A stretch of DNA of 64,000 bases from Candidatus Kerfeldbacteria bacterium (lineage in GTDB: Bacteria; Patescibacteriota; Patescibacteriia; SBBC01; CAIJZX01): assembly GCA_016193315.1 (NCBI GenBank), contig JACPSJ010000001.1, positions 599,478 to 663,477 on the forward strand, read 5' to 3'. A program made the position numbers and the translations under genes. Positions 1 to 64,000 of the stretch are shown in pieces (positions within the stretch are counted from its first letter, which is position 1; the number at the start of each line of letters is the position of its first letter). The notes under the pieces were generated by a model. It made no database searches. It had not been told where the DNA came from and saw only the letters and a list, made by a program, of their open reading frames with translations.

Positions 1-145
1 GACTGACTCTAGATACGGATCCAGCTCATCCGCCCCATGGATCACGTGGGACCACAGCGGATGGAGAGACCCCCTGGTCACGTTGGTAACGTGGCCAAGC
101 TGAGTTTTGTCCATGGGGAACCTCCCGGTACTTCGTTCCGGATGC

Positions 146-895
146 CTACCGGCGTGTGATGGTGGAAGTGATAGCCAAGGTGTCGCTGTTGTACCGTTCG
201 GCGGAGATCGCTTGGCCGCTCGGTTGGTAGATCTTCAGCGACGGGCGGTCGAGGGCGATGATGGTTGCCAACGTGCCGGACCCGCACGAGCTTTCGTAGA
301 AGAACGAATCGATCTCTCGCACCCAGACGACCGGGTGGATAGCCACCGCCGGGTCGCGGAATTCGACCCAGATCATGCCGACTGCGGCCCGATCTTGAAG
401 CGCCAGCGCCTGGACGGCCTGGCCGTGGAGATGCTGATAGTAGGCCTTGTCGTTTCGGAACGGGACCGTCGGCGGCAGCACGACGTGCACAATCCCACCG
501 AGATCGACCAGTGTGGCCTCGATCTGCTGGAACTTGACCGGTCGCCGTTGGTACCGGTATCGCGGAAACTCACCGCGCACGAGGTTGCCGTTGACGACAT
601 AACGCACCGTGCCATCGTAGCCAGAGATCGTAAACGTCCCCTCGTTCCGACCCGTCTGTTCGCTGATCAGGAGGGCGGCCACGCGCGCGGCGTTGCCGCA
701 GAACTCACCGCCGCTCATCTGGAGGTGGGTCGTACCTTCGAGAAAACCGAACTGTTCGATCGTCGGGTCCGCCGCCATATGCCGCTTGGCTTCTTCGCCA
801 TAGCGACCGCGATGTCGATCATCCGGGTAGCAAATAACGCCGGTCGGATTGCCACCGGCAGCCAGCACGACTTGAAGCTGCTGTTCGCCAATCAT
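146..895 (-). CDS. DapF-like PLP-independent epimerase (diaminopimelate epimerase family)
   Basis: Two Cys motifs resembling DapF active sites: 'FCGNAARVAALL' and 'ESSCGSGTLATIIAL'; 'AAGGNPTGV' near the N-terminus. ORF runs to 994 but the ATG at 895 is preceded by a GAGAGG-like SD, and the upstream 33 aa look non-native. The ORF on the opposite strand (107..964) is R-rich shadow. Confidence 0.6.
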   Translation of the reverse strand: MIGEQQLQVVLAAGGNPTGVICYPDDRHRGRYGEEAKRHMAADPTIEQFGFLEGTTHLQMSGGEFCGNAARVAALLISEQTGRNEGTFTISGYDGTVRYVVNGNLVRGEFPRYRYQRRPVKFQQIEATLVDLGGIVHVVLPPTVPFRNDKAYYQHLHGQAVQALALQDRAAVGMIWVEFRDPAVAIHPVVWVREIDSFFYESSCGSGTLATIIALDRPSLKIYQPSGQAISAERYNSDTLAITSTITRR

Positions 896-1009
896 GACGT
901 CCTCTCGTTGGTTGCTCAGGAGGCTCCTGAGGTATGTTTGGAATTCAAGGTACTCCTTAAGTAGGGTTAGAGCAACACTAACAAAACTGGGCAAGACGTC
1001 AAGCTAGCC

Positions 1010-1771
1010 TTGTGGATTTGCCTTTTTTTCGCTAAGGTGTGCTCACCGGCGGCAGCTCCCCGTATGACCCAAGATCGCGACTATAAAAACAATATCCTGC
1101 ACTTGCGCGACACCTCAAAGGTGCCAACGCAGGAGAACGGTGAATCGATGGTCCGGCTCCCGGCAGACATTCTCCGCCTGCAGTATGCGAAAACCGACAT
1201 GGTCCCCTTGTTAGGACATGACATGTTTGTCCGTCGACGCGTGGCGGAGAAGTTGATCGCTATCCAGCGGAGACTTGAGGCGCAAGATTCTCCTTACCAG
1301 CTCCACATCGTTTATGCCTACCGGGCTCCGGCAGTCCAAGCCAGATATTTCCAACGCGCGCTAAACCAGGTCCAGTCAGCCAATCAATCGCTGCCCCTGG
1401 AGGAGCAAATTGAACTGGCCCACAGCATGGCCGCCCACCCCAAGGTAGCAGGCCATCCTACCGGCGGGGCAGTTGACATCACGCTCTGGAATCGCGGCCC
1501 GCAGCTGCCCGTCGACATGGGATCGGATATTGCAGAATATGGCGACCCGGCCTATACATATTACCCGCATTTGACGAATGAGCGTCAAAAGCACCGTCAG
1601 TATTTGCAGGACCTGATGGTGGCTGAGCAGTTTGCTCCCTTCCTCGGAGAATGGTGGCACTTCAGCTACGGCGACAAAGAATGGGCTGCTTACTATCGCC
1701 AGCCAGCGGCCAGGTACGGACCTTTAGAGCTTGAGCGGGTCAAGCAATTCGTTCGGGTGTCCAGGTCCTAA
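1010..1771 (+). CDS. D-alanyl-D-alanine dipeptidase, VanX/DdpX (M15D) family
   Basis: Motifs 'HPTGGAVDITLW' (His/Asp zinc ligands) and 'EWWHFSYGD'. The ORF-track start at 1010 is TTG; the first ATG (MTQDRDYK...) is at 1064, so the true start is probably there. Confidence 0.75.
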   Translation: MWICLFFAKVCSPAAAPRMTQDRDYKNNILHLRDTSKVPTQENGESMVRLPADILRLQYAKTDMVPLLGHDMFVRRRVAEKLIAIQRRLEAQDSPYQLHIVYAYRAPAVQARYFQRALNQVQSANQSLPLEEQIELAHSMAAHPKVAGHPTGGAVDITLWNRGPQLPVDMGSDIAEYGDPAYTYYPHLTNERQKHRQYLQDLMVAEQFAPFLGEWWHFSYGDKEWAAYYRQPAARYGPLELERVKQFVRVSRS

Positions 1772-1777
1772 CTCGGT

Positions 1778-3352
1778 CTAACGCATCGGCCCGGTCGCCG
1801 ATACGACTGTCTCAGTTAGGGCTCCCGATCGCACGACCGCCACCGCCTGTTCCAGGTCGGGATACAAAACCCGGTCCCGCTCAAGCATTGACACGTGTCG
1901 CCGCAACAGCTCGTACGCGGCCCTAGTCCCCCGACCGAGCTTCTTACTGCCGCGCAGGTCGACGGCCTGGGCGGCCGTCAGCCACTCGATGGCCAAGACC
2001 TGTTCCACATTGCTGATAATATCGCGACACTTGCGTACCGCGATCGCCCCCATGCTGACGTGGTCTTCCTGATTGGCTGAAGTTGGAATCGAGTCGACGC
2101 TGGCCGGATGGGTCAAGATTTTGTTCTCCGAGACCAGGGCCGCGGCGGTGTACTGAGTAATCATGAAGCCATTGGACAACCCGGCCTGTGTCGGCGGGAT
2201 CAGAAAGGCGGGCAGACCTTCGTTTGTCGCCGGATCAACCAGCTTGGCGATCCGCCGTTCGCTGATATCGGCGAGTTCGGCCATGGCGATGCCGAGGTAG
2301 TCCGCGGTCAACGCCAACGGTTCGCCATGGAAGTTCCCGCCCGACAAGACCCGCTCCCGGTCGGCGAAAATAAGCGGATTATCCGTCGCCGCATTCAATT
2401 CGCGCTGGAGCACATCGGCCGCGTGCGTAACCGCGTCGCGGATCGCGCCGTGGACTTGCGGCAGGCAGCGCAGCGTGTACGAATCCTGAATTCGTGGCCA
2501 GTCTGGGTCGCGAGCTACTTCCTCGCTTCCCTCGGTCAACCGGCGGATGTTCTCGGCACTGACGGCATGGCCGGGGTGGGGCCGGAGGTTCGCAAACTCC
2601 TCGCGAGCGGCCACGACTGAGCCCTGCATCGCTTCCATGGTCAGTGCGCCGATGATGTCGGCCACCCACAACAGCTGGCGCGCACGATCAAGATTCAGGC
2701 TTTGGACGGCGGACATAAAGGCGGTGCCATTCGTCAAGGCCAGCCCTTCTTTGGCTTCCAATTGAACAGCGGTGGTGCCAGACGATTGCATGACAGCTTT
2801 GGCCGACTGACGTTGGCCATCAACAACCACCTCTCCCTCGCCCATCATGACGAGCGCCACGTGTGCCAGCGGCGCGAGATCGCCGCTCGCGCCAACGGAG
2901 CCCTGCTCCGGGACGAACGGGTGGACACCGTGATTGAGCATCCGGAGCAAGGTCTCAATCACCAGCGGCCGGACCCCGGAATACCCTTTGGCTAAGGAGT
3001 TAGCCCGGATCAGCATCATCGCCCGCACTTCCGGCACGGACAGCGCCGGGCCGACGCCGACCGCATGGCTACGGATGAGGTTGGCCTGCAGTTCCTTGAC
3101 GTGATCCGGCTCGATCCTCACCTTCTTAAAGTTCCCAAAACCAGTGGTCACGCCGTATACGACCCGTCGTTCGGCGATCAAGCGCTCAACAAAAGCACGC
3201 GCCGCCTTAACGGCGGCGACGGAATGTTCTGCCAGTTGGACTTTCGCATGGTGTCGGGATACCTCAATCACCTCGGCCAGCTGGAGCGATGAGCCATCAA
3301 TTGTGATTGCCGGTTGCGGTTTCATCAGCGGTTTGAATGATATCTCCGCCAT
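1778..3352 (-). CDS. hutH: Histidine ammonia-lyase (aromatic amino acid ammonia-lyase family)
   Basis: 524 aa with the MIO-forming 'GSVGASGDLAPLAHVA' Ala-Ser-Gly motif and similarity to HAL/PAL throughout. An alternative start lies at M10 (3325). Confidence 0.85.
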   Translation of the reverse strand: MAEISFKPLMKPQPAITIDGSSLQLAEVIEVSRHHAKVQLAEHSVAAVKAARAFVERLIAERRVVYGVTTGFGNFKKVRIEPDHVKELQANLIRSHAVGVGPALSVPEVRAMMLIRANSLAKGYSGVRPLVIETLLRMLNHGVHPFVPEQGSVGASGDLAPLAHVALVMMGEGEVVVDGQRQSAKAVMQSSGTTAVQLEAKEGLALTNGTAFMSAVQSLNLDRARQLLWVADIIGALTMEAMQGSVVAAREEFANLRPHPGHAVSAENIRRLTEGSEEVARDPDWPRIQDSYTLRCLPQVHGAIRDAVTHAADVLQRELNAATDNPLIFADRERVLSGGNFHGEPLALTADYLGIAMAELADISERRIAKLVDPATNEGLPAFLIPPTQAGLSNGFMITQYTAAALVSENKILTHPASVDSIPTSANQEDHVSMGAIAVRKCRDIISNVEQVLAIEWLTAAQAVDLRGSKKLGRGTRAAYELLRRHVSMLERDRVLYPDLEQAVAVVRSGALTETVVSATGPMR

Positions 3353-3466
3353 CGGCGCCCGTCAACGTCGCGCCATGAGAGGTTTGCTGCCGGCTGGCCG
3401 GCATTAATCTGGTTGTGAGCTTGATGCCCCTTGTCTCTAACGGGGCGGCGGGCTCAGAAAAGAAAA

Positions 3467-6319
3467 CTACACTCGTTTCGTTGACCCCACATGCGCCGCC
3501 GCCTCCCGACCGGAGGGCTGGAGCGTTTCGGTCGGCACGGTCAGCGGCAAGGTGAACTGAAACGTACTCCCCTTCCCCTCGCCCTCGGACTCAGCCCAGA
3601 TCCGACCGCCATGGGAGTCGATGATCGATTTGGCGATGAACAGCCCGAGGCCGGATCCGTCGGGCTGGATTTGGGCGATGCCGCTGCCGCGGACAAATTT
3701 GTTGAACAGTTCCGGCGCATCTTGCTTGCGGATGCCGATGCCGGTGTCCTTGACCGAGAAGCGGATCGTGCCGTCGGATACTTCCGCCCCAACGCTGATA
3801 CTCCCCTTCTCCGTATACTTGATGGCATTGTCGATCAGGTTGAGAATGACGTCTTGGAGCTTGTCGGCGTCAGCAAATACTTGCGGTAGTTTCGTTTTTG
3901 GCAGCTTGGTGATGATCTTCAAACCTTTGTCCACGGCGACCTTGCGAACCTCATCGATTTCTTTGGTAATCAAATCTTCCAGCTGCACCGGTGCTTTCTG
4001 ATAGGTAAACTTACCAGCTTCGATCTTGGAGACGTTGAGGAACTGGTTGATCAGCCGGATCATCCGGTCGGATTCAGACAGGAGATTCTGCAAAATGTCG
4101 ATGTGTTTCGGTTCCATCTTCCCGAAATCCCCCTGCGTCATCATCGACAAGTAGCCTTTGATGCCGGTCATCGGCGTTCGCAGCTGGTGCGAGGCGATCG
4201 AGACGAATTCGGATTTGGCCCGGTCGAGTTCCTTGAGGTGCTCGTTCGCTACTTCGAGTTGTTCGTTCGTTCGGCGAAGCTGGTCGAACAGCTTCAGGTT
4301 GCGGGCCACAACGCCAAGTTCGTCAGCCACCGACTGCATGGTCCCGAGTTCCTGCGGCGTAATCGCTTCTTTCGGTTTTTTCGTCCCGACCTCGATGACG
4401 CCGATGACGTTCCCTTCAGACACCACCGGCACCACGGCTAACGACTTGATGCCGACCACTTTTTGAATGGTGGCGGCCAGAATCTTCGGCAGCGGCGGGC
4501 AGACGATGTCGCTGACTTTCTCGGTCAGCTTGATCTGGCCGGTGCGGAGCACCTCGGCCTCCAGGTTCGTGTACTTCGGGTCGCTGAGGTCTGAGGTGTA
4601 TTCGGAGAAATGTTTCGGCAGGAGCCGCAGCGCCCGGCGGGTCAGGGTCGTTTCGGTGATGGCCCGGGCCCGGGTGGTGCGACCATCGTCATCGATAAAG
4701 ACGAGAATGGCGCCGAGGTAACCGAGCTCGGTGGCCACGGAATCGGCGATCTGCTGAACAACTTTGTTGAAGTCGAGCGTCCGGGTGATCTCCTTCGTCA
4801 AGTGCTGCAGGGTTTCGAGCGACACGTTTCGCTGACGGAGCTCGCCGGTAGCTTGCTCAACCTTAACTTTCAAGCTTTCGCTGAACTGCCTGACTTCCTC
4901 GAACAGATTGGCTTTTTGGATGGACGAACCGATCTGCGGCGACAGCACTTCGAGCAGTTGAAGATCATCGTTCGAAAAGCTGTCGCCGGAGAGTTTTTGG
5001 CCCAAGGTTAAAATAGCAATCAGCTTGCCCTGGGCGAAAATGGGGGCTACGAGTGCTGCGCCCATTCGTTCAAACTCTTCCTTTGACGCTACCAGCGGCT
5101 GGCGCTTATCTTCTGACGTGTCTTCGATCTTCCGCTCAAGAGATTCGATGAGCGACAGGTGTTCGTGCGCCCGGAGGAATTTGATCAGCGGGCTGTCGGC
5201 GCGAACGCTGAGGTTCGGGTTGTCCCGCAGCCGGTCGAAGAGGGCATCGAATTTCTCCGGGCCGTGATCGTTGCCGCGGCGGAGGAGGATGGCGGCCGCT
5301 TTGAGTTTCAAATCTTGCTGCAAGGTGGTTTCGAGTTTGGAAATGAGGACGGTCAAGTTAAGTTCAACGCTCAGGATTTCGGACAACGACCGCAGCACGG
5401 CTTGGTAGTTGACTTTGGCCTTGAAGAAGACTTTGTCCGTCACCCGCGACAGCCAGACTTTGAAAGGGTCGAGGCCGAAAACGATCAGGATGGCAACCAG
5501 GAAAGCGATGGTGTTGCGGCTGGCCGGAGTAGCGCCGAAGAATTGGGCCGAGGCGAACAGCACGAAAATGAATAGCAGGGCCACCAGAGTAACGAGAACA
5601 CCATATACCAGTGATCTTGTGACTATTAGTCTAATATCAAGAAGCCTGTGACGAACAATCGCGTACCCCGTAAGAGCCAAGAAGACCAAAACAGAATCTG
5701 AACCTACAGCGCTAAGTTCCTGTATCCCAATTGCGGGTAGCAAGATATTTGTGATTACAGAAATCGAAGCTGATATTGCGAGACCTAACAACAAATATCT
5801 TACCTGTAATTTGCTTATGCCTTTCGTTCGCCGATGAGTTTGGAAGATTCTGAAGAAGAACGTTACAAAGTAACCAATCAAGTACAGGGCGAATATCGGA
5901 TAGGCTCTTCCGTAGATGAACTCGGTGATGTCGGGCTGGAGACGCACTTCTCTCACGAGTAGTTGGGATGGTATGACAAACAGAAATAGTAGGGTTGGAA
6001 AATATAATGCGGCTATCCTCTTCCTCCCCAATCTAGTCCCCCACGGGAAGATCAACCCGAAATGCAGGAGCAGGGCTGGCATGATGATCGGACCGACAAA
6101 TACAATCTTACTGAGAATGAGTGCTGATGATGGACTTGTTGCACGGTCAACCAAGAAAGTCGAGCCGATCCAAAATCCCATGAATAGGGTGAGGAGTCCG
6201 AAGACAACTCCTTCTTCCGATTTGCGCCGCTGGATTAGAACATAGGCGCCAATAATAAGACACGCCACAACGGCGACCGCGGATAATAAGGAGATGGCGG
6301 AAAGTTCTAACTTGACCAA
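3467..6319 (-). CDS. Multi-TM (about 9 TM) - GAF - GAF sensor histidine kinase
   Basis: The N-terminal ~330 aa are strongly hydrophobic (7TM module plus 2 more TM). Two GAF-like regions follow, then H-box 'SHQLRTPMTGIKGYL', N-box 'NLIDNAIKYT', G1 'DTGIGI' and G2 'GSGLGL'. Its start overlaps the upstream ThiF-like gene by 13 nt. No cognate response regulator is in the window. Confidence 0.85.
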   Translation of the reverse strand: MVKLELSAISLLSAVAVVACLIIGAYVLIQRRKSEEGVVFGLLTLFMGFWIGSTFLVDRATSPSSALILSKIVFVGPIIMPALLLHFGLIFPWGTRLGRKRIAALYFPTLLFLFVIPSQLLVREVRLQPDITEFIYGRAYPIFALYLIGYFVTFFFRIFQTHRRTKGISKLQVRYLLLGLAISASISVITNILLPAIGIQELSAVGSDSVLVFLALTGYAIVRHRLLDIRLIVTRSLVYGVLVTLVALLFIFVLFASAQFFGATPASRNTIAFLVAILIVFGLDPFKVWLSRVTDKVFFKAKVNYQAVLRSLSEILSVELNLTVLISKLETTLQQDLKLKAAAILLRRGNDHGPEKFDALFDRLRDNPNLSVRADSPLIKFLRAHEHLSLIESLERKIEDTSEDKRQPLVASKEEFERMGAALVAPIFAQGKLIAILTLGQKLSGDSFSNDDLQLLEVLSPQIGSSIQKANLFEEVRQFSESLKVKVEQATGELRQRNVSLETLQHLTKEITRTLDFNKVVQQIADSVATELGYLGAILVFIDDDGRTTRARAITETTLTRRALRLLPKHFSEYTSDLSDPKYTNLEAEVLRTGQIKLTEKVSDIVCPPLPKILAATIQKVVGIKSLAVVPVVSEGNVIGVIEVGTKKPKEAITPQELGTMQSVADELGVVARNLKLFDQLRRTNEQLEVANEHLKELDRAKSEFVSIASHQLRTPMTGIKGYLSMMTQGDFGKMEPKHIDILQNLLSESDRMIRLINQFLNVSKIEAGKFTYQKAPVQLEDLITKEIDEVRKVAVDKGLKIITKLPKTKLPQVFADADKLQDVILNLIDNAIKYTEKGSISVGAEVSDGTIRFSVKDTGIGIRKQDAPELFNKFVRGSGIAQIQPDGSGLGLFIAKSIIDSHGGRIWAESEGEGKGSTFQFTLPLTVPTETLQPSGREAAAHVGSTKRV

Positions 6320-7062
6320 ACTGCCTCCAGATCTACAGCTAGGTTTCTGGGGAACATTGGCAATCGATTGCCGGAGACCGCCCTTAACAGGACGAAGACT
6401 GCTAGGGCAGCAGTCAGTTCAGCTGCAATCCCAACCTGAGGTGTGTGTATCAACTTGCTCGTTCCCATTTGCTTAAATATTTTTGCGAAGTATTTAGGCA
6501 ATTTGTAGCGGCCACGCGTTTTGGACAGCAGAAGCCGAAAACCATGGATCTCGTCCGGAGATTCATGTTCCTTACGGAACATGCGGACATTGTTTTCATC
6601 AAAGACAGTTACGACGGATCCAAAACCAACATTAAGCGGGACGACTGCAATTTTCTTTCTTTCGGAGACAATCTCAAGAACTTCGAAAAACCCTCTAGAA
6701 AAATCGGCAGTATTGATAATTACGTTCGCCGCGCCCGCCACTCTTAGAATCTCACTTTTCATGGAAACGTATCTTCTAAAAACCTTGACTTGAGCCTGCG
6801 GGTTAATTGCCTTAATACGTCTTTTCAGTGAGCTGACCTTGGGCTTACCTAAGTCCCTGTGGTCAAACTCCTGCCTATTGAGATTACTTTTTTCCACCAT
6901 ATCACCGTCCACCAACACAAAATGTCGAAATCCAGTTCGTGCCGCCAGTACTGCGATGTTGCCACCCAACCCGCAACCCACAAAACAAAGCTTGAACTTT
7001 CCGAGCTTTTCCCCAAGACTCCTGCCAATAATCGGGATGTTTCGCAAAAAAAGGTGGTTCAT
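6307..7062 (-). CDS. ThiF/MoeB/HesA-family E1-like adenylyltransferase
   Basis: Rossmann 'FVGCGLGGNIAVLAA' and 'VLVDGDMVEKSNLNRQ' are hallmarks of ThiF-type adenylating enzymes. It lacks the C-terminal Cys/rhodanese extensions. It abuts the GNAT gene with a 0-nt gap. Confidence 0.7.
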   Translation of the reverse strand: MNHLFLRNIPIIGRSLGEKLGKFKLCFVGCGLGGNIAVLAARTGFRHFVLVDGDMVEKSNLNRQEFDHRDLGKPKVSSLKRRIKAINPQAQVKVFRRYVSMKSEILRVAGAANVIINTADFSRGFFEVLEIVSERKKIAVVPLNVGFGSVVTVFDENNVRMFRKEHESPDEIHGFRLLLSKTRGRYKLPKYFAKIFKQMGTSKLIHTPQVGIAAELTAALAVFVLLRAVSGNRLPMFPRNLAVDLEAVWSS

Positions 7063-7764
7063 CTAGTGAGGCGCATACTTATAGTCTTTGCCGTGTGCAT
7101 GCATTGAACCGTTTGAGAGGAACTTCAGCAATGATGCATTCCTTTCAACCATTTGTTCTTCCAACTCATTTACATGAATTAGGTACGGAGCCGTGATGCC
7201 CTGGTAGATCTTTGGCTTTCCAATTCTCTTAAATGGAATTCCGAGCTCTTCCAAATTGGGCGTCAAACGATCATCAAGCACGCAAAACACGTCGTTGATC
7301 GCCTGCTCCTTCACCAGGAGATAAATACCTTTTATCAGAACTAGTAAAAGATGCCTCCTGCGGTAGTTTCTCGCTACTATGAGTCTCGAGATTTCCGCTA
7401 CCGACGTGTCTCTAGGGATCTTGTAGTCTAAATCGAAATTGTTACTTATGGGTAGTCCGATCTCTGAACCAATAATTAACCTAGCAGTTGCTCCAAGAAC
7501 CCCGGACTTATGCCTGACAACCAAGTGGAAAGAATGGTTGTCGTACTGATCCTTTTCACGCTTGTCAGGATTTTTTTTTGCGTCTAGATAATGATACTCT
7601 TCACAGTAAACTTTGTATCTTATTCGATGTAACTCATCCAACTCCTCTACGTCTGAGGTTGTGTAAAAGGAAAAACTCTTGTAGACGCTGCGCTCCGCCA
7701 AGGCTAATTTTATCCTTCCAAGAAAGGGGGTTCGGATTAATGCTTCTAAAAAAAATGAAGGCAT
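7063..7764 (-). CDS. LuxI/FeeM-like GNAT-fold N-acyltransferase (N-acyl amino acid synthase / autoinducer synthase-like)
   Basis: 'LHRIRYKVYCEEYHYLD...DQYDNHSFHLVV' matches the R-x3-VF-x-EE-LGW...D-x-FD core shared by LuxI and FeeM/PEP-CTERM-associated N-acyl amino acid synthases. 'EISRLIVARNYRRRH' matches the conserved (S/T)RL-arginine region. Confidence 0.55.
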   Translation of the reverse strand: MPSFFLEALIRTPFLGRIKLALAERSVYKSFSFYTTSDVEELDELHRIRYKVYCEEYHYLDAKKNPDKREKDQYDNHSFHLVVRHKSGVLGATARLIIGSEIGLPISNNFDLDYKIPRDTSVAEISRLIVARNYRRRHLLLVLIKGIYLLVKEQAINDVFCVLDDRLTPNLEELGIPFKRIGKPKIYQGITAPYLIHVNELEEQMVERNASLLKFLSNGSMHAHGKDYKYAPH

Positions 7765-7766
7765 TT

Positions 7767-8444
7767 CTACTTCTTCAGGATGATGTAGGTTGTACTACCA
7801 ACCCAGAAGACTGAAAAAACGACGGAAATTAGTGGGTTCACACTAATTTCGTAAAAGACCGCCCACAGATTGAGACTTATCGCCGGGAGGCCGCCTAAGA
7901 CAACTCCCAACAAGAAAATTCGGGCGTTATTCTTCTGGAATCCACCAACAACTCTTTGTTTGTAAAACAACAATACTACGCTTGCGAAATAAAATGCTGA
8001 AACCACAAGTTGGTAGACCCCGAACATCGGGCCGGGTATCGGCCACCCGGCGATATTCGAGTTGACATTGTAGCCGCTGAAAATAGTTGATGTGAAAATA
8101 GCAACCAGGCTCAGAATGAAGGCCGGAAAATAAAGGAGTACTGCGTGTAGCTTGTCAAAAGTGAACGTTTTGTACGGGAAAAGAATAGCGAGGTGAACTA
8201 AACTTGTAACAATCACTGCTCCTGAAACAAACAAAACTTTAAGGAAGAGAGTAACCGTCGCGCTTGGGTCAACATAAGACGTGAGGCCGTTGAGAATTGC
8301 CCATGCGGCTGTACTAAACGCCAACAACGCCATCACTTTCCGAATCTCCTGTTTTTGGTGAGTGACCCAAAAGAACACCGCAAGGGCTAATTCCCCCGTG
8401 CCAACGAGGTAGGTAAGACCCAAGAGAATATTTTTCCCAATCAT
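7767..8444 (-). CDS. Stand-alone 7TM membrane module, paralog of the kinase N-terminal sensor (copy 1)
   Basis: Seven predicted TM helices and no soluble domain. It shares motifs with the HK N-terminus: 'HLAILFPYK' vs 'HFGLIFPWG', 'LLYFPAFIL' vs 'ALYFPTLLF', 'ARIFLLGVVLGG' vs 'VRYLLLGLAISA'. It ends '...TYIILKK', where the HK continues 'YAIVRHRLLD'. The ATG at 8444 makes an ATGA overlap with the copy-2 stop; the ORF extends to 8462. Confidence 0.7.
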   Translation of the reverse strand: MIGKNILLGLTYLVGTGELALAVFFWVTHQKQEIRKVMALLAFSTAAWAILNGLTSYVDPSATVTLFLKVLFVSGAVIVTSLVHLAILFPYKTFTFDKLHAVLLYFPAFILSLVAIFTSTIFSGYNVNSNIAGWPIPGPMFGVYQLVVSAFYFASVVLLFYKQRVVGGFQKNNARIFLLGVVLGGLPAISLNLWAVFYEISVNPLISVVFSVFWVGSTTYIILKK

Positions 8445-9112
8445 GGTTGTATAATGATCCATGTTACTAGCCCTAACCAGACTCCGCTCAGTACAGGAGC
8501 AATCAGGGTCGCATAACTAACTTGGAAACCAAAATTAAAAACACTGAAAATCAAACCGGGAACGCCAGGAATCAGGATTGCGCTAAGAAGTTTTTTTAAA
8601 TGACGGTGGTGCACCCCATCGCTACGTCGGATTTTTTGAATTAATAAACCGACCGAGGTAAGAAGGGCCAGCGTAAAGAAAATGATGTACAAGGAATACA
8701 AATCACCAGGAATAATCTGTCCCGTCGTATCAGGGGTAAGTTTGTACCCTTGGATAAAATCATCAGAGATGAAAAAGCTATAACTTAGCATGGCCGCGGG
8801 CAGGTAGAGAAGTATGCGGTGAAATCCGTCGAGGCGAATGGTGGGAAATGGAAAAAGTATGACAACATGCACCAGGGCAGTGATAAGAAAAAAGCTCGCA
8901 ATAAAAACCCAGGGTAACAGCAGGTCAACTAAATGGGAAGGTTCGCGGTAGGATGTAAGAGCATTCAATACGACCCATGCGCCAATGAAGAATGCAAGAA
9001 ATGCCATCACCTTCCTAATCTCCTGTTTTTGGTGAGTGACCCAAAAGAAAACTGCAAGGATTAACTCCCCTATCCCAACAAGGTACGTTGCTGTTAGCAG
9101 GATCGTTTTCAT
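8441..9112 (-). CDS. Stand-alone 7TM membrane module (copy 2)
   Basis: The N-terminal 60 aa are nearly identical to copy 1, including an 18-aa identical run 'AVFFWVTHQKQEIRKVMA'. It has 7 TM and the FP motif 'ILFPFP'. There are ATGA overlaps at both ends; the ORF extends to 9148. Confidence 0.7.
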   Translation of the reverse strand: MKTILLTATYLVGIGELILAVFFWVTHQKQEIRKVMAFLAFFIGAWVVLNALTSYREPSHLVDLLLPWVFIASFFLITALVHVVILFPFPTIRLDGFHRILLYLPAAMLSYSFFISDDFIQGYKLTPDTTGQIIPGDLYSLYIIFFTLALLTSVGLLIQKIRRSDGVHHRHLKKLLSAILIPGVPGLIFSVFNFGFQVSYATLIAPVLSGVWLGLVTWIIIQP

Positions 9113-9765
9113 TTCTTCAAAATAATGTAGCTCGTGAAGCCAAGCCAAATGGCCGAAAACAGAGAGCCGACATAGCCGATTTTACTGATGGCGACCAGGG
9201 GGTAAATGATGTCAAAAACAACCGACACGAGGAGGGACAGTCCGATACCGACTAAAATCATTTTTAGCATCCAGCGATGTTGCCCATCGCTTTTTGTAAA
9301 ACGGTAGACCAAGTTAGCAAGGGCCCAAATCCAGTAAGCAAAGAAAAAAATGAGCATGAACCAGAAATATGGGCCCGGCGAAGTCTGGTATCCTTTGATA
9401 TAGTCAATGACTCCGTTACCGCTCAAAAAAATACTAGTCCAGAAGATACCCGGGACAAAAACTGCTAACGGCCAAATAACATAAGGCAGGATTTCATTAA
9501 CCTTCTTTCTTGGTAATGGGAAGGTCCAACTGAACGGTAAAATGAAAATAGCGGTCATCAGGCCACCGAGCCAACCCATGCGCTCAGCGATGTAAAAGTT
9601 ATTTTGCATGTATCCCAAACCGTTAGAGGCAACGTAAAAGGAAATACCTAACGCAAACAACCCATACCACATGGTCGCCTGACTGCGTTGATAGCTAAAA
9701 ATCAGGTACAAGCCGAGGATGAATTCGGCCAAAGCGATAAGGAGAAGAATTATTCCAATGATCAT
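9109..9765 (-). CDS. Stand-alone 7TM membrane module (copy 3)
   Basis: 7 TM with 'FSWTFPLP' and 'WMLKMILVGIGLSL', ending '...TSYIILKK'. Its start overlaps the copy-4 stop in an ATGA. Confidence 0.7.
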   Translation of the reverse strand: MIIGIILLLIALAEFILGLYLIFSYQRSQATMWYGLFALGISFYVASNGLGYMQNNFYIAERMGWLGGLMTAIFILPFSWTFPLPRKKVNEILPYVIWPLAVFVPGIFWTSIFLSGNGVIDYIKGYQTSPGPYFWFMLIFFFAYWIWALANLVYRFTKSDGQHRWMLKMILVGIGLSLLVSVVFDIIYPLVAISKIGYVGSLFSAIWLGFTSYIILKK

Positions 9766-10424
9766 TTCTTCGCTACAATGTACGTCGAGAACCCAAAGAG
9801 CAAAGAAGCTGAGTAAATTCCGATTGGTATGCGTGGTCGGCCGGTGACTGGGATTAGGACATCAAAAATCAGTCCGGAGAGGACGGCCGCGATCAGCGCG
9901 ACCATGAACACTTTGATACTTCCCCACTGTGGACTCTGCACATACCGGAACTTCGTTACCAAATTCGCCAGCGACCATACCACGTAAACACTCACGAAGA
10001 TGGGAAAGACCCAAAAGAGCGGGCCATGAATTTCGTGCCAAAAACCATCGGCGAGAACAACATTTCGAATAAAACTTGGGTTGAAGAGTACGAGGGGAAG
10101 GAAAAATACAATTGGCAGTAGCAAGTACCACCTATCGTTTTTCGGGATTCGCTGTGAAGGAATCGGGAAGTACCAGGTGAAAAGCAACAAAAAAGAAAAC
10201 GTTGCAGCCCCGGCAAGGTATCCTAAGCGGGTCAAGAACAGGACGACTGGCGACTCTAAGTTCAGAAACAACGACCCCTGAATGATGGCGATGGCCGATA
10301 AGGCTGACAGAAATCCGGCATAATAGGTTATTGAAGGACTACGCTGGTAGCGCTGCACCATCCAGCCCGATAAAGAAAGCAGGCTGGCGGCCAGGATGAA
10401 CAGCGTGATCGTCCAAAGGTTCAT
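9762..10424 (-). CDS. Stand-alone 7TM membrane module (copy 4), first gene of the operon
   Basis: 7 TM with 'FTWYFPIP' and 'IKVFMVALIAAVLSG', ending '...STYIVAKK'. It is divergent but colinear with copies 1-3 and the HK N-terminus. Confidence 0.7.
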   Translation of the reverse strand: MNLWTITLFILAASLLSLSGWMVQRYQRSPSITYYAGFLSALSAIAIIQGSLFLNLESPVVLFLTRLGYLAGAATFSFLLLFTWYFPIPSQRIPKNDRWYLLLPIVFFLPLVLFNPSFIRNVVLADGFWHEIHGPLFWVFPIFVSVYVVWSLANLVTKFRYVQSPQWGSIKVFMVALIAAVLSGLIFDVLIPVTGRPRIPIGIYSASLLFGFSTYIVAKK

Positions 10425-10594
10425 GTCCGGAAAACAAGAAACAGCCCTGGCCGTTTGGGGGGCTGTGTTAGTATCCGTCGATCAGCGATGGCACTGAGCG
10501 CCAAAAAAATATTCATCGGCGGTAAGAAAAATGCGACGTGAATATAGCAAAAATCGGCCGAAAATGCAAGTGCGGTGTGAGCTTTGTCTCGAAC

Positions 10595-11857
10595 CTAGTT
10601 TAGCGGGTTTTCGAGCGCTGGTTCGCCGTTGACCTCGAGACTGACAAACCCAAACAGGGTGTCGCCGACTTTCAATGGTGAAGCACTGGCCGCGGAAGCA
10701 TTGACCGACCCACTATTTCCGCTCCCGAAATGCTGATCGTAGATTACCCGGTTTCTCTTTGTGATGATATCCCAAAGCTCGAGCCGTTCGGAATTGTAAC
10801 CTCCGTCGGAGTAAGGATAACTCATCACCGCATACCGGCCATCCTGTGATACGGCCTTTAGTTCACCTTTATCGAAAAGGGTCCGAGTTGTGTGGGTCAA
10901 GAAATCGCGATACTGTAATCCCTGATTGTAGCCTCGGCTAAAGAAGAAGCCTTGTCGATTGACAGGAAACCCGGATGGTGCGCCCGCAAACCGATCGATC
11001 GTCCTCACGATGCGTGTACGATAGTTGAACTCGACGTAGCCATTGGATTGGTTCGAACTGAAATTCCATTCAAATGCGAAGACCGTGTCCCGGTCAATCT
11101 GGTCAATGACTTGGTAGTTCGGCCCGTTAGAGGTTCCGTTCGTGTTCAAGTTGGTATAGACCAATTCCGCCACACCACTTTCTAAATCCGCAAGGTAGAA
11201 ATACTGCCCCGAGCGTTCCTGGGTGCCTTCCACGTCGATCAGCAGCTGGGTTGGCGTCAAGAAAGAAAGCAGAGCCTGATACCCGCCAAGTTCCGGATTC
11301 TTCAGGTTTTCCTTGTTGAAAGTATGCACCTTCCCGGTTTGGTAATCATAGACATTAACGACAAAGTCGGTGGGGCACGGACCATCCTCAACGGATTCAG
11401 TGCAGATAACGGCTGACTGAGCAAAGAAACGATCATCCGGGCTCATGATGGCTGAACCAGGGTAGATCGCATTCGGAATGATCGGCGGATTCGTTACCAC
11501 TTCGTCTCCGTTTGGGAGTACCCCAATCACCAGCGCCCCCAGGCCCGGTGACGAAAAGTTCGCCGACCCTGGCCCGAAGTTGTGGGTTCGAGTGAAGCGG
11601 TATCGATCCGGCTCGATGGGGGCCGGTAAGTATGTATTCCCCTTGGCTGGGCCAATTGCTTTCGGCCGACCATCGAACCCTGGTATGCGAAACAGTTGGA
11701 ACGACCCCCGCGGTGTACCATCGAACTGCTCCACCGTGCCTTTCGTGTAGTACAAGACCGGCACCGAAACTGGATTGGTCGGGGCCGACGACCGATCAAA
11801 CCAAAGCAAGCCCACCAAAGTGGCCGCGGCGAGGAAGATGGTGAGGTGCCATTTCAT
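10595..11857 (-). CDS. Secreted hypothetical protein, possibly beta-propeller-like
   Basis: N-terminal signal peptide 'MKWHLTIFLAAATLVGLLWF'. 420 aa rich in G/N/Y/T with no recognisable catalytic motif. Confidence 0.55.
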   Translation of the reverse strand: MKWHLTIFLAAATLVGLLWFDRSSAPTNPVSVPVLYYTKGTVEQFDGTPRGSFQLFRIPGFDGRPKAIGPAKGNTYLPAPIEPDRYRFTRTHNFGPGSANFSSPGLGALVIGVLPNGDEVVTNPPIIPNAIYPGSAIMSPDDRFFAQSAVICTESVEDGPCPTDFVVNVYDYQTGKVHTFNKENLKNPELGGYQALLSFLTPTQLLIDVEGTQERSGQYFYLADLESGVAELVYTNLNTNGTSNGPNYQVIDQIDRDTVFAFEWNFSSNQSNGYVEFNYRTRIVRTIDRFAGAPSGFPVNRQGFFFSRGYNQGLQYRDFLTHTTRTLFDKGELKAVSQDGRYAVMSYPYSDGGYNSERLELWDIITKRNRVIYDQHFGSGNSGSVNASAASASPLKVGDTLFGFVSLEVNGEPALENPLN

Positions 11858-11877
11858 CCTTCGGCGATCACTATCCT

Positions 11878-12405
11878 CTAGTTGGTGAAGGTTAGCTGGC
11901 TGCGCCCTTGCTCATACTGCGGCTGCGCAGCGCCGCCCGGATTGCTGACGCGAAACTCGTATAGGAAGCCTCTCTCCAGCACGTAGGTTCGGACTGACTC
12001 GATATCGACGCTTCCGACAATCCGCAACGCCTCACGACCATTGATCATCATCGCCCGCTCCTCAATCGGACTTTCGGCTGGTGACTTCTTGGCTTTCGCT
12101 TGCGCGTCTAGTGAGGTCCCGTCGGAACGAAAGACCTGAAGGTAGATGCCACCTTCCGGTGCGTTTCCATAGCCGGCACCCACCGCCCCTCTGTCGAAGA
12201 CGCCGGACATGGTCGGTCTTCCCAGCGACCCAAGTTGCGGGACGGGGTAGTTCACTGCTGGCTGGTTGGTGTTGGAATTCCGAAACGTCGTATTGGTATT
12301 CGTGGACGACGTTGAGTTTGATTGGGCGGTCTGCCAGAGGTAGGCACCAAGGCTAAGAAGCACGACCAGCCCGATGGCGGTGGAAATGGCTGATGAGACT
12401 CTCAT
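11878..12405 (-). CDS. Membrane-anchored extracytoplasmic hypothetical protein with an N/T/S-rich linker
   Basis: N-terminal TM 'AISTAIGLVVLLSLGAYLW' followed by a low-complexity 'NSTSSTNTNTTFRNSNTN' linker and a ~100-aa globular domain. Confidence 0.5.
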   Translation of the reverse strand: MRVSSAISTAIGLVVLLSLGAYLWQTAQSNSTSSTNTNTTFRNSNTNQPAVNYPVPQLGSLGRPTMSGVFDRGAVGAGYGNAPEGGIYLQVFRSDGTSLDAQAKAKKSPAESPIEERAMMINGREALRIVGSVDIESVRTYVLERGFLYEFRVSNPGGAAQPQYEQGRSQLTFTN

Positions 12406-12441
12406 GAACCATACTTAGAGAACTCCAACCAATGCTTTGAA

Positions 12442-13131
12442 CTACCCTTCCAACATTGTTCTCACCATTGCGTCAAAGGTAGACCGGATGGTGGTCAATT
12501 CCTCCCCGGACGCACTATTGTATCCCCGGCCGTCCAACGAATACTCTTGGCCGTCGGGATAGGTGACCTTGCAGACTCGATCGTATTTCGTGTTGTAGCA
12601 GGTTAGTTTCCGACCCGACACTTCACCCACGATTTCATCAGATTCGACCTGCAAGTCCGGCGCAACCTGCTCGCGAAAATCAAACGTGTATGCCGGTTCG
12701 ATCGGCGCCGTCTGGGGATCGGGTGGGATACGTTGTACCACGAAGGCGGGTGCGTCCTGGCTTCCTTCGCATGGCTCATCTTCAAGCAAGTAAGCCGTTT
12801 CAGTTCCGACCGTAGAGGCGCACGCCGCATAGGCTGGATTGTATCTGAAGCAAACCGTGTCGGCCAGGCAGTGCTCAGGCCAGCTCGACGTCTGGGGCTG
12901 TCCGAAAGCGGTGGAATACTGAACTTGGCGCCCCGTCATCGTAACCGCCGAGACAAGATCGGTCCGTCCGGTTGTATTGGCGTTAGCGATGTCAAGCGGA
13001 GCATTTGTGTTTGCGCTATTGGTGTTTTGTGAGTTCGTTCCCTGCGGCCAGGCAACGGTCCAGAGATAGCCGCCAACACCAACGGCCACCACCACGCCGA
13101 GGGTTATTAGTAATGTTTGAGACGTCTTCAT
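12442..13131 (-). CDS. Membrane-anchored extracytoplasmic hypothetical protein (N-terminal paralog of 11878..12405)
   Basis: Same architecture: TM 'LLITLGVVVAVGVGGYLW' then a 'NSQNTNSANTN' linker, and a Cys-containing C-terminal domain. Confidence 0.5.
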   Translation of the reverse strand: MKTSQTLLITLGVVVAVGVGGYLWTVAWPQGTNSQNTNSANTNAPLDIANANTTGRTDLVSAVTMTGRQVQYSTAFGQPQTSSWPEHCLADTVCFRYNPAYAACASTVGTETAYLLEDEPCEGSQDAPAFVVQRIPPDPQTAPIEPAYTFDFREQVAPDLQVESDEIVGEVSGRKLTCYNTKYDRVCKVTYPDGQEYSLDGRGYNSASGEELTTIRSTFDAMVRTMLEG

Positions 13132-13243
13132 AGGACTATGCGTTAGTGACTTAGTATAGCATCTGCAAGGCAGTAGAGAAAAAGGGGGTACTCCGAGGAA
13201 GTCTCGTTTCCCCCGCCCACGTGAGAATGGTGACCAACGCTGA

Positions 13244-14092
13244 CTACTGGTAGGCGAGATCCAGAGCGATGTAGTTGTCCAGGTCGCCGTAACCGGATCC
13301 AGACGTACTCACCAAGTGACGTCCGATGATTTCGTTGTGCGCCCCCCCAACGAAGTTGCTGTCGACGACTTCCACAGCCACCACTCGGCCCTGTGCATCC
13401 CACGTCACGATGTGGACCACAATTGCTGTGTGACCGTCCTTGACTTTTGACTGGATCACATCTCCGACTTGGACTTGCGACACTGGTTTTGTCATCTCGC
13501 GCCGACCACTGTTGTAGTCGTCGATGTACTTCTGGTAAGGATACAACATCCGTGGGTTACTGGGTGGGCCGCCGTAGAAAGTCTAACTCCGGTAGAGAAT
13601 CAGGTTCGCGAAGTAACGACATTGCCCACCTCTGCCGTAGAACGTCGCCAACTCCCCGTACGGACCGGACCTGGTCCATTTCTCCTTCATGTGGGTGTAG
13701 TAGCCCATGTTGGAGAAGAAGCTGGGGAATCGATCATCCGTCCAGAGTGATGAGTTGTCGCCGTAATGGTTCTTCAGCTTCGTGTACGCGGCGACATCGC
13801 TGAGCAAATACTTCCAGTCACTGACGTAGTTGCCGCCTATCTTGTTCCGCGACGAACCCGAAGCGGTATTACTCAGCGCGTAGAAGCACTCCAGTTGGAT
13901 GGCTTTCCTAGAGTCAGTAGCTAGTCGCTCCGGTACCGCCCTAGGCTTCCTGAACCCACTGGATGAATCCGGCCACACCACCGGAGCCAGCAGACGTTCT
14001 CGGCTCCGACTGCAGCTGTCCAGTAGGGCTGGACTGACAACCAGATACGCGGCGCAGGCCAGCCGCACGAACTGCCGTCGATTCAGACTCAT
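13244..14092 (-). pseudogene. Tat-signal CHAP-domain amidase/peptidase interrupted by an in-frame TAG stop
   Basis: The 13583..14092 part (Tat motif 'SLNRRQFVRLA', then '...GRGGQCRYFANLILYRS') and the 13244..13549 part ('...VQVGDVIQ...GHTAIVV...VVDSNFVGG...IGRH') are in the same frame. They are separated only by a TAG at 13583-13585. Together they align colinearly with the intact paralog at 16241..17074. TAG is a normal stop elsewhere in the window, for example at the dapF-like and hutH ends. Confidence 0.6.
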
Positions 14093-14345
14093 GGCACAAC
14101 TCCTTTCTTGGTTACGGCTGGATGCCCAAACGTGTGTGGACAGAATGCCGCGGTAGATGCTGCAGTATTTGATCACCTCTCGGTTGTAAGGAGCTGGCGA
14201 ACCGGTTGTCTCGATATGAGACAACGCAAAACCAGGCCTTGGGCCAATGGTTCTCACCAGCATGGCGAACGAAAAAACCGGAGGCCCAACTCTGAAGCTG
14301 CTCCGTAGGGAGAACTTCAGAACCAAGCCACCGGTTCTGACTGAA
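14093..14345 (-). promoter_or_regulatory. Conserved ~250-nt structured 5' leader with a terminal inverted repeat (copy A); candidate cis-regulatory RNA
   Basis: Near-identical to 17075..17360 upstream of the paralogous CHAP gene. It contains the IR 'cttcagaacc-N8-ggttctga(ct)gaag', the hairpin 'tttgccc-N15-gggcaaa' and a long-range 'cggagg/cctccg' pairing. Confidence 0.4.
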
Positions 14346-14494
14346 GTGTAGTCCTGCCTATCTGAACGTCAAGTGGACAAGTGGATATCCTAACGCAAAC
14401 GCTTGACCCGAATAAACAAATATGTTATTTTTCTGGGTTCTTTGAAGTCTGTCTACTCGCTCGTAACTTACAACCCAAACTGGAGAGGTGATCC

Positions 14495-15433
14495 TTGAGA
14501 AAGGGTTTCAAGCATCGAACACCACACGAGCAACCACGCAAAGCGCGAAAAGATTCGGTGTGGTTACGGAGATGGAAGATGTTCGCCGCCTTCGTCATCG
14601 TCGGCACCCTCGGAGGTTGGTTTGTCATGCAGATTATCGGGATACAACCGAACGTTGTGCTAGAGTCGGGTCGGCCGGCTGGTCAGGTTCCAGACCTTAC
14701 CCTCAAGACTGAAGACCTCGATGTCTTCGCGGGCCACCCGATTCTTGGGCCATTAGCGGCCAAGGTTAAGAAACATCTCGGCGAGTACGACAGTACTCGA
14801 ACGGAAACAATCCGCCATTCCGATCCTCCATTGCGAATCGACGTACTACTTCAGTATCACGAGTACCTGCGCGTCGGTCCGGATGGCAACCCGATGGAAA
14901 TGGACCTTGGCGAAAAAGAAAAGGTCAAACGCTGTCAGGCCAAAGTTCACCAGGTTCTTGAGGCGCTACACCCGGACATGGTGGGCTGGGAAGGCTCCGA
15001 TGTACCGAATGTTACGTTCGAGAACCTAGCGCGTCAGACGTACCAACAAGCCCGCGAACAAGGACAATCGGTCAGCTTCATCGCCATCCGAATGGCGCTC
15101 GAAGTGGGTGTCGAATACGACGGCACCTTGCAGTATCTGAAAGCCCATCCTGACGCCCGGGTTTACGGATACGAGGACCGGGCCTTGAACGAGTTCCAGG
15201 ATACTCTGCTGGGCTTACTCGAGAGTCCGTTTGGTGACCAAAGTTGGGGACACATCAATCAAAGACTTGGGCCAACCCGAGGCACGGTGAATCTCTGTCG
15301 GTTTATCAACCAGATGCGTGTCGAAAAGCTCCGGCACGGCGCCTTCGTCATCGGTTACATGCATGAGCCGGAAATTCTACAAAGTCTCAAGGCGCTCGGG
15401 ACTGAAACCCGAATCTACAACCTTACTCATTAA
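14495..15433 (+). CDS. Hypothetical membrane-anchored protein
   Basis: 312-aa ORF with an internal TM 'MFAAFVIVGTLGGWFVMQIIGI'. A clean intrinsic terminator follows it. No recognisable motifs. Confidence 0.5.
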   Translation: MRKGFKHRTPHEQPRKARKDSVWLRRWKMFAAFVIVGTLGGWFVMQIIGIQPNVVLESGRPAGQVPDLTLKTEDLDVFAGHPILGPLAAKVKKHLGEYDSTRTETIRHSDPPLRIDVLLQYHEYLRVGPDGNPMEMDLGEKEKVKRCQAKVHQVLEALHPDMVGWEGSDVPNVTFENLARQTYQQAREQGQSVSFIAIRMALEVGVEYDGTLQYLKAHPDARVYGYEDRALNEFQDTLLGLLESPFGDQSWGHINQRLGPTRGTVNLCRFINQMRVEKLRHGAFVIGYMHEPEILQSLKALGTETRIYNLTH

Positions 15434-15470
15434 CCGTTGCCCGGGGAAGCAGCGGCTCTTTTTTATACGA
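15434..15470 (+). terminator. Rho-independent terminator
   Basis: Stem 'ccgttgc', loop 'ccggggaa', stem 'gcagcgg' (one G-U pair), then 'ctctttttt', immediately after the stop at 15431-15433. Confidence 0.6.
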
Positions 15471-15600
15471 GGAAGATCGCGCCTCTCCTCTGGTAACAGT
15501 TGGCTACCGGGATATATGCTCACAGTGTTTTACTACTCGATCGCATGGGGCTGAAAATGCCTCAGTTTATGGATATTGGCTCGCCTATGCGTTCGGTGCA

Positions 15601-16215
15601 TCACTGCAGCTGGGCCGAGAGAATAATCTTTTCCAACACCGTCATGACCTCAGGTAAACCTTCAGTGTACATAACCTGCACCGACGACTGATGTTCGGAA
15701 AACCAATACGTATAGTTCAGATCGAAGTTCGTTGTGACTTCAAGATACCGCCATTCCTGCCCATGAATAACCTCGGTTCCTTCCCGAACGACTCGCATGC
15801 CGGGTGCCAAACTGGTTTTCTCCATATTGACAAGGTTCGCGGCGGTATCGCCCGGCTGTGTAAAGGTAATATGCGGGCTGTCGGTCGCTTGGACTGGAAA
15901 CGTCCAGGTAACTCCTCCTTCGCCGACTGACTTCATCATGTTTACGGGCATGGCGAACGTAAAACCGCCAAAGGAATAACTTTCCGTTTGACGCGCCGCA
16001 GCTACGACGGAATCCCAATTTTGTCCGGACTGAGATACGTTGGCGTTCTGATTACCATTCGTATTTTGATCGCGGCGCCAGCTCGAGATCGCAAAAAACG
16101 AAACTAAGCCAACGACGATAACCGAAATGATGACAATGATGAAGTTTTTCATAGATGAGTAACTTGTATAAATAGTAGGATGGAAAAATTCGGGAGGAAC
16201 AGAGTTATCATACAC
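15601..16215 (-). CDS. Membrane-anchored extracytoplasmic hypothetical protein with an N/Q-rich linker
   Basis: GTG start at 16215 preceded by a strong 'GGGAGGAG' SD. TM 'NFIIVIISVIVVGLVSFFAI' then a 'RRDQNTNGNQNANVSQSGQN' linker, the same architecture as 11878..13131. Confidence 0.55.
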   Translation of the reverse strand: MYDNSVPPEFFHPTIYTSYSSMKNFIIVIISVIVVGLVSFFAISSWRRDQNTNGNQNANVSQSGQNWDSVVAAARQTESYSFGGFTFAMPVNMMKSVGEGGVTWTFPVQATDSPHITFTQPGDTAANLVNMEKTSLAPGMRVVREGTEVIHGQEWRYLEVTTNFDLNYTYWFSEHQSSVQVMYTEGLPEVMTVLEKIILSAQLQ

Positions 16216-16240
16216 TGCTCCTCCCGTTGTAAGAAGAGGT

Positions 16241-17074
16241 TCAGTACCACCGGCCCTGACCGGAAAACATTTTCCAGGTGTTACCGATGGCGGTACCGCT
16301 GACGTTGTGGCGGCCGATCATCTCGTAGCCGAGATAGTTTGAATCGACCACGGTGATTCCACTTCCGTAGTTCCGGACACAAACCGCCACGTGCTGGCGA
16401 CGCCTACCGGATCCGTCGACGTAGTTGTAGAAGACCAGGTCGCAGGGTTGGGCGTTGATCGCCGGCGGGAAGGAATACTTGGACGGATCCTTCGAGCCCC
16501 AGTTCCAGGACAGCCTGTACATCCCGGCGGTCGCCCGGTAAATATCCATAGCTACGTACGAAACGCACTGGCATCCGCGGCCGATCCCACTCCGAACACC
16601 GTATGGGTCGGCACTGAGGTAACTCACCCAGTACTCGATCGTATTCTGCGGGTACGGCATGAGATTGGGCGTCGTAATCGCGCAGCAACCACAGACAGGC
16701 GGGATGTCATTCGACACACATGTCTGGTAGGTGTTAAGTGCGAATCGAAGACCGTTCCCGTTCGCATCAGCGATCTTGGACAACCAGTTCCAATTCGACT
16801 TCGTCCCGTCTCCTCCGGGCCCGTTCGGATCGTCCCCTTTGCGTAGCCAATCGCGGTTGATCGAATACCAGCACTCGTTGCGGACCCGGTAACGGCTGGA
16901 TCCGATCGACAAGGGGGATGCCCCCGGCTTTCTGATCCCGCCCGGGCCTGACGGCTCCAGGTCGGTCCCGATCAGCCGCTCCGCAACGCGACCGCAGTTT
17001 TCCAAGGCGCCGGCAAGCGACACCACGGCTGCCGTCCCGGCCAGCCGCACGAACTGCCGTCGATTCAGACTCAT
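16241..17074 (-). CDS. Tat-secreted CHAP-domain cell-wall amidase/peptidase
   Basis: Start 'MSLNRRQFVRLAGTAAVVSLAG' has a twin-arginine motif, preceded by the SD 'aaggag'. The C-terminal CHAP domain is 'GCQCVSYV...CDLVFY...HVAVCV...VVDSNYLGYEMIGRH'. The ORF track extends it to 17266 through non-native R-rich sequence. Confidence 0.75.
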   Translation of the reverse strand: MSLNRRQFVRLAGTAAVVSLAGALENCGRVAERLIGTDLEPSGPGGIRKPGASPLSIGSSRYRVRNECWYSINRDWLRKGDDPNGPGGDGTKSNWNWLSKIADANGNGLRFALNTYQTCVSNDIPPVCGCCAITTPNLMPYPQNTIEYWVSYLSADPYGVRSGIGRGCQCVSYVAMDIYRATAGMYRLSWNWGSKDPSKYSFPPAINAQPCDLVFYNYVDGSGRRRQHVAVCVRNYGSGITVVDSNYLGYEMIGRHNVSGTAIGNTWKMFSGQGRWY

Positions 17075-17360
17075 GGCACAACTCCTTTCTGTGGTTGCGG
17101 CTGGTTGCCCCTTGGATAGTGGACACGATGCCGCGGAGGTCGAACTGCCGTTTTTGACACCTTCCCATGTTGTAAGGTGCTGGCGAACCCGTTGCCTCCG
17201 TTCGAGACAACACAAAGCAAGCCTGACGCGTGGTTGGATTTGCCCAAACCACGCCCCGTTGGGCAAACGGTCCTCACCAGCATGGCGAACGCAAAAACCG
17301 GAGGCCCGACGCTGAAGTCCCTTGTGGAGAACTTCAGAACCAAGCCACCGGTTCTGAAGT
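17075..17360 (-). promoter_or_regulatory. Conserved ~250-nt structured 5' leader with a terminal inverted repeat (copy B)
   Basis: Duplicate of 14093..14345. It has the perfect IR 'cttcagaacc aagccacc ggttctgaag' at 17331-17358 and a T5 run ('ccggttttt' on the coding strand) 30 nt downstream. Confidence 0.4.
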
Positions 17361-17418
17361 TATTGTAAACCTATGTGTGAGCCGGTCAAGTGGAAAACCC
17401 AGCTGGTGACGACTTTTA

Positions 17419-17450
17419 CAGGTGCGCGGCCACCCGCCCGGGCGGGTGGC
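17419..17450 (-). terminator. Perfect 15-bp palindrome, probable U-tract-less terminator
   Basis: 'gcgcggccacccgcc-cg-ggcgggtggccgcgc' lies 27 nt downstream of the stop of 17477..18058. No flanking T-run. Confidence 0.35.
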
Positions 17451-17476
17451 CGCGCCAGAGCCATCCACAGCGCACC

Positions 17477-18058
17477 TTACATCGAACTCCGAATCGCCGA
17501 CTCGATGGCGGTCAGCGGCTGGGACTGACCACTTTCGGATTGGCGGGCGGTGACTGTGCCGTTCGCCGTTTCCAGGTGAAATTTTCCTTGAAACTCACCA
17601 ACGGTCCGATACTCGTTGTCCCAACCGGACTGGGCCTTCAGGAACATCATCACCCGTTCGCCTACGGCGTACTGCGGCTGGTCTTCCACGTCGACGACGG
17701 TCAGTCCGAATTGGCCGCCCATGGCACGGACGACTATCGGCTTGGTGGTCGATCCTTTGTACCAGCGGTCTGGCTTGATCAACCAGCGGGTGAAAACCAT
17801 GTCGTCTCCGGCCGGACCGAGGCCACGGACGGAGTTAAGCTGTTTTTCCACCACGCCACTGAGGACTGCTTCGGCTTCCTTGGCCATGATCGGAACGTCG
17901 ACCTGTTTGACCAACGGATGATAGGTTGTCACGCCGGCGTGCGGCAATTCGAAAGTCAGGAAGGCGGCGATCACCGCCACCGCCGCCAGTAAGTTCCACC
18001 GTTGTCCTTTGGCCATGGTTGGGTGATTAGCGTGCGCCATAGATGTAGCGAGTACCAT
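17477..18058 (-). CDS. Hypothetical membrane-anchored protein
   Basis: 'MAKGQRWNLLAAVAVIAAFLTF' N-terminal anchor; the start is uncertain, with candidate ATGs at 18058, 18040 and 18016. No recognisable catalytic motif. Confidence 0.5.
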   Translation of the reverse strand: MVLATSMAHANHPTMAKGQRWNLLAAVAVIAAFLTFELPHAGVTTYHPLVKQVDVPIMAKEAEAVLSGVVEKQLNSVRGLGPAGDDMVFTRWLIKPDRWYKGSTTKPIVVRAMGGQFGLTVVDVEDQPQYAVGERVMMFLKAQSGWDNEYRTVGEFQGKFHLETANGTVTARQSESGQSQPLTAIESAIRSSM

Positions 18059-18567
18059 TAATATCGTCAGCTGCCAAGTTCTTGACGGTGTTGTGCGGGA
18101 TGGCGTAGTACATGACCGCCGCTTGCACCTGAGAATGGTCTAAACGGAGCCAGTGCCCGTATTCATGTCGCCGCACCGTTCGCAGGTCGTGCCATGCCCC
18201 GCTGGTGTAGGGCGGATTGAAGTTATGGAAGTTATTGACGTAGATCTCGGCTTTGACGATATCGCCGCTGAACACATACCGGCGATACGTCTTAGCGTAA
18301 GCCAGAACATCGGACTGCTCATAGTAGTAGCCCATCTTGTTCGCCGATCCATCCTGGCTGTAGAAGTTGAACTGCGCGCCGGCGTTGTTCCAACTCCCGA
18401 TGGCGTCGCTGGCCGACGTCCGCCAGGCGTTGATCAGCAATCCGGAAGTGTTGGCGCCAACCTTCGGAAAACTCCCGCCCCACCGGTAACCGGCGTACTT
18501 GTAAGCCTGAACCGGCTGCCAGGGGAACGCCAAAAACAATGGCCAGGACGATCAAGGTAACTATCAA
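18027..18567 (-). pseudogene. Secreted metzincin-type zinc metalloprotease (HExxHxxGxxH), frameshifted at a homopolymer
   Basis: 'HEYGHWLRLDHS' metzincin motif in the 18027..18539 frame. The signal peptide 'MIVTLIVLAIV...' is in another frame (TTG at 18567). Deleting one T of the T5 run (plus-strand A5 at 18532-18536) gives the continuous 'MIVTLIVLAIVLAFPWQPVQA|YKYAGYRW' with an AxA cleavage site. Confidence 0.6.
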
Positions 18568-18632
18568 TCTCGTACTTGCGTCTCCTAACTAGCCGCTAGC
18601 CTGTCTTCGACCAAACAAAAACCGGCGGCCGA

Positions 18633-19442
18633 ATGAACCGCGTTCTACGCGGCGCCAAGCCTCCGTGTCTAGATTTAGCGTACGCCTTCCACCCCGCTCG
18701 TCAACAATACTTATCCCCCGCCGTCGCCCCTCGGCAAGCTCGGGACAGGCGACGGCGCTCCGGACAGACTTGGTCTCTAAGAACCGGCTCGAAATATGGT
18801 ACAATTCTGCCAGTGACTGCCAGCGCGCGCCTACCAGAAGCAATTCGCATCTTTCTCCTCGGCCACTTCATCCACTGGGGCGCGTTAGCGTTGGTCGACC
18901 GGATGGTGGCGAACTATCCGTCCGTCTCCGACATTCTCCTCGATCGGCTCCCCCCGCTTAAACTGTTTCTCATCGGCGAGCTGTACTTTGCCGGCCTGCT
19001 CATTTTTTACCTCTGGCACTTCTCCCGCCGCCAAAGCCAGGACTTATCGTACGGGCTGGCGGTCGTTGGGTTGTTCTACGCGCTGCGGGGGCTGTTTCTC
19101 CTTTTCTTACCCATTGGCGGGCCGCACGGCGCCATTCCACCGACCGACCGCTTCGTCCTCTGGCCCTTCCCAAGCCATGCCTACTTCCCCGGCGGCCACC
19201 TCGGGCTGATGTTCCTGCTCGGTTTTCTTCTTCGCGATCGGCAGGGGCGGCGCTGGTTCCTTATCGGCGCCGCCATCTTCGGTCTTGGTTCGCTCCTGAC
19301 GAAAGCGCATTACACTGCTGACCTTCTCGGCGGCTTGCTGCTCGGATACGGAGTATTCCTATACGGTGAGCGAGCCTTACGCCAGCGATACGCCCCGGTA
19401 ACTCCCCGCTCCCCATCGCCCGTCGGCGGCGCCAGCCAATAG
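18633..19442 (+). CDS. PAP2-like membrane phosphatase family protein (tentative)
   Basis: Multi-TM protein with 'PSHAYFPGGH' (PSGH-like) and 'TKAHYTADLLGG' (SR-x5-H-x3-D-like) motifs. The N-terminal ~60 aa of the ORF are R-rich and probably not translated, so the start is uncertain. Confidence 0.4.
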   Translation: MNRVLRGAKPPCLDLAYAFHPARQQYLSPAVAPRQARDRRRRSGQTWSLRTGSKYGTILPVTASARLPEAIRIFLLGHFIHWGALALVDRMVANYPSVSDILLDRLPPLKLFLIGELYFAGLLIFYLWHFSRRQSQDLSYGLAVVGLFYALRGLFLLFLPIGGPHGAIPPTDRFVLWPFPSHAYFPGGHLGLMFLLGFLLRDRQGRRWFLIGAAIFGLGSLLTKAHYTADLLGGLLLGYGVFLYGERALRQRYAPVTPRSPSPVGGASQ

Positions 19443-19514
19443 ACAAATCTTGGTGGCCCGATGGTGGTGAATGGACCAATGACCGGCGCCGCCCGGCACG
19501 ACGGAGAGGGGGGA

Positions 19515-19537
19515 CCGCTGAACCGAAGGTTCAGCGG
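19515..19537 (-). terminator. Hairpin downstream of ssb
   Basis: 'ccgctgaacc gaa ggttcagcgg', a 10-bp perfect stem just after the ssb stop. No U-tract. Confidence 0.35.
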
Positions 19538-19546
19538 TGGGTGAGG

Positions 19547-19954
19547 TTACTCCGACACCTCGTCTACGTCTACATCCTCCTTGACTAACTTCTTCGCCAC
19601 CGGGTCGGCCGTCGGTTTGGCTGTCCGGTGGCCGAGCATAATCATGTTGTCGGCCACGACTTCTTTGGCCGTCCGCTTCTGACCGTCCTTGGTCGTGTAC
19701 TTGCGGTTGCGCAGTCGGCCTTCAACGTAGAGCTTGCTGCCTTTCTTGACATACTGCTGGACGATCTGGCCCAGCTTGCCCCAGGCAATGACGTCATGGA
19801 AGTCGACCGCTTCCTTTTTCGTCTTCGTCTTCGCGTCCTGCCAGGCGTAATTCGTCGCCAGGCTGAAGCGAGTAATATTTTGCCCTGACGGGAGCGACCT
19901 CGACTCCGGGTCGCGGACCATGTTCCCGATCAGGGTGACTTTGTTGAGGTCCAT
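19547..19954 (-). CDS. ssb: Single-stranded DNA-binding protein
   Basis: 135-aa OB-fold SSB: 'KVTLIGNMVRDPESRSLPSGQNITRFSLATN...FHDVIAWGKLGQ' with an acidic C-terminal tail 'DVDVDEVSE'. Confidence 0.85.
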   Translation of the reverse strand: MDLNKVTLIGNMVRDPESRSLPSGQNITRFSLATNYAWQDAKTKTKKEAVDFHDVIAWGKLGQIVQQYVKKGSKLYVEGRLRNRKYTTKDGQKRTAKEVVADNMIMLGHRTAKPTADPVAKKLVKEDVDVDEVSE

Positions 19955-20141
19955 GCCTCAGTCTCCCTTTGCCCCGAACCTAACGGTTCGGGATTCTTAT
20001 CCAGCACCAAACATGCCTCCGCGCGCTGGAGCCAAGACCCACCATCGATCGTCATCCCTGGTCACCAACGACAAGCATGAAGATCGGTACACACCCATCA
20101 CAAACGCGGTGGCTGGTCCGTGCAAGCCACCGTTGTTAAAC

Positions 20142-20567
20142 CTATTGTACACCCACCCAGGACGCCGTCAAGTATTTCAGATAGGACGGTCGGTGTTGGG
20201 GCGCGAATGTGATCCGGTGGAAATCTGAGCGTCGAACCCAGATCACGATTTCGCGCTCGCGATTCTTCAACGTCTGCTCTTCAGCCACGGACACGCCAAA
20301 CGCCACGCCGACGACGTTCAGATTCGCCCCGGCGCTAAACCAGTTCCAAGCGAACAGCGGACGTTCATCAACCTGGCACTGTTCAAGACCGAGTTCTTCG
20401 TGTAGTTCACGCCGCAAGCCGTCAAGAAGATCCTCACCGGTCCGAAGACGGCCGCCGGGCAAGTCAACATGCCCCTGAGCATGACGCATCACCAGCAATC
20501 GTCCATCGCGGCGGATGACGGCCTTCGCGATGATGGTCGTGACGGGATGGATGGCCGGCGAATTCAT
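20142..20567 (-). CDS. NUDIX hydrolase
   Basis: Nudix box 'GGRLRTGEDLLDGLRRELHEELGL' (GX5EX7REUXEEXGU). Confidence 0.8.
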   Translation of the reverse strand: MNSPAIHPVTTIIAKAVIRRDGRLLVMRHAQGHVDLPGGRLRTGEDLLDGLRRELHEELGLEQCQVDERPLFAWNWFSAGANLNVVGVAFGVSVAEEQTLKNREREIVIWVRRSDFHRITFAPQHRPSYLKYLTASWVGVQ

Positions 20568-21487
20568 GCTCCGTGCGGATTCATATTGGGAAGTCTTTCA
20601 CCATGTTTGAGAAACCGATCGAACCAAGCGACAGTTTGCCGATGCACGTCCTGCCAGTGTTCATGAATCCCATGATCGGCTCCCTCGTATACGATCAGCC
20701 GCACCGGTCGGCGCAGTCGCATCAGCGCCTCCGCCATCCGAATACTTTCCGTCGGCCGAACCCGCCAGTCTGCCGTGCCATGCAGAAGTAACAGTGGGGT
20801 TTTTGGTGCAAGTTTGGCCGGCCAATAGATCGCTGACCGCTGCTTCATGGCTGACACGAGTCGTCTCCCTTTGGCTGGAATCAACTTCTTGTAGACATTC
20901 CGGAGCATGTTCGGACGGTACCGACTGCTGGCGATCAGATCGCTCGATCCCCCGCCGACGACGGCCGCCTTGATGGTTCTCAGTTTCTTCAGTGCCAGAT
21001 AGGTCATCATGCCGCCTCGACTCCAGCCATACATCCCAATTCGATGCGTGTCGGCAAACCGCAGCTGCCGCAAACACGGAATGAGATTGAGAACGTCTTG
21101 GACATCTCGCCCGCCATATTCTTCCCGGCCGTCACCGCCGGCCACCCCGCGATACTGCGAGGCGATCACCACGTATCCGGCTTCGGCCAAAGGTGCCAAG
21201 ATGGAATGAACGTGGTGCAGCGTCAGCTGTCCAAAATCTTCGTTCCCGCCGCGGTTGTAGATGATGGCCGGTACCTTACCGCGGTGACGCTTCGGGTAAA
21301 CCAAGAAACCCCTGACTCGAAGCCGGCCACTCCAATAGGTAATTTCTTCAACCGCCAATCCGGCGCCCCGACGACGCCAAAGCGCGAGCGTGCTCGGAAG
21401 AATGCCTGGAACAGTCGCCCGGATTGCTCGGGCGTCGAAACGAAATCGTTTCCGTTCATGAAAACCTTCGGCTGGTTTACTCGACAT
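20564..21487 (-). CDS. Alpha/beta hydrolase (S9 peptidase / dienelactone hydrolase-like)
   Basis: Nucleophile elbow 'GWSRGG', Asp 'HGTADWRV' and His 'GADHGIHEH' in the canonical order. Its stop overlaps the NUDIX start by 4 nt. Confidence 0.7.
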   Translation of the reverse strand: MSSKPAEGFHERKRFRFDARAIRATVPGILPSTLALWRRRGAGLAVEEITYWSGRLRVRGFLVYPKRHRGKVPAIIYNRGGNEDFGQLTLHHVHSILAPLAEAGYVVIASQYRGVAGGDGREEYGGRDVQDVLNLIPCLRQLRFADTHRIGMYGWSRGGMMTYLALKKLRTIKAAVVGGGSSDLIASSRYRPNMLRNVYKKLIPAKGRRLVSAMKQRSAIYWPAKLAPKTPLLLLHGTADWRVRPTESIRMAEALMRLRRPVRLIVYEGADHGIHEHWQDVHRQTVAWFDRFLKHGERLPNMNPHGA

Positions 21488-21547
21488 GATTGAGAGAAAA
21501 ATTCCAGGGGGTCAGAGTCAATTCTATCACTGACCCCCTGGTTGAGA

Positions 21548-22069
21548 CTATGCGGCGCTGAACGCGACGAGCGCCGGCAGCGGTTCCGTCCGCCGCGACG
21601 TCACCCGATGGCAGCCGACTTCCGCGCATTCGCCGATGCACTGGCTGCCGCCGTCTTCGCAGTCCCCGACCAGGGACAGATCCCGGTCGGAGCTTGCACC
21701 GGCCGGCAGCCACAGGTGCTTCCGCACCGGGCTGTCCGGGAAGGAGGTGAAGACTTCTTCCAGACTGTTCTGGAACTGGGCGACCGGATTCGGCATCGGC
21801 CGGTGATGAATGAAGCGCCCAAGATGTGCCAGGCAGAACGCTTCGTACCGTTCGGTATGGAGCACGAAGGCGTGCCAGGCCGTGTCGACGAGCGCCGATG
21901 GTGCATGCGCATCCCTGCCGGTCACGCACAACACCAGAAACTTCAGCATCTCATCCCACCGCTCCTGGGCATCGGCCGTGGGGACGTCTTCGTGATCGGC
22001 CAGATACTGGATGATCTCGTCCGGATGGAAGTCCCGGACTTCGAGGTACAGCTGATTCGGGGTCTTCAT
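21548..22069 (-). CDS. Hypothetical protein with a Cys-rich C-terminus
   Basis: 173 aa of diverse composition. The opposite-strand ORF (21542..22120) is R-rich shadow. C-terminal 'CEDGGSQCIGECAEVGCH' cluster. Confidence 0.45.
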   Translation of the reverse strand: MKTPNQLYLEVRDFHPDEIIQYLADHEDVPTADAQERWDEMLKFLVLCVTGRDAHAPSALVDTAWHAFVLHTERYEAFCLAHLGRFIHHRPMPNPVAQFQNSLEEVFTSFPDSPVRKHLWLPAGASSDRDLSLVGDCEDGGSQCIGECAEVGCHRVTSRRTEPLPALVAFSAA

Positions 22070-22106
22070 AGAACAACTCCATTCTTGAACAACCGTGATC
22101 GGCGAC

Positions 22107-22346
22107 CTACCAGTTCATGAATTCGCTCGGCCCGAGGGCTACTTCGACAAGCGTTACCATGCCTCCTTTCTCCTCGCACTGATGGCAAGGCCTTTGGCGG
22201 GATGGTTCTCGTCCGTAGCCGCTACAGCTCGGACATTCGATGAACCTGACAACCGTACTCGGCAACAGTTTGGCAAAAAGTGTGGTCAGGAAAATCTGCA
22301 TTGGACTTTCACCTCCGTTGAGTTTGAAAGAACATCGCTCTCCCAT
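22107..22346 (-). CDS. Small zinc-ribbon protein (CPxC...CxxC)
   Basis: 79 aa with 'ECPSCSG' and 'CHQCEE' pairs. Confidence 0.35.
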   Translation of the reverse strand: MGERCSFKLNGGESPMQIFLTTLFAKLLPSTVVRFIECPSCSGYGREPSRQRPCHQCEEKGGMVTLVEVALGPSEFMNW

Positions 22347-23036
22347 CTCCCCACCGGCGCGGGATAGACAAACTTTGGTGGCTTGGCAGTTTGGCTTGGA
22401 AGGTTCGCCGCGCGGCGGGGAGATGGGAAAGGACGAAGGCTACGGGATCAGGATGTCCCAGGGGCCTTGGGATAGCGAGCGACCCGGCCGATGGTCGGCA
22501 GGGTCGTGAACTTGGCTCCGGACGTGGGTCTGTGAGCGGCTGAAGGTGAGCCACTGGTAGTTATGGAAAAAACCGACGCCTTTGAAGCGCTTTTTGAAAT
22601 GTAGTTGATAGAGTCTGAGAACGGCTAAGAGTTGCATCGTCAGGTGGTTATCCACTTTCTGCGCGACGGCGCTACCAAGCGACGGCGCAAACGCAAAACT
22701 ATCTTCGAACCTCCATTTTTCGGGACTTGTGAAGACCGTTTGGGTCTTGATATTCATTCTTGCGACGGCGCTATTTTCTGCGACGGCTTTATGGTTCCAA
22801 AATTGTAGCGCGAAAAATGGTGGCCGTCAAGTGTGGCTGTCGAGAAACTTACTTGATCAGGAAATAATGTTCGGTTTGCCCACCCCAAGAACAGCCATCC
22901 AACTGCCGGCGCGCTAACTATCCCCTGACCCTCGGCCTTTACAATGCCATCATTTCGTTTTATGCTATGTGCGCAAAAGTTTTTGGGTAGGTACCGAAGC
23001 GGTCACCCCGCCCCACATTCATTCAAAAGACGTCGC

Positions 23037-23122
23037 GGGCAGTTAGCGAAGTGGTCAAACGCGGCTGACTGTAAATCAGCTGGCTCCGGCCTTCGTAGGT
23101 TCGAATCCTACACTGCCCACCA
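23037..23122 (+). tRNA. tRNA-Tyr (anticodon GTA), type II with a long variable arm, CCA encoded
   Basis: Acceptor 'gggcagt'/'actgccc'; anticodon stem 'gctga/tcagc' with loop 'ctGTAaa'; 14-nt variable arm; T-arm 'gtagg TTCGAAT cctac'; discriminator A; 3' CCA. Confidence 0.85.
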
Positions 23123-23247
23123 AAAAAAAGAGTGTGGGGCGGGGCGAATCCTGCCCTACCCACCATCTGGGAATGACCCAGGCCCTTTGGGTTATTTGGC
23201 CGTGCTATACTGAAACCATTCAGAGATTACATTATTAACATCACTCT

Positions 23248-23700
23248 ATGGGCACCACCAAAAAGACCACCAAGCCGCCCAAGGTATTCTCTGACTTTGA
23301 ATTGTCGGCGATGCGGGAACGCGGCCACGAGCTCCGGGCGGAGGCACGAGTGAAAAAGAACAAAACCGAGGGAGAACGTATCGCCCTCGCGAGAATTGCG
23401 CAGATGAAAGGACTTGACCAGGCAATGGCTAAGCGAATCCATACCATCATCACCACCAACGCACCCAGCCTCAGGCCCAAAACCTGGTACGGAATGCCGG
23501 CATACGCCAACAAGGACGGAAAGGTTGTCTGCTTTTTTCAAGACGCGAAGAAATTCAAAGCCAGATACGCGACGCTGGGTTTTAGCGACCTGGCCAAACT
23601 TGATGACGGTGCGATGTGGCCAACTTCATTCGCGCTGAAGAAACTGACCCCGGCCGACGAGAAAAAGATCGCCGCGCTCGTGAAGAAAGCGGTAAGCTAA
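23248..23700 (+). CDS. Hypothetical protein (possibly DUF1801/YdhG-like)
   Basis: 150 aa, lysine-rich, with a 'WYGMPAY' motif. Its last 36 nt are duplicated at 24472..24507. Confidence 0.45.
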
Positions 23701-23744
23701 GGGTTAAGATTGCCGCCACGGTAACGTCTTCGAGCATTGCTCAC

Positions 23745-24425
23745 ATGAGACTGAAGAAAAAAGTTGTTGTGATCACCGGGGGGAGCAAAGGCTTGGGCAA
23801 GGCCTTAGCTTCTGAATTCGTAAAAGAAGGATCAGTCGTAGTCATTAGCGCCCGAAATAGGAAAGAGCTTTGGAATACTGCTCGTGAATGCAGGGCAATC
23901 CCTTTTGTGGCCGACATAACGAAAGAACAAAATATCATGAGCCTTGCGAAGTTTGTGAAAAAAAGGTTGGGCCGCATTGATGTGTGGGTAAATAATGCTG
24001 GCGTGACCATCCCACACTCCGACATTGACGGTATTACGTCTGAGGCGGCGCACAACGTTATGGAGGTTAATTTCTTTGGTACGTTTTACGGCCTACAAGC
24101 AGTCATTCCAATCATGAAAAAACAACATCACGGAACTATTGTTAACATTATTTCCATGAGCGCTTTGGTTGGGCGCCCTCGTTCATTGATGTACTCATCG
24201 AGCAAATGGGCAGCACGAGGATTGACGGAAGGAATTCGGATGGCGCTGAAGCCTAAACGCATTTCAATCATTGCCGTTCATCCAGGTGGCATGAAGACTA
24301 CTATCTTCGGCAAGCATTTACCGCAAGGGTATGACGATTGGATGGAGCCCGATTTTGTGGCTAAGAAGATAATTCAAAATCTCAAGCGCGCTAAACCCCG
24401 CGAAGAAATTGTTATTCATAGGTGA
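23745..24425 (+). CDS. Short-chain dehydrogenase/reductase (SDR)
   Basis: 'VVVITGGSKGLGKALA' (TGxxxGxG), 'NNAG' and the catalytic 'YSSSK' (YxxxK). It is visibly AT-richer than its surroundings. The ORF track starts at 23616, but the first plausible ATG is 23745. Confidence 0.8.
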   Translation: MRLKKKVVVITGGSKGLGKALASEFVKEGSVVVISARNRKELWNTARECRAIPFVADITKEQNIMSLAKFVKKRLGRIDVWVNNAGVTIPHSDIDGITSEAAHNVMEVNFFGTFYGLQAVIPIMKKQHHGTIVNIISMSALVGRPRSLMYSSSKWAARGLTEGIRMALKPKRISIIAVHPGGMKTTIFGKHLPQGYDDWMEPDFVAKKIIQNLKRAKPREEIVIHR

Positions 24426-24471
24426 TATTTCAACTTGTGACGTCTATCAAAGCCTCAGGATTTTCTTCAGA

Positions 24472-24507
24472 GAAAAAGATCGCCGCGCTCGTAAAGAAAG
24501 CGGTGAG
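24472..24507 (+). repeat. 36-nt direct repeat duplicating the 3' end of 23248..23700 (partner at 23662..23697)
   Basis: 'gaaaaagatcgccgcgctcgt(a/g)aagaaagcggt(g/a)ag' occurs at both places. The two copies bracket the low-GC SDR gene. Confidence 0.7.
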
Positions 24508-24508
24508 T

Positions 24509-24590
24509 CCCGTTAGAAATCTACTGACGTAGTGGGAAAATAGTTCAGACATCGAGATTTTATAGTAGGGAATTTCTAACGGGATGAGCT
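24509..24590. repeat. Inverted-repeat element 'tcccgttagaaat ... atttctaacggga' (13-bp arms, ~55-nt spacer), copy 1
   Basis: Perfect 13-bp arms visible in the sequence. A second copy with 11-bp arms is at 48192..48271. Confidence 0.6.
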
Positions 24591-25006
24591 GCGGACGAAA
24601 CTCGCACTGGGACCCGCCCGAGGCGGCTTCTGTGTTTCATACCATACTTTCCTTGGGTCCGCTCGCCGGCAACTCCGGCACCTGGAAATCCTCGGTTCCC
24701 AACAACCAGGTTCCCCGCCCTTCGGCGGGGTGAACTCCGACAGACGCAGGCGGTCCATCGCCTGAACCTCTACTAAGAGCACTGGTATAGGCTAAGAGTC
24801 ATAGTGACAATCGTGAAGCTCCACGGCTTCAGCCTCCTCCGCCGAAGTAGCTTCGGCTGCGAAGGCCGGGCATCCACGGGCTAACTCCCGTGGCTTTCTG
24901 CTGAGCCACGTATTACGTGGCAGAGGCGGGTAAAAACCCAAGCTTAGAAACCTCTCCATCGTGGTAAGGGGTTGACTTCGGGAAAACTTCGGTTTTTAAT
25001 AGGAGT

Positions 25007-25357
25007 ATGTCCGACCGAGCGCAGCGCTACCAACCCACTCCCCTGTCTCTACCGACCACGGTACCGGAGAAAATCCGCCAGCCGGTGCGGGTGGCGGTAG
25101 ACTTTCCGGCGAAGCCACGGCGGGAGCCGGGCAAGCCGGACCCGGCTACGCCGGGTGCCGGACCGAAAATCAAGCCCTTGGCCTTTGTCTGGTCTGGCCG
25201 GAAATACCTCATCAAAAAGGTGAACCTGGTCTACAAGCGCCAGCACGGCGACCGCTGGCAGTGGTGCTTTGCGGTTTCGGATGAGGCGAATAGCTATGTC
25301 TTGGTCTACGACCCCGAAGAACTGACGTGGGTTTTGGAGGAGATATATGAGTTGTAG
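25007..25357 (+). CDS. Hypothetical protein immediately upstream of the dinB repeat array
   Basis: 116 aa: an N-terminal Pro/Arg-rich low-complexity region and a C-terminal 'FVWSGRKYLIKKVNLVYKRQHGDRWQWCFAVSDEANSYVLVYDPEELTWVLEEI' domain. A GGAG lies close to the ATG. Confidence 0.45.
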   Translation: MSDRAQRYQPTPLSLPTTVPEKIRQPVRVAVDFPAKPRREPGKPDPATPGAGPKIKPLAFVWSGRKYLIKKVNLVYKRQHGDRWQWCFAVSDEANSYVLVYDPEELTWVLEEIYEL

Positions 25358-25435
25358 GACGCGTCTCTCGCTTCCAGAGACCCTCTCACTGCGCTCAGGT
25401 GAGACGGCGACGGGCGCGGGGCCAGCATGAATTCT

Positions 25436-25667
25436 ATGCTACCACGTATCATTCTCCGTCTCGACATGAACAGTTACTTCGCTTCGGTGAAGCAGTCCCG
25501 CAGTCCTCGTTGCTACGGTCCTCGGGTGCGGGACTAATGGGATTCTCTATGTTGCCGCGTATCATATTACACCTCGACATGAACAGCTACTTTGCTTCGG
25601 TTGAACAGCCCCGCACCGCTCCCCTTCGCCAAGCTCAGGGTCGGGTGCGGGATTAGTCAAAAAATCT
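25436..25667 (+). repeat. Two extra tandem copies of the dinB 5' end (60 nt each), each followed by a GC-rich hairpin, upstream of the real dinB start
   Basis: Copy 1 starts at 25436, copy 2 at 25549, and the real gene at 25668. All encode 'MLPRIIL(R/H)LDMNSYFASV(K/E)Q'. The mini-ORFs end '...(P/G)RVRD*' inside the hairpins 'gtcccgca...tgcgggac' and 'cccgcacc...ggtgcggg'. Confidence 0.75.
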
Positions 25668-26987
25668 ATGCTGCCCCGTATCATTTTGCACCTCGACATG
25701 AACAGCTACTTCGCTTCGGTTGAACAACAAGCCAATCCTTTTCTGCGCGGTAAACCGGTCGGCGTCGTAGCCACCATGACCCCGAACGGCTGCGTCATCG
25801 CTTCATCCATCGAGGCCAAAGCCAAAGGCATCAAAACCGGCGTCCGGGTGAAAGAAGCGCGGGCCATTGATCCGAACGTCATCCTCATCCCGAATGACAG
25901 CAGCAAGTATCGCTCGTGCACCGAAGGGATTTTTCGGATATTGCGGCAATATACCGAGGACATTGAAATGTACTCGATTGACGAAGCCTTTCTCAACCTG
26001 ACCGGTTTCGTCCCGAGCTACAGCCAAGCAGAAACCATGGCCGCGGACATCCGCCAGCGCATCCAAGCCGAAGTCGGTGACTGGCTGCGCTGCTCGATGG
26101 GCATTGCGCCGACGCGTTGGTTGGCCAAGTTCGGCGGCGACACCGCGCCCAAAGGCGCCACGCTCATCGTCCATCGCGGCAACCTCCATCAGACGCTTGA
26201 CCCGCGCCCGCTGACCGACGCCTGGGGCATCGCCCACAACCTTGAACGGCGTCTGAATCTCCTCAATCTCTACTCCCTCGGTGATCTCCGCCGCTACCCG
26301 GTCATCAACCTGATGCAGGTGTTCGGCATTAATGGGTACGTCCTATGGGCTAATGTTAACGGCATTGAAATCCCTGGTTTGCGCACGCCGGAGCAACCAA
26401 AATCGATCGGCCATTCGCATGTCTTCAGCCGTAAAGCCGAATCGCTCGACTATCCGAAGGCGGTGCTGGCAAAACTCTGCGAGAAAGCTGGCCGCCGCCT
26501 CCGCCGGCTTGATCTCGAAGCCTACGGCGTGTGGCTGTCGTATGGTGTGCCGGACTGGGTGGCGGCCCGAATCGGCCGAGCTGGCGGGGGCGGCGGGAAA
26601 AAGCTGCCGTATGCACTCTATGACACCCACGATATCTTTCGCCATTGCTGGCAGATGTTGCTTGATGACTTACCGAAACGCGCGCTGCCGAACTTTTTGG
26701 CGATGGGGTTGTTTTACTTAAAACCCAGATCGCGGCAACTCCGACTCTGGAGCTCCTTAGCCCCCCCTATAGACAGAGCGACATCCCGCTCCTGGCGGAG
26801 CCTTAGCGACGACATGGAGCGGGGCCCGGCCTTGGCGCAAGCTTTGGACACACTCAACGACCAGTTTGGGGATTTTACCGTGGCGCGGGGCAGTTTCTGG
26901 GGCTTGAACGAAAAAGACGCGCCGGATCGGGTGGGGTTTCGGAAGACGGTGACCTACGATCCAGCAGCTGACCGCTACGTCTGGTGA
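25668..26987 (+). CDS. dinB: DNA polymerase IV (Y-family translesion polymerase)
   Basis: 'ILHLDMNSYFASVEQ' catalytic N-terminus, a palm 'SIDEAFLNLTG' and a little-finger/DUF4113-like C-terminus 'ALDTLNDQFGDFTVARGSF'. Confidence 0.85.
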   Translation: MLPRIILHLDMNSYFASVEQQANPFLRGKPVGVVATMTPNGCVIASSIEAKAKGIKTGVRVKEARAIDPNVILIPNDSSKYRSCTEGIFRILRQYTEDIEMYSIDEAFLNLTGFVPSYSQAETMAADIRQRIQAEVGDWLRCSMGIAPTRWLAKFGGDTAPKGATLIVHRGNLHQTLDPRPLTDAWGIAHNLERRLNLLNLYSLGDLRRYPVINLMQVFGINGYVLWANVNGIEIPGLRTPEQPKSIGHSHVFSRKAESLDYPKAVLAKLCEKAGRRLRRLDLEAYGVWLSYGVPDWVAARIGRAGGGGGKKLPYALYDTHDIFRHCWQMLLDDLPKRALPNFLAMGLFYLKPRSRQLRLWSSLAPPIDRATSRSWRSLSDDMERGPALAQALDTLNDQFGDFTVARGSFWGLNEKDAPDRVGFRKTVTYDPAADRYVW

Positions 26988-26988
26988 G

Positions 26989-27017
26989 TTGACAAAACAA
27001 AGGAAATATGCTAGCGT
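26989..27017 (+). promoter_or_regulatory. Sigma70-like promoter candidate (TTGACA-N17-TAGCGT)
   Basis: -35 TTGACA at 26989-26994 and -10 TAGCGT at 27012-27017, upstream of the small membrane-protein gene. Confidence 0.35.
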
Positions 27018-27063
27018 CGACTCATCGCCTTAGGCAGCGCCTACCCAAATCATGGAGGTGGTC

Positions 27064-27324
27064 ATGCGCTCCCGCCAACTGGCGCTCGTGGCCGTGGCCA
27101 CGCTCGCTCTCTCCAGCCTCGATCCAAGAATGATTCTTCCGTTGCCAGCCATCACCTGGCCAAAAATCCCACTGACCACTGTGGCCAGCTCGGTGCTCGC
27201 ATTCTTCCGCGATTACCCCGTGATCCTATGGCTGGCCCTGGTGGGAGTTGGCTTCGCCGCCATTCTCGGATTGGGCTCGTTGCTGAGCGAATATCCGCGG
27301 CCGAGACCTCGTCACCATCCCTGA
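27064..27324 (+). CDS. Small membrane protein (86 aa)
   Basis: GGAGG SD at 27055-27059, 5 nt before the ATG. Signal/TM 'LALVAVATLALSSL' and a second TM 'VILWLALVGVGFAAILGLGSLL'. Confidence 0.5.
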   Translation: MRSRQLALVAVATLALSSLDPRMILPLPAITWPKIPLTTVASSVLAFFRDYPVILWLALVGVGFAAILGLGSLLSEYPRPRPRHHP

Positions 27325-27336
27325 CGAGGCCTTTTT

Positions 27337-27948
27337 TTATTCCGTCGATGAACGTCGGCGGCGCTGGTGATGCCGCCAATCTTCGTCCTGTTCCATCAAT
27401 CGTTCAATTTCTTCGCGCAGAAAATCGGCCTTGGTCTTTTTGGTGTTATGCGTTCGGAAATGGAGGTACTCTTCCATGGCGTCAGTGATGCGGAGCGTGA
27501 ACTTATGCCGCGGAATCTGACGAATCTTGAGGCCGGTGATCGACTGGAGAAAATCACTGACCACACGGCTGACCGCCGACGGCTGGTAAGCCACCGTTTT
27601 GATAGTCGCTGGCAACTCCTTCTGGCTGAGGTGGTTAAAAACCTGGGGCACGGTGCCGCGTCGGTAGAGGTAGAGCGTCGGCTTCTTGAGAGCGATGGCG
27701 TGGGCCAGGAGAAACCCGACTTCGGGGTCACTGGTCGTACCCTCAATGACAAAGGCGTCCATCCGCTCCAGGAGCGGCACCCCGCTCTGCCGGGTTTCGG
27801 CCAAGACCTCGGCTGAGACCTGAATGCCCTGGTCCTCGGTGTTCGTCGAGACCCACAGATCGGTTTGGTTCAGCACCGTCTTAATGGCCGAGTACGACTC
27901 TTCCAGGTCGCGGCGGTTGGTTGGTGGAGCGTAAAAGTAGAGATGCAT
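27337..27948 (-). CDS. Nucleoside 2-deoxyribosyltransferase-like (SLOG/Rossmannoid) domain fused to a C-terminal ribbon-helix-helix domain
   Basis: 'MDAFVIEGTTSDPEVGFLLAHAIALKKPTLYLY' resembles the NDT-like fold signature (acidic residue after the strand, G-F-E/L-x-G-x-A). The C-terminal 'KFTLRITDAMEEYLHF...KADFLREEIERLME' fits the RHH beta-alpha-alpha pattern. Confidence 0.4.
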   Translation of the reverse strand: MHLYFYAPPTNRRDLEESYSAIKTVLNQTDLWVSTNTEDQGIQVSAEVLAETRQSGVPLLERMDAFVIEGTTSDPEVGFLLAHAIALKKPTLYLYRRGTVPQVFNHLSQKELPATIKTVAYQPSAVSRVVSDFLQSITGLKIRQIPRHKFTLRITDAMEEYLHFRTHNTKKTKADFLREEIERLMEQDEDWRHHQRRRRSSTE

Positions 27949-27949
27949 C

Positions 27950-28936
27950 TTAGCGATCGGTCGGTGCCAGTAACAACTTGCGAAGTGCTGACTGGTTAGC
28001 GGCTTGGCCGAGGGCCCATAGGAAATGAATCAACGCAGCCGTTCGTGTTTGGTCAGCCAGAACCAGTAATGACGATGGCAGTCGGCCGACGCGGCCGGTC
28101 AGGCCAAAAACAGCGATCGGCAGACCCCTCAGAGAAGAAGCCAGGGACGGAAGCATGGCCGCGCCGCCCTGGAGCGCCGGCGCCAAAGAAAAGAACAACC
28201 CCTTCCGCCCGGTGGCCTGACCAACGACCTGTTCAACGGTCAACCCCGGCACGTACTCGACCATGGCCACGTTCGTTTCGTATTGTGCCCGAATCCGGAA
28301 AGCGCGTTTCGCCCGTTTGATTTGGGCACCAAAGAGACGGATGCCGAAATCGATTTTGCCCAGCACCCGACCGGTCAAGGTCGGCTGCGGATCGGCGGTG
28401 GAATGCAAGCCGTGGCCGCGGAAAATAGTGCTGCCAAAAACCACCAACACTTCAGCCGCGTCCGAGACCGCCACTTGGACGGCGTTGATAAAGCTGGCTT
28501 TGGCGCCGAATTCCTGGGCACCGGGGACGACCAGCGTTCGCCCGAGCGACCGCTCCTGCCTAGTGTGCAACCACGAACCGACTAAGACCACCGGTTTCTC
28601 CAGGCCGTCGAGCATTAAACTGAGGGCTTCGGCGGCCGCCTCTATCGTCTCCAGCTGATGAACCACGACAAAACCATCATACCCGGCGTAGTGCGCTTCG
28701 ATCGCCTTGGCCACCCCCGCCCATTCGGCCAAGCCGATGGCGCCGGTCCCGGGCCCGATGAAGTGCCCAGTCGTGTCAGCGATGATGTCCATCTCGGACA
28801 TCTGCGCCAGCCACGGCTCAATGTCTTTGGGTTTTCGGACCAGATCGCCGCGTCGACCGCGACTATCGATTACTGAGCCGCCGAGAAACAGCAGCAACAC
28901 CGACGGACGTGGATGTTTGCCTTTGCCTTTAGCCAT
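27950..28936 (-). CDS. Asparaginase/GatD-family protein with substituted catalytic residues
   Basis: 'VLLLFLGGSVID' (cf. TGGTIAG) and 'GFVVVHQLETIEAAAEALSLML...KPVVLVGS' (cf. HGTDTM...KPVVLTGA) are colinear with type I asparaginases. The HGTDT Thr/Asp are replaced by L/E. The ORF track begins at 29008; the ATG at 28936 is preferred. Confidence 0.4.
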   Translation of the reverse strand: MAKGKGKHPRPSVLLLFLGGSVIDSRGRRGDLVRKPKDIEPWLAQMSEMDIIADTTGHFIGPGTGAIGLAEWAGVAKAIEAHYAGYDGFVVVHQLETIEAAAEALSLMLDGLEKPVVLVGSWLHTRQERSLGRTLVVPGAQEFGAKASFINAVQVAVSDAAEVLVVFGSTIFRGHGLHSTADPQPTLTGRVLGKIDFGIRLFGAQIKRAKRAFRIRAQYETNVAMVEYVPGLTVEQVVGQATGRKGLFFSLAPALQGGAAMLPSLASSLRGLPIAVFGLTGRVGRLPSSLLVLADQTRTAALIHFLWALGQAANQSALRKLLLAPTDR

Positions 28937-29041
28937 CTTCGTCTGATGCGCCGTCTTTAAGATTGGAGACGGCGCATTCATTATAGCACAAAGGCTGGCT
29001 CCGGCCAAGCGCCGACCGGCCCGGCGGGTATTCCCGCGGCG

Positions 29042-29596
29042 TCACGAAAGTGTCAGATGCCGTCGCAATTCATCAGCCGCCTGTCGGCCGAGCCGCGACA
29101 ACCACCACCCGTAGAAACCAATGACCACTAACAGCAGCAGCAAAATACCGTAGACGGGCCAAGCCTGAAGACGTGTGGCCAGACCCAGCCCGACGGTTAC
29201 CATCCCCAGGCTACCATACGCCAGCAGCAAATTCACGAGCAACCAACTCATGACCAGCACGTGTCGGATGACCTGCCGGATCTGACGGCCGAGCGGATCG
29301 GGCACCAGCGGCAGCAAGAAACTCGTCGGAATGTTCGTGTACTCCGGCCGGCGGTAGAGCCACCACACCAGAGCTCCCAGGACCAGCTGGAGCCAGCCCG
29401 GCAAAAAGTATAACCACCAGCTGGTCCTCAGGTACCCACTCAGTTGGTCCGTCAACATGAACTGGACCGGGACGGTCGCGGTGAGATCCTGGAAGAAATA
29501 GATCAGTAGAAACCAGGTAGTCGCCATCGCCACCACGCCGAGCGCCGTAAAAACCCCATCCGGAACGCGCCAGCCATCATGATGCGTGACGATCAT
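29042..29596 (-). CDS. Hypothetical polytopic membrane protein
   Basis: Starts 'MIVTHHDGWRVPDG' with an ATGA overlap to the upstream gene's stop. 4-5 TM. The ORF-track extension to 29962 is R-rich and non-native. Confidence 0.5.
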   Translation of the reverse strand: MIVTHHDGWRVPDGVFTALGVVAMATTWFLLIYFFQDLTATVPVQFMLTDQLSGYLRTSWWLYFLPGWLQLVLGALVWWLYRRPEYTNIPTSFLLPLVPDPLGRQIRQVIRHVLVMSWLLVNLLLAYGSLGMVTVGLGLATRLQAWPVYGILLLLLVVIGFYGWWLSRLGRQAADELRRHLTLS

Positions 29597-29982
29597 GGTG
29601 GTCGAGATGAATGTTGACGTGGAGAACCGGCTGACTTGACGGTCAACAAACCGGTCCCCAGCAGGCTGGCCAAGATCATGGCCGCGATCACGCTGACCCC
29701 GTAGACTGTCCAGCCATGGTCGGCCACAGTAAACGGCAATCCGAACAATCCCCCCGGCACGATCAGCCACAAGGCCCAAGACCGACGTCGCATCGGCCAC
29801 AGCCGACCGAAGACCCAGCCCACAATGAGATACACCACGAACACGTAGACAATCGCCTGCAGCCGCTGGCCCAGTCCAAAAACATCCGAGAAGAGAACAT
29901 TGAAGACGGCAAAGAATGCGGCCAGCGGGCTGACGATGACCGCTAGCAGGTGGCCCTGCCACGTTGGAAACCGAGGGGGCAT
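29593..29982 (-). CDS. Hypothetical small polytopic membrane protein (129 aa)
   Basis: 'LLAVIVSPLAAFFAVFNVLF', 'IVYVFVVYLIVGWVFG' and 'ALWLIVPGGLFGLPF' TM helices. Translationally coupled to 29042..29596. Confidence 0.5.
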   Translation of the reverse strand: MPPRFPTWQGHLLAVIVSPLAAFFAVFNVLFSDVFGLGQRLQAIVYVFVVYLIVGWVFGRLWPMRRRSWALWLIVPGGLFGLPFTVADHGWTVYGVSVIAAMILASLLGTGLLTVKSAGSPRQHSSRPP

Positions 29983-30088
29983 GGCGGAAGTGTATCGGCG
30001 ATTTTCAACGCTGGCAAGCCCATATCAACTTCTTACGCCGCCAAAAAAAGTGGGGCGAGGCAAGAAAAACCCACACCGGAGTGTGGGC

Positions 30089-30667
30089 CTAGGCTGCCTC
30101 TCGAGATGGTCTGACCGGCTTGGCTTTCTTCAGTTCACCCCTGATAAGTTCGAGTTCGGTCTCCATGCCGGCCGGCTTGATAGCGAAGATCTCGTCCTGG
30201 CCGAACCGGATGCCTTGAATCCGCGACGCCACCTCACGCTCGCGAAGGAGAGCTTCCCGATCGATCTCTTCAATCACCCGAATGAACTGAACGAAGCCGA
30301 GCTTTTTGAGGGTGGCGATGACGACTTCCTCTTTCTTGGTCAAGCGGACTGATGGCGGTGTTCGGTACCAGCGCAGGACCCCGGTCACGAGATCAACGGT
30401 CTTCAGGCGGTCGTTATCGGTCAGCTCCGACCGGTTCGTTTGGGCCCAATCGAACAGCGCGTTGGCCAGCGCTTGCGCCCGACAGACGTGCGGTTCGACC
30501 CGCTCGTGCGCCCGTTGGCGAGCGGCGGACAGCTCTTGTTGCAGTTGAAGTTCAGCGTCGTCGACGTGTACCTGGCACTCAGTAATCTCCTCGAGATATC
30601 CAGCGGCCTCCTGTACCGACCGTGGCAAGGCCGCGCGCGTCACGGCAGGTGTTTTTGTTTTGGCCAT
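30089..30667 (-). CDS. Phage Mu Gam-like host-nuclease inhibitor (Ku-like DNA-end-binding) protein
   Basis: 'WAQTNRSELTDNDRLKTVDLVTGVLRWYRTPPSVRL...LKKLGFVQFIRVIEEIDREALL' is colinear with Mu Gam, which has 'WCEANRDELTNGGKVKTANLVTGDVSWRVRPPSVSI...LERLGLQRFIRTKQEINKEAIL' (recalled from memory). There is an N-terminal coiled coil. Confidence 0.75.
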   Translation of the reverse strand: MAKTKTPAVTRAALPRSVQEAAGYLEEITECQVHVDDAELQLQQELSAARQRAHERVEPHVCRAQALANALFDWAQTNRSELTDNDRLKTVDLVTGVLRWYRTPPSVRLTKKEEVVIATLKKLGFVQFIRVIEEIDREALLREREVASRIQGIRFGQDEIFAIKPAGMETELELIRGELKKAKPVRPSREAA

Positions 30668-30785
30668 GATTCACCTCTGGTGTGAAGGAGCGGGTGGTGG
30701 AAACGTATGCCCATCCTAGACGACATCCATCGCCAGTGTCAAGAAAGGATTTGCGATTGTTCCTCGGAGTCAGTAAGCTTCATCC

Positions 30786-32234
30786 ATGAACACCGTGCGT
30801 TGGTTCCGTCAACCTCACGCCTGGCTCATCCTGTCGACGGCTGTCTTCGTCATTTATTTCTCCCTGACCGCCTGGTTCCGGCACGTCAATTTCTACACTT
30901 CGATGTACGATCTCGGGAACATGGATTCGGTCCTTTGGCACACGCTCCACGGAAAATGGTTTGTGATGACTGACCCGACCGCAATCATCCAACAGTCCCG
31001 CACCGCCTACCATGCCGATTTCCTGCTCCTCGGCTATCTGCCTTTCTATGCGTTGTGGTCCGATCCGCGGGTGATGATGATCATTCAAGTTCTGGCAGTG
31101 GCTTCCGGGGCTATACCGCTATTCTGGCTCGGCCGAAAACTCCTCTCCCCTACTGCCGGCGCCCTATTCTCGATCGCCTATCTCACCTATCCTGGGTTAT
31201 TGTGGGCGTTGATTTTTGATGTCCACGCCGTGGTCCTGGCCGCGCCGCTTCTGCTCTGGGCATTCTGGGCGATCATGGAACATCGCTTTTGGCTGTACGG
31301 CGTTTTCATCGGCCTAGCCCTGCTGAGCAAAGAAGAAGTTGGCCTGGTAGTCGGGTTACTCGGATTGTACTTCCTATTCACCAAGCACCCCCGGGTAGTG
31401 AGCATAGCGACCGCCATCGTCGGATTTGGCTGGTCAGCCTTGATTCTCGGCTGGGCCATTCCCACGGCCAGAACCGTCAATGAACACTTTGCGATTGGCT
31501 ATTTTTCCGAGTTCGGAGGTACTACTGGCGAAGTTTTTCGCAACGTGGCCACGAATCCCTTAGCCGTCATCCGCCACCTCTTCCGGTTCGACAGTCTCGG
31601 CTACGTGGCCTGGCTGCTGTGGCCGTTGAGTTTCACCTCGCTGCTTGGTTGGCCCCTGCTTCTCGTTGCCGCCCCGGAATTCGGTATCAATCTCTTGAGT
31701 AACAACCCGAACTTGCGGTCGATCTTTTTCCACTATGCCTCGGTGATCACGCCACTCGTTTTCTTGGCCGCGCTCACCGGCCTATCGTGGTGGCGCCGAA
31801 AATTCGCCTTCGGAAAACGATTCAAAGCGCTGGCTTTGACCGCCATGATTGGTGTTTGGGCCGTGGCTTTGTACTCCGGCGCGCCATTGCCGGGAACTCG
31901 TCACCATGAAGATGCGGTCCGCGTTTTCCGTCCGTCCCCCTACCGCGCCACCATCGCTGAAATCAAGAGGCGCCTGCCACCAAACGCTAAGGTTGCGGTC
32001 ACTAACAGCTTGGCTCCACACTTCACCCAGCGTGACTGGGCCTGGATGTTCCCGTTGGCACTCGACCGAGCCGACGCGGCCATTATTCTCCTTGGCGGTC
32101 GGGTCGAGGTCAAATCGCGGGCCGAGTTGCGGGCGGCGGTTAGGCAATTGAGCGATGATCCAGCGTGGCGGCTCGTCATCCATCAGGATCAGCTCTACTA
32201 TTTCGAACGGGTTCGGTCGCTGGCTCAGACTTGA
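30786..32234 (+). CDS. DUF2079-family polytopic membrane protein
   Basis: 482 aa with at least 10 TM and 'YDLGNMDSVLWHT' resembling the DUF2079 'FDLGIFDQ' signature region. Assignment is from memory. Confidence 0.45.
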   Translation: MNTVRWFRQPHAWLILSTAVFVIYFSLTAWFRHVNFYTSMYDLGNMDSVLWHTLHGKWFVMTDPTAIIQQSRTAYHADFLLLGYLPFYALWSDPRVMMIIQVLAVASGAIPLFWLGRKLLSPTAGALFSIAYLTYPGLLWALIFDVHAVVLAAPLLLWAFWAIMEHRFWLYGVFIGLALLSKEEVGLVVGLLGLYFLFTKHPRVVSIATAIVGFGWSALILGWAIPTARTVNEHFAIGYFSEFGGTTGEVFRNVATNPLAVIRHLFRFDSLGYVAWLLWPLSFTSLLGWPLLLVAAPEFGINLLSNNPNLRSIFFHYASVITPLVFLAALTGLSWWRRKFAFGKRFKALALTAMIGVWAVALYSGAPLPGTRHHEDAVRVFRPSPYRATIAEIKRRLPPNAKVAVTNSLAPHFTQRDWAWMFPLALDRADAAIILLGGRVEVKSRAELRAAVRQLSDDPAWRLVIHQDQLYYFERVRSLAQT

Positions 32235-32320
32235 CAATCTCCGCCGACAGTGCTACACCAGCGGGGCTTGTTTCGATCTTTATTGTCTAACCGAGAGACG
32301 AAGGAGGTGGTGATAGCGAA

Positions 32321-33040
32321 GTGCTTACCCAGCATTGGCTGTTCACGCCAGAAGCCGAAGCGACCTCGATATCCACCATTGCCGACGCCACCAAGCAATT
32401 CCCGAACCTGCCCGGGGCCGCCGACGGTGAATTCACGATTACCGATGGACCGCGTTACCCGGTGATGTGCTGGCGCCAGTCTGGGTTTTCCACCCGTCAC
32501 CTGCTCAGCCAATCGCCTGGACCGTTCTTAGAGATCGGTGGCCCCACACCCCGCTGGGACGATCCGCGATGGCGGGCTACAGCCATCTGGGGCCAAGAGT
32601 ACGACCTGTCTGAGCTCCCTGGACCACTCCATGTCACCAACATCGTGCCGCTGCCCGAAGCCTGCGCCTGGATCATCGGCGAGTACGCCGGGAACGATTT
32701 CTTCCAGGCCGACGTGACCCGGCTTCCACTGCGAACCGGCTCGATGGCCGCGGTTTTCTGCCGCGGACTCAGCATCGTCCATGGCGCCCCACCCGAAGTC
32801 TACCCTCCTGACTACCAGGCCAAAAGTACCGTCATTCGACTGGCCGCCTTCAAAGAGGTGGTTCGCGTTCTGCAACCGGATGGTCTTTTTTACCTCGGCG
32901 GCGCCACCGCCGAAGAGATCGCCTGCCTGAGGCTTTTCGGCCTCGAACTGCGGATGTACCGCGGTGACACCGAAGACCATGGTCAGTACGTCCAGTTCGC
33001 CGAGACTGTCTACACCAAACCCCGCCTCAATGATCGTTGA
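32321..33040 (+). CDS. Class I SAM-dependent methyltransferase
   Basis: Motif I 'FLEIGGPT' and post-I acidic residue; 'LQPDGLFYLGG' motif. Confidence 0.55.
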   Translation: MLTQHWLFTPEAEATSISTIADATKQFPNLPGAADGEFTITDGPRYPVMCWRQSGFSTRHLLSQSPGPFLEIGGPTPRWDDPRWRATAIWGQEYDLSELPGPLHVTNIVPLPEACAWIIGEYAGNDFFQADVTRLPLRTGSMAAVFCRGLSIVHGAPPEVYPPDYQAKSTVIRLAAFKEVVRVLQPDGLFYLGGATAEEIACLRLFGLELRMYRGDTEDHGQYVQFAETVYTKPRLNDR

Positions 33041-33651
33041 GGCGGTTTTTTTATGTCGGCCCCTAGTTTCTTGACCAACCGAACGATTCCCGGAAAATGC
33101 GGCTGGTTGAAATGGCCTCGCCGTTGGAAAACGATGGTGCGGGCTAGCGGTAAATCTTTCCGATACCGACCCATTTCGCTGAACGGCACGACTGGATCAT
33201 CGTGGCTATAGAGCAGAAATATTTTGCGGCATTGTTTGTCCACTCGATTGAGAGATCTGGTCAATCCGAAGTCGCCGATTTCCGGTGATCGACTGTGTGG
33301 CGCGGCGACCAAAATCAAGGCCTGAATACGCTTGGGAAAATGATGTTCCGATAAATACTTGGCCAGGAATATTCCGCCTTGCGAGTGGCCGATGAGGATG
33401 ACGTCTGGCTTCACAAAAGGCCGCATCCGTTCGAACCAAACCTCCCACTCGCGATAGCGGGCATTGAACTTGTTCGGCATTTGCGGCAAGAGTACTTGCC
33501 AGCCGCGACCGAGATCGCGCGGCAAGTTGTTTTTCCAGCCCGGTCGGGGAAGAAAAGACTGAAGAGAAACTGGCGTCGTTTTCAGCATCCGCAAGTACTG
33601 TCCATAGCGGTCAAAAGAATCACCGCCGTGGACAACAACCACTTGCCTCAT
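33010..33651 (-). CDS. Alpha/beta hydrolase-fold serine hydrolase
   Basis: 'MRQVVVVHGGDSF' and nucleophile elbow 'LIGHSQGG'. Its 3' end overlaps the methyltransferase on the opposite strand, a convergent overlap. Confidence 0.6.
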   Translation of the reverse strand: MRQVVVVHGGDSFDRYGQYLRMLKTTPVSLQSFLPRPGWKNNLPRDLGRGWQVLLPQMPNKFNARYREWEVWFERMRPFVKPDVILIGHSQGGIFLAKYLSEHHFPKRIQALILVAAPHSRSPEIGDFGLTRSLNRVDKQCRKIFLLYSHDDPVVPFSEMGRYRKDLPLARTIVFQRRGHFNQPHFPGIVRLVKKLGADIKKPPQRSLRRGLV

Positions 33652-34907
33652 CGGGTTGAAAGCTTCTTGACCAGCTCCTTGGTGCTCATCAGCTCTGATC
33701 GTGTCCCGGCCCGCTCCTTTACTTCAAACTTTCCCGCCCGCATCGTTTTTTCGCTCACCACCACGCGGACCGGAATGCCGATCAAATCACTATCCGCGAA
33801 CTTTTCGCCAGCCCTGAGATCGCGGTCATCGTGCAAAACGGCGATGCCTTGGCCATCGAATTGTTTGGCCAGTTCGCTCGCTTCGTCCGAGACCGCCCGG
33901 CTGTTTTTAGGATTCAGTTCAACAATGTGCACCTCAAACGGCGCCACTGATTTCGGCCAGATCATGCCCTGAGCATCATGGTGGAGTTCGACAATGGTCG
34001 CCATCACCCGCGCCGGGCCGATGCCGTAACTGCCCATCACCACGGGCTTTATCTGGCCGGTCTCGTCGGCATACAGTAACCCCAGCGCCTCAGAAAAACG
34101 GGTGCCGAGCTTAAAAATGTTCCCCACCTCAATCGCCCGAACTTCTTCGAAGGCGGTCGGTTTCTTTCCCAACTCAGCCAGCACTTCCTTCGTAAAGACC
34201 TCTTGATTAATCGCCATGGACTTGTCTTTGGCCAGGTAGATTGTGTCTTCGCCACCCGTGCAAACCGTTTGCCACTCATCGGAGAACTTGCTAAAAGCGC
34301 CGCCGCTGGCAAAAGCCCGGTACGTCTGATCGCCGATGCCGACCGCCCGCCAAATTCGTTCGTAGGCTTTGGCCACCTGCTCGTAAAATTCATCGAGGCC
34401 GGCGGCCGTAGCCGTGAACGAGTACAAATCTTTCATCAGGAACTCCCGCGCTCGCAGCAAACCGCTTTTGGCTCGCAGTTCGTTCCGGAACTTCGTTTGG
34501 AATTGGAAAACGTAGCGCGGCAGGTCGCGATAGGAAGTGATGTGTTCTTTCATGATTCGTGTCAACGGTTCTTCATGGGTCAAGCCCAAACCGACCTCGG
34601 CCTCGTTCTTCAGCTTCGTCTTAAACCAAATGTCAACCTCGTCATCACGCCAGCGGTCGGTTGATTGCCAAACGGTCGGATCCTGCAGTGATGACAGAAA
34701 TAGCTCGACCGCGCCGAGCGTTTCCATCTCCTGCTTGATGACCTTGATGATCCGTTTCATGACCCGCAGACCGAGCGGCAAAAATGAGTAGACCCCGGCC
34801 ATTTCCTTATGCACGAAACCGGCCCGGATAAGCAACTGGGCGCTTTGGGAAACTTCGTCTGCCGGAATTTCGCGTCTGGTCTTGGTGAACAACTGCGACT
34901 GGCGCAT
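33648..34907 (-). CDS. proS: Prolyl-tRNA synthetase, minimal form (catalytic + anticodon-binding domains only, 419 aa)
   Basis: Class II aaRS motifs; 'FLPLGLRVMKRIIKVIKQEME', 'FRNELRAKSGLLRAREFLMKD', C-terminal ABD 'IGIPVRVVVSEK'. No INS editing domain. Confidence 0.85.
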   Translation of the reverse strand: MRQSQLFTKTRREIPADEVSQSAQLLIRAGFVHKEMAGVYSFLPLGLRVMKRIIKVIKQEMETLGAVELFLSSLQDPTVWQSTDRWRDDEVDIWFKTKLKNEAEVGLGLTHEEPLTRIMKEHITSYRDLPRYVFQFQTKFRNELRAKSGLLRAREFLMKDLYSFTATAAGLDEFYEQVAKAYERIWRAVGIGDQTYRAFASGGAFSKFSDEWQTVCTGGEDTIYLAKDKSMAINQEVFTKEVLAELGKKPTAFEEVRAIEVGNIFKLGTRFSEALGLLYADETGQIKPVVMGSYGIGPARVMATIVELHHDAQGMIWPKSVAPFEVHIVELNPKNSRAVSDEASELAKQFDGQGIAVLHDDRDLRAGEKFADSDLIGIPVRVVVSEKTMRAGKFEVKERAGTRSELMSTKELVKKLSTR

Positions 34908-35020
34908 ACGATAGTATTGTATCCTGACGCTTGGTCAGCAGTCAAAAAAGACTTACCTGGCGCGGGCCCCTAACGTTTTCCTCGGCCTTCAACCTGGACG
35001 GGGTCTAGTCGCGCCCCGAC

Positions 35021-36283
35021 TCAAGAGGACACCAGCCGGCCCTGATCGCGATCAGGATGAGCGAGAAGAATGGCGGCGGCCCGTTCGAGGTGCGCGGCGT
35101 ACCGTGACCCTTTCAGCAATACCACGTCGCCGGGGTGAAGATCGCTCTGAAGTCGGGCGGCCGCCGCTTCAGCGGTCGGCACGTTGACTGTCCGGCTAGC
35201 TGAAAAACCATGGGCCACGGCCGATCGTCCGATCCGGTCGGCCAGGGGGCCGATGGTTATCAGTTCGTGGAGTCGGTCGTGGCCGATCTTCTCCCCCACC
35301 CAGTCGTGCCAATACGCCGCTGACGAACCGAGTTCGGACATCTGCCCGAGGACCGCAAGTTTACGTCCATGTGTTTTTAGTTCGAAGAGCGTGACCAGGG
35401 CCGCGGCCATGGCCGCCGGCGAAGCGTTGTAGCTGTCGTCGATGATCAGCGAGCCGGATAGACCGGCTAGCAATCGCATCCGTCCGGGCGGCGGTTGATA
35501 CCGCTTCAGCCGTTCGATTGTCAGGGCGGCCGATTCACCGAGCGCTTCGGCCACGGCCACGGCGGCTAAGATGGGGTAGGCTTGATGCCGACCGATGACG
35601 CCCGGGATGCCAATCGGCACAACCTCCCCTGCCAGCCTAACTTTCACCACCATGCCACTCAACTGCCCGCGGTCATCGGTCGTGAGATCGAGGTGCTCGG
35701 CCCGAATCTGCGCCTCGGGCGTCCAGCCGTAGCTGATCGTCCGGACCCGGCCCGGCTTGGCTACCGCCCTGGCTTGTTCGTCGTCGATGTTGACGACCGC
35801 GGTTCCCTCCGCCGGCAGCGTGGTGATGATGCCAGCTTCTTCGGCTGCCACTCCAGCCAGATCACCAAAAAACTCCAAGTGTTCCGGCGCGATCGCCGTC
35901 AGCACGCCGATCCTCGGTTTCGCCAACCGCAGGAGCGGACCCAAATCTCCCGGCTTGTCAGTGCCGAGTTCAAGAATCAGAACGGCTGGGTAGGGCTGTC
36001 GCCGCAGCAGCAGACTGACACCACCAACAAAGACACGCAGCCATTGCCACCAGCGCTTCTGGGCTGGTCCGCCACTCAAGATCGTCACGGGCACGCCGAT
36101 CTCGGCGTTAAAACTGCCCCGTGTCTGACGAACCGGTCGATCAGGACTGTCGAGCGCCGCGGCAATGGCTTCTTTGGTCGCCGTTTTGCCAATTGAACCG
36201 GCCACGCCGATGACGACCGGCCGGTACCGCCGAAGAACGAGGCGAGCCAGCGTCTGAAAGAGCCAACGGGCAATCGACTTCAT
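35021..36283 (-). CDS. murF: UDP-N-acetylmuramoyl-tripeptide--D-alanyl-D-alanine ligase
   Basis: Mur ligase P-loop 'GVAGSIGKTATKEAIAAAL', central and C-terminal Mur domains. Position in the dcw cluster next to a PBP. Confidence 0.8.
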   Translation of the reverse strand: MKSIARWLFQTLARLVLRRYRPVVIGVAGSIGKTATKEAIAAALDSPDRPVRQTRGSFNAEIGVPVTILSGGPAQKRWWQWLRVFVGGVSLLLRRQPYPAVLILELGTDKPGDLGPLLRLAKPRIGVLTAIAPEHLEFFGDLAGVAAEEAGIITTLPAEGTAVVNIDDEQARAVAKPGRVRTISYGWTPEAQIRAEHLDLTTDDRGQLSGMVVKVRLAGEVVPIGIPGVIGRHQAYPILAAVAVAEALGESAALTIERLKRYQPPPGRMRLLAGLSGSLIIDDSYNASPAAMAAALVTLFELKTHGRKLAVLGQMSELGSSAAYWHDWVGEKIGHDRLHELITIGPLADRIGRSAVAHGFSASRTVNVPTAEAAAARLQSDLHPGDVVLLKGSRYAAHLERAAAILLAHPDRDQGRLVSS

Positions 36284-38028
36284 GGGTTCGGACTCTCGGT
36301 CGGTGGCACTCCGAAATAGGACAACAGAAACCGGGCCAGCTCACCAAACAGTGGCGCCGCTGAAGATTCGGCAAACTGCACGTCGCGTGGCCGGACGAGT
36401 TTGACCACCATCACGAACTTTGGGTCATCGACCGGGGCAAACCCGGCGAAGGTACCAATCGTCTGATCGCTGTGGTAGGTCCCAGTGGCGGGATCGGGAA
36501 TCTGGGCCGTGCCGGTTTTCCCGGCCACAAAATAACCGGGCACCCCGGCCCGCTGGCCGTGTCCATTCTGGACCACCCGCACGAGCATGGCGCTGATCGT
36601 GGCCGCCGTTTTCGGGCTGATCACTTGGCGCACAACCCGCGGCTGGGAGACAACTTCACGTCCGTCGGAGTGGCGAATTTTCTCAACCACGTACGGCCGG
36701 ACAAGTTGTCCGCCGTTGGCGAAGACACTGAACGCCGCCGCCAATTGGAGCGGGGTAACGGTCACCCCTTGACCGAACGAAGCGGTGGTGGCGTAGATTT
36801 CCCGGCCGGTCGCCAGCGTCGCCACGTTGCCCGGACGTTCATCAACCTCGATGCCGGTCGGCTGACCGAAGCCGAAGGCGGTGACGTAGCGTTGGAACTT
36901 CTCCGGACCAATTTGGTTCATGGCAAAAATGGCGCCGGTATTCAATGATTCCTCCAGGACCGCGGTCATCGTCTGCGCGCCGTGAGCTTTACCGTCGGAG
37001 TTCTTAATGGTGTAGCTCCCCACTTGGACTTGTCCCGTATCCGTATACGTCGTCTCTGGCGTCACCGCCTCTTCGTTGATGGCGGCCGCCATGGTCACTG
37101 GTTTGAAGACCGAGCCCGGTTCGTACGGCTCCTGGGTGACCGAATTCGTGAACCGCTCGAGGTCGGTCACCGTGTTGTAACTGTTCGGATCAAAGTCCGG
37201 CGAACCGCACAAGGCGTAGATTGCCCCGGTGGTCGGATCCATAATCACCAGGCTGCCGCTGTCAGCCCCATGCTTGAGCACCGCTTCGTTCAAGCGCCGA
37301 CAAGCCTCGAACTCAATCGTCCGATCGATGGTCAAGATCAGATCGGCCCCATCCTGAGCCGGCGACCAAAATTGGGCGGCCGTGGCGATCAACTGGCCGC
37401 TGGCGTCTTTCTCGGCCGTGATCTGGCCACGGCGACCGCCGAGCTCAGTTTCAAACGACCCTTCCAATCCATATCGCCCAACGCGACGATCATGGTCAAA
37501 ACCGACAAAACCAATCAGCTGGGAGCCGGTTGTTCGTTCCGGATAGTAGCGGGTACTCTCGTCACTGAAATAGAGTCCCGGCAGCTTCAGCACGGCAATG
37601 GTTTGCTGCTGATCGTCCGTCAGATAATGTTGGATTGGCTCATACAGATCGTTCGGCTTGGCCAGGCGCTTCAGGAGATCGGCTTCGGGGATGGTGACGT
37701 AGGGAGCCAGGGCGGAGGCGGTGGCCGTCGGATTGCGGATTTGCTTGGGCACGGCATAGAGCAGATGGAGTGTTCGATTCGTGGCCAGCGGATAGTACCC
37801 GGTCGCTGACTGCCGATCGCGGACCAGAATCTCCCCCCGCTCGGGGTCGAGCTGCTGGCTAAATTGATGCTGGTCGTCGGCCAGGGCGACGTAGAAACCA
37901 TGCTGCAGGACCTGGAGCGTGAACAGACGCCAGATCAGAACCGCCCCAAAGATGGCGAAACCAAAACGAAGGTACCCGAGGCGGTCCTGCCACCAACGGG
38001 ATGCCGGGGGTCGCCACGTACGGGCCAT
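36280..38028 (-). CDS. Penicillin-binding protein, class B transpeptidase (FtsI/PBP2-like)
   Basis: N-terminal TM, 'GSVFKP' (SxxK), 'ESLN' (SxN) and 'AGKTGTAQ' (KTG). 4-nt overlap with murF. Confidence 0.85.
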   Translation of the reverse strand: MARTWRPPASRWWQDRLGYLRFGFAIFGAVLIWRLFTLQVLQHGFYVALADDQHQFSQQLDPERGEILVRDRQSATGYYPLATNRTLHLLYAVPKQIRNPTATASALAPYVTIPEADLLKRLAKPNDLYEPIQHYLTDDQQQTIAVLKLPGLYFSDESTRYYPERTTGSQLIGFVGFDHDRRVGRYGLEGSFETELGGRRGQITAEKDASGQLIATAAQFWSPAQDGADLILTIDRTIEFEACRRLNEAVLKHGADSGSLVIMDPTTGAIYALCGSPDFDPNSYNTVTDLERFTNSVTQEPYEPGSVFKPVTMAAAINEEAVTPETTYTDTGQVQVGSYTIKNSDGKAHGAQTMTAVLEESLNTGAIFAMNQIGPEKFQRYVTAFGFGQPTGIEVDERPGNVATLATGREIYATTASFGQGVTVTPLQLAAAFSVFANGGQLVRPYVVEKIRHSDGREVVSQPRVVRQVISPKTAATISAMLVRVVQNGHGQRAGVPGYFVAGKTGTAQIPDPATGTYHSDQTIGTFAGFAPVDDPKFVMVVKLVRPRDVQFAESSAAPLFGELARFLLSYFGVPPTESPNP

Positions 38029-38046
38029 GGACGACGGGCCAGGCCC

Positions 38047-38421
38047 TTACGGCTGAACGGCCACCGGCCCTGGCGTCGGCGCCAGGTACTCAAACCCATC
38101 AGCCGGTTCCAGATTGAGTGTCTGGCTCGACAGCGCGACCGCGGCCAGCGACCGCAGGTCAGCGGCCTGCAACTCAAGTTTTTCGTTGGCGGCGGACAGG
38201 GCGGTCACTTGCCGCTGTAACTGGTCGATGGCAAAGCCCCGGGCCGCAGTTCGATTCGTCAGCCAGACGTAGCTCAGACCGAGAAGAAACGCCGCGATGG
38301 TTAGGATGACGGCGAATTTCTGGGTCGACAAATGCCACCGATGCCACCAGTGTGGTGATTGGTGGAGCGGATCACGATGTCGGCGTGAGGCGGTCGGACG
38401 GTTCGTCGATAGTCGTTTCAT
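38047..38421 (-). CDS. FtsL-like cell-division protein (single TM + coiled coil)
   Basis: 'FAVILTIAAFLLGLSYVWL' TM followed by the heptad-like 'IDQLQRQVTALSAANEKLELQAADLR'. Sits between rsmH and the PBP. Confidence 0.5.
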   Translation of the reverse strand: MKRLSTNRPTASRRHRDPLHQSPHWWHRWHLSTQKFAVILTIAAFLLGLSYVWLTNRTAARGFAIDQLQRQVTALSAANEKLELQAADLRSLAAVALSSQTLNLEPADGFEYLAPTPGPVAVQP

Positions 38422-38427
38422 GTTGAC

Positions 38428-39309
38428 TTAGGTTTTGGCGATGACGCGGAGTTTGGCGCTGCGGGCTCGGGGGTTGGCGAGTACCTCGGCGCGACTAGGA
38501 CGAATGACGTGTTTTGTCACCCGGCGCGCCTGACCAGCGGCGGTGGCCTGACGAGCCCACTGCTTGACCAGCCGGTCTTCCAGCGACTGAAAGGTGATGA
38601 CTACCAGCCGCCCACCCGATCGCAGAACGTGGAGCGCCTGCGGCAGGACGTCGCGCAGCGCCCCGAGTTCATCGTTGACCGCCAAGCGCAAGGCTTGAAA
38701 CACTTTCGTGGCCGGATGAAGTCGGCCGGGCCGTGGTTTGACGGCGGCGACCGTCTCGACTAGGTCGACGGTGGTGGCGAACGGTTGACGGGTTCGTCGC
38801 GTGACGATGGCCTCGGCCAGCCGCCGGGCGGCCGGTTCGCCGCCCAGCACTCGAAACAACTCCGTCAGCTGGTCAGCTGACCAGCTGTTGACGATGGTGG
38901 CGGCCCTCACCGTCTGCGACGTCGGATCAAGCCGCATGTCGAGCGGCCCTAGAGATTGGAAAGAAAATCCCCGACCTGGATCATGAAGCGCGAGTGTGGC
39001 CAGACCAAGGTCAAGGAGAACGCCAGCCACTGGGCGACAATGATGTTTGGTTGCATACTCTTCGAGCAGTCGAAAATTCCCTTGGACTGCGATTAGACGC
39101 GACCCGGCCGACGGGAACGTCGCGATCGTCTGACGGAACGTCCGCGGGTCGGCTTCGATCGCTAAGACGCGGCCGTCCGGGGCAGTGGCGTCGAGGAGCG
39201 CCCGGGTGTGCCCCCCACCGCCGAGCGTGCCATCAATGACGTCGTCGCCGGACCGCAGTTGAAGATGGGCAAGAACTTCTCGAAGGAGAACCGGAACATG
39301 GCCGGGCAT
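38428..39309 (-). CDS. rsmH: 16S rRNA (cytosine1402-N4)-methyltransferase
   Basis: 'HVPVLLREVLAHL...VIDGTLGGGGH' MraW signature. Confidence 0.9.
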   Translation of the reverse strand: MPGHVPVLLREVLAHLQLRSGDDVIDGTLGGGGHTRALLDATAPDGRVLAIEADPRTFRQTIATFPSAGSRLIAVQGNFRLLEEYATKHHCRPVAGVLLDLGLATLALHDPGRGFSFQSLGPLDMRLDPTSQTVRAATIVNSWSADQLTELFRVLGGEPAARRLAEAIVTRRTRQPFATTVDLVETVAAVKPRPGRLHPATKVFQALRLAVNDELGALRDVLPQALHVLRSGGRLVVITFQSLEDRLVKQWARQATAAGQARRVTKHVIRPSRAEVLANPRARSAKLRVIAKT

Positions 39310-39320
39310 GCCAGGGCATG

Positions 39321-39752
39321 TTAGACGCCGAGCTCACCAAGGGCTTCGGCGATCGCCCCGCTATGCTTTTCCGTACCACTCCGGTACCTCTTCCAGACGT
39401 CCTTGTCCCACAGTTCGAGCCGGTTGTAGAGACCAGCGATGACGACGGCTTTCTTCAGACCGGCGTACTGACGAAGGTATTCCGGCAAGACCGCTCGTCC
39501 CTGCCGGTCGATCTCCAGCTCCATCGCCCCCGCTAACATCAACCGACTAAAGGCCCGAGTGTTGGCTTTCGAAATCGGCAGTCGGGCCAACTTATCCGCC
39601 AACGCGTTCCACTCCCGCTCGTTATAGACGAACAAGCAGTTGTCCAAACCGCGAGTGACCACCGCCCCGCGGGCGAGTTCTTTCCGGAATTTGACCGGAA
39701 TTTGCAGGCGCCCTTTAGCATCCAGGGCATGGTGATATTCACCAATAAACAT
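39321..39752 (-). CDS. mraZ: Division/cell-wall cluster transcriptional regulator MraZ
   Basis: 'MFIGEYHHALDAKGRLQIPVKFR' and a second SpoVT-AbrB-like repeat 'GRAVLPEYLRQYAGL'. Confidence 0.9.
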   Translation of the reverse strand: MFIGEYHHALDAKGRLQIPVKFRKELARGAVVTRGLDNCLFVYNEREWNALADKLARLPISKANTRAFSRLMLAGAMELEIDRQGRAVLPEYLRQYAGLKKAVVIAGLYNRLELWDKDVWKRYRSGTEKHSGAIAEALGELGV

Positions 39753-39886
39753 GGCGTGCGCGATAGCTACTCAAGCCGGCACCGGAGCGGCTCGGTGGGC
39801 GGAAGAATGAATAACGGAATTTTGTTTGTAATTTGCGTTGTTTTGAGTGGTCGACGTGACGGGGGTGCACGGCAGTGAGGAGTTAT

Positions 39887-39918
39887 CCCCACTTTCTCCC
39901 ACTTATAACCCTTCCTAT
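39887..39918 (-). promoter_or_regulatory. Candidate MraZ operator: direct GTGGG-type repeats at ~10-11-bp spacing
   Basis: On the mraZ-sense strand: 'ggaagggttataagtgggagaaagtggggat', i.e. GAAGGG / AGTGGG / AGTGGGG repeats, ~135-165 nt upstream of the mraZ ATG. Confidence 0.35.
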
Positions 39919-40151
39919 CCATTTTACACCACAGAGAGCCTAGCGTCAACACAGTGTTCCCCGTGGAACGTACGGGCGACTCAAAGACAGCAAAACACCG
40001 GATCAGAACATGGTCTGTCCCGTGTGTCAACCCCGTTAGAAGCCGCCGTGAAGGTTTATTATTAAGAAGTCTAATCTTCCGCCACCTCCGGCATGACCTA
40101 CAAAAAGTTACGGCCCGTTCCGCTTCTTACGGGCCGCCTCCCATGGAGTCG

Positions 40152-41048
40152 TCAGGGTGTCGGATGCTTCACGCGCGGCCGGAATCGTTCTTCCAACCAG
40201 AGAATCACGAGGAGGATGGCCAATGTCAACCAGCCAAACCGCCGACCATACCACCGACGATTGCGATCGGCCTCCTCGCGGATTCTCCACCCGGCGCTGC
40301 GGCGAATGCTCAGCGCATGTTCATGATCGATGGTGGCGCTCGGAATGTACCACCCGGCCACACCGAATTGGCGAGCTCGTTCGAACCATTCTGATTCTAA
40401 GCCAAAGTAGGTCAACCCCTCGTGCCACTCACCGACTTCCTGCCAGACCGACATGAACATCATCAAGCAACTGCCGCTCATCACCGGTACTTGGTTCGGC
40501 AGATTCGTGGTCCGGCACTGGCGCGCATACCGGAACGGCGGCACCAGCCACGACACAAATGGATGCCACGGGCGCGGCCATGGAAACTTGTACAGCAAGT
40601 TCGCGCCCCATAGGAAACGTCGAGTGACAAACGGAAAGCAGGTAGTCACTATCCGTCCGGGTGAATCGAATTCCCGCGGGCCGGCCACGGTCCGGGGATG
40701 ACGCTCCACCCAATCAAGGAGACGATCAAGTGCATGCTGGCCGAGGACGGTGTCTGGGTTGAGGAAGCACAGGGAGCGGCCGTGGGCATGACGGGCACCG
40801 AAATTCGCCGCTTTCGTGTAGCCGACGTTGTCACGCTGCGGGAAGTACAGACCGCGCAGTCCGCTGTCTTTCAAGACGACTCCGGCTGATCGACCGTCCG
40901 CTGGTCGGTATTCCGGCCCGATCGGCGAATTGTCGACGACGATGACTTCGATACTCTCGCTGGTCGCCACGTGAATCGACCGCAAGCAGTGCGCGAGCGC
41001 GTCTTCCGAGCGGTAGTTGACGATGACGAGGGAAAGCTGGGGGATCAT
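40152..41048 (-). CDS. Family 2 glycosyltransferase
   Basis: 'LSLVIVNYRSEDALAHCLRSI...IEVIVVDNSP' GT-A N-terminus with DxD-like 'NPDTV'. Confidence 0.7.
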   Translation of the reverse strand: MIPQLSLVIVNYRSEDALAHCLRSIHVATSESIEVIVVDNSPIGPEYRPADGRSAGVVLKDSGLRGLYFPQRDNVGYTKAANFGARHAHGRSLCFLNPDTVLGQHALDRLLDWVERHPRTVAGPREFDSPGRIVTTCFPFVTRRFLWGANLLYKFPWPRPWHPFVSWLVPPFRYARQCRTTNLPNQVPVMSGSCLMMFMSVWQEVGEWHEGLTYFGLESEWFERARQFGVAGWYIPSATIDHEHALSIRRSAGWRIREEADRNRRWYGRRFGWLTLAILLVILWLEERFRPRVKHPTP

Positions 41049-41089
41049 TCCAGAACAGTAACAGTATAACGCCCGAGCGATAACATTGG

Positions 41090-43255
41090 CTATGTCGCGC
41101 CGCGGCCGCGGCGCTTTCGCTTTCCGGTGGCTTGCAACACCCGATCAAGAATACCCTTTGGCTGTCCATCCTCGTCGAGCTCGATCACCTGATCGGGATC
41201 GATCAAGCTATCTTCGAGGGCTACTTCTGTCTCCTCGATCTGATACGGCTCGAGCAGCCGCTCCGGAATTTCTTTCAGAAACGGTGAGGGCGTGTTCAGA
41301 TGCATGGACATCGTGCGGTAACCCGAGGCCAGGCTGTAGGTCAGAAAAAGATACTCTTTCGCCCGCGTCACGGCCACATAGAACAAACGCCGCTCTTCTT
41401 CCAGTCCGCCATCTTCCGTCAAGGCTCGCGGATTCGGGAAATACTGCTCCGAAAGGTGCATCACAAAAACCGTGCGCCACTCCAATCCTTTGGCCTGGTG
41501 GATAGTCGTCAGGACGATTTTTTCGTCGTTCCCTTCGGCTGGCTCGCCGCCGACCAACCCGAATGATTCCTGCAATGACACTTCGGCCAGAAACTTATCC
41601 AATGAATCATACTTGCCCGCAAAGAGCGCCAGCTGCTCCAAGTCTTCCACCCGATCCGCCGCGTCCGGGTACTGATTACGAAGATAATCGCGGTAGTCAC
41701 TGTCAATGATCAAGTGGATCAGCGTTTCAGGATTGGCGGCTGGCTCGCCAATCAGGCCGGTCATGGTGCTCCGGAATGTCTGCCACCCCTTTTCGGCCCG
41801 TGGCAGAACCGACATTGTTTCGAAAACAACTTCTAGCGGATGCCGTTCTTCCGCGCCGGGCGAGTCCGCTTGCACCCGGTCGAAAATCTGGCCGGCGGTT
41901 TGCTCGCCAATGCCGACTTGCAACTTCAGAACGCGGAGAAAGGCCACCTCGTCTTTTGGGTTGGCCACGATTTTCAAATGGGCCAGCACGTCTTTGATAT
42001 GGGCCCGGTCGAAAAACCGCACGCCGCCACGGTACTCATACGGAATGTCGCGGTGGGTCAATTCGAATTCCAGCGCTTGCGAGTGGTAGGCCGCCCGAAA
42101 GAGAACGGCCACCTCGTGGAGTGGCACACCGTCATCGCGCAGCTCCAAGATTTTTTGGGCGATGAATTCCGCTTCCTGTTCGTCCGAGACGGCCGGCACC
42201 ATGGCCGGTCGGAGGCGGCCTGATCGAACGTGATGCAACTTCTTCGGGAATTGAGCGACGTTGTGTTTGATGACTTCATTCGCCACGTCGAGAATCGGCT
42301 GGGTTGAACGGTAGTTCGTCTCGAGTTTGAATGTTCGGCAGCCGGTAAAAACCTTGGGGAAATTCAGGATGTTGTCGATGTCTGCCCCACGGAATGAATA
42401 AATCGACTGGGCGTCATCGCCAACGACGAGAATATTGCCGTGCACCTCGCTCAACAGCCGAACAACCTCCGCTTGCAAGTGGTTCGTGTCTTGGTATTCA
42501 TCAACCAGGATGTAGCGAAATTGTTGGCTCAGGTGACGGCGAATATCATCGTGATCGCGGAGCAAAGTCAGGAGATGAGTCAAGAGATCGTCGAAATCCA
42601 TGGCATTGTTCCGTCGCTTGCGGTGTTCGTACTCTTCGGCCACGCGTACCAGATCAGGCATAACTTTCATGAACTCTGGCTTGGCTTCACTCACCAGTTC
42701 CTCGACCCCGAGGCCCATGTTTGCCGACAATGAAATGAGCGCGGAGATGACGCCGGTGCTTGGAAAGCGTCTTTTCTTGGGGTCGATGCCGAGCGCTTTG
42801 ACGCAGACGCTCAGTAAATCTTTGCTGTCTTCTTCATCGAGAATGGTAAAATTGTGGTCAAACCCGATTTTCGGTGCGTACTTTCGGAGCAGCAGGTTCG
42901 CCACATGGTGGAATGTTCCGCCCCAGAGTGATTTTGGGAACACGCCCAAAAGCTGCTCGACCCGAAAAAGCATTTCTTTGGCGGCCTTGTTCGTGAAAGT
43001 GACCAGCAAGATATTCTGCGGCTTGACGCCTTTTTCTACTAAGTACGCCACCCGATACACAATGGTTCGCGTCTTTCCAGAACCAGCACCGGCCAGCACC
43101 AAACACGGTCCGTCACCGTGGAGCACGACATCGAGCTGTTCCTGATTCAGTTCTTGCTGGTAGTCAACCTTGAAGACCTTTGGGTCGAAGGTCTTTTTGA
43201 TGATGTATTTCGTCGGCATCGCCCCGAGTCTACCAAGAAAAACCAAAACAAACAA
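41090..43255 (-). CDS. ATP-dependent DNA helicase, UvrD/PcrA/Rep family (SF1)
   Basis: Walker A 'AGAGSGKTRT', motif II 'ILVDEYQDTN', motif III 'VVGDDAQSIYSFRGA' and motif VI 'VAVTRAK'. Confidence 0.9.
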   Translation of the reverse strand: MFVLVFLGRLGAMPTKYIIKKTFDPKVFKVDYQQELNQEQLDVVLHGDGPCLVLAGAGSGKTRTIVYRVAYLVEKGVKPQNILLVTFTNKAAKEMLFRVEQLLGVFPKSLWGGTFHHVANLLLRKYAPKIGFDHNFTILDEEDSKDLLSVCVKALGIDPKKRRFPSTGVISALISLSANMGLGVEELVSEAKPEFMKVMPDLVRVAEEYEHRKRRNNAMDFDDLLTHLLTLLRDHDDIRRHLSQQFRYILVDEYQDTNHLQAEVVRLLSEVHGNILVVGDDAQSIYSFRGADIDNILNFPKVFTGCRTFKLETNYRSTQPILDVANEVIKHNVAQFPKKLHHVRSGRLRPAMVPAVSDEQEAEFIAQKILELRDDGVPLHEVAVLFRAAYHSQALEFELTHRDIPYEYRGGVRFFDRAHIKDVLAHLKIVANPKDEVAFLRVLKLQVGIGEQTAGQIFDRVQADSPGAEERHPLEVVFETMSVLPRAEKGWQTFRSTMTGLIGEPAANPETLIHLIIDSDYRDYLRNQYPDAADRVEDLEQLALFAGKYDSLDKFLAEVSLQESFGLVGGEPAEGNDEKIVLTTIHQAKGLEWRTVFVMHLSEQYFPNPRALTEDGGLEEERRLFYVAVTRAKEYLFLTYSLASGYRTMSMHLNTPSPFLKEIPERLLEPYQIEETEVALEDSLIDPDQVIELDEDGQPKGILDRVLQATGKRKRRGRGAT

Positions 43256-43458
43256 ACCTAAGTAACCGCGCCGCGATCATGTTTGAGTGAAGTCCCGCCC
43301 TGAGCATGTCGAAGGGCGGGATGAGCGAGTTATCGCGGCGCTCCAGACAAGCCACCGGCTTGTCTGGAGTCTTTCGGTTCCTTTTCTGATCAAGCAGAAA
43401 AGGAACAAATGAAACAATTCTCCACCTATTCGGTACTTGGATCCGGAGCAACCACACT

Positions 43459-44070
43459 TCACGGAGATTCCGAAAACGTTCGCCGCAGCGTCGGCAACCC
43501 CCAATCCTTCTCTGACAAATCCTCCGGCCCAACCGGCAGCGGCCACCTGATGTTCAACTCCGGATCATTGTACCGGATGCCGAGGTATTGTTGGCCTGGC
43601 TGCCAGTTTCCGTTTACCAAGTAGCCGTAGATCGTGCCGGCCTCGAGAACTTGGCAGGAATTGCCGAGTCCGCGAGAAAGAAATAGAGCTTTGCTCCGAT
43701 CAAGATCAAATGTTTTGACCTGCTTGAAAGTCGCCGACTTTGGCCGCAGATCAGCAATGGCGGCAAAGACACGTCCATGAACAACATGGACAAACTTCTC
43801 CCACGGCTCGGCATGGATGCCGCGCACAATCCCTGGCCGAAGGTTCTCCGCAATATTCCACTGCACCGGACCGAGACGCGGCAAGCCAAGCGCTTCTAGC
43901 TTTTCGGCCCGAAAAGCCTCGCGAAACGAGCCGCGGGTGTCTTCGTGAACAACGAGATCGATAACAAACAAACCTTTGATATCGGTTTCGCTAACTTTGG
44001 GTTCTGGCATTGGGTACACTTTGCGAATGATGACGTTATGATATCGCAGGATGGTATCGCTGTCATGCAA
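43459..44070 (-). CDS. dTDP-4-dehydrorhamnose 3,5-epimerase-like cupin (RmlC family)
   Basis: 'EDTRGSFREAF', 'RGIHAEPWEKFVHVVHGRVF' and 'NDPELNIRWP' are colinear with RmlC. Confidence 0.65.
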   Translation of the reverse strand: MHDSDTILRYHNVIIRKVYPMPEPKVSETDIKGLFVIDLVVHEDTRGSFREAFRAEKLEALGLPRLGPVQWNIAENLRPGIVRGIHAEPWEKFVHVVHGRVFAAIADLRPKSATFKQVKTFDLDRSKALFLSRGLGNSCQVLEAGTIYGYLVNGNWQPGQQYLGIRYNDPELNIRWPLPVGPEDLSEKDWGLPTLRRTFSESP

Positions 44071-44087
44071 GTGGGTTGTGCCCCTCG

Positions 44088-44262
44088 CCGCTCATGAGCC
44101 ACTCACCCAGTTCGTGGCTCATGTAGTTCCCCTCCCCTCAAAATAGAGAGTGATTCACCCTCCGTCGTCCAGCCCCGTTCGAAGAACGAATGGGGCTGGA
44201 CTTCCTCCCCCTCCTTGAAAAGGAGGGGGAGTATAAAACGGGAAGGTGGCTAGCCTTCCCTT
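44088..44262. repeat. GC-rich palindromic intergenic element containing 'cccctcccc / ggagggggag' arms
   Basis: 'gctcatgagccac...gtggctcatg' 10-bp hairpin, then 'ttcccctcccctcaaaa ... cagccccgttcgaagaacgaatggggctgg ... cccctccttgaaaaggagggggag'. A related element is at 46790..46990. Confidence 0.5.
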
Positions 44263-44266
44263 GAAG

Positions 44267-45349
44267 TTACGTCGTCACGGCCGCTGCCGATGCCGCATGG
44301 TCGACCTGGGGTTGTCCGGAATCGATCGGGGCCGGCAGGATTGGGTGCTCCAACTCATCCAGCGTCGTTGCGGCCTCATGCTCCCAACGCTGTCGCAGCG
44401 TCCGGCGAGCATTGAGTAAGCCGAGCCGCAGGAAATCTCCGCCGCGATTGGCGATCCGTGACTCATTCCCCCGCTTCCGCATTCGTTCGAAGTACGCGAC
44501 TGTGGCGGCCGCCACTGCCCCCAACTGGTCGCGCTCAGCCTTCGTCCGCCGAAGGTCGACGATCGCTCGCTTCGGCCCCTGGTCGCGGTTGACCATCAGC
44601 AGCGCTTCTTCGAGCGGGCAGACAACCTCGGTGCCGCGATGGAAAAGGCGGGCGCTCCAGATCGAGGAATCCGGGGGTATGTACCACGCCGTGCGCCGGC
44701 CGTCAGGTGCGGCAACTGCCTGTCCCCAAATGCTGAACTCGCGCTTGCCCTTGCGCCCAGAGATCGTATCGATGATGCTGACTACCAAGATCCGGTAGGG
44801 GAAAACCGCAATCCAGGCGAGCAAGTAAATGTATTTCCAGAGATACCCTCCATTCCAGAAAAGGAGGATGCCGCCGTTAATACACGGCGCACTCGCAGGA
44901 GAGGGATTCGGATCGTATCGGTACCACCCATATCCCCCGCTTTGGAGAAGTTCCTTGCGCGGATCCCGAACGTGGATGTGTATCTTAAGCCGGTGGTCGA
45001 GGAACACGAAGTGGCGCCGGAGAGAGAAGACCTCGTGGCCAAAGGAGATGCACATGATAATGCTTGTGAGCGCAACGGTCCCTCCCAGCCACCAGAAAAT
45101 CAATGTGGATGGACCGGCCTTCCACGATCCGGTGAGAAAGCCCATGGCGAGGATGAACCCGACGATTCCGGTTAGGGCGGAAAAGAGTGCCGCCGCAGCC
45201 AGGAGCGTGGGAGACGCCGGAGTTAGCTCCCGGTCTTGACCCTCAAAATCCTTGATGCAGGCCGGGCATTCAGTGTGCTTCCGCCGTGAAACTGGTCGTG
45301 ACATGATTGCTCTCCCATCGCCGCAGGCTTGGACGTCCATCTGGACCAT
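44267..45349 (-). CDS. Hypothetical membrane protein (4 TM + soluble C-terminal domain)
   Basis: 360-aa ORF with 'ECPACIKDF' near the N-terminus, four hydrophobic helices and a charged C-terminal half. No recognisable motif. Confidence 0.4.
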   Translation of the reverse strand: MVQMDVQACGDGRAIMSRPVSRRKHTECPACIKDFEGQDRELTPASPTLLAAAALFSALTGIVGFILAMGFLTGSWKAGPSTLIFWWLGGTVALTSIIMCISFGHEVFSLRRHFVFLDHRLKIHIHVRDPRKELLQSGGYGWYRYDPNPSPASAPCINGGILLFWNGGYLWKYIYLLAWIAVFPYRILVVSIIDTISGRKGKREFSIWGQAVAAPDGRRTAWYIPPDSSIWSARLFHRGTEVVCPLEEALLMVNRDQGPKRAIVDLRRTKAERDQLGAVAAATVAYFERMRKRGNESRIANRGGDFLRLGLLNARRTLRQRWEHEAATTLDELEHPILPAPIDSGQPQVDHAASAAAVTT

Positions 45350-45546
45350 CCCCTGTCAGCAGGAAGTGCTCCGTTGGCCATCCCGACATTTGCGGGGGCT
45401 TCCAAGCAGAGCGATGTAAGGTACACGTCACGTTCTTACCGTAACCGCCGACCGACGTCAAGTCGAGCCATACGAACCCTGCGCTTTTTGCCGTCTCATC
45501 ACGATTCCTGCTAGACTGTAGTTAACAATCCACTGACATTCAAACT

Positions 45547-46761
45547 ATGCGCCTCTTCAACCTCATCGTCATCATCAGCCTGCTGATGTTCGGCCTGACC
45601 CTCCCGGCCGCGGCGCTCACGCTTGAGGGTCGCAATACCTTGTTTTCGGATTCCGATCGGACCGTGAACGACGTCTATGCCGGTGGCGGCGGCACCGTCG
45701 ATCTGTCCGGCACGTTCAATAACGACCTCCTCGCGGCCGGTGGAACAGTCACCATCCCCGGTAAAGTAGCGGGCGACATTCTCGTGGCTGGTGGGACAGT
45801 AAAAATCACCGGCAACGTGAGCGGCAGCGTTCGCGCGGCGGGCGGCACGATTGAGATTGATGGTGCGGTCGGACGGAATGTTCTTGTCGCTGGCGGCAGC
45901 ATCATTCTTGGTCGAAACAGCAAAGTGGCTGGTGAAGTCACGGTCACCGGCGGAACGCTGACCTTCCAAGGCACCGCTGGCAAGGACTTCAACTTCTGGG
46001 GCGGCTCGGCCGTCATCAATGGCAGCATTGATGGCAGCGTCAATCTCCGCACCGGCGACGATTGCGGTCAGGATCCCTGCATCACGCTCGGTCCGAATGC
46101 CAGGATCAAGGGCAACCTGACGTACTGGGCGGCTATGCCGGCTGACATTCACGCCAGTGCGATCATCGACGGTTCGACCACTCGACACGCTGTCAGCCTA
46201 CCAGTCAAGACCAAAGATATCGAACGGTTTTTCACCGGCTTGAGATTTTGGGCGGTGTTTTCCAGCTTGGTGGTCGGCGTCGTCCTGGCACTCTTCCTGC
46301 CAAAAGTCGTCCGTCAGGTGGCCGAGCAGATGACCCGTCGTCCCGGCCCGGCCATCGGGTTTGGACTGCTGGTGCTGTTCGCCGGACCGATGGCTTTCGT
46401 CTTCCTAGCCATTACGCTGGTTGGCATCCCCTTGGCACTCATTCTTTTTGGCCTCTACCTGCTCGGTCTCTATGTCGCCCAGATCTTTCTCGGTTATTTC
46501 TTTGGCACGGTCATTGTGCGGGCGCTGCGTCGCTCAGGCGCTCCGAACATTGATCTTCGGCGGGGCTCAGTCTTCTGGGCAACCATGGTGGGGATGGTAG
46601 CTCTAGCGCTCATCTTTGATTTCCTGCTGGGCGCCAGCTTGACCGGCGGGCTGCCGTATATTGGATTCTTCGGCGGTCTGCTTCGCTTCGCCCTCGTCGT
46701 TTGGGCCTTTGGTGGGCTCATCCTCCACAAGTGGCAGTACGTCAAAGAACACGGCGCCTGA
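45547..46761 (+). CDS. Secreted beta-helix repeat protein with a C-terminal polytopic membrane domain (polymer-forming/adhesin-like DUF4097-type repeats)
   Basis: Signal peptide 'LIVIISLLMFGLTLPAAA'. About 8 tandem ~20-aa repeats 'AGGTV.I.G.V.GD(V/I)..' follow, then 4 TM helices. Confidence 0.5.
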   Translation: MRLFNLIVIISLLMFGLTLPAAALTLEGRNTLFSDSDRTVNDVYAGGGGTVDLSGTFNNDLLAAGGTVTIPGKVAGDILVAGGTVKITGNVSGSVRAAGGTIEIDGAVGRNVLVAGGSIILGRNSKVAGEVTVTGGTLTFQGTAGKDFNFWGGSAVINGSIDGSVNLRTGDDCGQDPCITLGPNARIKGNLTYWAAMPADIHASAIIDGSTTRHAVSLPVKTKDIERFFTGLRFWAVFSSLVVGVVLALFLPKVVRQVAEQMTRRPGPAIGFGLLVLFAGPMAFVFLAITLVGIPLALILFGLYLLGLYVAQIFLGYFFGTVIVRALRRSGAPNIDLRRGSVFWATMVGMVALALIFDFLLGASLTGGLPYIGFFGGLLRFALVVWAFGGLILHKWQYVKEHGA

Positions 46762-46789
46762 TTCTCTCGGCTTGCTCTAGACCCGAATA

Positions 46790-46990
46790 AAACCCGAAGT
46801 TATCCACAACGTGACCCCACCCCTACACCCCTCCCCTTTGGTAGGACAGTAGATCGACAGCTACACCCAAGACGGACAGGCCTGTTTTCTGCCCAAGTTA
46901 GCCTTATTCCTCTCAAAGGGGAGGGGCTTAGGGGAGGGGTCTTGACTTCGGTTTTCCTTCGGTATAACATTACCGCAGAGACCGAGTGAC
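46790..46990. repeat. GC-rich palindromic intergenic element (relative of 44088..44262)
   Basis: 'cacccctcccctttgg ... ctcaaaggggaggggcttaggggaggggtc' inverted arms ~70 nt apart, and a 'gacttcggttttccttcggtat' tail. Lies upstream of lexA. Confidence 0.45.
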
Positions 46991-47078
46991 GCCGAGCTCA
47001 CCAGGCGGCGAGGGTCGAACAGGACGAGGAAACTCCCTGAACGCCTTCTCCCCTCACCCGGTCAGATAAACACCACCC

Positions 47079-47699
47079 GTGGCCCCCATCCTTCCCAAGA
47101 CAAAGCAAAAAGTCCTCCACTATCTCAAGGTCTACGTCGATGAGCATGGTTACGCGCCGACGCTGACCGAGATCGCTAAGTTTCTTGGCGTCTCCGCACT
47201 GTCGACGGTCCATGAACACCTCGAGTTTCTTGAGGAACGTGGTTTTATTGAACGGGCTGAGGGTGAAGAACGAGGGCTAACGTTGACGCGGAAGTGGCAC
47301 CAGCTTGGACAGGCGCTAGCTCGTAGCCTGGCCGTGCCAGTCGTCGGCGTCATCGCCGCTGGCAGCCCGATTGAAGCCACCGAGCATCGCGAGCAGACGT
47401 TGGCCGTCCCCGAGGAATTCGTGCGCGGCAAAAATGCCTATGCCCTCAAAGTCAGCGGCGACTCGATGATTGAAAGTTTCATTGCCGACGGTGACTACGT
47501 GGTGGTCGAAAAGACCGATTTCGCCCGCGACGGTGATACCGTGGTTGCCCTCCTTGACGATGGTACGGCTACACTCAAAAAATTCTTCAAGAAACGCCAC
47601 TTCGTCCGCCTGCAGCCGGCCAACCGTCAGTACAAACCGATTGATGTGAAGAGTGTCGTCATCCAGGGGAAAGTGCTGGGAGTGATTCGGCGATACTGA
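47079..47699 (+). CDS. lexA: LexA repressor (SOS regulator, S24 peptidase)
   Basis: N-terminal wHTH 'LTEIAKFLGVSALSTVHEHLEFLEERGFIER', cleavage region 'VIAAGSPIEA', Ser 'VSGDSMIE' and Lys 'TLKKF'. Confidence 0.85.
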   Translation: MAPILPKTKQKVLHYLKVYVDEHGYAPTLTEIAKFLGVSALSTVHEHLEFLEERGFIERAEGEERGLTLTRKWHQLGQALARSLAVPVVGVIAAGSPIEATEHREQTLAVPEEFVRGKNAYALKVSGDSMIESFIADGDYVVVEKTDFARDGDTVVALLDDGTATLKKFFKKRHFVRLQPANRQYKPIDVKSVVIQGKVLGVIRRY

Positions 47700-47716
47700 G
47701 CCGAGACTCAGTAGAG

Positions 47717-48112
47717 ATGGACTACCAGGGGACCATCATTGAGGAGAGTTTAGAAGACGCGAGTGTTCTGTCTGGACTGCGGATTATTAAGACCGATGTC
47801 AAACCGGCAACCGAGAAAGAACGAACGCCGTGGGTCAAGCAATGGACATTACATACGATCAACATTCCTCAGCAGCGGGCGGAGGTCATCGCGAGGAAGA
47901 TTATGATGGCTCTTGATCGGCAGCATCCTTGGTACGCCGATTTCAAGAACGCGAGAACGCACTACATTATTTTCCGCGACAAGATGTTTCGCGTTGACCG
48001 AACCAAGAGGGACTCGTACCAGCCAGCCACCGATCATGGTTTGTCACTAGGCATTCCGTACTACCAGCTTGATTTTTCTGCCCACATCCTCGTTGCCGCC
48101 ACGAAAGCATAA
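47717..48112 (+). CDS. Hypothetical protein downstream of lexA
   Basis: 131 aa with no recognisable motifs. It occupies the position that an imuA-like gene takes in lexA-imuA-imuB cassettes. Confidence 0.4.
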   Translation: MDYQGTIIEESLEDASVLSGLRIIKTDVKPATEKERTPWVKQWTLHTINIPQQRAEVIARKIMMALDRQHPWYADFKNARTHYIIFRDKMFRVDRTKRDSYQPATDHGLSLGIPYYQLDFSAHILVAATKA

Positions 48113-48191
48113 ATTTTTTTACCTTTTTGCTTCGGTTTTTATTCGGCTCGTATTCTAAATGCTAAAAACTACCCCCTCATGTCAGCTCCCC

Positions 48192-48271
48192 ATGATCCCG
48201 TTAGACAGCTCTCTGACCATGCGCCAACCTATGATACGGCAAGATCATTCGTTAGCTGACTATCTAACGGG
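48192..48271. repeat. Inverted-repeat element 'atcccgttaga ... tctaacgggat' (11-bp arms, ~55-nt spacer), copy 2
   Basis: Same arm sequence as 24509..24590. Lies immediately 5' of the Y-family polymerase fragment. Confidence 0.55.
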
Positions 48272-48775
48272 ATGATCGCCTACCTCCAACTACCATCCAA
48301 TCAAATCGTGATCGACCAACTGGAGTTCCTCAGCAAACTCCAAGGCGTCAAAGCGTGGGAAGTTGATAGCCCACAGGGTTTGTATCTCCTGCTTGAACCG
48401 TGGATGCGGAAACGGCTCGTTCACCATCTCTACCAAGCGCTGCGTGGCTACTTTGGTACGCGCGTTCGCTTCGGTGCCGCCGAGCAAAAAACGACTGCCC
48501 GAGCAGCCGCATTGTATCGCCCGGTCCCTCACTGCACCGTGGTGACGCCCGAAACTGCTGACCAGTTCCTGGCCCACCTCCCAATCTACCTTCTGCCTGG
48601 CCTTGGTCAGCGAACGACTCGTTTCCTTGAACGCCAGGGAGTCAGGACGTTTTCCTCTTTCCGTGGGCTCTCGACAACGACGCTGAAAGAATGGTTCGGC
48701 GTCTCGGGGTTGATCCTGTTGCAATTCGCCAAGGGGCTTGATCCGCGTTCGGTCGAACCCTCACGAGCCACATAA
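48272..48775 (+). pseudogene. Truncated Y-family DNA polymerase (DinB/ImuB-like) fragment lacking the catalytic N-terminus
   Basis: 'LPIYLLPGLGQRTTRFLERQGVRTFSSFRGLSTTTLKEWFGVSGLILLQFAKGLDPRSVEP' is homologous to the thumb/HhH region of the dinB in this window. There is no 'DMDxFFA' palm and no little finger; 167 aa only. Confidence 0.55.
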
Positions 48776-49086
48776 AAAAACAGAGGGAGTCGTATCGATC
48801 CGACTCCCGGGCGCACGCTGCGTTCTTAGTGCTCCTTTTCTTAGCTTCGGGTCTTTATCCCGAGGTTGGTCCTACGACCATTCGTGTCTAAGCCTTGCGG
48901 CTTTCGACCGTCCGGCGTAAGGCCTACCTCACCGTCCCGACCGCGAGGTCAGAACTCCGCAAGGGGCGGAAAGAATAGGTGCAACGCTTCGCACGCTGTA
49001 CGGCCAAGCATATCGGACCGCGACTGGCGACGTCAAGTTGGGCTGGGCACATCCCATGCACATTTTTGTCCACAGTTTTTTGCACA

Positions 49087-49488
49087 CTACGTGGGCCGAC
49101 TGATATTGGGTTCCCGACCATACCAGGGTTTTACCACCTGGCGGCGGAATCGTCGTGGATGAGATTGAATTTTCCTGACCATCTGTCTGGATAACGGCTG
49201 GCTGACAACCACACCGGTCATTGGCACCTGCCGGACGGTGGACAGTGTGTTGGCCACCACCAGTCCGGTCCTGACCGCCGAAAACGGGCCGGGTCCGCGG
49301 ACGACGGCGATCCGCTTGAGCCGCTCGACTGTCAGCCGGCGCCGGCGAAGCAGTTCATCGAGAATAACCAGCAGCGCCTCCGCGCCATGATCTGGTACTG
49401 ATCGCCGGCGTTGGTAGACAACCTGACTGCTACCAACCAGCCAAACCGAAAGTTGGCCAGGGATGTTCGACTGGAGTACGGCCGTCAT
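49087..49488 (-). CDS. tsaB: TsaB/YeaZ-like protein (truncated, 133 aa)
   Basis: 'LKRIAVVRGPGPFSAVRTGLVVANTLS' matches the TsaB 'AVGRGPGSFTGVRIG' motif. Preceded by 'GAEALLVILDELL'. Confidence 0.6.
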   Translation of the reverse strand: MTAVLQSNIPGQLSVWLVGSSQVVYQRRRSVPDHGAEALLVILDELLRRRRLTVERLKRIAVVRGPGPFSAVRTGLVVANTLSTVRQVPMTGVVVSQPLSRQMVRKIQSHPRRFRRQVVKPWYGREPNISRPT

Positions 49489-50111
49489 TCGCCGCTTGGC
49501 TGCTGGCGCTTATCGATGACCGTAATTAGCGGCCCGGACAGAATGTTGTAGAGGAAGCGGTCAGTGAGTGCGTGGCGGTATTCGAATTCGGCTTTACTCA
49601 TCACCGTATAGTGGATGTCGCGGTCGAAGTGGTGCCGGAAGGTGTAGATCAGGCGACGGAGACGAGGACGGTGCGCCGAGCCAACAATCAGCACATCGGT
49701 TTGGGTATCATCACGACCGACAAAGAACCCGGTCAGAACGAGGAGGTATATCCGCCCGCTGCCTCGGACAGCCGTCAGCAGCCGACGTTCTTCCATCACC
49801 TGGGCCTTGAAGATGAGGGCCTTCAGCTCGGGGAAAAGCGGGTAGTCGATATTCGCTCGGTAGTAGCGCTTCTGTCGCTCGCCGGAACCAGTGACAATGC
49901 CAACCAGACTCAAGAATAGCAGCTCGCGCCGCACCGAATTGATGTGCTCGCCGATCTTCCGACTAATCTCCCGGACAAAGTACGCTTTGGTCGGGTTCGT
50001 CAGCAGCAGCCGAAGAACTTTCGCCCGCGTGCGTGATCCAAGCAATTGTTCCAGCATCTGTCGCCGGGGAGTCATATCTATAGTATACTGAAAAGCACCG
50101 ATCTGGGCCAC
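49485..50111 (-). CDS. Winged-helix transcriptional regulator with a C-terminal uncharacterised domain
   Basis: N-terminal 'RTRAKVLRLLLTNPTKAYFVREISRKIGEHINSVRRELLFLSLVGIV', an ArsR/PadR-like wHTH. 4-nt overlap with the tsaB-like gene. Confidence 0.5.
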   Translation of the reverse strand: MAQIGAFQYTIDMTPRRQMLEQLLGSRTRAKVLRLLLTNPTKAYFVREISRKIGEHINSVRRELLFLSLVGIVTGSGERQKRYYRANIDYPLFPELKALIFKAQVMEERRLLTAVRGSGRIYLLVLTGFFVGRDDTQTDVLIVGSAHRPRLRRLIYTFRHHFDRDIHYTVMSKAEFEYRHALTDRFLYNILSGPLITVIDKRQQPSGE

Positions 50112-50112
50112 T

Positions 50113-52344
50113 ATGAACCTCCGTCATCAGTTCGACACGTTGGTCCTCTACGATCCCGACCGATCAGTCTCGACCGTCAACGTCTGGGTTGCCCATCCCA
50201 CGCCGCCCGAGGAATCGGTGCTCGGGACGCTGTTTATCGTCAGCGCCATTGCTTCCCAGAGCCGTCTCAACCACGAAGTCCTCGGCCTGCTGCAAGATGA
50301 GGTTCGCCACCAGTACTATGACCGTCTTGACCAGCCACCGGAGTTGGCTTTCGAGCAGACGCTCCAGAAAACGAACCAACGACTCCATCAACTGATTGCG
50401 GAGGGGGTTGGGGGATGGGTTGAACAGGCCCACATCTTGATCGGTTCGCTGTGGCGGGACCGGCTGGCGGTGACCACCTTAGGGACCATGACGGTGTTGC
50501 TCATTCGTCGTGACCGACTCCACGATGTTCTGGGCGGCTCCCCATCGACCAGGCCAAATCCGCTCCGGCTCTTCGATCACGTCGTCAGCGGCCAACTCGA
50601 GGCGGGTGATCGGTTGATCATCTGCACCCCGTCATTGCTCGACTACTTCTCGCTCGAGAAGCTGCGACGCCTAGCGGTCGATCACACCCCGAGCCAAGCG
50701 GTCCGCTTGCTCGAGTCGACGCTCCTGGGGGTTGAACCACGGCTGTCGTTTGCCGCCCTGATGATGCATCTTACCGCTGAACCCCAACCAGCGCTGACCA
50801 CGTCTTCCGCCCCACTGGCGGGCGTTGCTCATCGACCAAGCCCACAACTGTCGATGGCGGAACTCGTTCAGCACCAGCGTGACACAGAGCATCTCTTGTC
50901 GCCATCAATCTGGCCGGCGATGAAAGATTTATGGGTTCAGCTGGTCGCTAGTCTCAGCCGAACCGCCCGGCGCCTGACGAATCGCCCGCCGAAGCGAAGT
51001 ATTCCGGCACTCGGCGACCACCCCGGCAAACAGCCGCGCTCGTTGATCACCGTCCCGGCCGTTTCGTCCGACCGCAGTTGGTCCCTGGCCAGAATATTTG
51101 CTCGACTCGGATCGTCGGCTCGGTCAGTGGCATCCGGTGCGCCATTTGTGCGCCCATCAATGGTTGTTCCGCGAGCGGGTCGGCATGGTGGGCGGGCGGC
51201 CGTCAATCGCTTCGTCCTCTGGTTCCAAGCATTAGCGCCACGACCACGAGCGCTGATAGTCATGGCCGTGATCCTCCTGCTGCTCCTGACCACGGCGGTT
51301 GTGCGTCAAGGCTCAACGGTGGCCAATCGCGGTCAGGACATGGCATCCACCATCACGAACTTAGAAGAACGACTGACGAAGGCCGAAGCGGCGCTCCTCT
51401 ATGGTGGTGAAGAGATCGCCCGTCAGCAGCTGGCCGAGGCCGAGACCCTACTGGCGCAGCTCCCACATCGGAAACGAGCTGACCAAGAGCGAGTAGCCGG
51501 CTACGAAAAACGTCTCGGCGCTCTCCGCAACTCCCTCCGGCACCTGACCTTCATCAATCAGCCGCCAGTCCTGGTGGCCTTCGCGGCCGATGAGCCGAGC
51601 TTCCATCCCAGTCAGCTCTATCACGCTGGGCCGCGGCTGGTGATGTTCGACCCCGACTCTGGTCGCGTTCTGGTGGTCGAGCTGAATGACCCGACCACGC
51701 GACGAACGACGGCCAATATTCTGGACACGGGTCAACCAAAAACCGCCGCGGTCGTCGGTTCGACGGCCCTGATCTTCAGCACCGATCGCAACGGTTTCGT
51801 TGAACTTGACCTCGATGACCTCAGCTGGCGACCACTTGACGCCCGTTACCCGCAAAGCGGTCCGGCTGTCCAATTCGTCTCCTTCTTCCAAAATCGAGTC
51901 TACGTTCTCGACCGGGTACACGGTCAAATCATCCGTTTCCAGCGCGCCACGAACACTCTCGGCACTGGTTCCCAGTGGCTTCGCGAGTCGGTCGATCTCC
52001 GCCAGGCCCGCGCGGCGGTGGTTGATGGTTCAATCTATGTCCTCCAGCCGAACGGGGTGGTGGAAGCCTACTTCGGCGGACGGCGTACCAATTTCCAATT
52101 GGAAACGGTTGACCCCCCCTTAACCGACCCCATCCGTTTGTGGACTGACGAACAGGCCAAGTATCTCTACCTCCTAGAACCGGCCACAAAACGCCTGGTC
52201 GTTTTCGACAAACGTGGGCAGCTTGTCGATCAGTACCAGTCCGCTGCTTGGACGTCGCTGAGCGATGTGGTGGCCGACGAGTCGAAGAAGACTGCCTATC
52301 TTGTGAGCGACGCTACTGTCTACCAGCTACCGCTCCAACACTAG
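50113..52344 (+). CDS. Large (743 aa) bitopic membrane protein; degenerate PP2C/SpoIIE-like N-domain (tentative), extracytoplasmic C-terminal domain
   Basis: 'GDRLIICTPSLLDYFSLEKLRRL' resembles the PPM 'GDxLLLxSDGL' region but lacks the Asp. Single TM 'ALIVMAVILLLLLTTAVV' at ~aa 385. The C-terminal half is predicted beta-rich. Confidence 0.45.
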   Translation: MNLRHQFDTLVLYDPDRSVSTVNVWVAHPTPPEESVLGTLFIVSAIASQSRLNHEVLGLLQDEVRHQYYDRLDQPPELAFEQTLQKTNQRLHQLIAEGVGGWVEQAHILIGSLWRDRLAVTTLGTMTVLLIRRDRLHDVLGGSPSTRPNPLRLFDHVVSGQLEAGDRLIICTPSLLDYFSLEKLRRLAVDHTPSQAVRLLESTLLGVEPRLSFAALMMHLTAEPQPALTTSSAPLAGVAHRPSPQLSMAELVQHQRDTEHLLSPSIWPAMKDLWVQLVASLSRTARRLTNRPPKRSIPALGDHPGKQPRSLITVPAVSSDRSWSLARIFARLGSSARSVASGAPFVRPSMVVPRAGRHGGRAAVNRFVLWFQALAPRPRALIVMAVILLLLLTTAVVRQGSTVANRGQDMASTITNLEERLTKAEAALLYGGEEIARQQLAEAETLLAQLPHRKRADQERVAGYEKRLGALRNSLRHLTFINQPPVLVAFAADEPSFHPSQLYHAGPRLVMFDPDSGRVLVVELNDPTTRRTTANILDTGQPKTAAVVGSTALIFSTDRNGFVELDLDDLSWRPLDARYPQSGPAVQFVSFFQNRVYVLDRVHGQIIRFQRATNTLGTGSQWLRESVDLRQARAAVVDGSIYVLQPNGVVEAYFGGRRTNFQLETVDPPLTDPIRLWTDEQAKYLYLLEPATKRLVVFDKRGQLVDQYQSAAWTSLSDVVADESKKTAYLVSDATVYQLPLQH

Positions 52345-52347
52345 AAC

Positions 52348-52839
52348 TCATTTCAAAACCTCATTTCGGCTGCCAGGCCCGATTTCGGGCTCCGGCTGGC
52401 GGCTCGGGTTCAATGTATCTCCAATACATTTCACCCTCCGCCGCGGCGCCGCGCCCGCGAAATCTGCCATTTCGCCCTGAAAGCAGGTTTTGAATTTTGT
52501 CGCTCCCTCCTTGATCATCTTCGGCGCCCCGTCGACCAGATCCTTCGAGTCCTTAAGACCTTTGCCCGTCGCCTCACGGACGACCTTAATGACGGCGATC
52601 TTGTTGCTGCCAGCGCCAGTCAATTCAACGTTAAAAGAAGTTTTTTCCTCCGCGGGTGCCGCCGGACCGGCCGCCGCTGGGCCCGCGGCCATGACCATCG
52701 GTGCGGCGGCGCTGACACCGAACTTGTCCTCCAAGACTTTGACCAGCTCGGCCAAGTCCATGACCGACAATTTTTCGATCTGTTCGACGAGAGCCTTGAA
52801 TTTCTCCGGCCCGTCGACTTTCTTCTGTTCCTCAGACAT
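52348..52839 (-). CDS. rplL: 50S ribosomal protein bL12 (L7/L12) with an atypical ~30-aa C-terminal extension
   Basis: 'MSEEQKKV...[30 protein letters not shown]' NTD, an Ala/Pro hinge and the CTD '[36 protein letters not shown]'. It then continues '...[37 protein letters not shown]' instead of ending in ...AGAKVE(L/V)K. Confidence 0.8.
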
Positions 52840-52852
52840 AGAGACTCCTTTC

Positions 52853-53392
52853 TTATGACCCGCTGACAGCGGGTTGTTTTTCCTTAATAGCATTGAGCGT
52901 GTAGAGCAGCGATCGGAGCGTACCGGCAAAAACATTAGTCAACCCAGCCAGCGGCGATCGAATCATCCAGACCAAGATGGTCATCAGTTCCGGACGAGTC
53001 GGCAGTTGCGCCAGAGCCACCACCTCGGTTTTCGCCAGCCAGCGGCCGCCCACCCATCCGCCGGTCAATTCAACCGCCGGATGATCTTTCGCAAACAGGC
53101 TCAGCAGCCTAGCTGGCAGTACCTCATCATCATATCCGAAGGCCAGGGCCGAACCGCCGCTGAGTTGGTCAGCTACAGCCGGATCGAGTTGCGCCTCGGT
53201 GAGAGCGCGTTTCAGCAGCGTTTTCTTAGCCACCGTGTAGTCGACGCCCGCTTGACGTAATTGCTTCCGGAGTTCGGTCGCATCTGGCACTTTCAATCCG
53301 GCAAAACTTGTGAACACCAAGGATTTCATCCGGTTGAGCTTGTCAACCAGTCCGCGAACCGATGCTTCTTTGACTAGTCGGGTCTTGGCCAT
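52853..53392 (-). CDS. rplJ: 50S ribosomal protein uL10
   Basis: '[64 protein letters not shown]' is typical of L10. Located upstream of rplL. Confidence 0.85.
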
Positions 53393-53578
53393 GCGGCTCA
53401 GAGATTACTTGGCACGAAAAGACTGTGGTTATTCCACAGCTCAACACGCCTCTGACGGGACTCATCCTGCACCGGCTCCGGAGTGGAATTATGACCCTTT
53501 GTCAGGCGGATCACCGGTGGTCTGTGGAAGTAACGACAGTTTAGCGACCCCACCGCAGCCTGTCAAGAACGGACCATG

Positions 53579-54601
53579 TTACTGAAGGTACTGGGCCTTA
53601 TTCCGGTTATGTTCGTCGAGCGTCCGAGCGAAGTGGGTTTGGCCTTTCGGATCGGTCAGAAAGTAATAGTATGGATTCGGTTCAGGGTTGACCGCGGCCC
53701 GCAGCGCCGATAGGCCGGGGTTGCTAATCGGTCCGGGCGGGAATCCTTGGTGACGGTAGGTGTTGTAGGGTGAATCAATATCAAGGTCCGCGGCCGTCGG
53801 TCGGAGCAGGCTCTTGCCGGTCACGAAATTGACGGTCGCATCAGACTGGAGTGGAATGCCGGCGGCTCTTCGCCTCAGAAAAATGTCAGCCGCCATGGCC
53901 CGATCCTGGTCGGTTTTCAACTCCCGTTCCACAATCGAGGCCAGGATCACCACCTCAAACGTCGATCGACCCTGGGCGACAACTGCCTGACGCATGGTCG
54001 AGGAGTATTTTTGATCAAAGTTATCAAGCAATTTCCCGATCACTTGACCCGGTGTCGAGTCAAGAAAAAAACGATAGGTGTCGGGGAATAAGAAGCCTTC
54101 CAAACCGGCCGTGGCCGGCTTGTCCGTTAAGAAAGAATAGTCCCGATCTCCCACGACTTGCCGGGTGTCTGGCTCCGCCACCGCCGCCAAGAACGCTTGA
54201 CGATCGATCACCCCGGCTCGATCGAGCACATCGGCCATCGCTTCGGCCGTCCAACCCTCGAGTAATTTGATCGTCACTTCCCGAGTTGTATCCGGTGGGG
54301 TAGTCACCAGGCGAGCGATGTCACGGATTGACTGGTCACGACGCAGCGTGTACTCACCACCCAGAATGCCGGCTCGTCTCCCGGTCAAGGCGATGTAGAG
54401 ATTCCAGTGCCACCGCGCCTTGATCAGCCCGCTGGCGTAGAGTTTGTCGGCCACCGCCTTCACACCTTCACCTTTGGCAATGGTCAGCATCACCGCCTGT
54501 CGGTTCGACGACAGCGGCTGGCTGACGAGGTGGTTGAACCACCAGCCGCCCGCCAGCGCGGCAACGGTGACGGCCGACAACGCGATCAGCACGATTCTCA
54601 T
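53579..54601 (-). CDS. mltG: Endolytic murein transglycosylase MltG (YceG-like)
   Basis: N-terminal TM, 'GGEYTLRRDQSIRDIARLV' and YceG-domain 'GLPPGPISNPGLSAL', with 'FFLDSTPGQVIGKLL'. Confidence 0.75.
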   Translation of the reverse strand: MRIVLIALSAVTVAALAGGWWFNHLVSQPLSSNRQAVMLTIAKGEGVKAVADKLYASGLIKARWHWNLYIALTGRRAGILGGEYTLRRDQSIRDIARLVTTPPDTTREVTIKLLEGWTAEAMADVLDRAGVIDRQAFLAAVAEPDTRQVVGDRDYSFLTDKPATAGLEGFLFPDTYRFFLDSTPGQVIGKLLDNFDQKYSSTMRQAVVAQGRSTFEVVILASIVERELKTDQDRAMAADIFLRRRAAGIPLQSDATVNFVTGKSLLRPTAADLDIDSPYNTYRHQGFPPGPISNPGLSALRAAVNPEPNPYYYFLTDPKGQTHFARTLDEHNRNKAQYLQ

Positions 54602-54603
54602 GG

Positions 54604-55680
54604 CTAGAGGTATCGATGGAGTGATCGCCGCTCGAGTTCCTGCACCAACCGTTTGACTTCTTGCGCTCGATCGCGGGGGCAGATGAGCAGTGCATCGGGC
54701 GTGTCAACCACAATCATCTGTTCGAGACCAACTGTGGCCACGACCTTGCCCTCGGAGGTATAGACAAGGTTGCCGCGGGAGTCCCGCTCAAGATGGTGAC
54801 CGCGGAGGACGAGCGTACGACCATCGGCGGCGAGAATGTGGTACAGCTCTCGCCAACTGCCGATGTCGGACCACGTCAGGTCGGCCGGGATGACGAGCAT
54901 TGTCCGATCGTGTTCCATGATGCCAAAGTCAATGGAAATACGTTGCAGTTTCGGGAACCAGCGATCGATCGCGGCGCGTTCACCGGCGGTTCCTAGCGCG
55001 GCGGCGATTTTGGTCAGGATTCGATAGGAGGGATTAAGCCAGCGACGGAACTTGTCGAGCATCGCGTCGGCACGAAAGACATAGATGCCGGGGTTCCAGA
55101 GATACTGCCAGCTGGCGACGAACCGTTCGGCTCGTCGACGGTTCGGCTTCTCAATAAATCGATCAACCAAAAAAACATCGGCCCCGTCAATCGTCTCCAC
55201 TTCGTGCTTCATCTTGATGTACCCCAAGCCGGTGTCGGCATACCGCGGCTTGACGCCAATCAACACAGTTTGCGACGGATGACGCTTGACGACCTGGCCG
55301 GCGTGCTTCAGGAGCTGGACATACCGATCGGTCTCCCGGACGTAGGCGTCCGACCAAACCGTGACCATCACCTCCCGTGGATTACGCCGGGCTATGACCG
55401 TGGCGGCGAGACCGATGGCCGCGGCTGTATCGCGCCCGCTAGGTTCCAAAATAAAATTCTGGCGCTCGAGCCGCGGCAATTGACGCCGGAGGAGGGCGTA
55501 GTGCCGCCGCCCGGTTGACAAGTAGATGCTACTGGCTGGCCATCCCCGGCGAAGACGGGAGTACGTCTTTTGGAGTAGGCTCTCGTTGTCACCAAACGGA
55601 TGCGCTTGCTTTGGCCGCTGCTGTCGTGACAACGGCCACAACCGGGTCCCGCTCCCACCGGCGAAGATGACTGGCTTCAT
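54604..55680 (-). CDS. Mannose-1-phosphate guanylyltransferase (GDP-mannose pyrophosphorylase, ManC/CpsB-type NTP-transferase)
   Basis: 'MKPVIFAGGSGTRLWPLSR' signature and the NTP_transferase fold. 358 aa, no PMI cupin domain. 4-nt overlap with pcm. Confidence 0.75.
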   Translation of the reverse strand: MKPVIFAGGSGTRLWPLSRQQRPKQAHPFGDNESLLQKTYSRLRRGWPASSIYLSTGRRHYALLRRQLPRLERQNFILEPSGRDTAAAIGLAATVIARRNPREVMVTVWSDAYVRETDRYVQLLKHAGQVVKRHPSQTVLIGVKPRYADTGLGYIKMKHEVETIDGADVFLVDRFIEKPNRRRAERFVASWQYLWNPGIYVFRADAMLDKFRRWLNPSYRILTKIAAALGTAGERAAIDRWFPKLQRISIDFGIMEHDRTMLVIPADLTWSDIGSWRELYHILAADGRTLVLRGHHLERDSRGNLVYTSEGKVVATVGLEQMIVVDTPDALLICPRDRAQEVKRLVQELERRSLHRYL

Positions 55681-56315
55681 GATGGTGACGGTGAACTGGC
55701 AATGAGCGGCACAAACTGAAAGCCCGGGAACCGTTTCTCGGAGTAGCGTTGCTCATTAGTTCGCTCGATCAGGACTAGATCTTGTACATGCTGACCGACC
55801 GGAATAATCAGCCGGCCGCCGATCCGCAGCTGTTGCTTCAGTCCGGCCGGGGTCGCAGGTGCGGCGGCGGCCACATGGATAATGTCGTAGGGTCCCTGAC
55901 TTGGCCAGCCCCGGCTGCCATCAGCGGTCTTCAGTTCAACGTGCGCCAAGGAAAATGAGATCAAGTTTTGTTTGGCCTTACGGGCGAGCTGCGGAATCCG
56001 CTCGATCGCCACTACCGAACCACCCGGACCAACAATCGTCGCCAGCAGGGCAGTCACCCACCCAGAGCCAGCGCCAATGTCCAACACCCGCTCCCCTGTT
56101 CTCGGCTGCAGCGCTTCGAGCATAATGGCCACCGTCAACGGCTGAGAAATTGTTTGTCCAAAGCCTATCGGTAGCGGGCGGTTCTCGTAGGCCGCGGCCT
56201 GTTCGTCGGGAGGTACGAACCGGGCCCGATCAATCGCTCGCCACGCCGCGATGATGCGCTCGGTCTTGAGTCTGCCGTCGGCGACCAGCTGGTCGACCAT
56301 GCTGTCGTTGGTCAT
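55677..56315 (-). CDS. pcm: Protein-L-isoaspartate O-methyltransferase
   Basis: 'RVLDIGAGSGWVTALLA' motif I and the PIMT-specific 'PLPIGFGQTISQPL'. Confidence 0.8.
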   Translation of the reverse strand: MTNDSMVDQLVADGRLKTERIIAAWRAIDRARFVPPDEQAAAYENRPLPIGFGQTISQPLTVAIMLEALQPRTGERVLDIGAGSGWVTALLATIVGPGGSVVAIERIPQLARKAKQNLISFSLAHVELKTADGSRGWPSQGPYDIIHVAAAAPATPAGLKQQLRIGGRLIIPVGQHVQDLVLIERTNEQRYSEKRFPGFQFVPLIASSPSPS

Positions 56316-56651
56316 AGCGTTCGGGTCTTGATCAAAACACTGCGGTGTGCTATACTGCCTTTGTTACCGGTGGCGCGCTTTTGCGGCGCCTTTTTTGTAT
56401 TGTAGCAAAAATCTCGCCCGACGCCACTGTCGATGGTCGAGACAAGTTTGCATCCAATGGAGAACGAATACCTGCGCCGCTGGCGGGGACGATCCTCTCC
56501 GGCAGGCCAATCAAAAAATCATGATCGTGGCGAGGTCTGCATCGCGGTCGTTGACGGCCAGCCGGGCTTGGTTATCAAACGGACTGCGGTATTGTCGTTC
56601 CACGAAACGATCGGCTATCGGCCACCATTCCGATCATGGTGGTTGATCGGA

Positions 56652-57527
56652 ATGTTCATCATCGGCGCCTGGCTGTCACCACGCGCCGCTGAGGCGGAAT
56701 TATTCTCCGCTGGCGCGATCATCGCGCGCACGAATGACGTTCGTCGTGAGCACCGACTGCCGCCGTTAGCGATTGACCAACGATTGATGGCCGCGGCCGC
56801 GGCGAAAGTTCATGATCTGGTCGACGACCAGTACTTCGCGCATACGGCCCCAGACGGACAGTCACCGTGGGTGTGGATGGAAGCCGCCGGGTATCAGTTC
56901 ACTGAAGCCAGCGAGAACCTAGCCATCGCTTTCAAAGATCCGACCGCCGTCATCGACGCCTGGCTGGATTCTCGTGCCCATCGCCGGAATCTATTGAGCA
57001 GAACGCTCAGCGATGTCGGCGCGGCCGTGGCCGAGGCATCATGGAACGGAACCTCGACCATCATGGTGGTGGAATTCTTTGGCCGTCGGAAGGCTGCCCC
57101 GACACCGACAATGACCACCAACCTACCAAAGCAACCGATGATAACGGTTCCACCAGAATTCGGACAAGCAGGTAATGAAGACATACCGACCAGAATGTCG
57201 CTAGCTGAGCCGGCGCCGCTAAAAGTTATCCCCAGCCTAGTAACGGCCGGCGGTCGACCACTCCCAAACCTCCGATTTACAATCCAGGCTCCGGGGAGTT
57301 CCTTCTCCGACCAAGCCCTTTCTCCTCAGGTCAAGGGCGCATTCCAATCACTGCACACTGGACGGGCGATCCACGACCGCGAACTTGCAGGCAATCCTGA
57401 ACTGACCCGACTTATTATCCTGGCCATGGCGATCAACTTGACCGCTGTCGCTGGTTATGGACTGTACCGAATCGGGCCGCGAGGCTCCGGTCCCAGCCCG
57501 GCGGCGGTTCGAACCCCCCGCCCCTAA
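56652..57527 (+). CDS. Secreted CAP/SCP (PR-1/YkwD-like) domain protein with a C-terminal membrane anchor
   Basis: Signal peptide 'MFIIGAWLSPRAAEA', CAP motifs 'NDVRREHRLPPLAIDQRL', 'AHTAPDGQSPWVWMEAAGYQF' and 'AWLDSRAHRRNLLS', and C-terminal TM 'LIILAMAINLTAVAGYGLY'. The ORF track starts at 56433; the ATG at 56652 is preferred. Confidence 0.65.
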   Translation: MFIIGAWLSPRAAEAELFSAGAIIARTNDVRREHRLPPLAIDQRLMAAAAAKVHDLVDDQYFAHTAPDGQSPWVWMEAAGYQFTEASENLAIAFKDPTAVIDAWLDSRAHRRNLLSRTLSDVGAAVAEASWNGTSTIMVVEFFGRRKAAPTPTMTTNLPKQPMITVPPEFGQAGNEDIPTRMSLAEPAPLKVIPSLVTAGGRPLPNLRFTIQAPGSSFSDQALSPQVKGAFQSLHTGRAIHDRELAGNPELTRLIILAMAINLTAVAGYGLYRIGPRGSGPSPAAVRTPRP

Positions 57528-57883
57528 GGTTTTCCACACCCCCCTAAAAAATCGGCAAAAACTCGAAAAACAGGGGGCTCATGGGGTTTTGCAGTCCTCC
57601 CCTATCTTGTACTACAATGTCGCTACCGTCAGGGGTGACCCCCTTGACAAATCCTGGAGGGATCGTGTAATTTCATCACGATTTTCCCGTCGTTTAGTGT
57701 TGTTCCTTTAGCCATTAAAGACACGTTCTTTTCCCTCGATGTAATCGCGAATCAGCCGCTCCTTAGACCCTAATTTCAACGTTTTCCACGTTCCACGCAC
57801 CTTTTACTTTGCTCGCACCTTTTATCAAAAAACCGAAGAGGGCCAACAAAAAGTTATAACCGACGTTTCACTTTTGTCGCCGC

Positions 57884-57912
57884 TTGACAAATATTGTTAG
57901 CGGTGCTATGGT
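57884..57912 (+). promoter_or_regulatory. Sigma70-like promoter candidate (TTGACA-N17-TATGGT) for the giant adhesin gene
   Basis: -35 TTGACA at 57884-57889 and -10 TATGGT at 57907-57912. A second TTGACA-N16-TGTAAT lies at ~57645. Confidence 0.4.
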
Positions 57913-58036
57913 GCAACGTTTTCGAGTTTTAGAACTTTCTGTTGGCTTTTTTCATACCAGCAGAAACCAAAAGAAGACTGTCTTCCTTAATAACTTCATT
58001 AATAACTCATTTTCATCAAGTCGTATCGGAAATACT

Positions 58037-61000
58037 ATGGCTATTCGAATCAACCTCATTGTCCGGCCGTCGTTTAAAGAACGGCTGTGGAAGGTGCTCA
58101 ACGTCATCGTCGGCGTGTCAACGATCATGAACGTAACTTTCCTGGGGTCAATCCTGGCCGCCCCGCGGATCGCCAAGGCCGACGCTCCCTCGCCGGCCAG
58201 CACCATTACCGCCACCTATAATCCCACTGGCGGCGCTTTGTCAGTCTCGGGTCAGTACACCTGGACCGCTTGCGATCCGGACAACGATGCTCGGATTGTG
58301 GGCTTCGCCCTGTTTATTGATGGTTCGGACGCCGATGCGAACGTCGGCACGCCACTGGCCACGACCACTGAGGCGCTCGACGGTACTGGGATGCACCTGG
58401 CCGATGCTGGGCAGCCATGTCATTCGGCCACCGGTAGCTGGTCCGACAACAGCCATAACGCCACCACGAATCCCATCCTGACCACTGCCCCGACCCGGGT
58501 CTGTGTCGTTACCTACGATGTCCGGACTGGCGTCAGCACCGGCAGTCATTCGCAAATCGGGAGCGGCAGCAACCGGAATACGGACAACTCATATGAGAAA
58601 AATAACGACCAGTACTCCAGCGTCTCATGTACGTCCGTGCCTGTTCCAAGCGTTCCCAACCCGCCACTCGGCCAGTCGTGTGGTCTCGATATTGGCCTGG
58701 TGGTCGATCGATCGGAAAGCATTGACAGCGGTGAGATGTCACAGATGAAAACCGCACTGACGAACTTCGCGAACGCCTTTACCGGCACCCCGACTGTCTT
58801 CAGCCTGACTTCCTTCGCCACCGGTTCAACCTTGAACCGAGCCTTCTCGCGTACCCCGACTCAGGCGGCCGGTGACATCGGCACGGACATTCCCTCGGTC
58901 GGCAGCGGTTACACCAACTGGGATAGCGGTTTGGCACGCAGTTCCGCTTCGTTCGACCCACGTCCGGCGAAAGCCAACCTGATTGTCATTGCCACTGACG
59001 GCAGCCCGAATCGCTGGGGCTACCCGACCACCGACCCGACCTTCGATTGGGACACCGGGTTGACCCGCGCGATTGAGCGCGCTAATGCGATCAAGACGGC
59101 CGGCACGCGGATCGTGGTGGTCGGCATTGGCGAGGACACGACCGACCCGGCGACGCCGACTCAGAAGCTGGAAAAAATGAAGGCTATCAGTGGCTCCAGC
59201 GTGGCCACTACTCCCGGGGCGATCACGACCGCCACCGACGTCATCAAAGTCACTGATTTCAGCGGCATCGGCACCGCCCTCTCGTCCTTAGCCGGAGAAC
59301 TCTGCGGCGGCAAGATCCTAGTCCAGAAACAATTCGATACAGACGGCGATGGCCAAGCTGATCTGACCGGCGACACTGCTGATCCGCTACTAGCTGGATA
59401 TTCCTTCGACGTCAACGGTGCCCCGTCCAATCCGGCGCCGCAAACTACGGGTGGCACCGGATCGCTGGCGTTCGATGTTTTGAACGGCATCTACAGTGTC
59501 GTTGAGACACAGCTCCCACCAAACACCCGCGTCCTGGACGCCCAGTGCGTCAACGGGCAGCAGGCGGTTGGGGCCTTCGATCCGAACAGTCGAACTGTTT
59601 CCGGTTTGACCATGGGGACGGATGATACGGTCAGCTGCACGTTCCTGAATGGCTACCGCCGCGGTTCACTGAAGGTAACGAAAATCGTTGATAGCGGTAC
59701 CGCTTCAGCCGATGATTTCGCGTTGACCATCGCCCCGGACCCAAACCACGTCGGCTCCGTCCATCCGATCAATGGCATCTACGTTTTTGACAGTTTGGAT
59801 CCCGGCCCGTACACGGTGTCCGAACAGACCGTCACCGGTTACCATCAGGTGGCATCGACCTGCGACAAAGTCCAGGTCTCGGCTGGCCAGCAAGCTGAGT
59901 GCGCCATCCACAATGCGCGCGATGCCGGCGAATTAACGGTCATCAAACAGGTGGTCAACAACAACGGCGGGAACAATTCGTCCGGCGACTTCACCATGCA
60001 TATCAAACAAGGCGGTGTCGATGCGGTCACACCGTTTGCCGGGAGCGCCAGCGGTGTAACGAAATCGCTGCCCGCCGGCACGTACACCGTTAGTGAAACT
60101 GGCCTCCCGGCTGGCTACCAACAAACCAGCGTAGTCTGCGACGGCCAGTCGACCAACACGGTCATCGTCACCAACGACGACAAACACACCTGCACCATCA
60201 CCAATGATGATGTGGCGTCCTCGATCACCCTCCAGAAGATGGTTATCAACAATAATGGTGGGGCGGCCGGTCCGAACGATTTCGGGCTGACCGTCGGCGG
60301 CACAGCCGTCACGTCCGGGCAAACTCTGAGCGTCAACGCCAACATTCCCATCGCCTTGAACGAGGCTGGTCGGAATGGGTACCAGTTTGTCTCGCTTAGT
60401 GGCGACGCCAAGTGCCCGAAAACCCTTGGCGGGACGGTCACGCTCAGCGAGGGTGAACATATTGTCTGTACTATCACCAACGACGACATTGCCCCCCGCT
60501 TGACCGTTATCAAGCACGTTATCAATAACAACGGCGGGAACAACGTCGCCGGAGATTTCACCATCTTCGTCAACGGCACCGACGTCTCTGACCCCGACTT
60601 CCCGGGCCGTGAGACTGGTACCACGGTCACCCTCGACCAAGGAGCCTATGCCGTCAACGAATCTGGTCCAAGCGGCTACACCATGAGTTTGTCCGCCCAG
60701 TGTACCGGCACGATTGACATTGGTCAGCACAAGACTTGCACGGTCACGAATAACGACCGGGGGGCGACGGTCACCCTGACTAAACGAGTCACCAATGACA
60801 ACGGCGGCACCGCCGGACCGAACGACTTTGGACTCCGGATCGGTGGTCAGGGAGTTAATTCTGGGCAGACCTTGGCCGTGGCCGCCAACGCACCAATCAG
60901 CATTAGTGAAACCGGACGTGTCGGCTACCAGTTTGTCTCCATTAGCGGCGATACGAAATGCCCGCCGGTACTCGGCGGTACGGTCACGCTCAGCGAAGGC

Positions 61001-63973
61001 GAACATCTGTCATGCACCATTACCAATGACGATGTCCAACCGCGACTGACGGTCTACAAGGTGGTGGTCCATGATGATGGCGGAGCGGCCGTACCCTCCG
61101 ACTTCACTCTCAACGTGACTGGCGGCCACGTCAACCCCAGCCAATTTGCTGGGTCTGACCAGGGAACCATCGTCAGCCTTGACGCTGGCGACTACCACGT
61201 CACCGAGCAGGCTAAGGCTGGCTATGAACCGGTCTATTCCGATGATTGCCAGGGTTCGATCGCCGTCGGTCAGAACAAAGCCTGCGTCGTGACGAACAAT
61301 GACCAGGCCGCCCACCTGATCGTCATCAAGCACGTCGTCAACGACGATGGCGGCAAGCGAACGTCCGATGACTTTTGGCTGACGATTGATGGCGTGAACG
61401 TCCCGAGCGGCGACACTTTCCCTGGGGCCGAAGCGCCAGGCGTCGACAAACGGGTTCACCCCGGTAACTATCTGGTCACCGAGAAAGAAATTGACGGCTA
61501 CCTGGCCTCGTACTCTCGCGATTGCAGCGGTTCGATCGCCCTCGGCGAAACGAAAGTCTGCACCGTCACCAATGACGATGTCCCACCAACCATCACCCTC
61601 ATTAAACAAGTCATCAATGATGACGGTGGGACCGCTGGGCCTGACGACTTTGGCTTGACCATTGGCGGCCAGGCTGTCCAGTCGGGTCAAGCGTTAGCCG
61701 TGCCAGTCGATCAGCCGATGACGGTAGATGAAGTTGGCCGACCGGGCTACGCCTTTGTGTCCTTGACCGGCGACAAAGAATGCCCCGGAAAGCTCGGCGG
61801 GACGGTGTCTCTCTATCCGGGTCAACACGTCACCTGCACCATCACCAATGACGACATCGAACCGCAACTGACGGTCACGAAGATCGTGATCAACGACAAC
61901 GGCGGTACAGCAGAGGTGAAAGACTTCGACCTGTTCGTCGACACGACGCAAGTAGAGAGCGGTGCGGAGAATGGCTTCGACGCCGGCACCTACACGATCA
62001 GCGAGGGGACGAACCAGTCAGGGTATGAGGTCACGCTTGGCGGGGACTGCAACGCCAAAGGTGAGGTCACCCTTAACCTTGGCGATGTCAAACACTGCAC
62101 GATTACCAATGACGATATTGCCCCCCGGTTGACGGTTATCAAACATGTCGTCAGCCAGTCCGCGGCGACCAAGACCGCCGGCGATTTCACCATCTTTGTC
62201 AACGGGGTGGAAGTCTCCGACCCGTCGTTCCCCGGCGATGAAGGCGGCACGACCGTCACTCTCGACACCGGTGCTTACTTCGTCGATGAAGCGGTGTCCG
62301 CTGGCTACCTCAAGAGCTTGTCCGCCAACTGCTCCGGAACGATCGACATTGGCCAGCACCAGACGTGTACCATCACCAATACCCAGCAAGACTTCACCGT
62401 CACCGTCAGCAAAACTGATGAGCCGGATCCAGTCCCGGCCGGGGCGGAACTGACGTACACGGTAGCGTGGGCCTTGAACGGCAATGTGCCGGTTGACAAT
62501 CTGACCGTCACCGACACCCTACCGACAAACACCACCTTCGTTTCCGCTGACCAGGGCGGCCAACACAGCAACGGTCTGGTCACTTGGTCGCTCGGCCCCT
62601 TCCCGACCGGGAACGGCAGCGGATCATTAGCGGTCACCGTCAAGGTAGCCAGCCCGCTCACGGACGGCACGGTCTTGACCAATCGAGCCGAGATCTGCGG
62701 CCAGGCCTTGAGCGAGCCGACCGAACAAACAATAGAGCGTTGCGACGATGATGAAGAAAAGACGACCGTCGAGTCAGCGCCAGCCATTGATCTGGACAAA
62801 TCTGGACCAGCCACCGCTATCCCCGGAGACACCATTACCTACACCCTGGCGTGGTCGGTCAGCGGCAACGCCCAGGCTACCAACGCCATCGTCTCCGATC
62901 CGGTTCCGGCCGACGCGAGTTTCGTCTCGGCCTCAGACGACGGCGGTCTCAGCGGGAGCGTCGTCAGTTGGAATCTAGGCACCGTCAACCCCGGCGATAG
63001 CGGTACCGTCTCGCTGACGGTCCTGCTTGACCGGCCGCTGCCGGATGGCCAACGCATCACCAACACCGGGACCTTCGACACGACCGAGAATGATCCAGTC
63101 AGCGACACGGTGGTCACCGTGGTTGAGTCTGCGCCCTCACTGTCGATCACCAAGACCAACGATGTGGCCGGCTTTACGAACCCCGGCCAGCAAGTGACGT
63201 ATACCGTCGTCGTCAGTAACGCCGCCAGCGCCACCGACACGGCCCGCAACGTCGTCCTGACTGACATCCTGCCAAACGGCTTCACCTATGCCGATGTGGG
63301 CGACTCCACCCGGACGTTCAGCCTGGACGATATTACGCCGGGCAGTTCGGTCACCACGATCTACAACGCCGCCATTGATGTCGAACAAGCGGCCGGTACC
63401 TACACCAACACCGCCTCCGCGCAAGGAAGCAACACACCGAAAGTTTCTGACCGCTCAGAGGTGGATGTTCGCCGACCGCAAGTACTGGGCGCGCAACCCG
63501 AGGTCGACCTCAACATCACCAAGCGGGTCAGCCCGACGGTCACCAATCCGGGCCAGGTGGTGACGTACACCCTGACGATAGTTAACGCTGGCGACGCCGA
63601 CGCAACCGACGTCAAAGTTACCGACACGCTGCCGAATGGTTTCACCTTCATCGAGGGCGGCCGGTCAACCAAGACCTTCGTCATTGGGACGCTAGCGCCG
63701 AACCACCAACGAGTCATCAACTACCAGGTTCGGATCGGCCGCGACGTAGCCTCCGGTCGCTACCAAAACACCGCCGTCCTGACTTCGAACGAAACCGAGC
63801 CGCAAACGGTTCAAGCCGCCCTGGAAGTCCGCCGACCCCGCGTCCTCGGCCTGGCGACCACCGGCATCACCGGTCGCGACGTGACCATCTTCGCGCTCGG
63901 ATTCAGTACTCTGGCGCTGGGCCTAGTCTGGCTGATGCGCCTGCGCCGATCGCATGACGCAGCTGCCGTCTAA
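58037..63973 (+). CDS. Giant cell-surface adhesin: signal peptide, VWA domain, ~13 Cna-B/prealbumin-like repeats, DUF11 repeats, LAxTG-type sorting signal
   Basis: Signal 'MAIRINLIVRPSF...ILAAPRIAKA'. VWA MIDAS 'GLVVDRSESIDSGEM'. About 100-aa repeats built around '(L/I)T(V/L)(I/Q)K.V.N(N/D)(N/D)GG...DF...' with a conserved C(T/V)(I/V)TNDD. DUF11-like 'TVSKTDEPDPVPAGAELTYTV' units follow. C-terminal 'LATTG' + TM 'VTIFALGFSTLALGLVWLM' + 'RLRRSH' tail. The ORF track starts at 57884; the ATG at 58037 precedes the signal peptide. Confidence 0.8.
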   Translation: MAIRINLIVRPSFKERLWKVLNVIVGVSTIMNVTFLGSILAAPRIAKADAPSPASTITATYNPTGGALSVSGQYTWTACDPDNDARIVGFALFIDGSDADANVGTPLATTTEALDGTGMHLADAGQPCHSATGSWSDNSHNATTNPILTTAPTRVCVVTYDVRTGVSTGSHSQIGSGSNRNTDNSYEKNNDQYSSVSCTSVPVPSVPNPPLGQSCGLDIGLVVDRSESIDSGEMSQMKTALTNFANAFTGTPTVFSLTSFATGSTLNRAFSRTPTQAAGDIGTDIPSVGSGYTNWDSGLARSSASFDPRPAKANLIVIATDGSPNRWGYPTTDPTFDWDTGLTRAIERANAIKTAGTRIVVVGIGEDTTDPATPTQKLEKMKAISGSSVATTPGAITTATDVIKVTDFSGIGTALSSLAGELCGGKILVQKQFDTDGDGQADLTGDTADPLLAGYSFDVNGAPSNPAPQTTGGTGSLAFDVLNGIYSVVETQLPPNTRVLDAQCVNGQQAVGAFDPNSRTVSGLTMGTDDTVSCTFLNGYRRGSLKVTKIVDSGTASADDFALTIAPDPNHVGSVHPINGIYVFDSLDPGPYTVSEQTVTGYHQVASTCDKVQVSAGQQAECAIHNARDAGELTVIKQVVNNNGGNNSSGDFTMHIKQGGVDAVTPFAGSASGVTKSLPAGTYTVSETGLPAGYQQTSVVCDGQSTNTVIVTNDDKHTCTITNDDVASSITLQKMVINNNGGAAGPNDFGLTVGGTAVTSGQTLSVNANIPIALNEAGRNGYQFVSLSGDAKCPKTLGGTVTLSEGEHIVCTITNDDIAPRLTVIKHVINNNGGNNVAGDFTIFVNGTDVSDPDFPGRETGTTVTLDQGAYAVNESGPSGYTMSLSAQCTGTIDIGQHKTCTVTNNDRGATVTLTKRVTNDNGGTAGPNDFGLRIGGQGVNSGQTLAVAANAPISISETGRVGYQFVSISGDTKCPPVLGGTVTLSEGEHLSCTITNDDVQPRLTVYKVVVHDDGGAAVPSDFTLNVTGGHVNPSQFAGSDQGTIVSLDAGDYHVTEQAKAGYEPVYSDDCQGSIAVGQNKACVVTNNDQAAHLIVIKHVVNDDGGKRTSDDFWLTIDGVNVPSGDTFPGAEAPGVDKRVHPGNYLVTEKEIDGYLASYSRDCSGSIALGETKVCTVTNDDVPPTITLIKQVINDDGGTAGPDDFGLTIGGQAVQSGQALAVPVDQPMTVDEVGRPGYAFVSLTGDKECPGKLGGTVSLYPGQHVTCTITNDDIEPQLTVTKIVINDNGGTAEVKDFDLFVDTTQVESGAENGFDAGTYTISEGTNQSGYEVTLGGDCNAKGEVTLNLGDVKHCTITNDDIAPRLTVIKHVVSQSAATKTAGDFTIFVNGVEVSDPSFPGDEGGTTVTLDTGAYFVDEAVSAGYLKSLSANCSGTIDIGQHQTCTITNTQQDFTVTVSKTDEPDPVPAGAELTYTVAWALNGNVPVDNLTVTDTLPTNTTFVSADQGGQHSNGLVTWSLGPFPTGNGSGSLAVTVKVASPLTDGTVLTNRAEICGQALSEPTEQTIERCDDDEEKTTVESAPAIDLDKSGPATAIPGDTITYTLAWSVSGNAQATNAIVSDPVPADASFVSASDDGGLSGSVVSWNLGTVNPGDSGTVSLTVLLDRPLPDGQRITNTGTFDTTENDPVSDTVVTVVESAPSLSITKTNDVAGFTNPGQQVTYTVVVSNAASATDTARNVVLTDILPNGFTYADVGDSTRTFSLDDITPGSSVTTIYNAAIDVEQAAGTYTNTASAQGSNTPKVSDRSEVDVRRPQVLGAQPEVDLNITKRVSPTVTNPGQVVTYTLTIVNAGDADATDVKVTDTLPNGFTFIEGGRSTKTFVIGTLAPNHQRVINYQVRIGRDVASGRYQNTAVLTSNETEPQTVQAALEVRRPRVLGLATTGITGRDVTIFALGFSTLALGLVWLMRLRRSHDAAAV

Positions 63974-64000
63974 CACCGTAGACTCAACCACGCCCCGCCG

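What the first reader, a model, noticed from the sequence alone, without database searches (positions are those of the whole stretch)
3467..10424. Seven-gene operon: four tandem stand-alone 7TM modules, a LuxI/FeeM-like N-acyltransferase, a ThiF-like E1 and a multi-TM/GAF histidine kinase
Seen directly: seven minus-strand genes are packed with ATGA overlaps or gaps of 2 nt or less (7TM module 4 through 1, GNAT, ThiF-like, HK). The four 7TM modules are colinear with each other and with the first ~230 aa of the kinase. All share the FP-containing helix 3 ('ILFPYK', 'ILFPFP', 'FTWYFPIP', 'LIFPWG'), a 'LYFP'/'LLYLP' helix 4 and an 'R(I/Y)(F/L)LLG' helix 6. Each module stops at '...Y(I/A)(I/V)xKK', exactly where the kinase continues with 'YAIVRHRLLD' into its cytoplasmic GAF-GAF-HisKA-HATPase part. 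The modules are therefore receptor domains severed from any output domain, in four diverged copies placed ahead of the full-length receptor-kinase. Between them sit a GNAT with the LuxI/FeeM N-acyl-transferase core ('R..VY.EE...L....D.YD') and a ThiF/MoeB-type adenylating enzyme. Inference: a self-contained small-molecule signalling module. The GNAT would make an N-acylated amino acid or AHL-like lipid signal, the E1 might activate it, and the 7TM kinase would sense it, with the stand-alone 7TM copies acting as decoys, co-receptors or transporters. By established knowledge the kinase architecture and the acyltransferase family recall PrsK and the N-acyl amino acid synthase associated with PEP-CTERM/exosortase loci. 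But no exosortase, PEP-CTERM protein or response regulator is present in this window.
Basis: partly seen in the sequence, partly recalled or inferred. Interest (0 to 1): 0.85.

Follow-up and report, generated by a model that had tools for sequence, protein, structure and literature searches.

The report
Signal-lipid operon with extra 7TM receptors
A tiny-genome (CPR, Kerfeldbacteria) bacterium carries a conserved seven-gene operon that most likely makes a fatty-acyl-amino-acid-derived signal and senses it with a membrane kinase, which is preceded by four kinase-less copies of its own GPCR-shaped sensor; this offers a candidate receptor for a lipid class whose biological role is still unknown.

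Summary

The cluster is rare: 11 of about 185,000 species genomes, with Patescibacteria the only lineage credibly named. Its gene order is conserved down to 40% GNAT identity. GNAT plus kinase form the core. ThiF is usual but can be replaced by a PaaK-like adenylating enzyme or a methyltransferase. In a syntenic locus, the GNAT+ThiF pair is replaced by a CqsA-like enzyme.

An acyltransferase paired with a ThiF-like enzyme is the established logic of acyl-oxazolone pathways (OxzAB, TyzACB, TrzAS), but the oxidase found in those pathways is missing here. The nearest solved ThiF (AclA, 9EGB) also neighbours a FeeM-like enzyme and a LuxR-type regulator.

The best reading is a lipid-autoinducer synthase with its cognate receptor kinase and accessory co-receptors. 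The synthase-kinase pairing in CPR was already noted in 2020. The ThiF step and the 7TM arrays were not. It is not a PEP-CTERM/PrsK system. No experiment supports any of the proposed functions.

The parts
10541..10569 (-). Possible sigma-70-like promoter upstream of the first gene: -35 TTGCAT (10569-10564), 17-nt spacer, -10 TATATT (10546-10541)
   Evidence: Read directly from the 170-nt intergenic region. It falls below the consensus scan's threshold, so the evidence is weak.
9762..10424 (-). M4: stand-alone HisKA_7TM module, 220 aa (M4 ortholog type)
   Evidence: PF16927, E 2.8e-8, 34.3 bits. Orthologs in L010 (46% identity) and L012 (31%) occupy the same first position. Its stop overlaps the M3 start (ATGA).
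9109..9765 (-). M3: stand-alone HisKA_7TM module, 218 aa (M3 ortholog type, the most widely kept)
8441..9112 (-). M2: stand-alone HisKA_7TM module, 223 aa from the ATG at 9112 (M1/M2 ortholog type)
   Evidence: PF16927 at 27.9 bits, just under the 28.6 cutoff. 42% identical to M1. ATGA overlap with the M3 stop.
7767..8444 (-). M1: stand-alone HisKA_7TM module, 225 aa from the ATG at 8444 (M1/M2 ortholog type)
   Evidence: PF16927, E 4.8e-8. Orthologs at 43-51% identity sit directly upstream of the GNAT in L002, L004, L010 and L012.
7063..7764 (-). FeeM/LuxI-fold N-acyl amino acid synthase-type GNAT, 233 aa
   Evidence: PF13444 E 1e-14, PF21926 FeeM E 9e-14. TIGR03694 at 125.5 bits, above the 111.95 cutoff. 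Best PDB match by profile is BjaI, an AHL synthase that uses an acyl-CoA donor, E 1e-5. Only 23 homologs in 5.8 billion proteins.
6307..7062 (-). ThiF-like adenylating enzyme, 251 aa: adenylation domain only, with no peptide-clamp/RRE, no nitroreductase domain and no CxxC motif
   Evidence: PF00899, E 6e-25. GCGLGG, D52, SNLNRQ, K75 and the TAD Asp (D120) are present; they are invariant among its closest database homologs and mostly conserved across the wider clade. Closest solved structure is AclA of Tenacibaculum discolor (9EGB): sequence E 2e-23 over the full length; Foldseek E 5e-20, TM 0.85.
3467..6319 (-). Sensor histidine kinase, 950 aa: HisKA_7TM (aa 7-225; nt 5645-6301), two further TM helices (nt 5444-5614), GAF (nt 4910-5392), GAF (nt 4310-4777), HisKA (nt 4013-4219), HATPase_c (nt 3539-3871)
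   Evidence: Pfam. H-box SHQLRTP is present. The TTG start has a GGAGG upstream. The sensor half's best NCBIfam match is PrsK TIGR02916, but at only 47.5 bits against a cutoff of 300.
3389..3402 (-). GC-rich hairpin (GCCGGCCAGCCGGC) in the 114-nt spacer between the kinase and hutH. It has no U-tract, so the 3' end of the operon is uncertain.
   Evidence: Read from the sequence. Not called as a terminator by the scan.

Best explanation
This is a self-contained lipid-signal production and sensing module of a CPR bacterium (Candidatus Kerfeldbacteria).

Step 1 (family assignment shown, chemistry inferred). The GNAT, a FeeM/TIGR03694-type N-acyl amino acid synthase, transfers a fatty acyl group to an amino acid. 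The donor is probably acyl-CoA made from scavenged fatty acids.

Step 2 (inferred by analogy with OxzB, TyzB and TrzS). The translationally coupled ThiF-like enzyme uses ATP to adenylate the carboxylate of that N-acyl amino acid. This drives an intramolecular cyclisation, or capture by another nucleophile, and gives a cyclised, AHL-like head group such as a saturated oxazolone, lactone or lactam. No flavin oxidase is present, so the product would not be the desaturated oxazolone of the known pathways.

Step 3 (inferred from conserved operon linkage). The lipid partitions into or crosses the membrane and is bound by the GPCR-shaped 7TM domain of the kinase. The kinase relays through its two GAF domains to HisKA/HATPase. 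In relatives it then signals to a receiver-only response regulator; in this genome the regulator must be encoded elsewhere.

Step 4 (inferred). The four kinase-less 7TM paralogs belong to three ancient ortholog types kept in a fixed order. They act as accessory receptor subunits that assemble with the kinase's own 7TM domain or tune it, widening or gating ligand specificity. In this respect they resemble the 2-4 tandem modules that other kinases of this family carry in one polypeptide.
For: Family assignments.

Homology and fold:
- Modules against the kinase sensor: hhalign 99.9%, E 6.7e-34.
- GPCR-like 7TM fold predicted with confidence for M3, with no transporter or enzyme fold among the top hits.
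- N-out/C-in topology, with the cytoplasmic face more conserved than the outer face (0.49 vs 0.44, p=0.013). That pattern fits a shared intracellular partner and variable ligands.

Conserved linkage:
- GNAT plus 7TM-GAF kinase in 11 of 11 loci long enough to tell.
- ThiF in 11 of 14.
- Kinase-less 7TM paralogs in about 12 of 14.
- Receiver-only RR in 5 of 11.
- Module types keep a fixed order.

Variable tailoring genes at the ThiF position point to small-molecule biosynthesis: a PaaK-like adenylate-forming enzyme (L016), SAM methyltransferases (L010, L020), and a FadD-like fatty-acid ligase directly upstream of the GNAT (L018).

Cassette swap: L023 is syntenic with L018 but has an alpha-oxoamine-synthase/CqsA-like enzyme in place of GNAT+ThiF, next to the same kinase family and spare modules.

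Precedent for the enzyme pair: OxzAB, TyzACB and TrzAS, in which the ThiF-like enzyme cyclises the N-acyl amino acid ATP-dependently and a saturated cyclised intermediate is observed.

The nearest solved ThiF (AclA) lies beside a remote FeeM-like protein (hhalign 81%, E 1e-5), a LuxR-family regulator and fatty-acid synthesis genes.

Multi-module kinases (2x and 4x 7TM) exist in this family.

Independent literature flagged LuxI-homolog/kinase pairs in CPR as candidate quorum-sensing systems.
Against: - There is no experimental evidence for any step.
- No response regulator lies within 64 kb, so the output is unknown.
- The ThiF is not demonstrably orthologous to TyzB, OxzB or TrzS (Rv1355c-family model at 27 bits against a cutoff of 476).
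- Every characterised oxazolone pathway has a nitroreductase-family oxidase, and none is present here. A saturated oxazolone would be chemically labile.
- ThiF is dispensable in 3 of 14 loci, so it is not part of the minimal system.
- The fused 4x kinases are not orthologous module-for-module to M1-M4, and they lack GNAT/ThiF neighbours. They support the idea only by analogy.
- A kinase next to a biosynthetic gene could regulate the pathway in response to some other cue, rather than sense its product.
- The GPCR-fold match rests on a predicted model of one module and on 7-10% sequence identity.
Confidence: 0.55

Rival explanations
1. Envelope-lipid remodelling rather than signalling. The GNAT (with or without ThiF) makes lipoamino acids that serve as structural or protective membrane lipids in a bacterium that cannot build normal phospholipids. 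The 7TM kinase and its paralogs sense membrane state or scavenged host lipids and regulate this pathway.
For: The GNAT gives weak hits to the ornithine-lipid N-acyltransferase OlsB (E 2e-5). The TrzAS authors suggest C12 tyrazolones could occur in membranes, and they found tryptazolones more abundant inside cells than in the supernatant. The FadD-like ligase and alpha/beta-hydrolase neighbours in L018 and L023 fit lipid scavenging. No response regulator is nearby.
Against: The OlsB scores are far below cutoff, while TIGR03694 and FeeM are above theirs. The synthase cassette is interchangeable with a CqsA-like enzyme, a family the CPR survey treats as an autoinducer synthase. The cluster is very rare (11 of about 185,000 species genomes), which fits poorly with a core membrane function. 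The extreme divergence of the receptor paralogs suggests ligand diversity.
Confidence: 0.2
2. The receptors listen to something else. The 7TM array and kinase sense exogenous host- or community-derived lipids (eavesdropping). The GNAT/ThiF product is an output or effector aimed at the host, not the kinase's ligand.
For: CPR bacteria are thought to depend on hosts, and the 2020 CPR survey proposes eavesdropping and host manipulation. Multi-module kinases of the same family occur without any GNAT/ThiF neighbour, so the receptors do not need this synthase. N-acyl tyrosine derivatives with antimicrobial activity are cited.
Against: GNAT and kinase are linked in 11 of 11 informative loci and are translationally coupled in one operon. 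That is the classic arrangement of a cognate synthase/receptor pair.
Confidence: 0.15
3. A peptide or protein is the ThiF substrate: a microcin-C/pantocin-like RiPP system, or ubiquitin-like activation or anti-phage E1 system, with the GNAT as a tailoring or immunity acetyltransferase.
For: After AclA, the next-best solved relatives of the ThiF are MccB (E 2e-9) and PaaA. PADLOC E1-E2 profiles match its adenylation core. L008/L009 have radical-SAM/SPASM genes and small ORFs nearby.
Against: The protein is only 251 aa and begins directly with the adenylation domain; the alignment to MccB starts at MccB residue ~110, so there is no peptide clamp or RRE. No precursor-like ORF or GG-terminated ThiS/MoaD-like ORF was found. 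There is no E2, JAB or Ubl partner. The GNAT and modules have no PADLOC hit. The GNAT is an N-acyl amino acid synthase type, not an MccE-like acetyltransferase. No exporter gene is present.
Confidence: 0.04
4. A PEP-CTERM/exosortase-associated regulatory module (PrsK plus its acyltransferase).
For: The GNAT passes TIGR03694. The kinase's sensor half aligns colinearly with PrsK TIGR02916 (residues 15-476 against 5-466).
Against: The PrsK score is 47.5 bits against a cutoff of 300. The window has no exosortase among the ORFs scanned, no PEP-CTERM tails and no sigma-54-type PrsR. In relatives the RR is receiver-only. The titles that name a specific lineage are all Patescibacteria or Parcubacteria, a group generally regarded as lacking an outer membrane (my background knowledge).
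Confidence: 0.02
5. The stand-alone modules are decaying fragments of duplicated kinase genes, or gene-calling artefacts.
For: They end exactly where the kinase continues. Intermediate forms (7TM plus a GAF-like region, without a kinase, 456-486 aa) exist in relatives.
Against: They are intact ORFs with ATGA coupling. Three ortholog types are kept in fixed order across genomes whose modules are only 31-61% identical. M3 gives a confident, complete 7TM model. Among the closest 146 new representatives of the family, 89 are stand-alone single modules.
Confidence: 0.02

Closest known systems
Acyl-oxazolone pathways: OxzA/OxzB (Pseudoalteromonas rubra), TyzA/TyzB/TyzC and TrzA/TrzS (Mycobacterium tuberculosis)
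   Same: A FeeM/BjaI-fold N-acyltransferase makes an N-acyl amino acid from acyl-CoA. An adjacent ThiF-like enzyme adenylates its carboxylate and cyclises it. TyzB, like the enzyme here, is a stand-alone ThiF-like protein.
   Different: All known pathways include a nitroreductase-family flavin oxidase, either fused or adjacent. None is present here or in any relative's neighbourhood. The ThiF here is not a close relative of TrzS (27 bits on the Rv1355c-family model). None of the papers I read reports a dedicated receptor for the known systems, and their physiological role is called 'a major unresolved question'. Here the pair is operonic with a receptor kinase.
AclA cluster of Tenacibaculum discolor and marine relatives (PDB 9EGB/9EGC/9EGD, released 2025)
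   Same: AclA is the closest solved relative of the window's ThiF over its full length (E 2e-23; TM 0.85). Its relatives also neighbour a remote FeeM-like protein (hhalign 81%, E 1e-5) and a regulator.
   Different: The regulator is a cytoplasmic LuxR/GerE-type protein, not a 7TM kinase. Dedicated FabA-like/KAS/SDR/ACP/AcpS genes accompany it. AclA's reaction is unknown to me, because no paper is in the searchable library.
Autoinducer synthase plus membrane sensor-kinase pairs: CqsA/CqsS, and LuxM/LuxN of Vibrio (the latter from my own knowledge); and the 'LuxI homolog/putative sensory kinase' pairs listed for CPR by Bernard et al. 2020
   Same: A lipid-signal synthase gene sits next to a multi-pass membrane histidine kinase thought to bind that lipid. 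The CPR survey lists 18 such LuxI-homolog pairs, including Kerfeldbacteria. L023 shows the same kinase family next to a CqsA-like enzyme.
   Different: The synthase here classifies as an N-acyl amino acid synthase (TIGR03694), not as an AHL synthase; there is no PF00765 hit at E<=0.1. There is an extra ThiF step. The sensor is HisKA_7TM-GAF-GAF. Up to four kinase-less sensor paralogs are co-encoded. None of these features appears in the 2020 paper.
PrsK / TIGR03694 acyltransferase of PEP-CTERM/exosortase loci
   Same: The acyltransferase family is the same (above cutoff). The kinase has the same overall layout of a multi-TM N-terminus, GAF and kinase, and aligns colinearly with PrsK.
   Different: The kinase is far below the PrsK cutoff. 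No exosortase, PEP-CTERM substrates or PrsR were found. The host phylum is different.
Eukaryotic GPCR 7TM domains, especially class C (GABA-B) receptors
   Different: Sequence identity is only 7-10% and no common ancestry is shown. There is no G protein; the output is a covalently attached or separate histidine kinase. This is a structural analogy only. The further parallel, that GABA-B works as a heteromer of related 7TM subunits, comes from my own knowledge.

Membership tests
HisKA_7TM (PF16927) sensor domain family | Match to the Pfam model above the gathering score (28.6 bits), full length | tested here: met
   Kinase N-terminus 51.8 bits, M1 33.5, M3 37.7, M4 34.3. M2 is 27.9, marginally below, but is 42% identical to M1. 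The module profile matches the kinase N-terminus profile at hhalign 99.9%.
N-acyl amino acid synthase (FeeM / Acetyltransf_5 / TIGR03694) | Scores above the curated cutoffs of PF21926, PF13444 and TIGR03694 | tested here: met
   52.0 vs 27, 55.6 vs 22.4, and 125.5 vs 111.95.
N-acyl amino acid synthase (FeeM / Acetyltransf_5 / TIGR03694) | Catalyses N-acylation of an amino acid from acyl-ACP or acyl-CoA | not testable with these tools
   Needs expression and LC-MS.
LuxI-type AHL synthase (PF00765 Autoind_synth) | Match to the Autoind_synth or TraI-type models above cutoff | tested here: not met
   No PF00765 hit at E<=0.1 for the window protein. TraI model 15.7 bits against a cutoff of 250. More distant cluster members do carry precomputed PF00765 hits. 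Profile match to BjaI is only E 1e-5.
Acyl-oxazolone pathway (OxzAB / TyzACB / TrzAS) | N-acyltransferase of the FeeM/BjaI fold adjacent to a ThiF-like enzyme with an intact adenylation site | tested here: met
   0-nt gap between the genes. GxGxxG, D52, SNLNRQ, K75 and the TAD Asp are present.
Acyl-oxazolone pathway (OxzAB / TyzACB / TrzAS) | Nitroreductase-superfamily flavin-dependent oxidase, fused to ThiF or encoded nearby | tested here: not met
   The ThiF is 251 aa with a single domain. No such family appears among the operon genes, the window ORFs scanned or the relatives' neighbourhoods.
Acyl-oxazolone pathway (OxzAB / TyzACB / TrzAS) | ThiF component orthologous to TyzB, OxzB or TrzS | tested here: inconclusive
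   Rv1355c (TrzS) family model at 27.4 bits against 476. The nearest solved structure is AclA instead.
PEP-CTERM/exosortase system (PrsK, PrsR, EpsH, PEP-CTERM proteins) | Kinase is a PrsK equivalog (TIGR02916 >= 300 bits) | tested here: not met
   47.5 bits, E 1e-12, although the alignment is colinear.
PEP-CTERM/exosortase system (PrsK, PrsR, EpsH, PEP-CTERM proteins) | Exosortase, PEP-CTERM substrates and a sigma-54-type PrsR regulator present | tested here: not met
   None found in the 64-kb window. The RR of relatives is receiver-only, 138-143 aa. The rest of the genome could not be examined.
RiPP ThiF-like enzymes (MccB, PaaA, GrcB) | N-terminal peptide-clamp/RRE domain and a precursor-peptide gene | tested here: not met
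   The alignment to MccB begins at MccB residue ~110 and at query residue 17. No candidate precursor or GG-tail ORF was found.
E1-E2 (Cap2/Bil-type) anti-phage systems | E1 fused or adjacent to E2 and JAB, and a target or Ubl protein | tested here: not met
   PADLOC hits cover only the ~130-aa E1 core of ~580-aa profiles. There are no hits for the neighbouring genes.
Two-component system | Cognate response regulator | tested here: not met
   None in the window. One is present immediately after the kinase in L002, L004, L010, L019 and L020.

The most novel reading that the evidence does not exclude
The four kinase-less modules and the kinase's own sensor assemble into a hetero-oligomeric, GPCR-shaped receptor array, a bacterial counterpart of class-C GPCR heteromers. 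The array decodes one or several ThiF-cyclised N-acyl amino acid signals (saturated oxazolone, lactone or lactam head groups). This would be the first dedicated receptor system for the oxazolone/N-acyl-amino-acid lipid class, and a LuxI-independent route to AHL-like signals, used by an ultra-small CPR bacterium to talk to its own kind or to its host.
Probability: 0.25. Interest if true: 0.85.

Novelty: new variant of a known kind. Interest (0 to 1): 0.62.

Why it matters
1. N-acyl amino acids and acyl-oxazolones are made by many bacteria, including M. tuberculosis, yet their physiological role is called 'a major unresolved question'. Here the same enzyme logic is hard-wired to a receptor kinase. 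That gives a concrete, testable ligand-receptor hypothesis.

2. CPR/Patescibacteria have minimal genomes and are thought to depend on hosts. A conserved seven-gene investment in making and sensing a lipid points to a communication channel that may matter for their lifestyle.

3. Arrays of kinase-less, GPCR-shaped sensor paralogs, and kinases with 2-4 fused sensors, form an unexplored receptor architecture in two-component signalling. I found no description of them in the papers I could search.

4. The ThiF clade (with AclA) would extend the very short list of ThiF-like enzymes that act on small molecules. The 2025 review knows of only one.

Tried and rejected
- **Recent horizontal transfer.** The operon's GC is 45% against 57% for the window, but the same ~10-point dip occurs in every relative. 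It is a property of the cluster, not evidence of recent acquisition here.
- **Strict Rosetta-stone argument.** The window's M1-M4 do not map module-for-module onto the fused 4x kinases, which expanded independently and lack GNAT/ThiF neighbours. They are kept only as an analogy.
- **Defence system.** PADLOC gives only partial E1-core hits.
- **RiPP or Ubl substrate.** No precursor or GG-tail ORF and no clamp domain.
- **Riboswitch or leader RNA upstream.** Rfam finds only a tRNA elsewhere in the window.
- **Promoter and terminator scans.** No more hits than in shuffled sequence. The hand-read promoter is weak evidence.
- **Identifying AclA's reaction.** Four literature searches found nothing.
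- **Response regulator in the window.** tblastn and an HMM both found nothing.
- **Direct comparison with TyzB and OxzB.** Not possible, because their sequences were not retrievable with these tools.
- **dN/dS on the modules.** Not attempted: orthologs with DNA available are 31-61% identical, so synonymous sites are saturated.
- **MAG labels.** The 'uncultured Gammaproteobacteria' titles of several TPA MAGs were judged mislabels. L011 is the same contig as L004, whose neighbourhood matches the other cluster-bearing loci.

Full report
**What is there**

Window 3467-10424 holds seven minus-strand ORFs. Their junctions show translational coupling. M4/M3, M3/M2 and M2/M1 have ATGA overlaps, using the internal ATGs at 9112 and 8444. 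M1/GNAT has a 2-nt gap and GNAT/ThiF has none. The kinase's TTG start at 6319 has a GGAGG 5 nt upstream and overlaps ThiF by 13 nt. A weak promoter-like pair (TTGCAT, 17 nt, TATATT) lies in the 170-nt spacer upstream of M4. A GC-rich hairpin without a U-tract lies between the kinase and the downstream hutH gene. No known RNA family is present.

**Family assignments**

- All four small proteins and the kinase N-terminus match Pfam HisKA_7TM. M2 falls 0.7 bit below the cutoff but is 42% identical to M1.
- The kinase continues with two more TM helices, two GAF regions, HisKA and HATPase_c, and has a normal H-box.
- The GNAT matches Acetyltransf_5 and FeeM. It exceeds the curated cutoff of TIGR03694 (125.5 vs 111.95 bits) and gives no Autoind_synth hit.
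- The 251-aa ThiF protein is a bare adenylation domain. It carries GCGLGG, D52, SNLNRQ, K75 and the TAD aspartate. These are invariant among its closest database homologs and mostly conserved across the wider clade. It has no CxxC motif, no conserved Cys and no extra domain.

**Are the modules really severed sensors?**

**Source and distribution**

M3 is 100% identical to MBI2984615.1 of a Candidatus Kerfeldbacteria MAG, on an 857-kb contig. The GNAT clade has only 23 detectable homologs in 5.8 billion proteins. It occurs in 11 loci among 185,579 species genomes. The titles that name a specific lineage say Patescibacteria or Parcubacteria; several automated TPA MAG titles say 'Gammaproteobacteria', which I judge to be mislabels.

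**Conservation of the cluster**

I annotated about 14 distinct loci.

- GNAT plus a 7TM-GAF-GAF kinase occurs in all 11 loci that extend far enough.
- ThiF occurs in 11 of 14.
- Kinase-less 7TM paralogs lie upstream in about 12 of 14. They are either short (7TM only) or long (7TM plus 2 TM plus a GAF-like region, 456-486 aa).
- A receiver-only response regulator follows the kinase in 5 of 11 loci.
- The window has no receiver domain at all.

In the close clade the modules fall into three ortholog types in a fixed order: M4-type, M3-type, M1/M2-type, then GNAT. Identity is 31-61% within a type and about 20-27% between types. They are therefore old, maintained paralogs. The operon's low GC (45% vs 57%) recurs in all relatives.

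**Informative variants**

- In L016, ThiF is replaced by a PaaK/F390-synthetase-like adenylate-forming enzyme.
- In L020 it is replaced by a small-TM/methyltransferase fusion, and in L004 by a 101-aa membrane protein.
- L010 adds a SAM methyltransferase.
- L018 has a FadD-like fatty-acid ligase directly upstream of the GNAT.
- L023 is syntenic with L018: modules, asparaginase, a 19x-aa protein, an alpha/beta hydrolase and FadD. It carries an alpha-oxoamine-synthase (CqsA-like) gene plus an unknown 247-aa gene in place of GNAT+ThiF, next to the same kinase family.

This pattern of swappable synthase and tailoring cassettes beside a constant receptor is what a small-molecule signal/receptor locus would show.

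**How the enzyme pair probably works**

An N-acyltransferase of the FeeM/BjaI fold plus a ThiF-like enzyme is the established acyl-oxazolone route. OxzA, TyzA and TrzA acylate an amino acid from acyl-CoA. The ThiF-like OxzB, TyzB and TrzS adenylate the carboxylate and cyclise it. In TrzS, cyclisation comes first and a saturated cyclised intermediate is observed.

All of those systems also have a nitroreductase-family oxidase. None exists here or near any relative. So membership of that pathway family fails on one defining feature, while the 'works like' claim for the first two steps stands.

The window's ThiF is closest, over its full length, to AclA of Tenacibaculum discolor (PDB 9EGB-D; sequence E 2e-23; Foldseek TM 0.85). 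MccB, PaaA, TcdA and ThiF are far more distant. I could not find AclA's publication. Its metagenomic relatives sit beside a LuxR/GerE regulator and a 228-aa protein that is a remote homolog of this GNAT family (hhalign 81%, E 1.2e-5). In one locus FabA-like/KAS/SDR/ACP/AcpS genes follow. So this ThiF clade recurrently travels with a FeeM-like acyltransferase and a regulator.

**What the spare modules probably do**

An exhaustive profile search of 1.84 billion representatives found 8,227 relatives. Among the closest 146 new ones, 89 are single stand-alone modules, 19 have two modules, and 3 are kinases with four tandem modules ahead of PAS-HisKA-HATPase; the one of these with a source name is from a Patescibacteria MAG. 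Multiple 7TM modules feeding one kinase is therefore a recurrent design.

The fused modules are not orthologous one-to-one with M1-M4, and those kinases lack GNAT/ThiF neighbours. This is analogy, not a split-gene proof.

The modules have a receptor-like fold, a conserved cytoplasmic face, variable outer loops and a fixed gene order. On that basis I favour accessory receptor subunits or co-receptors over decoys, and both over transporters.

**Comparison with the known**

- The kinase's sensor half aligns colinearly with PrsK (TIGR02916) but scores 47.5 bits against a cutoff of 300.
- The window has no exosortase among the ORFs scanned, no PEP-CTERM tail and no PrsR. It is not a PEP-CTERM system.
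- PADLOC gives only partial E1-core matches.
- There is no peptide clamp, precursor or Ubl partner.
- Bernard et al. 2020 already listed 18 'LuxI homolog/putative sensory kinase' adjacencies in CPR, including Kerfeldbacteria, as candidate quorum-sensing systems. They do not mention ThiF or 7TM paralogs.

**Verdict**

This is a new variant of a known kind: an autoinducer synthase with a membrane sensor kinase.

Three features distinguish it:
- an N-acyl-amino-acid synthase coupled to a ThiF-type activating or cyclising enzyme, without the usual oxidase;
- a HisKA_7TM-GAF-GAF kinase;
- an array of ancient kinase-less, GPCR-shaped sensor paralogs.

Everything functional remains inference. The missing response regulator, the unknown product and the unknown role of the spare modules are the main gaps.

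Noticed in passing
window 6307-10424 vs the rest; L002, L004, L006, L008: The operon is about 10 GC points below its flanks in this genome (0.45 vs 0.57) and in every relative examined (for example 0.38 vs 0.49). In the window the kinase gene is intermediate (0.54). The cause is unknown; it could be membrane-protein composition or a mobile history of the cluster.
   Followed up: partly
window 27337-29008 (-): An asparaginase-family gene and an adjacent 203-aa gene with no Pfam family are homologs of a gene pair that lies inside the signalling cluster in L018 and L023. An asparaginase also lies upstream of the cluster in L006. Here the pair is about 17 kb away from the operon.
   Followed up: partly
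L023:6601-16684: The same kinase family and three kinase-less 7TM genes flank a FadD-like ligase, an alpha-oxoamine synthase (CqsA-like, Aminotran_1_2) and an unknown 247-aa protein, in place of GNAT+ThiF. This looks like a synthase-cassette swap within a syntenic frame shared with L018.
   Followed up: partly
L016:10680-12404; L010:7343-8059; L020:10678-11712; L018:4772-6484: Variant tailoring genes sit at or near the ThiF position: a PaaK/F390-synthetase-like enzyme, SAM methyltransferases (one fused to a small TM domain), and a FadD-like fatty-acid ligase.
   Followed up: partly
L006:10693-11169, L010:6879-7343, L013:6914-7378, L017:10585-11055; L004:10711-11016: A small multi-TM protein (~155 aa; 101 aa in L004) with no Pfam or NCBIfam family lies between GNAT and ThiF in several relatives but is absent from the window. 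Its function is unknown; an exporter or immunity role is possible.
   Followed up: no
P0074, P0091, P0104; loci L021:8001-12596, L022:8001-12686: Giant kinases (1495-1561 aa; one is named as from a Patescibacteria MAG) carry four tandem HisKA_7TM modules. Each is followed by a second 7TM kinase and a response regulator, in a conserved NusA/trigger-factor/ClpP/RNase Y neighbourhood.
   Followed up: partly
L008/L009:4382-6044 and 15431-18631: Radical-SAM/SPASM genes, a methyltransferase and several 45-65-aa ORFs flank the cluster in the most distant relative. This may be an unrelated RiPP-like locus.
   Followed up: no
L024-L029 (marine metagenome contigs): Relatives of AclA (PDB 9EGB) lie in a conserved mini-cluster with a LuxR/GerE regulator and a remote FeeM-like protein. 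In L026 it continues with FabA-like, KAS, SDR, ACP and AcpS genes. This looks like a Bacteroidota lipid-signal locus.
   Followed up: partly
window 57884-63973 (+), runs off the window end: A giant surface protein of more than 2029 aa, with VWA, nine SpaA-like prealbumin-fold repeats and DUF11 repeats.
   Followed up: no
window 1010-3352: A histidine/aromatic amino acid ammonia-lyase (1778-3352, -) lies 114 nt downstream of the kinase on the same strand. A VanX-like D-Ala-D-Ala dipeptidase (1010-1771, +) is next to it. Whether hutH is co-transcribed with the operon is unknown.
   Followed up: no
window 10595-13131 (-): Three consecutive genes upstream of the operon (420, 175 and 229 aa) have an N-terminal TM or signal segment, and two have Asn/Thr-rich low-complexity linkers. 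None has a Pfam family. They are probably secreted or surface proteins.
   Followed up: no
L010, L011, L018, L019 record titles: Several TPA MAG assemblies carrying this cluster are titled 'uncultured Gammaproteobacteria bacterium'. L011 is the same contig as L004. These titles are likely taxonomic mislabels.
   Followed up: no

Follow-up and report, generated by a model that had tools for sequence, protein, structure and literature searches.

A promoter-proximal hairpin leader shared by two hydrolase genes of a Candidatus Kerfeldbacteria genome is probably a new transcription-attenuation element

Two paralogous genes, hydrolase A and hydrolase B, lie on the minus strand of the window, the 64,000-nucleotide stretch analysed here, which comes from an uncultivated, ultrasmall (CPR) bacterium (Table 1). 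Hydrolase A is a divergent papain-like NlpC/P60-CHAP-type Cys-His enzyme that databases annotate as a hypothetical protein of Candidatus Kerfeldbacteria. A preliminary description called both products Tat-secreted CHAP amidases. These labels are plausible and unproven: the Pfam match to CHAP falls below thresholds, and the sole basis for Tat is an RR motif in the 12 N-terminal residues common to the two proteins. Beyond codon 12 the coding regions have no nucleotide similarity, and the proteins are 29% identical.

The DNA upstream of the two start codons aligns over ~300 nt on the minus strand, with ~85% identity from the -35 box through codon 12. A shared leader had been described before; the similarity reaches beyond the ~250 nt then given, into a sigma70-type promoter. 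Identity is 63% in the promoter segment, 81% in the hairpin that we call T1, 89% in the 27 nt after T1 and about 70% in the middle part, followed by a 52-nt block without differences. In copy A this block holds the Shine-Dalgarno (SD) sequence AAAGGAG, the ATG (17072-17074) and codons 1-12 (MSLNRRQFVRLA); the SD lies where it had been reported, at 17082-17088 in A and 14100-14106 in B. For each of two leader segments, 32 and 35 nt long, the window contains exactly two copies; in 100 shuffles neither turned up. From their sequences, the leaders of A and B appear to be a real, conserved untranslated RNA of roughly 280 bases. Two further pairings had been assigned to both leaders. The hairpin tttgccc...gggcaaa (17239-17267) is present in copy A and missing from B through a deletion, and the long-range pairing cggagg...cctccg is not in B and is unused by every predicted fold.

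Table 1. Coordinates of genes and leader elements in the window.
Feature	Position	Strand	Details
Hydrolase B, paralogue of A	13244..14092	-	one in-frame TAG ~170 codons in
Leader B, module 2	14167..14252	-	
Leader B, SD-like GAGAGGTGATC	14171-14181	-	
Leader B, boxA-like GCTCCTTACAA	14184-14194	-	
Leader B, P3	14205-14225	-	GUUGUCUC-AUAUC-GAGACAAC
Leader B, T2	14222-14252	-	
Leader B, T1	14268..14339	-	28-bp hairpin + U6; -39.5 kcal/mol; 66.4 bits
Promoter B	14345..14372	-	TTGACG-16-TACACT
Hydrolase A	16241..17074	-	277 aa
Identical block, A and B	17039-17090 = 14057-14108	-	52 nt: SD, ATG, first 36 nt of CDS; 100% identity
Leader A, boxA-like GCACCTTACAA and P4 hairpin	17158..17180	-	CACCUU...AAGGUG, ending in SD-like GGUGUC
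Leader A, P3 hairpin	17191..17211	-	GUUGUCUC-GAACG-GAGGCAAC
Leader A, T2 tail GGCTTGCTTTGTGTTG	17208..17223	-	U/G-rich tract after hairpin; kept in all orthologous leaders
Copy-A-only hairpins	17228..17267	-	tttgccc..gggcaaa / gcgtgg..ccacgc; 34-nt deletion in B
Conserved block CCATGCTGGTGAGGACC	17269..17285	-	common to winB, L129, L148 and L001b; small hairpin CNCCA-UGC-UGGUG
Leader A, T1	17288..17356	-	24-bp hairpin AGAACCGGUGGCUUGG...GGGCCUCCGGUU, then U5; -35 kcal/mol; 65.9 bits, E 1e-16
Promoter A	17362..17389	-	TTGACC-16 nt-TACAAT; 10/12 to sigma70 consensus
Promoter + T1 before M10 peptidase gene	18611..18704	-	TTGACG-16-TACGCT; core CGGAGGCUUGG; 20-bp hairpin + U5; 38.7 bits, E 1e-8
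Promoter + T1 before ssb	20096..20171	-	TTGACG-16-TACAAT; core CGGUGGCUUGC; 13-bp hairpin; 32.7 bits, E 7e-7
Speculative partner hairpin, intergenic	22336..22435	-	13-nt apical loop GCCAAGCCACCAA (22375-22387), complementary to T1 5′ arm GGUGGCUUGG

A promoter stands directly upstream of both leader copies. The inverted repeat CTTCAGAACC-N8-GGTTCTGAAG noticed earlier is present at 17332-17359 and, with a 2-nt bulge, at 14315-14346 in copy B, and the T run that follows was found in both copies; the repeat itself is the base of a much longer hairpin of 24-28 bp that is followed by U5-6 (T1). The repeat's outer half (CTTCAG) occupies the gap from the -10 box to the predicted start, overlapping in copy B the final two bases of the -10 box, and is therefore probably not in the RNA. 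In copy A only AGAACC/GGUUCU is predicted, from the putative start, to be transcribed, and these segments can pair into a short alternative hairpin with GGUGGCUU exposed as its loop.

The 5′ end of T1 coincides with the predicted +1/+2 of the near-consensus sigma70-type promoter. Of 12 T1 instances, 10 have -35 and -10 boxes that agree with the consensus at 8-11 of 12 positions across a 16-nt spacer, and the CGG onset falls 11-15 nt past the -10 box. The hairpins measure 13-39 bp and -15 to -58 kcal/mol, with pairing from nt 1-6 and an invariant CGGUGGCUUGG in the 5′ arm. U-runs of at least four follow 10 of 11 hairpins, in a sample of about 11 solid instances that all come from closely related organisms, the matches at two further loci (L015 and L146) being doubtful. 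One relative (L001) carries the T1-arm variant CAGUGGCUUGG. Minimum free energy folds of both whole leaders include T1 (z = -3.3 and -4.6), and its nearly invariant base stem is 89% paired over 12 instances, with 34 G.U cells. Covariation analysis gave pairing and covariation values no better than those of shuffled alignments, 101-137 of 500 of which reached the observed values; a compensated change, G to A with C to U, was seen in the L001b base stem. The leader's first element is built like a transcription attenuator, a hairpin plus a U-run, in agreement with an earlier suggestion.

Beyond T1, the hydrolase leaders contain a second module consisting of T2, P3, a boxA-like block (GYNCNUUACAA) and an SD-like GGUGAUC that lacks a start codon. 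Between lineages P3 keeps its place and its hairpin in seven leaders with differing stem sequence; RNAalifold identified 8 pairs changed on both sides, in three sequences only. A sequence model of module 2 detected a leader absent from its training set (L001 1972-2083, E = 0.004).

A covariance model scan of the 64 kb detected exactly four T1 elements, which belong to four consecutive transcription units and all lie in sense orientation. T1 with its promoter is a module in its own right, which within the window also stands before the M10 peptidase and SSB genes. The strength of T1 is graded: it is greatest before the hydrolases, where T2 doubles the element, and least before ssb, where a short hairpin is followed by CGUUUGUG, a weak U-tract. 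Because the ssb U-tract is poor, the role common to all T1 elements may be other than termination, for example 5′-end protection or a protein-binding site.

The same leader architecture precedes orthologues of both hydrolase types in other metagenomes: a B-type orthologue in L129 (protein 53% identical to B) and A-type orthologues in L004, L005, L008 and L001 (49-57% identical). The same blocks also precede an unrelated, non-hydrolase lipoprotein gene (L140). This supports the earlier proposal of a conserved cis-acting RNA and goes against the scenario, raised alongside it, in which orthologous genes would have unrelated leaders. A recent segmental duplication devoid of regulatory meaning would fit the 52-nt identical block and the 85% leader identity within one genome. 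The flanking coding sequences are only 29% identical, however, so no segment was duplicated whole, and the homologous leaders before orthologues and other genes on at least 7 independent contigs already contradict this reading, which we regard as next to impossible. Leaders A and B are more similar to each other (0.85) than leader B is to that of its orthologue (0.76), and their near-identity seems to reflect recent exchange (gene conversion) of the module between two old paralogues.

A c-di-AMP riboswitch of the ydaO-yuaA class (RF00379) had been put forward as a first hypothesis. An Rfam scan of the window and ten orthologous loci returned no family at gathering score, and ydaO gave no match up to E=10 in the interval holding both leaders. 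The terminator sits at the very 5′ end, so there is no room for the upstream aptamer of the usual riboswitch layout, and this candidate is not supported. The ydaO-yuaA class shares with the present leader a position before cell-wall hydrolase genes; size and architecture differ, and at no threshold does sequence or structure match.

The other earlier suggestion, that the inverted repeat is a DNA operator, here for a dimeric repressor overlapping the transcription start, is likewise disfavoured. The perfect 10-bp arms of copy A do straddle the predicted +1, LexA is encoded in the window, and ssb has the core motif. However, the asymmetric spacer/loop GGTGGCTT is invariant, while in relatives and before M10 and ssb the arms are reduced to 4-7 bp or missing, and the lexA promoter region lacks such a motif. 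G.U pairs make up about 20% of the stem and would read as A.C mismatches on the opposite strand, and the covariance model scores the sense strand far higher; both points argue for RNA, and an operator seems highly improbable.

Several known systems share parts of this arrangement. In BglG/SacY/LicT RAT elements and ANTAR targets, as here, an intrinsic terminator in a 5′ leader is reused before several genes of a regulon, and a small alternative hairpin, whose loop is conserved, overlaps the terminator's 5′ arm. In contrast to them, the terminator described here begins at +1/+2 with no upstream sequence, the loop GGUGGCUU differs from both the RAT sequence and the ANTAR dual hexaloop, the alternative hairpin is absent before M10 and ssb, and no CAT/PRD or ANTAR protein was seen here. 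Q-type and AlpA antitermination acts at promoter-proximal terminators (lambda PR′-tR′; P. aeruginosa alpBCDE, PMC7969949). The likeness lies in a strong promoter and a close intrinsic terminator gating lysis or wall-hydrolase genes, with a short terminated RNA as the default. There, DNA sites in or close to the promoter and a sigma-dependent pause allow the factors to load, whereas the conserved element here is in the transcribed hairpin arm, a -10-like pause element is not conserved in the initial transcribed region, and the locus has no phage context.

Among alternative roles for T1, the one with most in its favour is a 5′-terminal protective or processing hairpin rather than a regulated terminator, which we consider unlikely. 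In this role T1 would tie up the first nucleotides of the transcript in a stem and so protect the 5′ end against RppH/RNase J/RNase E-type decay, or it would offer RNase III a site; the U-run would be there in part as a pairing partner for the A-rich start. The 5′ stabilisers of the ompA, aprE and ermC leaders likewise depend on a hairpin placed no more than a few nt from the 5′ end. T1 resembles them in lying a few nt from that end at a fixed promoter distance (11-15 nt between -10 box and hairpin), with pairing from nt 1-6 of the predicted RNA; in most instances the AGAA that flanks it on the 5′ side is base-paired to the U-run, and the ssb T1 is short and lacks a good U-tract. Those stabilisers, however, have neither conserved sequence nor a U-run, and protection leaves unexplained both the invariant sequence of the 5′ arm and the second hairpin and U/G tract of the hydrolase leaders. 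Moreover, a U-run of at least four is kept even where the flank cannot pair (GAGUA in L004), and hairpins of -35 to -58 kcal/mol with U5-6 should terminate RNA polymerase regardless. Antisense control, which we judge distinctly improbable, would act through a trans-encoded RNA. A loop of this RNA would pair with the T1 5′ arm as presented by the loop of a transient hairpin AGAACC-GGUGGCUU-GGUUCU, and so block terminator formation; or the terminated T1 RNAs would themselves be multicopy small RNAs acting on that target. The loop is invariant while the short stems vary by lineage (GAACC/GGUUC, GAAUC/GGUUC, GUACC/GGUAC, AACC/GGUU). A candidate partner hairpin (22336-22435; -58.7 kcal/mol, z = -6.1), with a TTGACG-17-TACAAT promoter upstream on the same strand, contains in its apical loop CCAAGCCACC, an exact 10-nt complement of GGUGGCUUGG, with a second CCAAGCC 6 nt upstream of it. 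Duplexes with the four T1 arms reach -18 to -22 kcal/mol. Shuffled loops give about -9 +/- 2.6, and no more than 0.05% of them attain the observed energies. The partner is nevertheless known from a single locus in one genome, a terminator-like site (22576-22590) lies between its promoter and the hairpin, and M10 and ssb lack the short alternative hairpin. Another 10-nt complement occurs by chance within a coding sequence at 41134, so the raw chance of such a match is roughly 0.1. In pT181/pIP501 countertranscript-driven attenuation and small-RNA termination control, antisense pairing with a nascent leader also decides terminator formation through loop-loop contacts, a likeness that holds for this speculative reading only; there a cis-encoded plasmid antisense RNA induces termination, whereas here a trans-encoded RNA would prevent it at several genes.

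For module 2, we considered riboswitch-like translation control that senses a ligand or protein through an anti-SD (CUCCUU of the boxA-like block), an anti-anti-SD (GGAGGUGAU) and the SD, or else a NusB/NusE boxA site; together these seem improbable. In 8 of 10 leaders G[CU][UA]CNUU[AG][CA][AU] is followed within 4-13 nt by GGUGAY; the gap is 49 nt in L129 through a hairpin insert, and L001 has the same order with a hairpin insert. The block resembles the boxA consensus GYTCTTTAANA (exact in L133, 10/11 in L004), the same motif pair forms a genuine ribosome-binding site at 22299-22333, and CAGCNCCUU pairs with AAGGAGUUG with one compensated pair by RNAalifold. As in rrn leaders and in the suhB 5′ UTR, whose boxA lies 6 nt from its SD (PMC5725501), a GYUCYUUA-type pyrimidine block stands a few nt upstream of an SD-like sequence. 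Unlike those sites, the block is one base shorter than the consensus (UUACAA vs UUUAACAA), its neighbouring SD-like sequence in the hydrolase leaders has no start codon, and it lies downstream of T1 and T2, so it cannot load factors in time for their read-through. Also against this reading, an Rfam match is absent, in 7 of 8 leaders the anti-SD:SD duplexes are no better than shuffles, the definition of the motif is post hoc, and the consensus used may not be that of this organism's rRNA-leader boxA.

The leader matches no described RNA family and so is probably a new transcription-attenuation element. We tentatively favour a constitutive promoter with a promoter-proximal intrinsic terminator whose read-through is regulated by a factor recognising the T1 5′ arm. 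A terminator with no upstream sensor is unusual and counts against attenuation, and the window yielded no candidate for an antiterminator protein. Both leaders would be copies of a modular cis-regulatory 5′ UTR of a Kerfeldbacteria-like CPR lineage. Module 1 would comprise the near-consensus sigma70-type promoter (TTGAC[ACG]-16-TAnnnT) and T1, with transcription predicted to start at an A, 7 nt past the -10 box, that is the first base of the long hairpin. The arms of T1, an invariant CGGUGGCUUGG on the 5′ side and GCCNCCG(G) on the 3′ side running directly into U4-7, suggest an intrinsic terminator, from which we infer that most transcripts end there as ~65-nt RNAs. Expression of the downstream genes would need conditional read-through, and a trans-acting factor, either protein or RNA, may use the invariant 5′ arm as its point of contact and thereby keep the hairpin open while the RNA is nascent. 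Module 2, confined to hydrolase-type leaders, would continue with the weaker, terminator-like T2 and its U/G-rich tract, the conserved P3, the pyrimidine-rich boxA-like block, the SD-like GGUGAUC (P4) and the true SD, and probably places these potentially lethal wall hydrolases under an additional, gene-specific layer of control that acts on elongation, translation or stability.

The two hydrolase genes, A and B, both lie on the minus strand, so that coordinates rise in the upstream direction. Gene A is intact and encodes 277 aa; its product matches a hypothetical protein of a Candidatus Kerfeldbacteria MAG (857-kb contig) at 100% identity. Gene B has one in-frame TAG just 3′ of the catalytic Cys motif (GGQCRYFANLILYRS, then the stop), and its NCBI annotation covers only the first 169 residues; orthologues of B are intact, and the B leader is nonetheless preserved in full. 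The upstream regions are duplicated, as the preliminary description reported, and the inverted repeat and T-run lie where it had placed them; the alignment runs outward from the start codon for ~300 nt. By segment, the promoters are 63% identical and the first hairpins 81%; the 27 nt that follow show 89% identity and the middle stretch ~70%, and identity reaches 100% over 52 nt that take in the SD, the ATG and the initial 36 bases of the CDS. Two further pairings had been described for both copies: the hairpin tttgccc/gggcaaa was found in A and is missing from B, which has a 34-nt deletion at that site, and the cggagg/cctccg pairing is not conserved. Nucleotide similarity between A and B is absent 3′ of codon 12 and the proteins are 29% identical, and profile comparison (hhalign probability 99.7%) identifies them as genuine paralogues of long standing. 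The leaders of A and B are more similar to each other (0.85) than the B leader is to that of its own orthologue (0.76), so that a recent exchange of the 5′ module between old paralogues best accounts for how nearly identical they are. The leader observation is real, and of more interest than a duplication.

The proteins had been labeled Tat-secreted CHAP amidases. Protein A did not reach the Pfam gathering score and had no CHAP (PF05257) match even at E ≤ 10, the C-terminal fragment of B scored 14.8 bits against a cut-off of 26, and some relatives have weak precomputed PF05257 matches. Profile matches to the PcsB CHAP domain (E 0.008) and to Spr were weak, and the top Foldseek matches of the AlphaFold model (pLDDT 67) were mainly CHAP, NlpC/P60 and phytochelatin-synthase folds, none significant (all E > 0.04). 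The CHAP amidase label is thus not demonstrated. QC, H and DSN motifs are invariant in both families, and “papain-like wall hydrolase” is a reasonable label. When the Tat motif S/T-R-R-x-F-L-K with a hydrophobic region after it was sought, the N-terminus (MSLNRRQFVRLAG...) was found to have RRxFV; A and B do not differ here, since this stretch falls within the 36-nt block (12 residues) that they share. No NCBIfam model matched, and most orthologues carry Sec or lipoprotein signals. Each hydrolase keeps a conserved downstream partner, a single-pass membrane protein.

We compared the leaders with known RNA families. A ydaO-yuaA c-di-AMP riboswitch (RF00379) had been proposed as the first candidate; RF00379 stayed below its gathering score in the window and in ten orthologous loci, and had no match up to E = 10 in 14000–17500. 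The specific riboswitch hypothesis fails. An Rfam 15 scan (4227 models, including T-box, RAT-like and ribosomal leaders) returned no family for the leaders, sub-threshold matches there being at chance level (E ≥ 0.65); scans of the window and orthologous loci at gathering and permissive thresholds gave nothing relevant, and the only match in the window to reach its gathering score was a tRNA. A coding role or uORF was rejected, as indels between A and B (34, 3, 2 and 1 nt) break any common reading frame, the conserved AUG in CCAUGCUGG lacks an SD and opens a frame that ends differently among leaders, and a start codon is not consistently found 3′ of GGAGGUGAU.

Immediately 5′ of each repeat is a sigma70-type promoter (TTGACC-16-TACAAT in A, TTGACG-16-TACACT in B). 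In whole-leader folds (z = −3.3 and −4.6 for A and B), the inner half of the inverted repeat forms the base of a 24–28 bp hairpin, T1 (AGAACCGGUGGCUUGG...GGGCCUCCGGUU), followed by U5-6. If transcription starts at the A located 7 nt 3′ of the −10 box, T1 would begin at +2, and the outer half of the repeat (CTTCAG) would be mostly untranscribed.

T1 is not confined to the hydrolases. Allowing one mismatch, the core CGGTGGCTTG has additional minus-strand copies before an M10 peptidase gene and before ssb, each directly 3′ of a TTGACG-16-TAnnnT promoter. A T1 covariance model found exactly four elements in the 64-kb window (66, 66, 39 and 33 bits), all in sense orientation to four consecutive transcription units (14.3–20.1 kb), and antisense scores were much lower. 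The M10 (matrixin) ORF has no signal peptide, and a signal-peptide-like ORF (MIVTLIVLAIVFGVPLAAG...) begins at 18567 in another frame, pointing to a frameshift, a pseudogene or an assembly error. Second core copies were also found on L001 and L005, two metagenomic contigs of relatives, as promoter-plus-T1 modules 3′ of the hydrolase operons. That on L001 continues into a full hydrolase-type leader; the genes under both are truncated by contig ends.

Coordinates of features, in the window except where a relative's contig is named
Feature	Position	Strand	Detail
Hydrolase gene A	16241..17074	−	
Hydrolase gene B	13244..14092	−	
In-frame TAG of gene B	13583-13585	−	
Promoter, copy A	17389..17362	−	
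Promoter, copy B	14372..14345	−	
Core copy before M10 peptidase gene	18611-18667	−	
Core copy before ssb	20099-20134	−	
Region of the M10 (matrixin) peptidase ORF	18027-18567	−	
Signal-peptide-like ORF	begins 18567		
Second module, L001	1780-2149		
Second module, L005	1900-1995		
Untrained leader, L001	1972-2083		
Ribosome-binding site	22299-22333		
Intergenic hairpin	22336-22435	−	−58.7 kcal/mol, z = −6.1
Its apical loop	22375-22387		13 nt
Terminator-like site	22576-22590		
Octamer cluster	22660-22795	−	four copies, forming two pairs with spacings of 18 and 16 nt
Promoter 5′ of octamers	22830..22802		TTGACG-17-TACAAT
tRNA	23037-23119		
HisKA_7TM/FeeM-like neighborhood	3467-10424	−	four tandem HisKA_7TM-only paralogues, FeeM-like N-acyl amino acid synthase, ThiF, 950-aa 7TM-GAF histidine kinase
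Tandem partial copies	25409-25726	+	three, 113 and 119 nt apart, 63-85% identical
DinB-like polymerase gene	25668..26987		
Mu Gam-like protein	30089-30667		
UvrD-like helicase gene	41090..43255		
Perfect palindrome	43336-43360	−	CCAGACAAGCC-GGT-GGCTTGTCTGG
LexA repressor	47079-47699		
Second Y-family polymerase fragment	48272-48775		
Long ORF	57884-63973	+	2029 aa, reaches window edge

Relatives were then surveyed. With 10 clusters in a set of 5.8 billion proteins, the A-type family is rare; the B-type family comprises 20 clusters. Leader blocks were found before the A-type orthologues at L004, L005, L008/L006, L001 and L003 and before the B-type orthologue at L129. Unrelated leaders in orthologues, which in the preliminary description stood for a duplication of no regulatory meaning, are thus not what is seen within this lineage; upstream regions of the more distant homologues L002, L009, L010, L130 and L134 are unrelated. 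Among 30 hits in a metagenome scan for the T1 pattern, two (L140 and L148) were solid new instances, and at L140 the complete leader heads an unrelated gene, encoding a 212-aa lipoprotein. A genome-collection scan gave mostly chance matches in G+C-rich genomes, with L015 (Parcubacteria) alone plausible, and a viral scan for the pattern gave none. Promoter matches at L015 and L146 are poor, and these may be ordinary terminators or chance.

The T1 hairpins have the stable, G+C-rich stem of intrinsic terminators (11 instances; 13–39 bp, −15 to −58 kcal/mol), ssb having the shortest (13 bp) and L129 the longest (39 bp), and in 10 of 11 a tract of U4-U7 follows the stem directly, ssb having only CGUUUGUG. 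For 10 of the 12 instances, the promoter agrees with the consensus at 8–11 of 12 positions and has a spacer of 16 nt, while CGG begins 11–15 nt 3′ of the −10 box. The base stem is 89% paired, with ~20% of cells G.U, which would be A.C on the opposite strand, and this share argues for selection on the stem as sense RNA. In L001b, the second copy on L001, a stem G-C is replaced by A-U. The 5′ arm is nearly invariant (variants include CAGUGGCUUGG and CGGAGGCUUGG) while the 3′ arm drifts, which makes covariation statistics for T1 uninformative; such invariance in itself indicates that the arm is under a second constraint.

Hydrolase-type leaders continue 3′ of T1 with the block CCAUGCUGGUGAG, which forms a small hairpin (CNCCA/UGGUG), then a second hairpin with GGCUUG-UUU-GUGUUG after it (T2). 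The stem of the next hairpin, P3, varies by lineage (GUUGUCUC/GAGACAAC, GCCACGU/ACGUGGC, GUGUUGCUU/GAGCGACAC, GGAUAAC/GUUAUCC). A pyrimidine block, G[CU]NCNUUACAA, is followed after 4–13 nt by the SD-like sequence (GGA)GGUGAU(C), which closes a CACC/GGUG helix (P4), and UGUCCAC lies between P4 and the true SD. In L129 and L001 a hairpin is inserted between the pyrimidine block and the SD-like sequence. A sequence-only model of the post-T1 leader found just the two copies in the window and detected an untrained leader on L001 (E = 0.004).

The pyrimidine block resembles the boxA consensus GYTCTTTAANA, and the SD-like sequence downstream recalls suhB, in which a boxA has an SD 6 nt downstream (PMC5725501). 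Measured against this consensus, which is not from the rrn of this organism, the A (GCACCTTACAA) and B (GCTCCTTACAA) blocks have 2–3 mismatches each; L004 matches at 10 of 11 positions and L133 exactly. Rather than lying 5′ of suppressed terminators, as a boxA should, the block is ~115–175 nt 3′ of the predicted start, after T1 and T2. A pyrimidine block and SD-like pair serves as a real ribosome-binding site at one place in the window (22299-22333 in the table); in the hydrolase leaders, the SD-like sequence has no start codon 3′ of it. The idea that the block sequesters the true SD, as an anti-SD, was rejected, since in 7 of 8 leaders the duplexes did not outperform shuffled controls.

Taken together, the leader is best described as lineage-specific, modular and absent from Rfam, its first element being a promoter-proximal terminator hairpin that is used repeatedly and has an invariant arm. 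A strong promoter followed at once by a strong hairpin and U-run, with a second such element in the hydrolase leaders, looks like a promoter-proximal attenuator. We tentatively favor a model in which transcription would terminate at T1 by default and read-through would depend on a factor. Since nothing lies 5′ of T1, regulation would have to act on T1 itself or on the polymerase, and the invariant 5′ arm would be the obvious target. The main rival, which we regard as rather unlikely, is that T1 is a protective or processing hairpin at the 5′ end of the RNA. The fixed spacing and the weak ssb copy would be accounted for in this way, but the invariant sequence, the retained U-runs and T2 would be left unexplained. 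The core CGGTGGCTTG also resembles the ops sequence (CGGTAGCGTG, 8 of 10), a tentative lead towards an ops/RfaH-like DNA element; no NusG paralogue was seen in the window.

If termination at T1 is the default, one candidate for the releasing factor is an RNA. An intergenic hairpin on the same strand as T1 displays the apical loop GCCAAGCCACCAA, which contains an exact 10-nt complement of the T1 arm GGUGGCUUGG, and a second CCAAGCC lies 6 nt upstream. Duplexes of the loop with all four T1 arms were far stronger than those with shuffled loops; a chance 10-mer complement of the arm also occurs within a CDS. The first 20 nt of the transcript could form a small hairpin with loop GGUGGCUU in several leaders, and GGUGGCUU displayed in this way invites a kissing interaction. 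This alternative hairpin (4–7 bp), a candidate antiterminator structure, overlaps the terminator 5′ arm, is much weaker than T1, and is possible in A, B, L129, L148, L004 and L140 and impossible in M10, ssb and L008. In the resulting scheme, a T1 regulon of wall hydrolases, secreted metalloprotease, SSB and lipoproteins in Kerfeldbacteria-like CPR would stop by default ~65 nt after the start and be released by a trans-encoded RNA whose loop GCCAAGCCACCAA kisses the arm or loop GGUGGCUUGG. We consider this improbable; if true, RNA-mediated antitermination of intrinsic terminators would act globally as a switch in an organism that has very few transcription factors. Nearby, the octamer GCCGTCGC recurs just 3′ of a promoter, in and before a doubtful 105-aa ORF that also holds a terminator-like site.

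Other features of the window were recorded. The GAAC/GTTC arms of the repeat resemble SOS half-sites, and LexA, a DinB-like polymerase and UvrD are encoded in the window; a LexA/SOS box was rejected, as the arms are not conserved and the lexA promoter region has neither T1 nor the core motif. LexA, the Mu Gam-like protein and the Y-family polymerase fragment show an SOS-type system in a CPR genome. Three tandem partial copies repeat the 5′ end of the DinB-like polymerase gene and all take in the region of the start codon, and a perfect palindrome containing CCGGTGGCTTG, with no U-run, lies ~80 nt 5′ of the UvrD-like helicase gene. The hydrolase cluster adjoins the HisKA_7TM/FeeM-like neighborhood, which is repeated in part in L003 and L006 (HisKA_7TM paralogues, plus the FeeM-like synthase in L003) and may be a signaling locus. 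The long ORF at the window edge has internal repeats with periods of 276 and 546 nt.

CPR/Patescibacteria, whose genomes are tiny and whose regulators are few, appear to depend for their living on host cells that they attach to or attack; to our knowledge, almost nothing is known of their gene regulation. The absence of T1 from Rfam, together with its sequence-invariant arm, offers a concrete starting point for identifying the factor that recognizes it, and abundant ~65-nt RNAs ending at the T1 U-run are predicted for groundwater metatranscriptomes. As a reusable promoter-plus-terminator cassette placed as a gate before secreted wall hydrolases, a protease and SSB, the element would offer a compact means of turning on a set of functions that are potentially self-destructive or host-directed.

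What the first reader, a model, noticed from the sequence alone, without database searches (positions are those of the whole stretch)
25360..25730. Three tandem copies of the dinB 5' end that differ almost only by synonymous substitutions, each followed by a GC-rich hairpin
Upstream of the real dinB start (25668) there are two extra ~113-119-nt units, starting at 25436 and 25549. Each begins with ATG plus 19 codons encoding 'MLPRIIL(R/H)LDMNSYFASV(K/E)Q' and continues into a short variable tail ending '(P/G)RVRD*'. These tails lie within the imperfect inverted repeats 'gtcccgca...tgcgggac' and 'cccgcacc...ggtgcggg'. Copy 2 differs from the real 5' end at 6 of 60 nt, all synonymous. Copy 1 differs at 8 synonymous sites and has only 2 amino-acid changes. 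The fragments therefore diverged under protein-coding constraint. They are not decayed slippage duplicates. Possible explanations, all inference: successive site-specific integrations of elements that target the dinB 5' end and carry their own replacement 5' end, with the hairpins as att-site relics; expressed mini-ORFs or leader peptides that mimic the DinB N-terminus for translational or regulatory coupling; or a recombination substrate for N-terminal switching. The small upstream gene 25007..25357 of unknown function belongs to the same unit.
Basis: partly seen in the sequence, partly recalled or inferred. Interest (0 to 1): 0.7.

Follow-up and report, generated by a model that had tools for sequence, protein, structure and literature searches.

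The report
Stacked old dinB starts with hairpins
In front of an error-prone DNA polymerase gene (dinB) of an uncultured CPR bacterium sit several stranded copies of the gene's own start region, each closed by a conserved hairpin and a stop codon; the same layout recurs in at least 14 related lineages and has not been described before.

Summary
The window has three dinB 5' copies (25436, 25549, 25668) and a fourth, decayed unit (25347-25435). An independent assembly reproduces the array exactly. Comparable arrays occur upstream of dinB in at least 14 Kerfeldbacteria-like CPR lineages. They break after codon 9/10 (LD|MNSYF) or codon 20 (VEQ|QANP). Close relatives have empty sites.

Across 10 proximal units, 67 codon differences are synonymous and 6 are not; neutral decay of an in-place duplicate predicts about 54 non-synonymous.

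The hairpin is neither a dispersed repeat nor an Rfam family, and its stem covaries. In the short-fragment type its right arm is dinB's own P-F-L-R-G-K codons, so it is not a foreign att relic. No recombinase lies nearby.

Each mini-ORF stops 0-12 nt before the next ATG. In the window this makes an unbroken chain from the DUF6504-like upstream gene to dinB. The attached 5' end is A/T-shifted at third positions only in array-bearing genes.

Best reading (inferred): successive renewals of the dinB start region stranded older starts, which persist as a translational relay. How renewal happens, and whether the proximal peptide has a function, remain unresolved.

The parts
24972..25006 (+). Promoter-like region and ribosome-binding site of the operon. 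TTGACT (24972-24977), a 17-nt spacer containing TCGG-N8-TTCGG, TTTAAT (24995-25000), and AGGAG (25001-25005).
   Evidence: Read. The same TTGACTTCGG...TTCGG..TATAAT/TATACT block precedes the small gene in L082, L083, L087, L094 and L166. The strict consensus scan did not call it, so promoter function is inferred.
25007..25357 (+). Small upstream gene (116 aa), a weak DUF6504 match and the first cistron of the operon.
   Evidence: ORF. There are 40 homologues, all 79-121 aa and mostly unnamed. 24 of 26 match PF20114 weakly, best E 1e-5, with the window protein at E 0.017, below Pfam's cutoff. It sits directly upstream of dinB in relatives.
25347..25430 (+). Unit 0: the oldest stranded start region, now the unrecognisable ORF0 (MSCRTRLSLPETLSLRSGETATGAGPA). 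Its start lies inside the end of the small gene. Its TGA stop overlaps the ATG at 25427.
   Evidence: GGGCGCGGGG-CCAGC-ATGAATTCT (25412-25435) matches the hairpin right arm plus linker of L143, L166, L004 and L089. The fold is no more stable than shuffles (z = +0.38).
25427..25537 (+). Unit 1 (ORF1, 36 aa). It comprises the MNS extension, dinB codons 1-20 (25436-25495, with H8R and E19K), the hairpin (25496-25533) and a TAA stop (25535-25537).
   Evidence: E19 is invariant in the DinB family alignment, so unit 1 has begun to decay.
25537..25656 (+). Unit 2 (ORF2, 39 aa). Its ATG shares one base with unit 1's TAA. It comprises dinB codons 1-20 (25549-25608, no amino-acid change), the hairpin (25609-25652) and a TAG stop (25654-25656), 11 nt before the dinB ATG.
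   Evidence: At the nucleotide level it is closest to the real start (47/51, against a family background of 41-44). The exact peptide is present in public data on three contigs.
25668..26987 (+). dinB, a Y-family DNA polymerase IV (439 aa), carrying the working copy of the start region.
   Evidence: Pfam IMS 3e-40 and IMS_C 3e-8. NCBIfam DNA polymerase IV models reach 1e-57 but fall below their equivalog cutoffs. The closest homologues are Candidatus Kerfeldbacteria at 77% identity or less.

Best explanation
The array is the layered leader of a two-gene operon: a DUF6504-like gene followed by dinB.

SHOWN
- Each unit is a former dinB start region. It has a few bases of the upstream junction, an ATG and the first 9-20 codons.
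- Each unit runs into a GC-rich hairpin (left arm YCCCGCM, right arm KGCGGGR) and a stop codon 0-12 nt from the next ATG.
- In the short-fragment type, the right arm and its flanks are dinB's own codons 24-29. There the unit is a longer, internally decayed partial copy of dinB. The left arm is a short new insertion complementary to the right arm.
- Units are graded by age: unit 2 is intact, unit 1 has two replacements including the invariant E19, and unit 0 is unrecognisable.

INFERRED
- An initial partial duplication of the junction plus about 29 codons was followed by further renewals. I favour unequal recombination between diverged dinB alleles of related strains after DNA uptake. Each renewal put a fresh 5' end on the gene and pushed the previous one upstream.
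- The copies differ almost only at synonymous sites for two reasons. Each copy was a working dinB 5' end until it was displaced. The working copy has also been recoded towards A/T at third positions.
- The stranded starts keep the native initiation signals. They are translated as short ORFs that pass ribosomes on by termination and reinitiation.
- The hairpin just upstream of each restart site hinders independent ribosome loading. Synthesis of the mutagenic polymerase therefore stays low and tied to translation of the upstream cistron.
For: - Array and statistics.
- Recurrence in at least 14 lineages with two breakpoints.
- Empty sites in close relatives. L094 has the compact junction TAA-TTTTTCT-ATG and L081 has overlapping genes.
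- The hairpin is not dispersed and matches no Rfam family.
- Stem covariation is 0.284 against 0.110 for shuffles (0 of 500), and it collapses when the register is slid. The second hairpin of the long inserts has two compensatory pairs.
- The right arm equals dinB codons 24-29 in L143 (16/17 nt, 0 of 1000 shuffles) and L004 (10/10 nt, 17 of 1000). L166 shows the same by eye.
- Chains of ORFs with ATGA or TAATG overlaps or 10-12 nt gaps occur in the window, L087, L089, L143, L004, L168, L167, L085 and L101.
- The fragment carries the clade-typical N-terminus while the attached end is atypical in L101 and L089.
- Ser13 switches codon family between the fragments and the gene in L087, and between the orthologous fragments of L085 and L167.
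- The attached 5' end is A/T-shifted at third positions only in array-bearing genes (mean difference -0.119 against +0.014, p = 6e-4). The shift is bounded roughly by the breakpoint.
- Units decay: L085 against L167, L111 against L002, L164, and window unit 0.
Against: - The renewal mechanism is not observed directly.
- The test that the attached end is foreign is weak in the one pair with close empty-site relatives (L089 against L099 and L094; P = 0.22 and 0.025).
- In the window the three copies have the same GC3, and L101 shows the opposite GC3 pattern.
- For the long-fragment type, which includes the window, the hairpin tails show no significant similarity to downstream dinB. Their origin from dinB codons rests only on sharing arms with the short-fragment type.
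- Proximal fragments share lineage-specific residues with their own gene while being near saturation at synonymous sites (L087 unit 2, L166, L101). That would also fit long-term purifying selection on the peptide.
- L101 has a stranded fragment but no stable hairpin and no small gene upstream.
- Translation, reinitiation and the effect of the hairpin are all untested.
Confidence: 0.45

Rival explanations
1. A selected leader peptide. The proximal mini-ORF is kept by purifying selection because its product, or its nascent chain, must match the DinB N-terminus. It would then work with the hairpin as a dedicated cis-regulatory device for dinB, for example through co-translational sensing, a decoy function or stalling.
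For: - Proximal units have 67 synonymous and 6 non-synonymous codon differences, with synonymous sites near saturation in L101 (13 of 17 codons) and L087 (10 of 20).
- Proximal fragments share lineage-specific residues with their own gene: MTPRIILHID in L166, MERIILHID in L004, MMPRVILHID in L087.
- All four mini-ORFs found in public protein data keep PRIILHLDMNSYFASVEQ intact.
- The hairpin stem covaries.
- Distal units are the ones that decay.
Against: - Orthologous fragments are not conserved where they can be compared. L111 against L002 shows 4 replacements plus a lost start codon and only 1 synonymous change. L085 against L167 shows 2 replacements in 10 codons, and L085 has lost codons 1-10 and the left arm.
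- The fragment length differs between types (9 or 20 codons), and L143's fragment is diverged (MRVIFYID).
- Ser13 codon-family switches are hard to reach under strict constraint.
- No known mechanism requires a leader peptide to copy the N-terminus of the regulated protein.
Confidence: 0.2
2. A site-specific mobile module. A small element made of the hairpin, a spacer and its own copy of the dinB 5' end inserts at two hot spots in the most conserved dinB codons, restoring the gene each time. It could be driven in trans by an integrase or by a homing endonuclease that cuts uninterrupted alleles.
For: - There are two precise breakpoints, both in the codons for the most conserved N-terminal residues, and they recur in lineages whose DinB is only 41-80% identical.
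- The hairpin and linker sequences are more conserved than synonymous sites across those lineages.
- Distribution is patchy, with empty sites in 88-89% identical relatives.
- The A/T shift of the attached end stops near the breakpoint.
- The attached N-terminus is atypical in L101 and L089.
- A GIY-YIG pseudogene sits at the small-gene/dinB junction in L082.
- dusA-targeting islands are a precedent for insertion into a gene's 5' end with restoration of the gene (PMC4482086).
Against: - No integrase, transposase or intact nuclease gene lies next to any array.
- No larger version of the element was found.
- The hairpin has no copy outside dinB leaders in 64 kb of the window or in the flanks of about 170 loci.
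- In the short-fragment type the supposed element is dinB's own decayed sequence up to codon 29.
- Both the fragment and the attached end usually carry the host lineage's own residues.
- L082, which has the GIY-YIG remnant, has no array.
Confidence: 0.15
3. An ordinary tandem duplication by replication slippage, now decaying neutrally and with no role.
For: The array is a head-to-tail repeat. Units do decay in some lineages.
Against: - The neutral-decay null expects about 54.5 non-synonymous codon differences and 6 are seen (0 of 2000 simulations).
- The same layout recurs in at least 14 lineages.
- The hairpin covaries.
- Stop codons consistently sit next to the following start.
- The attached copy has a distinct composition.
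Confidence: 0.03
4. An assembly artefact, in which strain variants were collapsed or expanded into a false repeat.
For: The window comes from a metagenome-derived genome, and the repeats are short.
Against: - The identical array appears in an independent assembly of run SRR12113425.
- Comparable arrays appear in assemblies from NCBI, JGI, ENA and Logan made with different assemblers.
- The spacers between the copies are unique, structured sequence.
Confidence: 0.01

Closest known systems
Genomic islands and prophages that integrate into the 5' end of dusA and restore it (PMC4482086)
   Same: A conserved gene is interrupted near its 5' end. A new 5' end is supplied, so the gene stays intact and the old 5' piece is left upstream as a direct repeat.
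   Different: Here there is no integrase, no cargo and no element body. The piece between the copies is only 45-60 nt, or about 100 nt in one type. In at least one type that piece is partly the gene's own decayed sequence. Units are also stacked in tandem.
Structure-enforced translational coupling and termination-reinitiation in bacterial operons, for example rpmI-rplT, MS2 coat-replicase and short ORFs in integron attI sites (own knowledge; the integron case is reviewed in PMC8876359, which I listed but did not read)
   Same: The stop of an upstream ORF lies at or within a few bases of the next start. A stable hairpin sits just upstream of the restart site. The working start lacks a strong Shine-Dalgarno sequence.
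   Different: The upstream ORFs are copies of the regulated gene's own N-terminus. There are up to three in series, and coupling here is inferred from sequence only.
The phage T4 gene 60 coding gap with the mobA cassette (own knowledge)
   Same: A short hairpin-containing insertion in a conserved coding region of a DNA-metabolism gene is tolerated through an unusual translational arrangement, and it may be linked to a mobile nuclease.
   Different: There are no matching take-off and landing codons and no stop codon directly after the break. The distance is 105-119 nt, and the downstream copy has its own ATG. Hopping is neither needed nor supported.
Leader-peptide attenuators such as erm, cat and the amino-acid operons (own knowledge)
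   Same: A short translated leader ORF is followed by a hairpin in front of the regulated gene.
   Different: No alternative pairings, no U-tract terminator and no sequestered start codon were found. The leader copies the N-terminus of the regulated protein.
Dispersed palindromic elements such as REP, MITEs and Rickettsia palindromic elements (own knowledge)
   Same: These are GC-rich imperfect palindromes, and some lie inside coding regions.
   Different: The hairpin is not dispersed. Its only copies are in dinB leaders.

Membership tests
Y-family DNA polymerase IV (the gene itself) | IMS (palm/fingers) and IMS_C (little finger) domains, and an N-terminal catalytic motif | tested here: met
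   PF00817 at 3e-40 and PF11799 at 3e-8. The LDMNSYFASVEQ motif is conserved. NCBIfam DNA polymerase IV models match but below their equivalog cutoffs.
DUF6504 (the small upstream gene) | A match to PF20114 above Pfam's gathering score | tested here: inconclusive
   The window protein scores E 0.017 and 15.8 bits, against a cutoff of 24.2. 24 of 26 homologues match weakly, best E 1e-5.
Integrative element inserted in a gene's 5' end (dusA type) | An integrase gene and an element body between the two copies of the target | tested here: not met
   Only 53-59 nt lie between the copies. No recombinase family appears among neighbouring genes in the window or in related loci.
Integrative element inserted in a gene's 5' end (dusA type) | The attached 5' end is of foreign origin and the stranded fragment is native | tested here: inconclusive
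   Suggestive results come from N-termini, Ser13 codon families and GC3. The direct divergence test is weak.
Translationally coupled ORFs (termination-reinitiation) | The upstream stop codon overlaps the downstream start or lies within about 12 nt of it | tested here: met
   Window: ATGA at 25427-25430, TAATG at 25535-25539, and an 11-nt gap before 25668. ATGA overlaps or 10-12 nt gaps occur in eight other lineages.
Translationally coupled ORFs (termination-reinitiation) | Downstream translation depends on upstream translation | not testable with these tools
   This needs reporter fusions or ribosome profiling.
Leader-peptide transcription attenuator | An intrinsic terminator and a mutually exclusive antiterminator pairing | tested here: not met
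   No terminator-like site lies in the array. No alternative pairing is evident in the fold.
Dispersed palindromic repeat (REP or MITE) | Many copies scattered through the genome | tested here: not met
   CCCGCA..TGCGGG occurs only in the array within the window. The CCCGCC..GGCGGG variant has one unrelated hit. In the fetched loci the related hits lie at dinB starts.
Integron cassette array (attC sites) | attC with RYYYAAC...GTTRRRY core sites, and an intI gene | tested here: not met
   The hairpin ends are YCCCGCM and KGCGGGR. No integrase gene is nearby.
Known structured RNA family (Rfam 15) | A covariance-model match | tested here: not met
   Only tRNA-Tyr was found in the window at 22.5-27.5 kb. 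Nothing was found at the arrays of seven loci at E up to 5.
Programmed translational bypass (T4 gene 60 type) | Identical take-off and landing codons, a stop codon directly after take-off, and a gap of about 50 nt | tested here: not met
   In the window the codons are CAG and CAA. No stop follows the break, the gaps are 113-119 nt, and the downstream copy has its own ATG.
Homing-endonuclease cassette | A nuclease gene next to the insertion, which lies in a conserved target sequence | tested here: inconclusive
   The breakpoints do lie in the most conserved codons, but no nuclease gene adjoins any array. L082 has a 72-aa GIY-YIG remnant at the junction and no array.

The most novel reading that the evidence does not exclude
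The mini-ORF next to dinB is a functional leader peptide that has to copy the N-terminus of DinB. Together with the covarying hairpin it would form a new kind of cis-regulatory leader for an error-prone polymerase. For example, a factor that recognises the nascent DinB N-terminus would act on the leader and the gene alike, setting how many ribosomes reach dinB. The device would be built by duplicating the gene's own start region and rebuilt repeatedly in CPR bacteria.
Probability: 0.18. Interest if true: 0.85.

Novelty: new variant of a known kind. Interest (0 to 1): 0.6.

Why it matters
If the best reading holds, this shows how a gene's start region can be replaced repeatedly without loss of expression. 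Each stranded start would be reused as a short ORF that passes ribosomes on, which gives a readable layered record of past events in front of one gene.

The gene involved is the error-prone polymerase of bacteria with tiny genomes, whose gene regulation is almost unknown. The layout therefore points to a way of keeping a mutagenic enzyme at a low level tied to its partner protein.

It also gives annotators a concrete warning. Short ORFs that look like DinB N-termini, and dinB genes called from internal ATGs, are by-products of this layout.

If instead the peptide itself is under selection, or a dedicated enzyme inserts the module, either would be a new mechanism.

Tried and rejected
- **Rfam scans.** I scanned the window region and seven array-bearing loci and found nothing at the arrays.
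- **Hairpin as a dispersed repeat.** Rejected. The hits in L022, L161 and L162 are an ordinary terminator of the upstream gene.
- **Long-fragment hairpin tails as decayed downstream dinB.** Not significant. The idea holds only for the short-fragment type.
- **In-frame fusion of units to DinB in unusually long database homologues.** None found.
- **P0026 and P0042, called from MNSYF..., as possible large insertions at the breakpoint.** P0026 (L164) is a mis-called start with a decayed unit upstream. P0042 (L166) is a normal short-fragment array.
- **Divergence test of fragment against attached end, using L089 and its empty-site relatives.** The first attempt was spoiled by indels. Redone on an alignment, it gave the predicted direction but was weak.
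- **Nearest-neighbour search of each fragment among all real 5' ends.** Only W2-W3 (47/51) and L101 fragment-L099 (46/51) rise above the background.
- **Consensus promoter and terminator scan of the array.** Nothing found.
- **Literature searches.** I searched for dinB leaders, CPR insertions, LexA boxes in Patescibacteria, DUF6504 and N-terminus-mimicking leader peptides, and found no precedent.
- **Translational hopping.** Considered and rejected on sequence grounds.
Full report
**1. The observation**

Tandem Repeats Finder reports a single array at 25433-25726 with period 119 and score 322, the only long-period tandem repeat in the 64-kb window. The repeat finder gives three copies spaced 113 and 119 nt.

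The three 60-nt copies start at 25436, 25549 and 25668. They encode MLPRIILRLDMNSYFASVKQ, MLPRIILHLDMNSYFASVEQ and MLPRIILHLDMNSYFASVEQ. Copy 2 differs from the real start at 6 nt, all synonymous. Copy 1 differs at 11 nt: six synonymous codons and two replaced codons, H8R and E19K. None of 5000 random-mutation trials gave so few replacements.

The spacers fold into stable hairpins of -20.8 and -24.4 kcal/mol.

An independent Logan assembly of run SRR12113425 carries the identical array, 100% over 531 nt.

**2. The organism and the operon**

The gene at 25668-26987 is a Y-family DNA polymerase with IMS and IMS_C domains. Its best homologues, at 77% identity or less, come from Candidatus Kerfeldbacteria and other Patescibacteria (CPR).

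The small gene at 25007-25357 has 40 homologues, all 79-121 aa. 24 of 26 of them match Pfam DUF6504 weakly.

In relatives this small gene sits directly upstream of dinB:
- In L081 the two genes overlap.
- In L094 they are separated only by TAA-TTTTTCT-ATG.
- In L082 and L083, other material has been inserted at this junction, including a 72-aa GIY-YIG remnant.

A conserved block precedes the small gene in several lineages: TTGACT, then 17 nt containing TCGG...TTCGG, then TATAAT or a close variant.

**3. The array is recurrent**

No extra copy of the DinB N-terminal motif was found in 80 dinB loci from GTDB species representatives using a strict pattern. A metagenome scan, a looser scan for short fragments, and a whole-library HMMER search with the window's mini-ORF found the same layout in many relatives:
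- L087 has three copies.
- L101, L167, L168, L085 and the 906-nt contig of P0125 break after ...SYFASVEQ, like the window.
- L004, L142/L143, L166 and L164/L165 have a 9-10-codon fragment that breaks after ...LH(L/I)D.
- L089, L111 and L002/L093/L096 have the same break, followed by a two-hairpin insert of about 100 nt.

That makes at least 14 lineages whose DinB proteins are 41-84% identical to one another.

Close relatives without arrays exist. L099 and L094 are 88-89% identical to L089.

Both breakpoints lie inside the most conserved N-terminal stretch of the protein. S13, Y14, F15, A16, V18, E19, Q20 and Q21 are invariant.

**4. Anatomy of a unit**

All the hairpins start with YCCCGCM directly after the fragment and end with KGCGGGR. 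In the window this motif occurs only in the array. The CCCGCC variant has one unrelated hit. In the roughly 170 fetched loci, the related hits lie at dinB starts. No Rfam family matches.

On nine hairpins the stem has five invariant G-C pairs. The next pair is A-U in six hairpins and C-G in three. The covariation score is 0.284 against 0.110 for shuffles (0 of 500 reach it), and it collapses when the register is slid. The second hairpin of the long inserts shows two compensatory pairs between L089/L111 and L002.

For the short-fragment type, the right arm with its flanks is dinB's own sequence:
- In L143, CGTTTCTGCGGGGCAAG matches its own codons 24-29 (P-F-L-R-G-K) at 16 of 17 nt (0 of 1000 shuffles).
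- In L004, 10 of 10 nt match (17 of 1000 shuffles).
- L166 shows the same by eye.

In those arrays the unit is therefore a longer, internally deleted copy of dinB reaching about codon 29. The left arm is a short insertion complementary to the L-R-G codons.

The linker that follows (C-ATGAAYTCNT-ATG) resembles the last codons of the small gene (TAT GAR ... stop). It is shared by L143, L166, L004, L089, L111 and by window 25422-25438. This reveals a fourth, oldest unit in the window, ORF0 at 25347-25430.

For the long-fragment type, which includes the window, the tails show no significant similarity to downstream dinB. Their derivation from dinB rests only on sharing the same arms.

**5. Reading frames**

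In the window the frames form an unbroken chain:
- The small gene ends at 25357.
- ORF0 (25347-25430) starts inside the end of the small gene.
- ORF1 starts at 25427, with an ATGA overlap.
- ORF2 starts at 25537, with a TAATG overlap.
- ORF2 stops at 25656, 11 nt before the dinB ATG.

ATGA overlaps or gaps of 10-12 nt recur in L087, L089, L143, L004, L168, L167, L085 and L101. The real start in the window is preceded by AAAAAATCT, with no GGAGG-like sequence at the usual distance. The small gene does have AGGAG. No consensus promoter or terminator lies inside the array.

This is the layout expected for termination-reinitiation, with a hairpin that hinders independent ribosome loading. That it works this way is inference.

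**6. Why the differences are synonymous**

Over ten proximal units there are 67 synonymous and 6 non-synonymous codon differences. The null model is an in-place duplicate whose fragment drifts neutrally while the gene accepts only synonymous changes. It predicts about 54.5 non-synonymous differences (0 of 2000 simulations). Simple decay is therefore excluded.

Two explanations remain. Either the fragments are under purifying selection, or both copies were working dinB 5' ends of diverged alleles until recently.

Evidence for the second explanation:
- **N-termini.** L101's fragment has the N-terminus of its closest relatives (MQRVILHLD), while the attached end (MSLPRVILHLD) is atypical. L089's fragment (MQRVVLHLD) equals that of L099 and L094, while the attached end has M5.
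- **Ser13 codon families.** The invariant Ser13 is TCG in both L087 fragments and in the gene of its nearest relative, L164. It is AGT in L087's own gene. The orthologous fragments of L085 and L167 use TCA and AGC.
- **Decay where orthologues can be compared.** L111 against L002 shows four replacements and a lost start codon against one synonymous change. L085 against L167 shows 8/30 nt with two replacements, against 4/45 nt, all synonymous, in the real ends.
- **Gradient with distance in the window.** Unit 2 is intact, unit 1 has lost the invariant E19, and unit 0 is unrecognisable.
- **Composition.** The attached 5' end is A/T-shifted at third positions relative to its gene body only in array-bearing genes (mean difference -0.119, against +0.014 in 108 array-less genes; p = 6e-4).
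- **Extent of the shift.** It is confined to codons 1-9 where the break is at codon 9/10. It extends weakly to codon 20 where the break is at codon 20.

The composition result fits either an imported 5' end or recoding of the working start for easier initiation. Either would inflate synonymous divergence.

Evidence against, or neutral:
- The direct divergence test in L089 is weak.
- The window's three copies have equal GC3, and L101 shows the reverse pattern.
- Proximal fragments often share lineage-specific residues with their own gene.

**7. Best explanation and rivals**

I favour a layered leader made of stranded dinB start regions, at confidence 0.45. A partial duplication of the junction plus about 29 codons was followed by further renewals, most simply by unequal recombination between diverged alleles. 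Each renewal stranded the previous start. The stranded starts are kept open, and end next to the following ATG, because dinB translation depends on ribosomes handed down the chain. The hairpin is maintained as part of that arrangement.

The rivals are:
- A leader peptide under selection for matching the DinB N-terminus (0.20).
It is weakened by the lack of any recombinase or nuclease gene next to an array, the absence of any copy outside dinB leaders, and the dinB origin of the right arm.
- Neutral slippage duplication (0.03).
- Assembly artefact (0.01).

**8. Comparison with known systems and novelty**

The closest known cases are:
- Islands that integrate into the 5' end of dusA and restore it (PMC4482086).
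- Structure-enforced translational coupling in operons.
- The hairpin-containing coding gap of T4 gene 60.

None of these combines stacked copies of a gene's own start region, a gene-derived covarying hairpin, and a stop-start relay. Searches of the held literature found no description of this layout. I rate it a new variant of a known kind, with moderate to high interest. The mechanism remains inferred.

Noticed in passing
window 23659-23696 and 24470-24507, flanking 23700-24470: A short-chain dehydrogenase gene (23616/23746-24425) sits between two 38-nt copies of the 3' end of the DUF1801 gene ([13 protein letters not shown]). Its GC content is 0.44-0.49, against 0.55-0.62 around it. The two copies differ at two third-codon positions. 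The first copy ends the gene with TAA, and the second reads on as ...SPVRNLLT*. This looks like a one-gene cassette that brought its own replacement gene end, the same theme as at dinB, 1.2 kb away.
   Followed up: partly
window 23037-23122: tRNA-Tyr (GTA) lies immediately upstream of the DUF1801/SDR/dinB region. This stretch may be a hot spot for insertions.
   Followed up: no
window 24530-25000: About 470 nt have no convincing ORF between the SDR cassette relic and the operon promoter. The stretch contains two terminator-like hairpins (24614-24626 and 24874-24893).
   Followed up: no
window 24972-25000; also L082, L083, L087, L094, L166: The spacer of the promoter-like block before the small gene contains a conserved direct repeat (TCGG-N7/8-TTCGG). 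It is retained across lineages with about 70% identical DinB and could be an operator, for example for an SOS-type repressor. No published CPR LexA motif was found for comparison.
   Followed up: partly
window 25415-25426 and 25668-25678: CGGGGCCAGCAT in unit 0 is complementary, with one bulged base, to the working dinB start ATGCTGCCCCG. It is not complementary to the starts of units 1 and 2. The minimum-free-energy fold of the whole leader contains long-range pairing spanning these regions. I did not see this in the other lineages I checked by eye.
   Followed up: partly
L082 4619-4837: A 72-aa GIY-YIG-like ORF lies exactly between the small gene and dinB. It appears cut short by a stop codon, because the reading frame continues as ...TRKKKIALIESRNPEWNDL. 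It is followed by GC-rich hairpins and a GCTTCGCTTCGCTC motif that also forms the loops of the L004 and L143 hairpins.
   Followed up: partly
L164 7913-7945 and L168 1-34: Perfect palindromes centred on TTTAAA (ACGCAGGCGCGGG TTTAAA CCCGCGCCTGCGT and GGTGCGGG TTTAAA CCCGCACC) lie upstream of the proximal unit. They are built from the same arm sequences as the hairpins and are probably remains of older units.
   Followed up: no
window 14057-14380 and 17039-17397: A segment of about 340 nt is repeated 3 kb apart, including 52 nt at 100% identity and the rest at 76-90%. It spans gene starts on the minus strand.
   Followed up: no
window 7767-9148: Two adjacent minus-strand ORFs of 231 and 235 aa share a 140-nt stretch at 74% identity. 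They are probably tandem paralogues.
   Followed up: no
window 59900-62400: A long coding region is built from repeats with 276- and 546-nt periods and recurring CTITNDD-like motifs. It is a repeat-domain protein, possibly a surface protein.
   Followed up: no
window 43294-43320: A lone palindrome, CCCGCCCTGAGCATGTCGAAGGGCGGG. Its CTGAGC...TCGAAGG core resembles the loop of the window's unit 2 hairpin (CTTCGCCAAGCTCAGGG) and the L101 tail (TTCGACTTCGCTCAGGG).
   Followed up: no
database proteins P0026 and P0042; window ORF2 = P0121: Gene callers have deposited the mini-ORFs as separate small proteins, and have started some dinB genes at the internal Met of DMNSYF. These are annotation by-products of the array layout.
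   Followed up: yes
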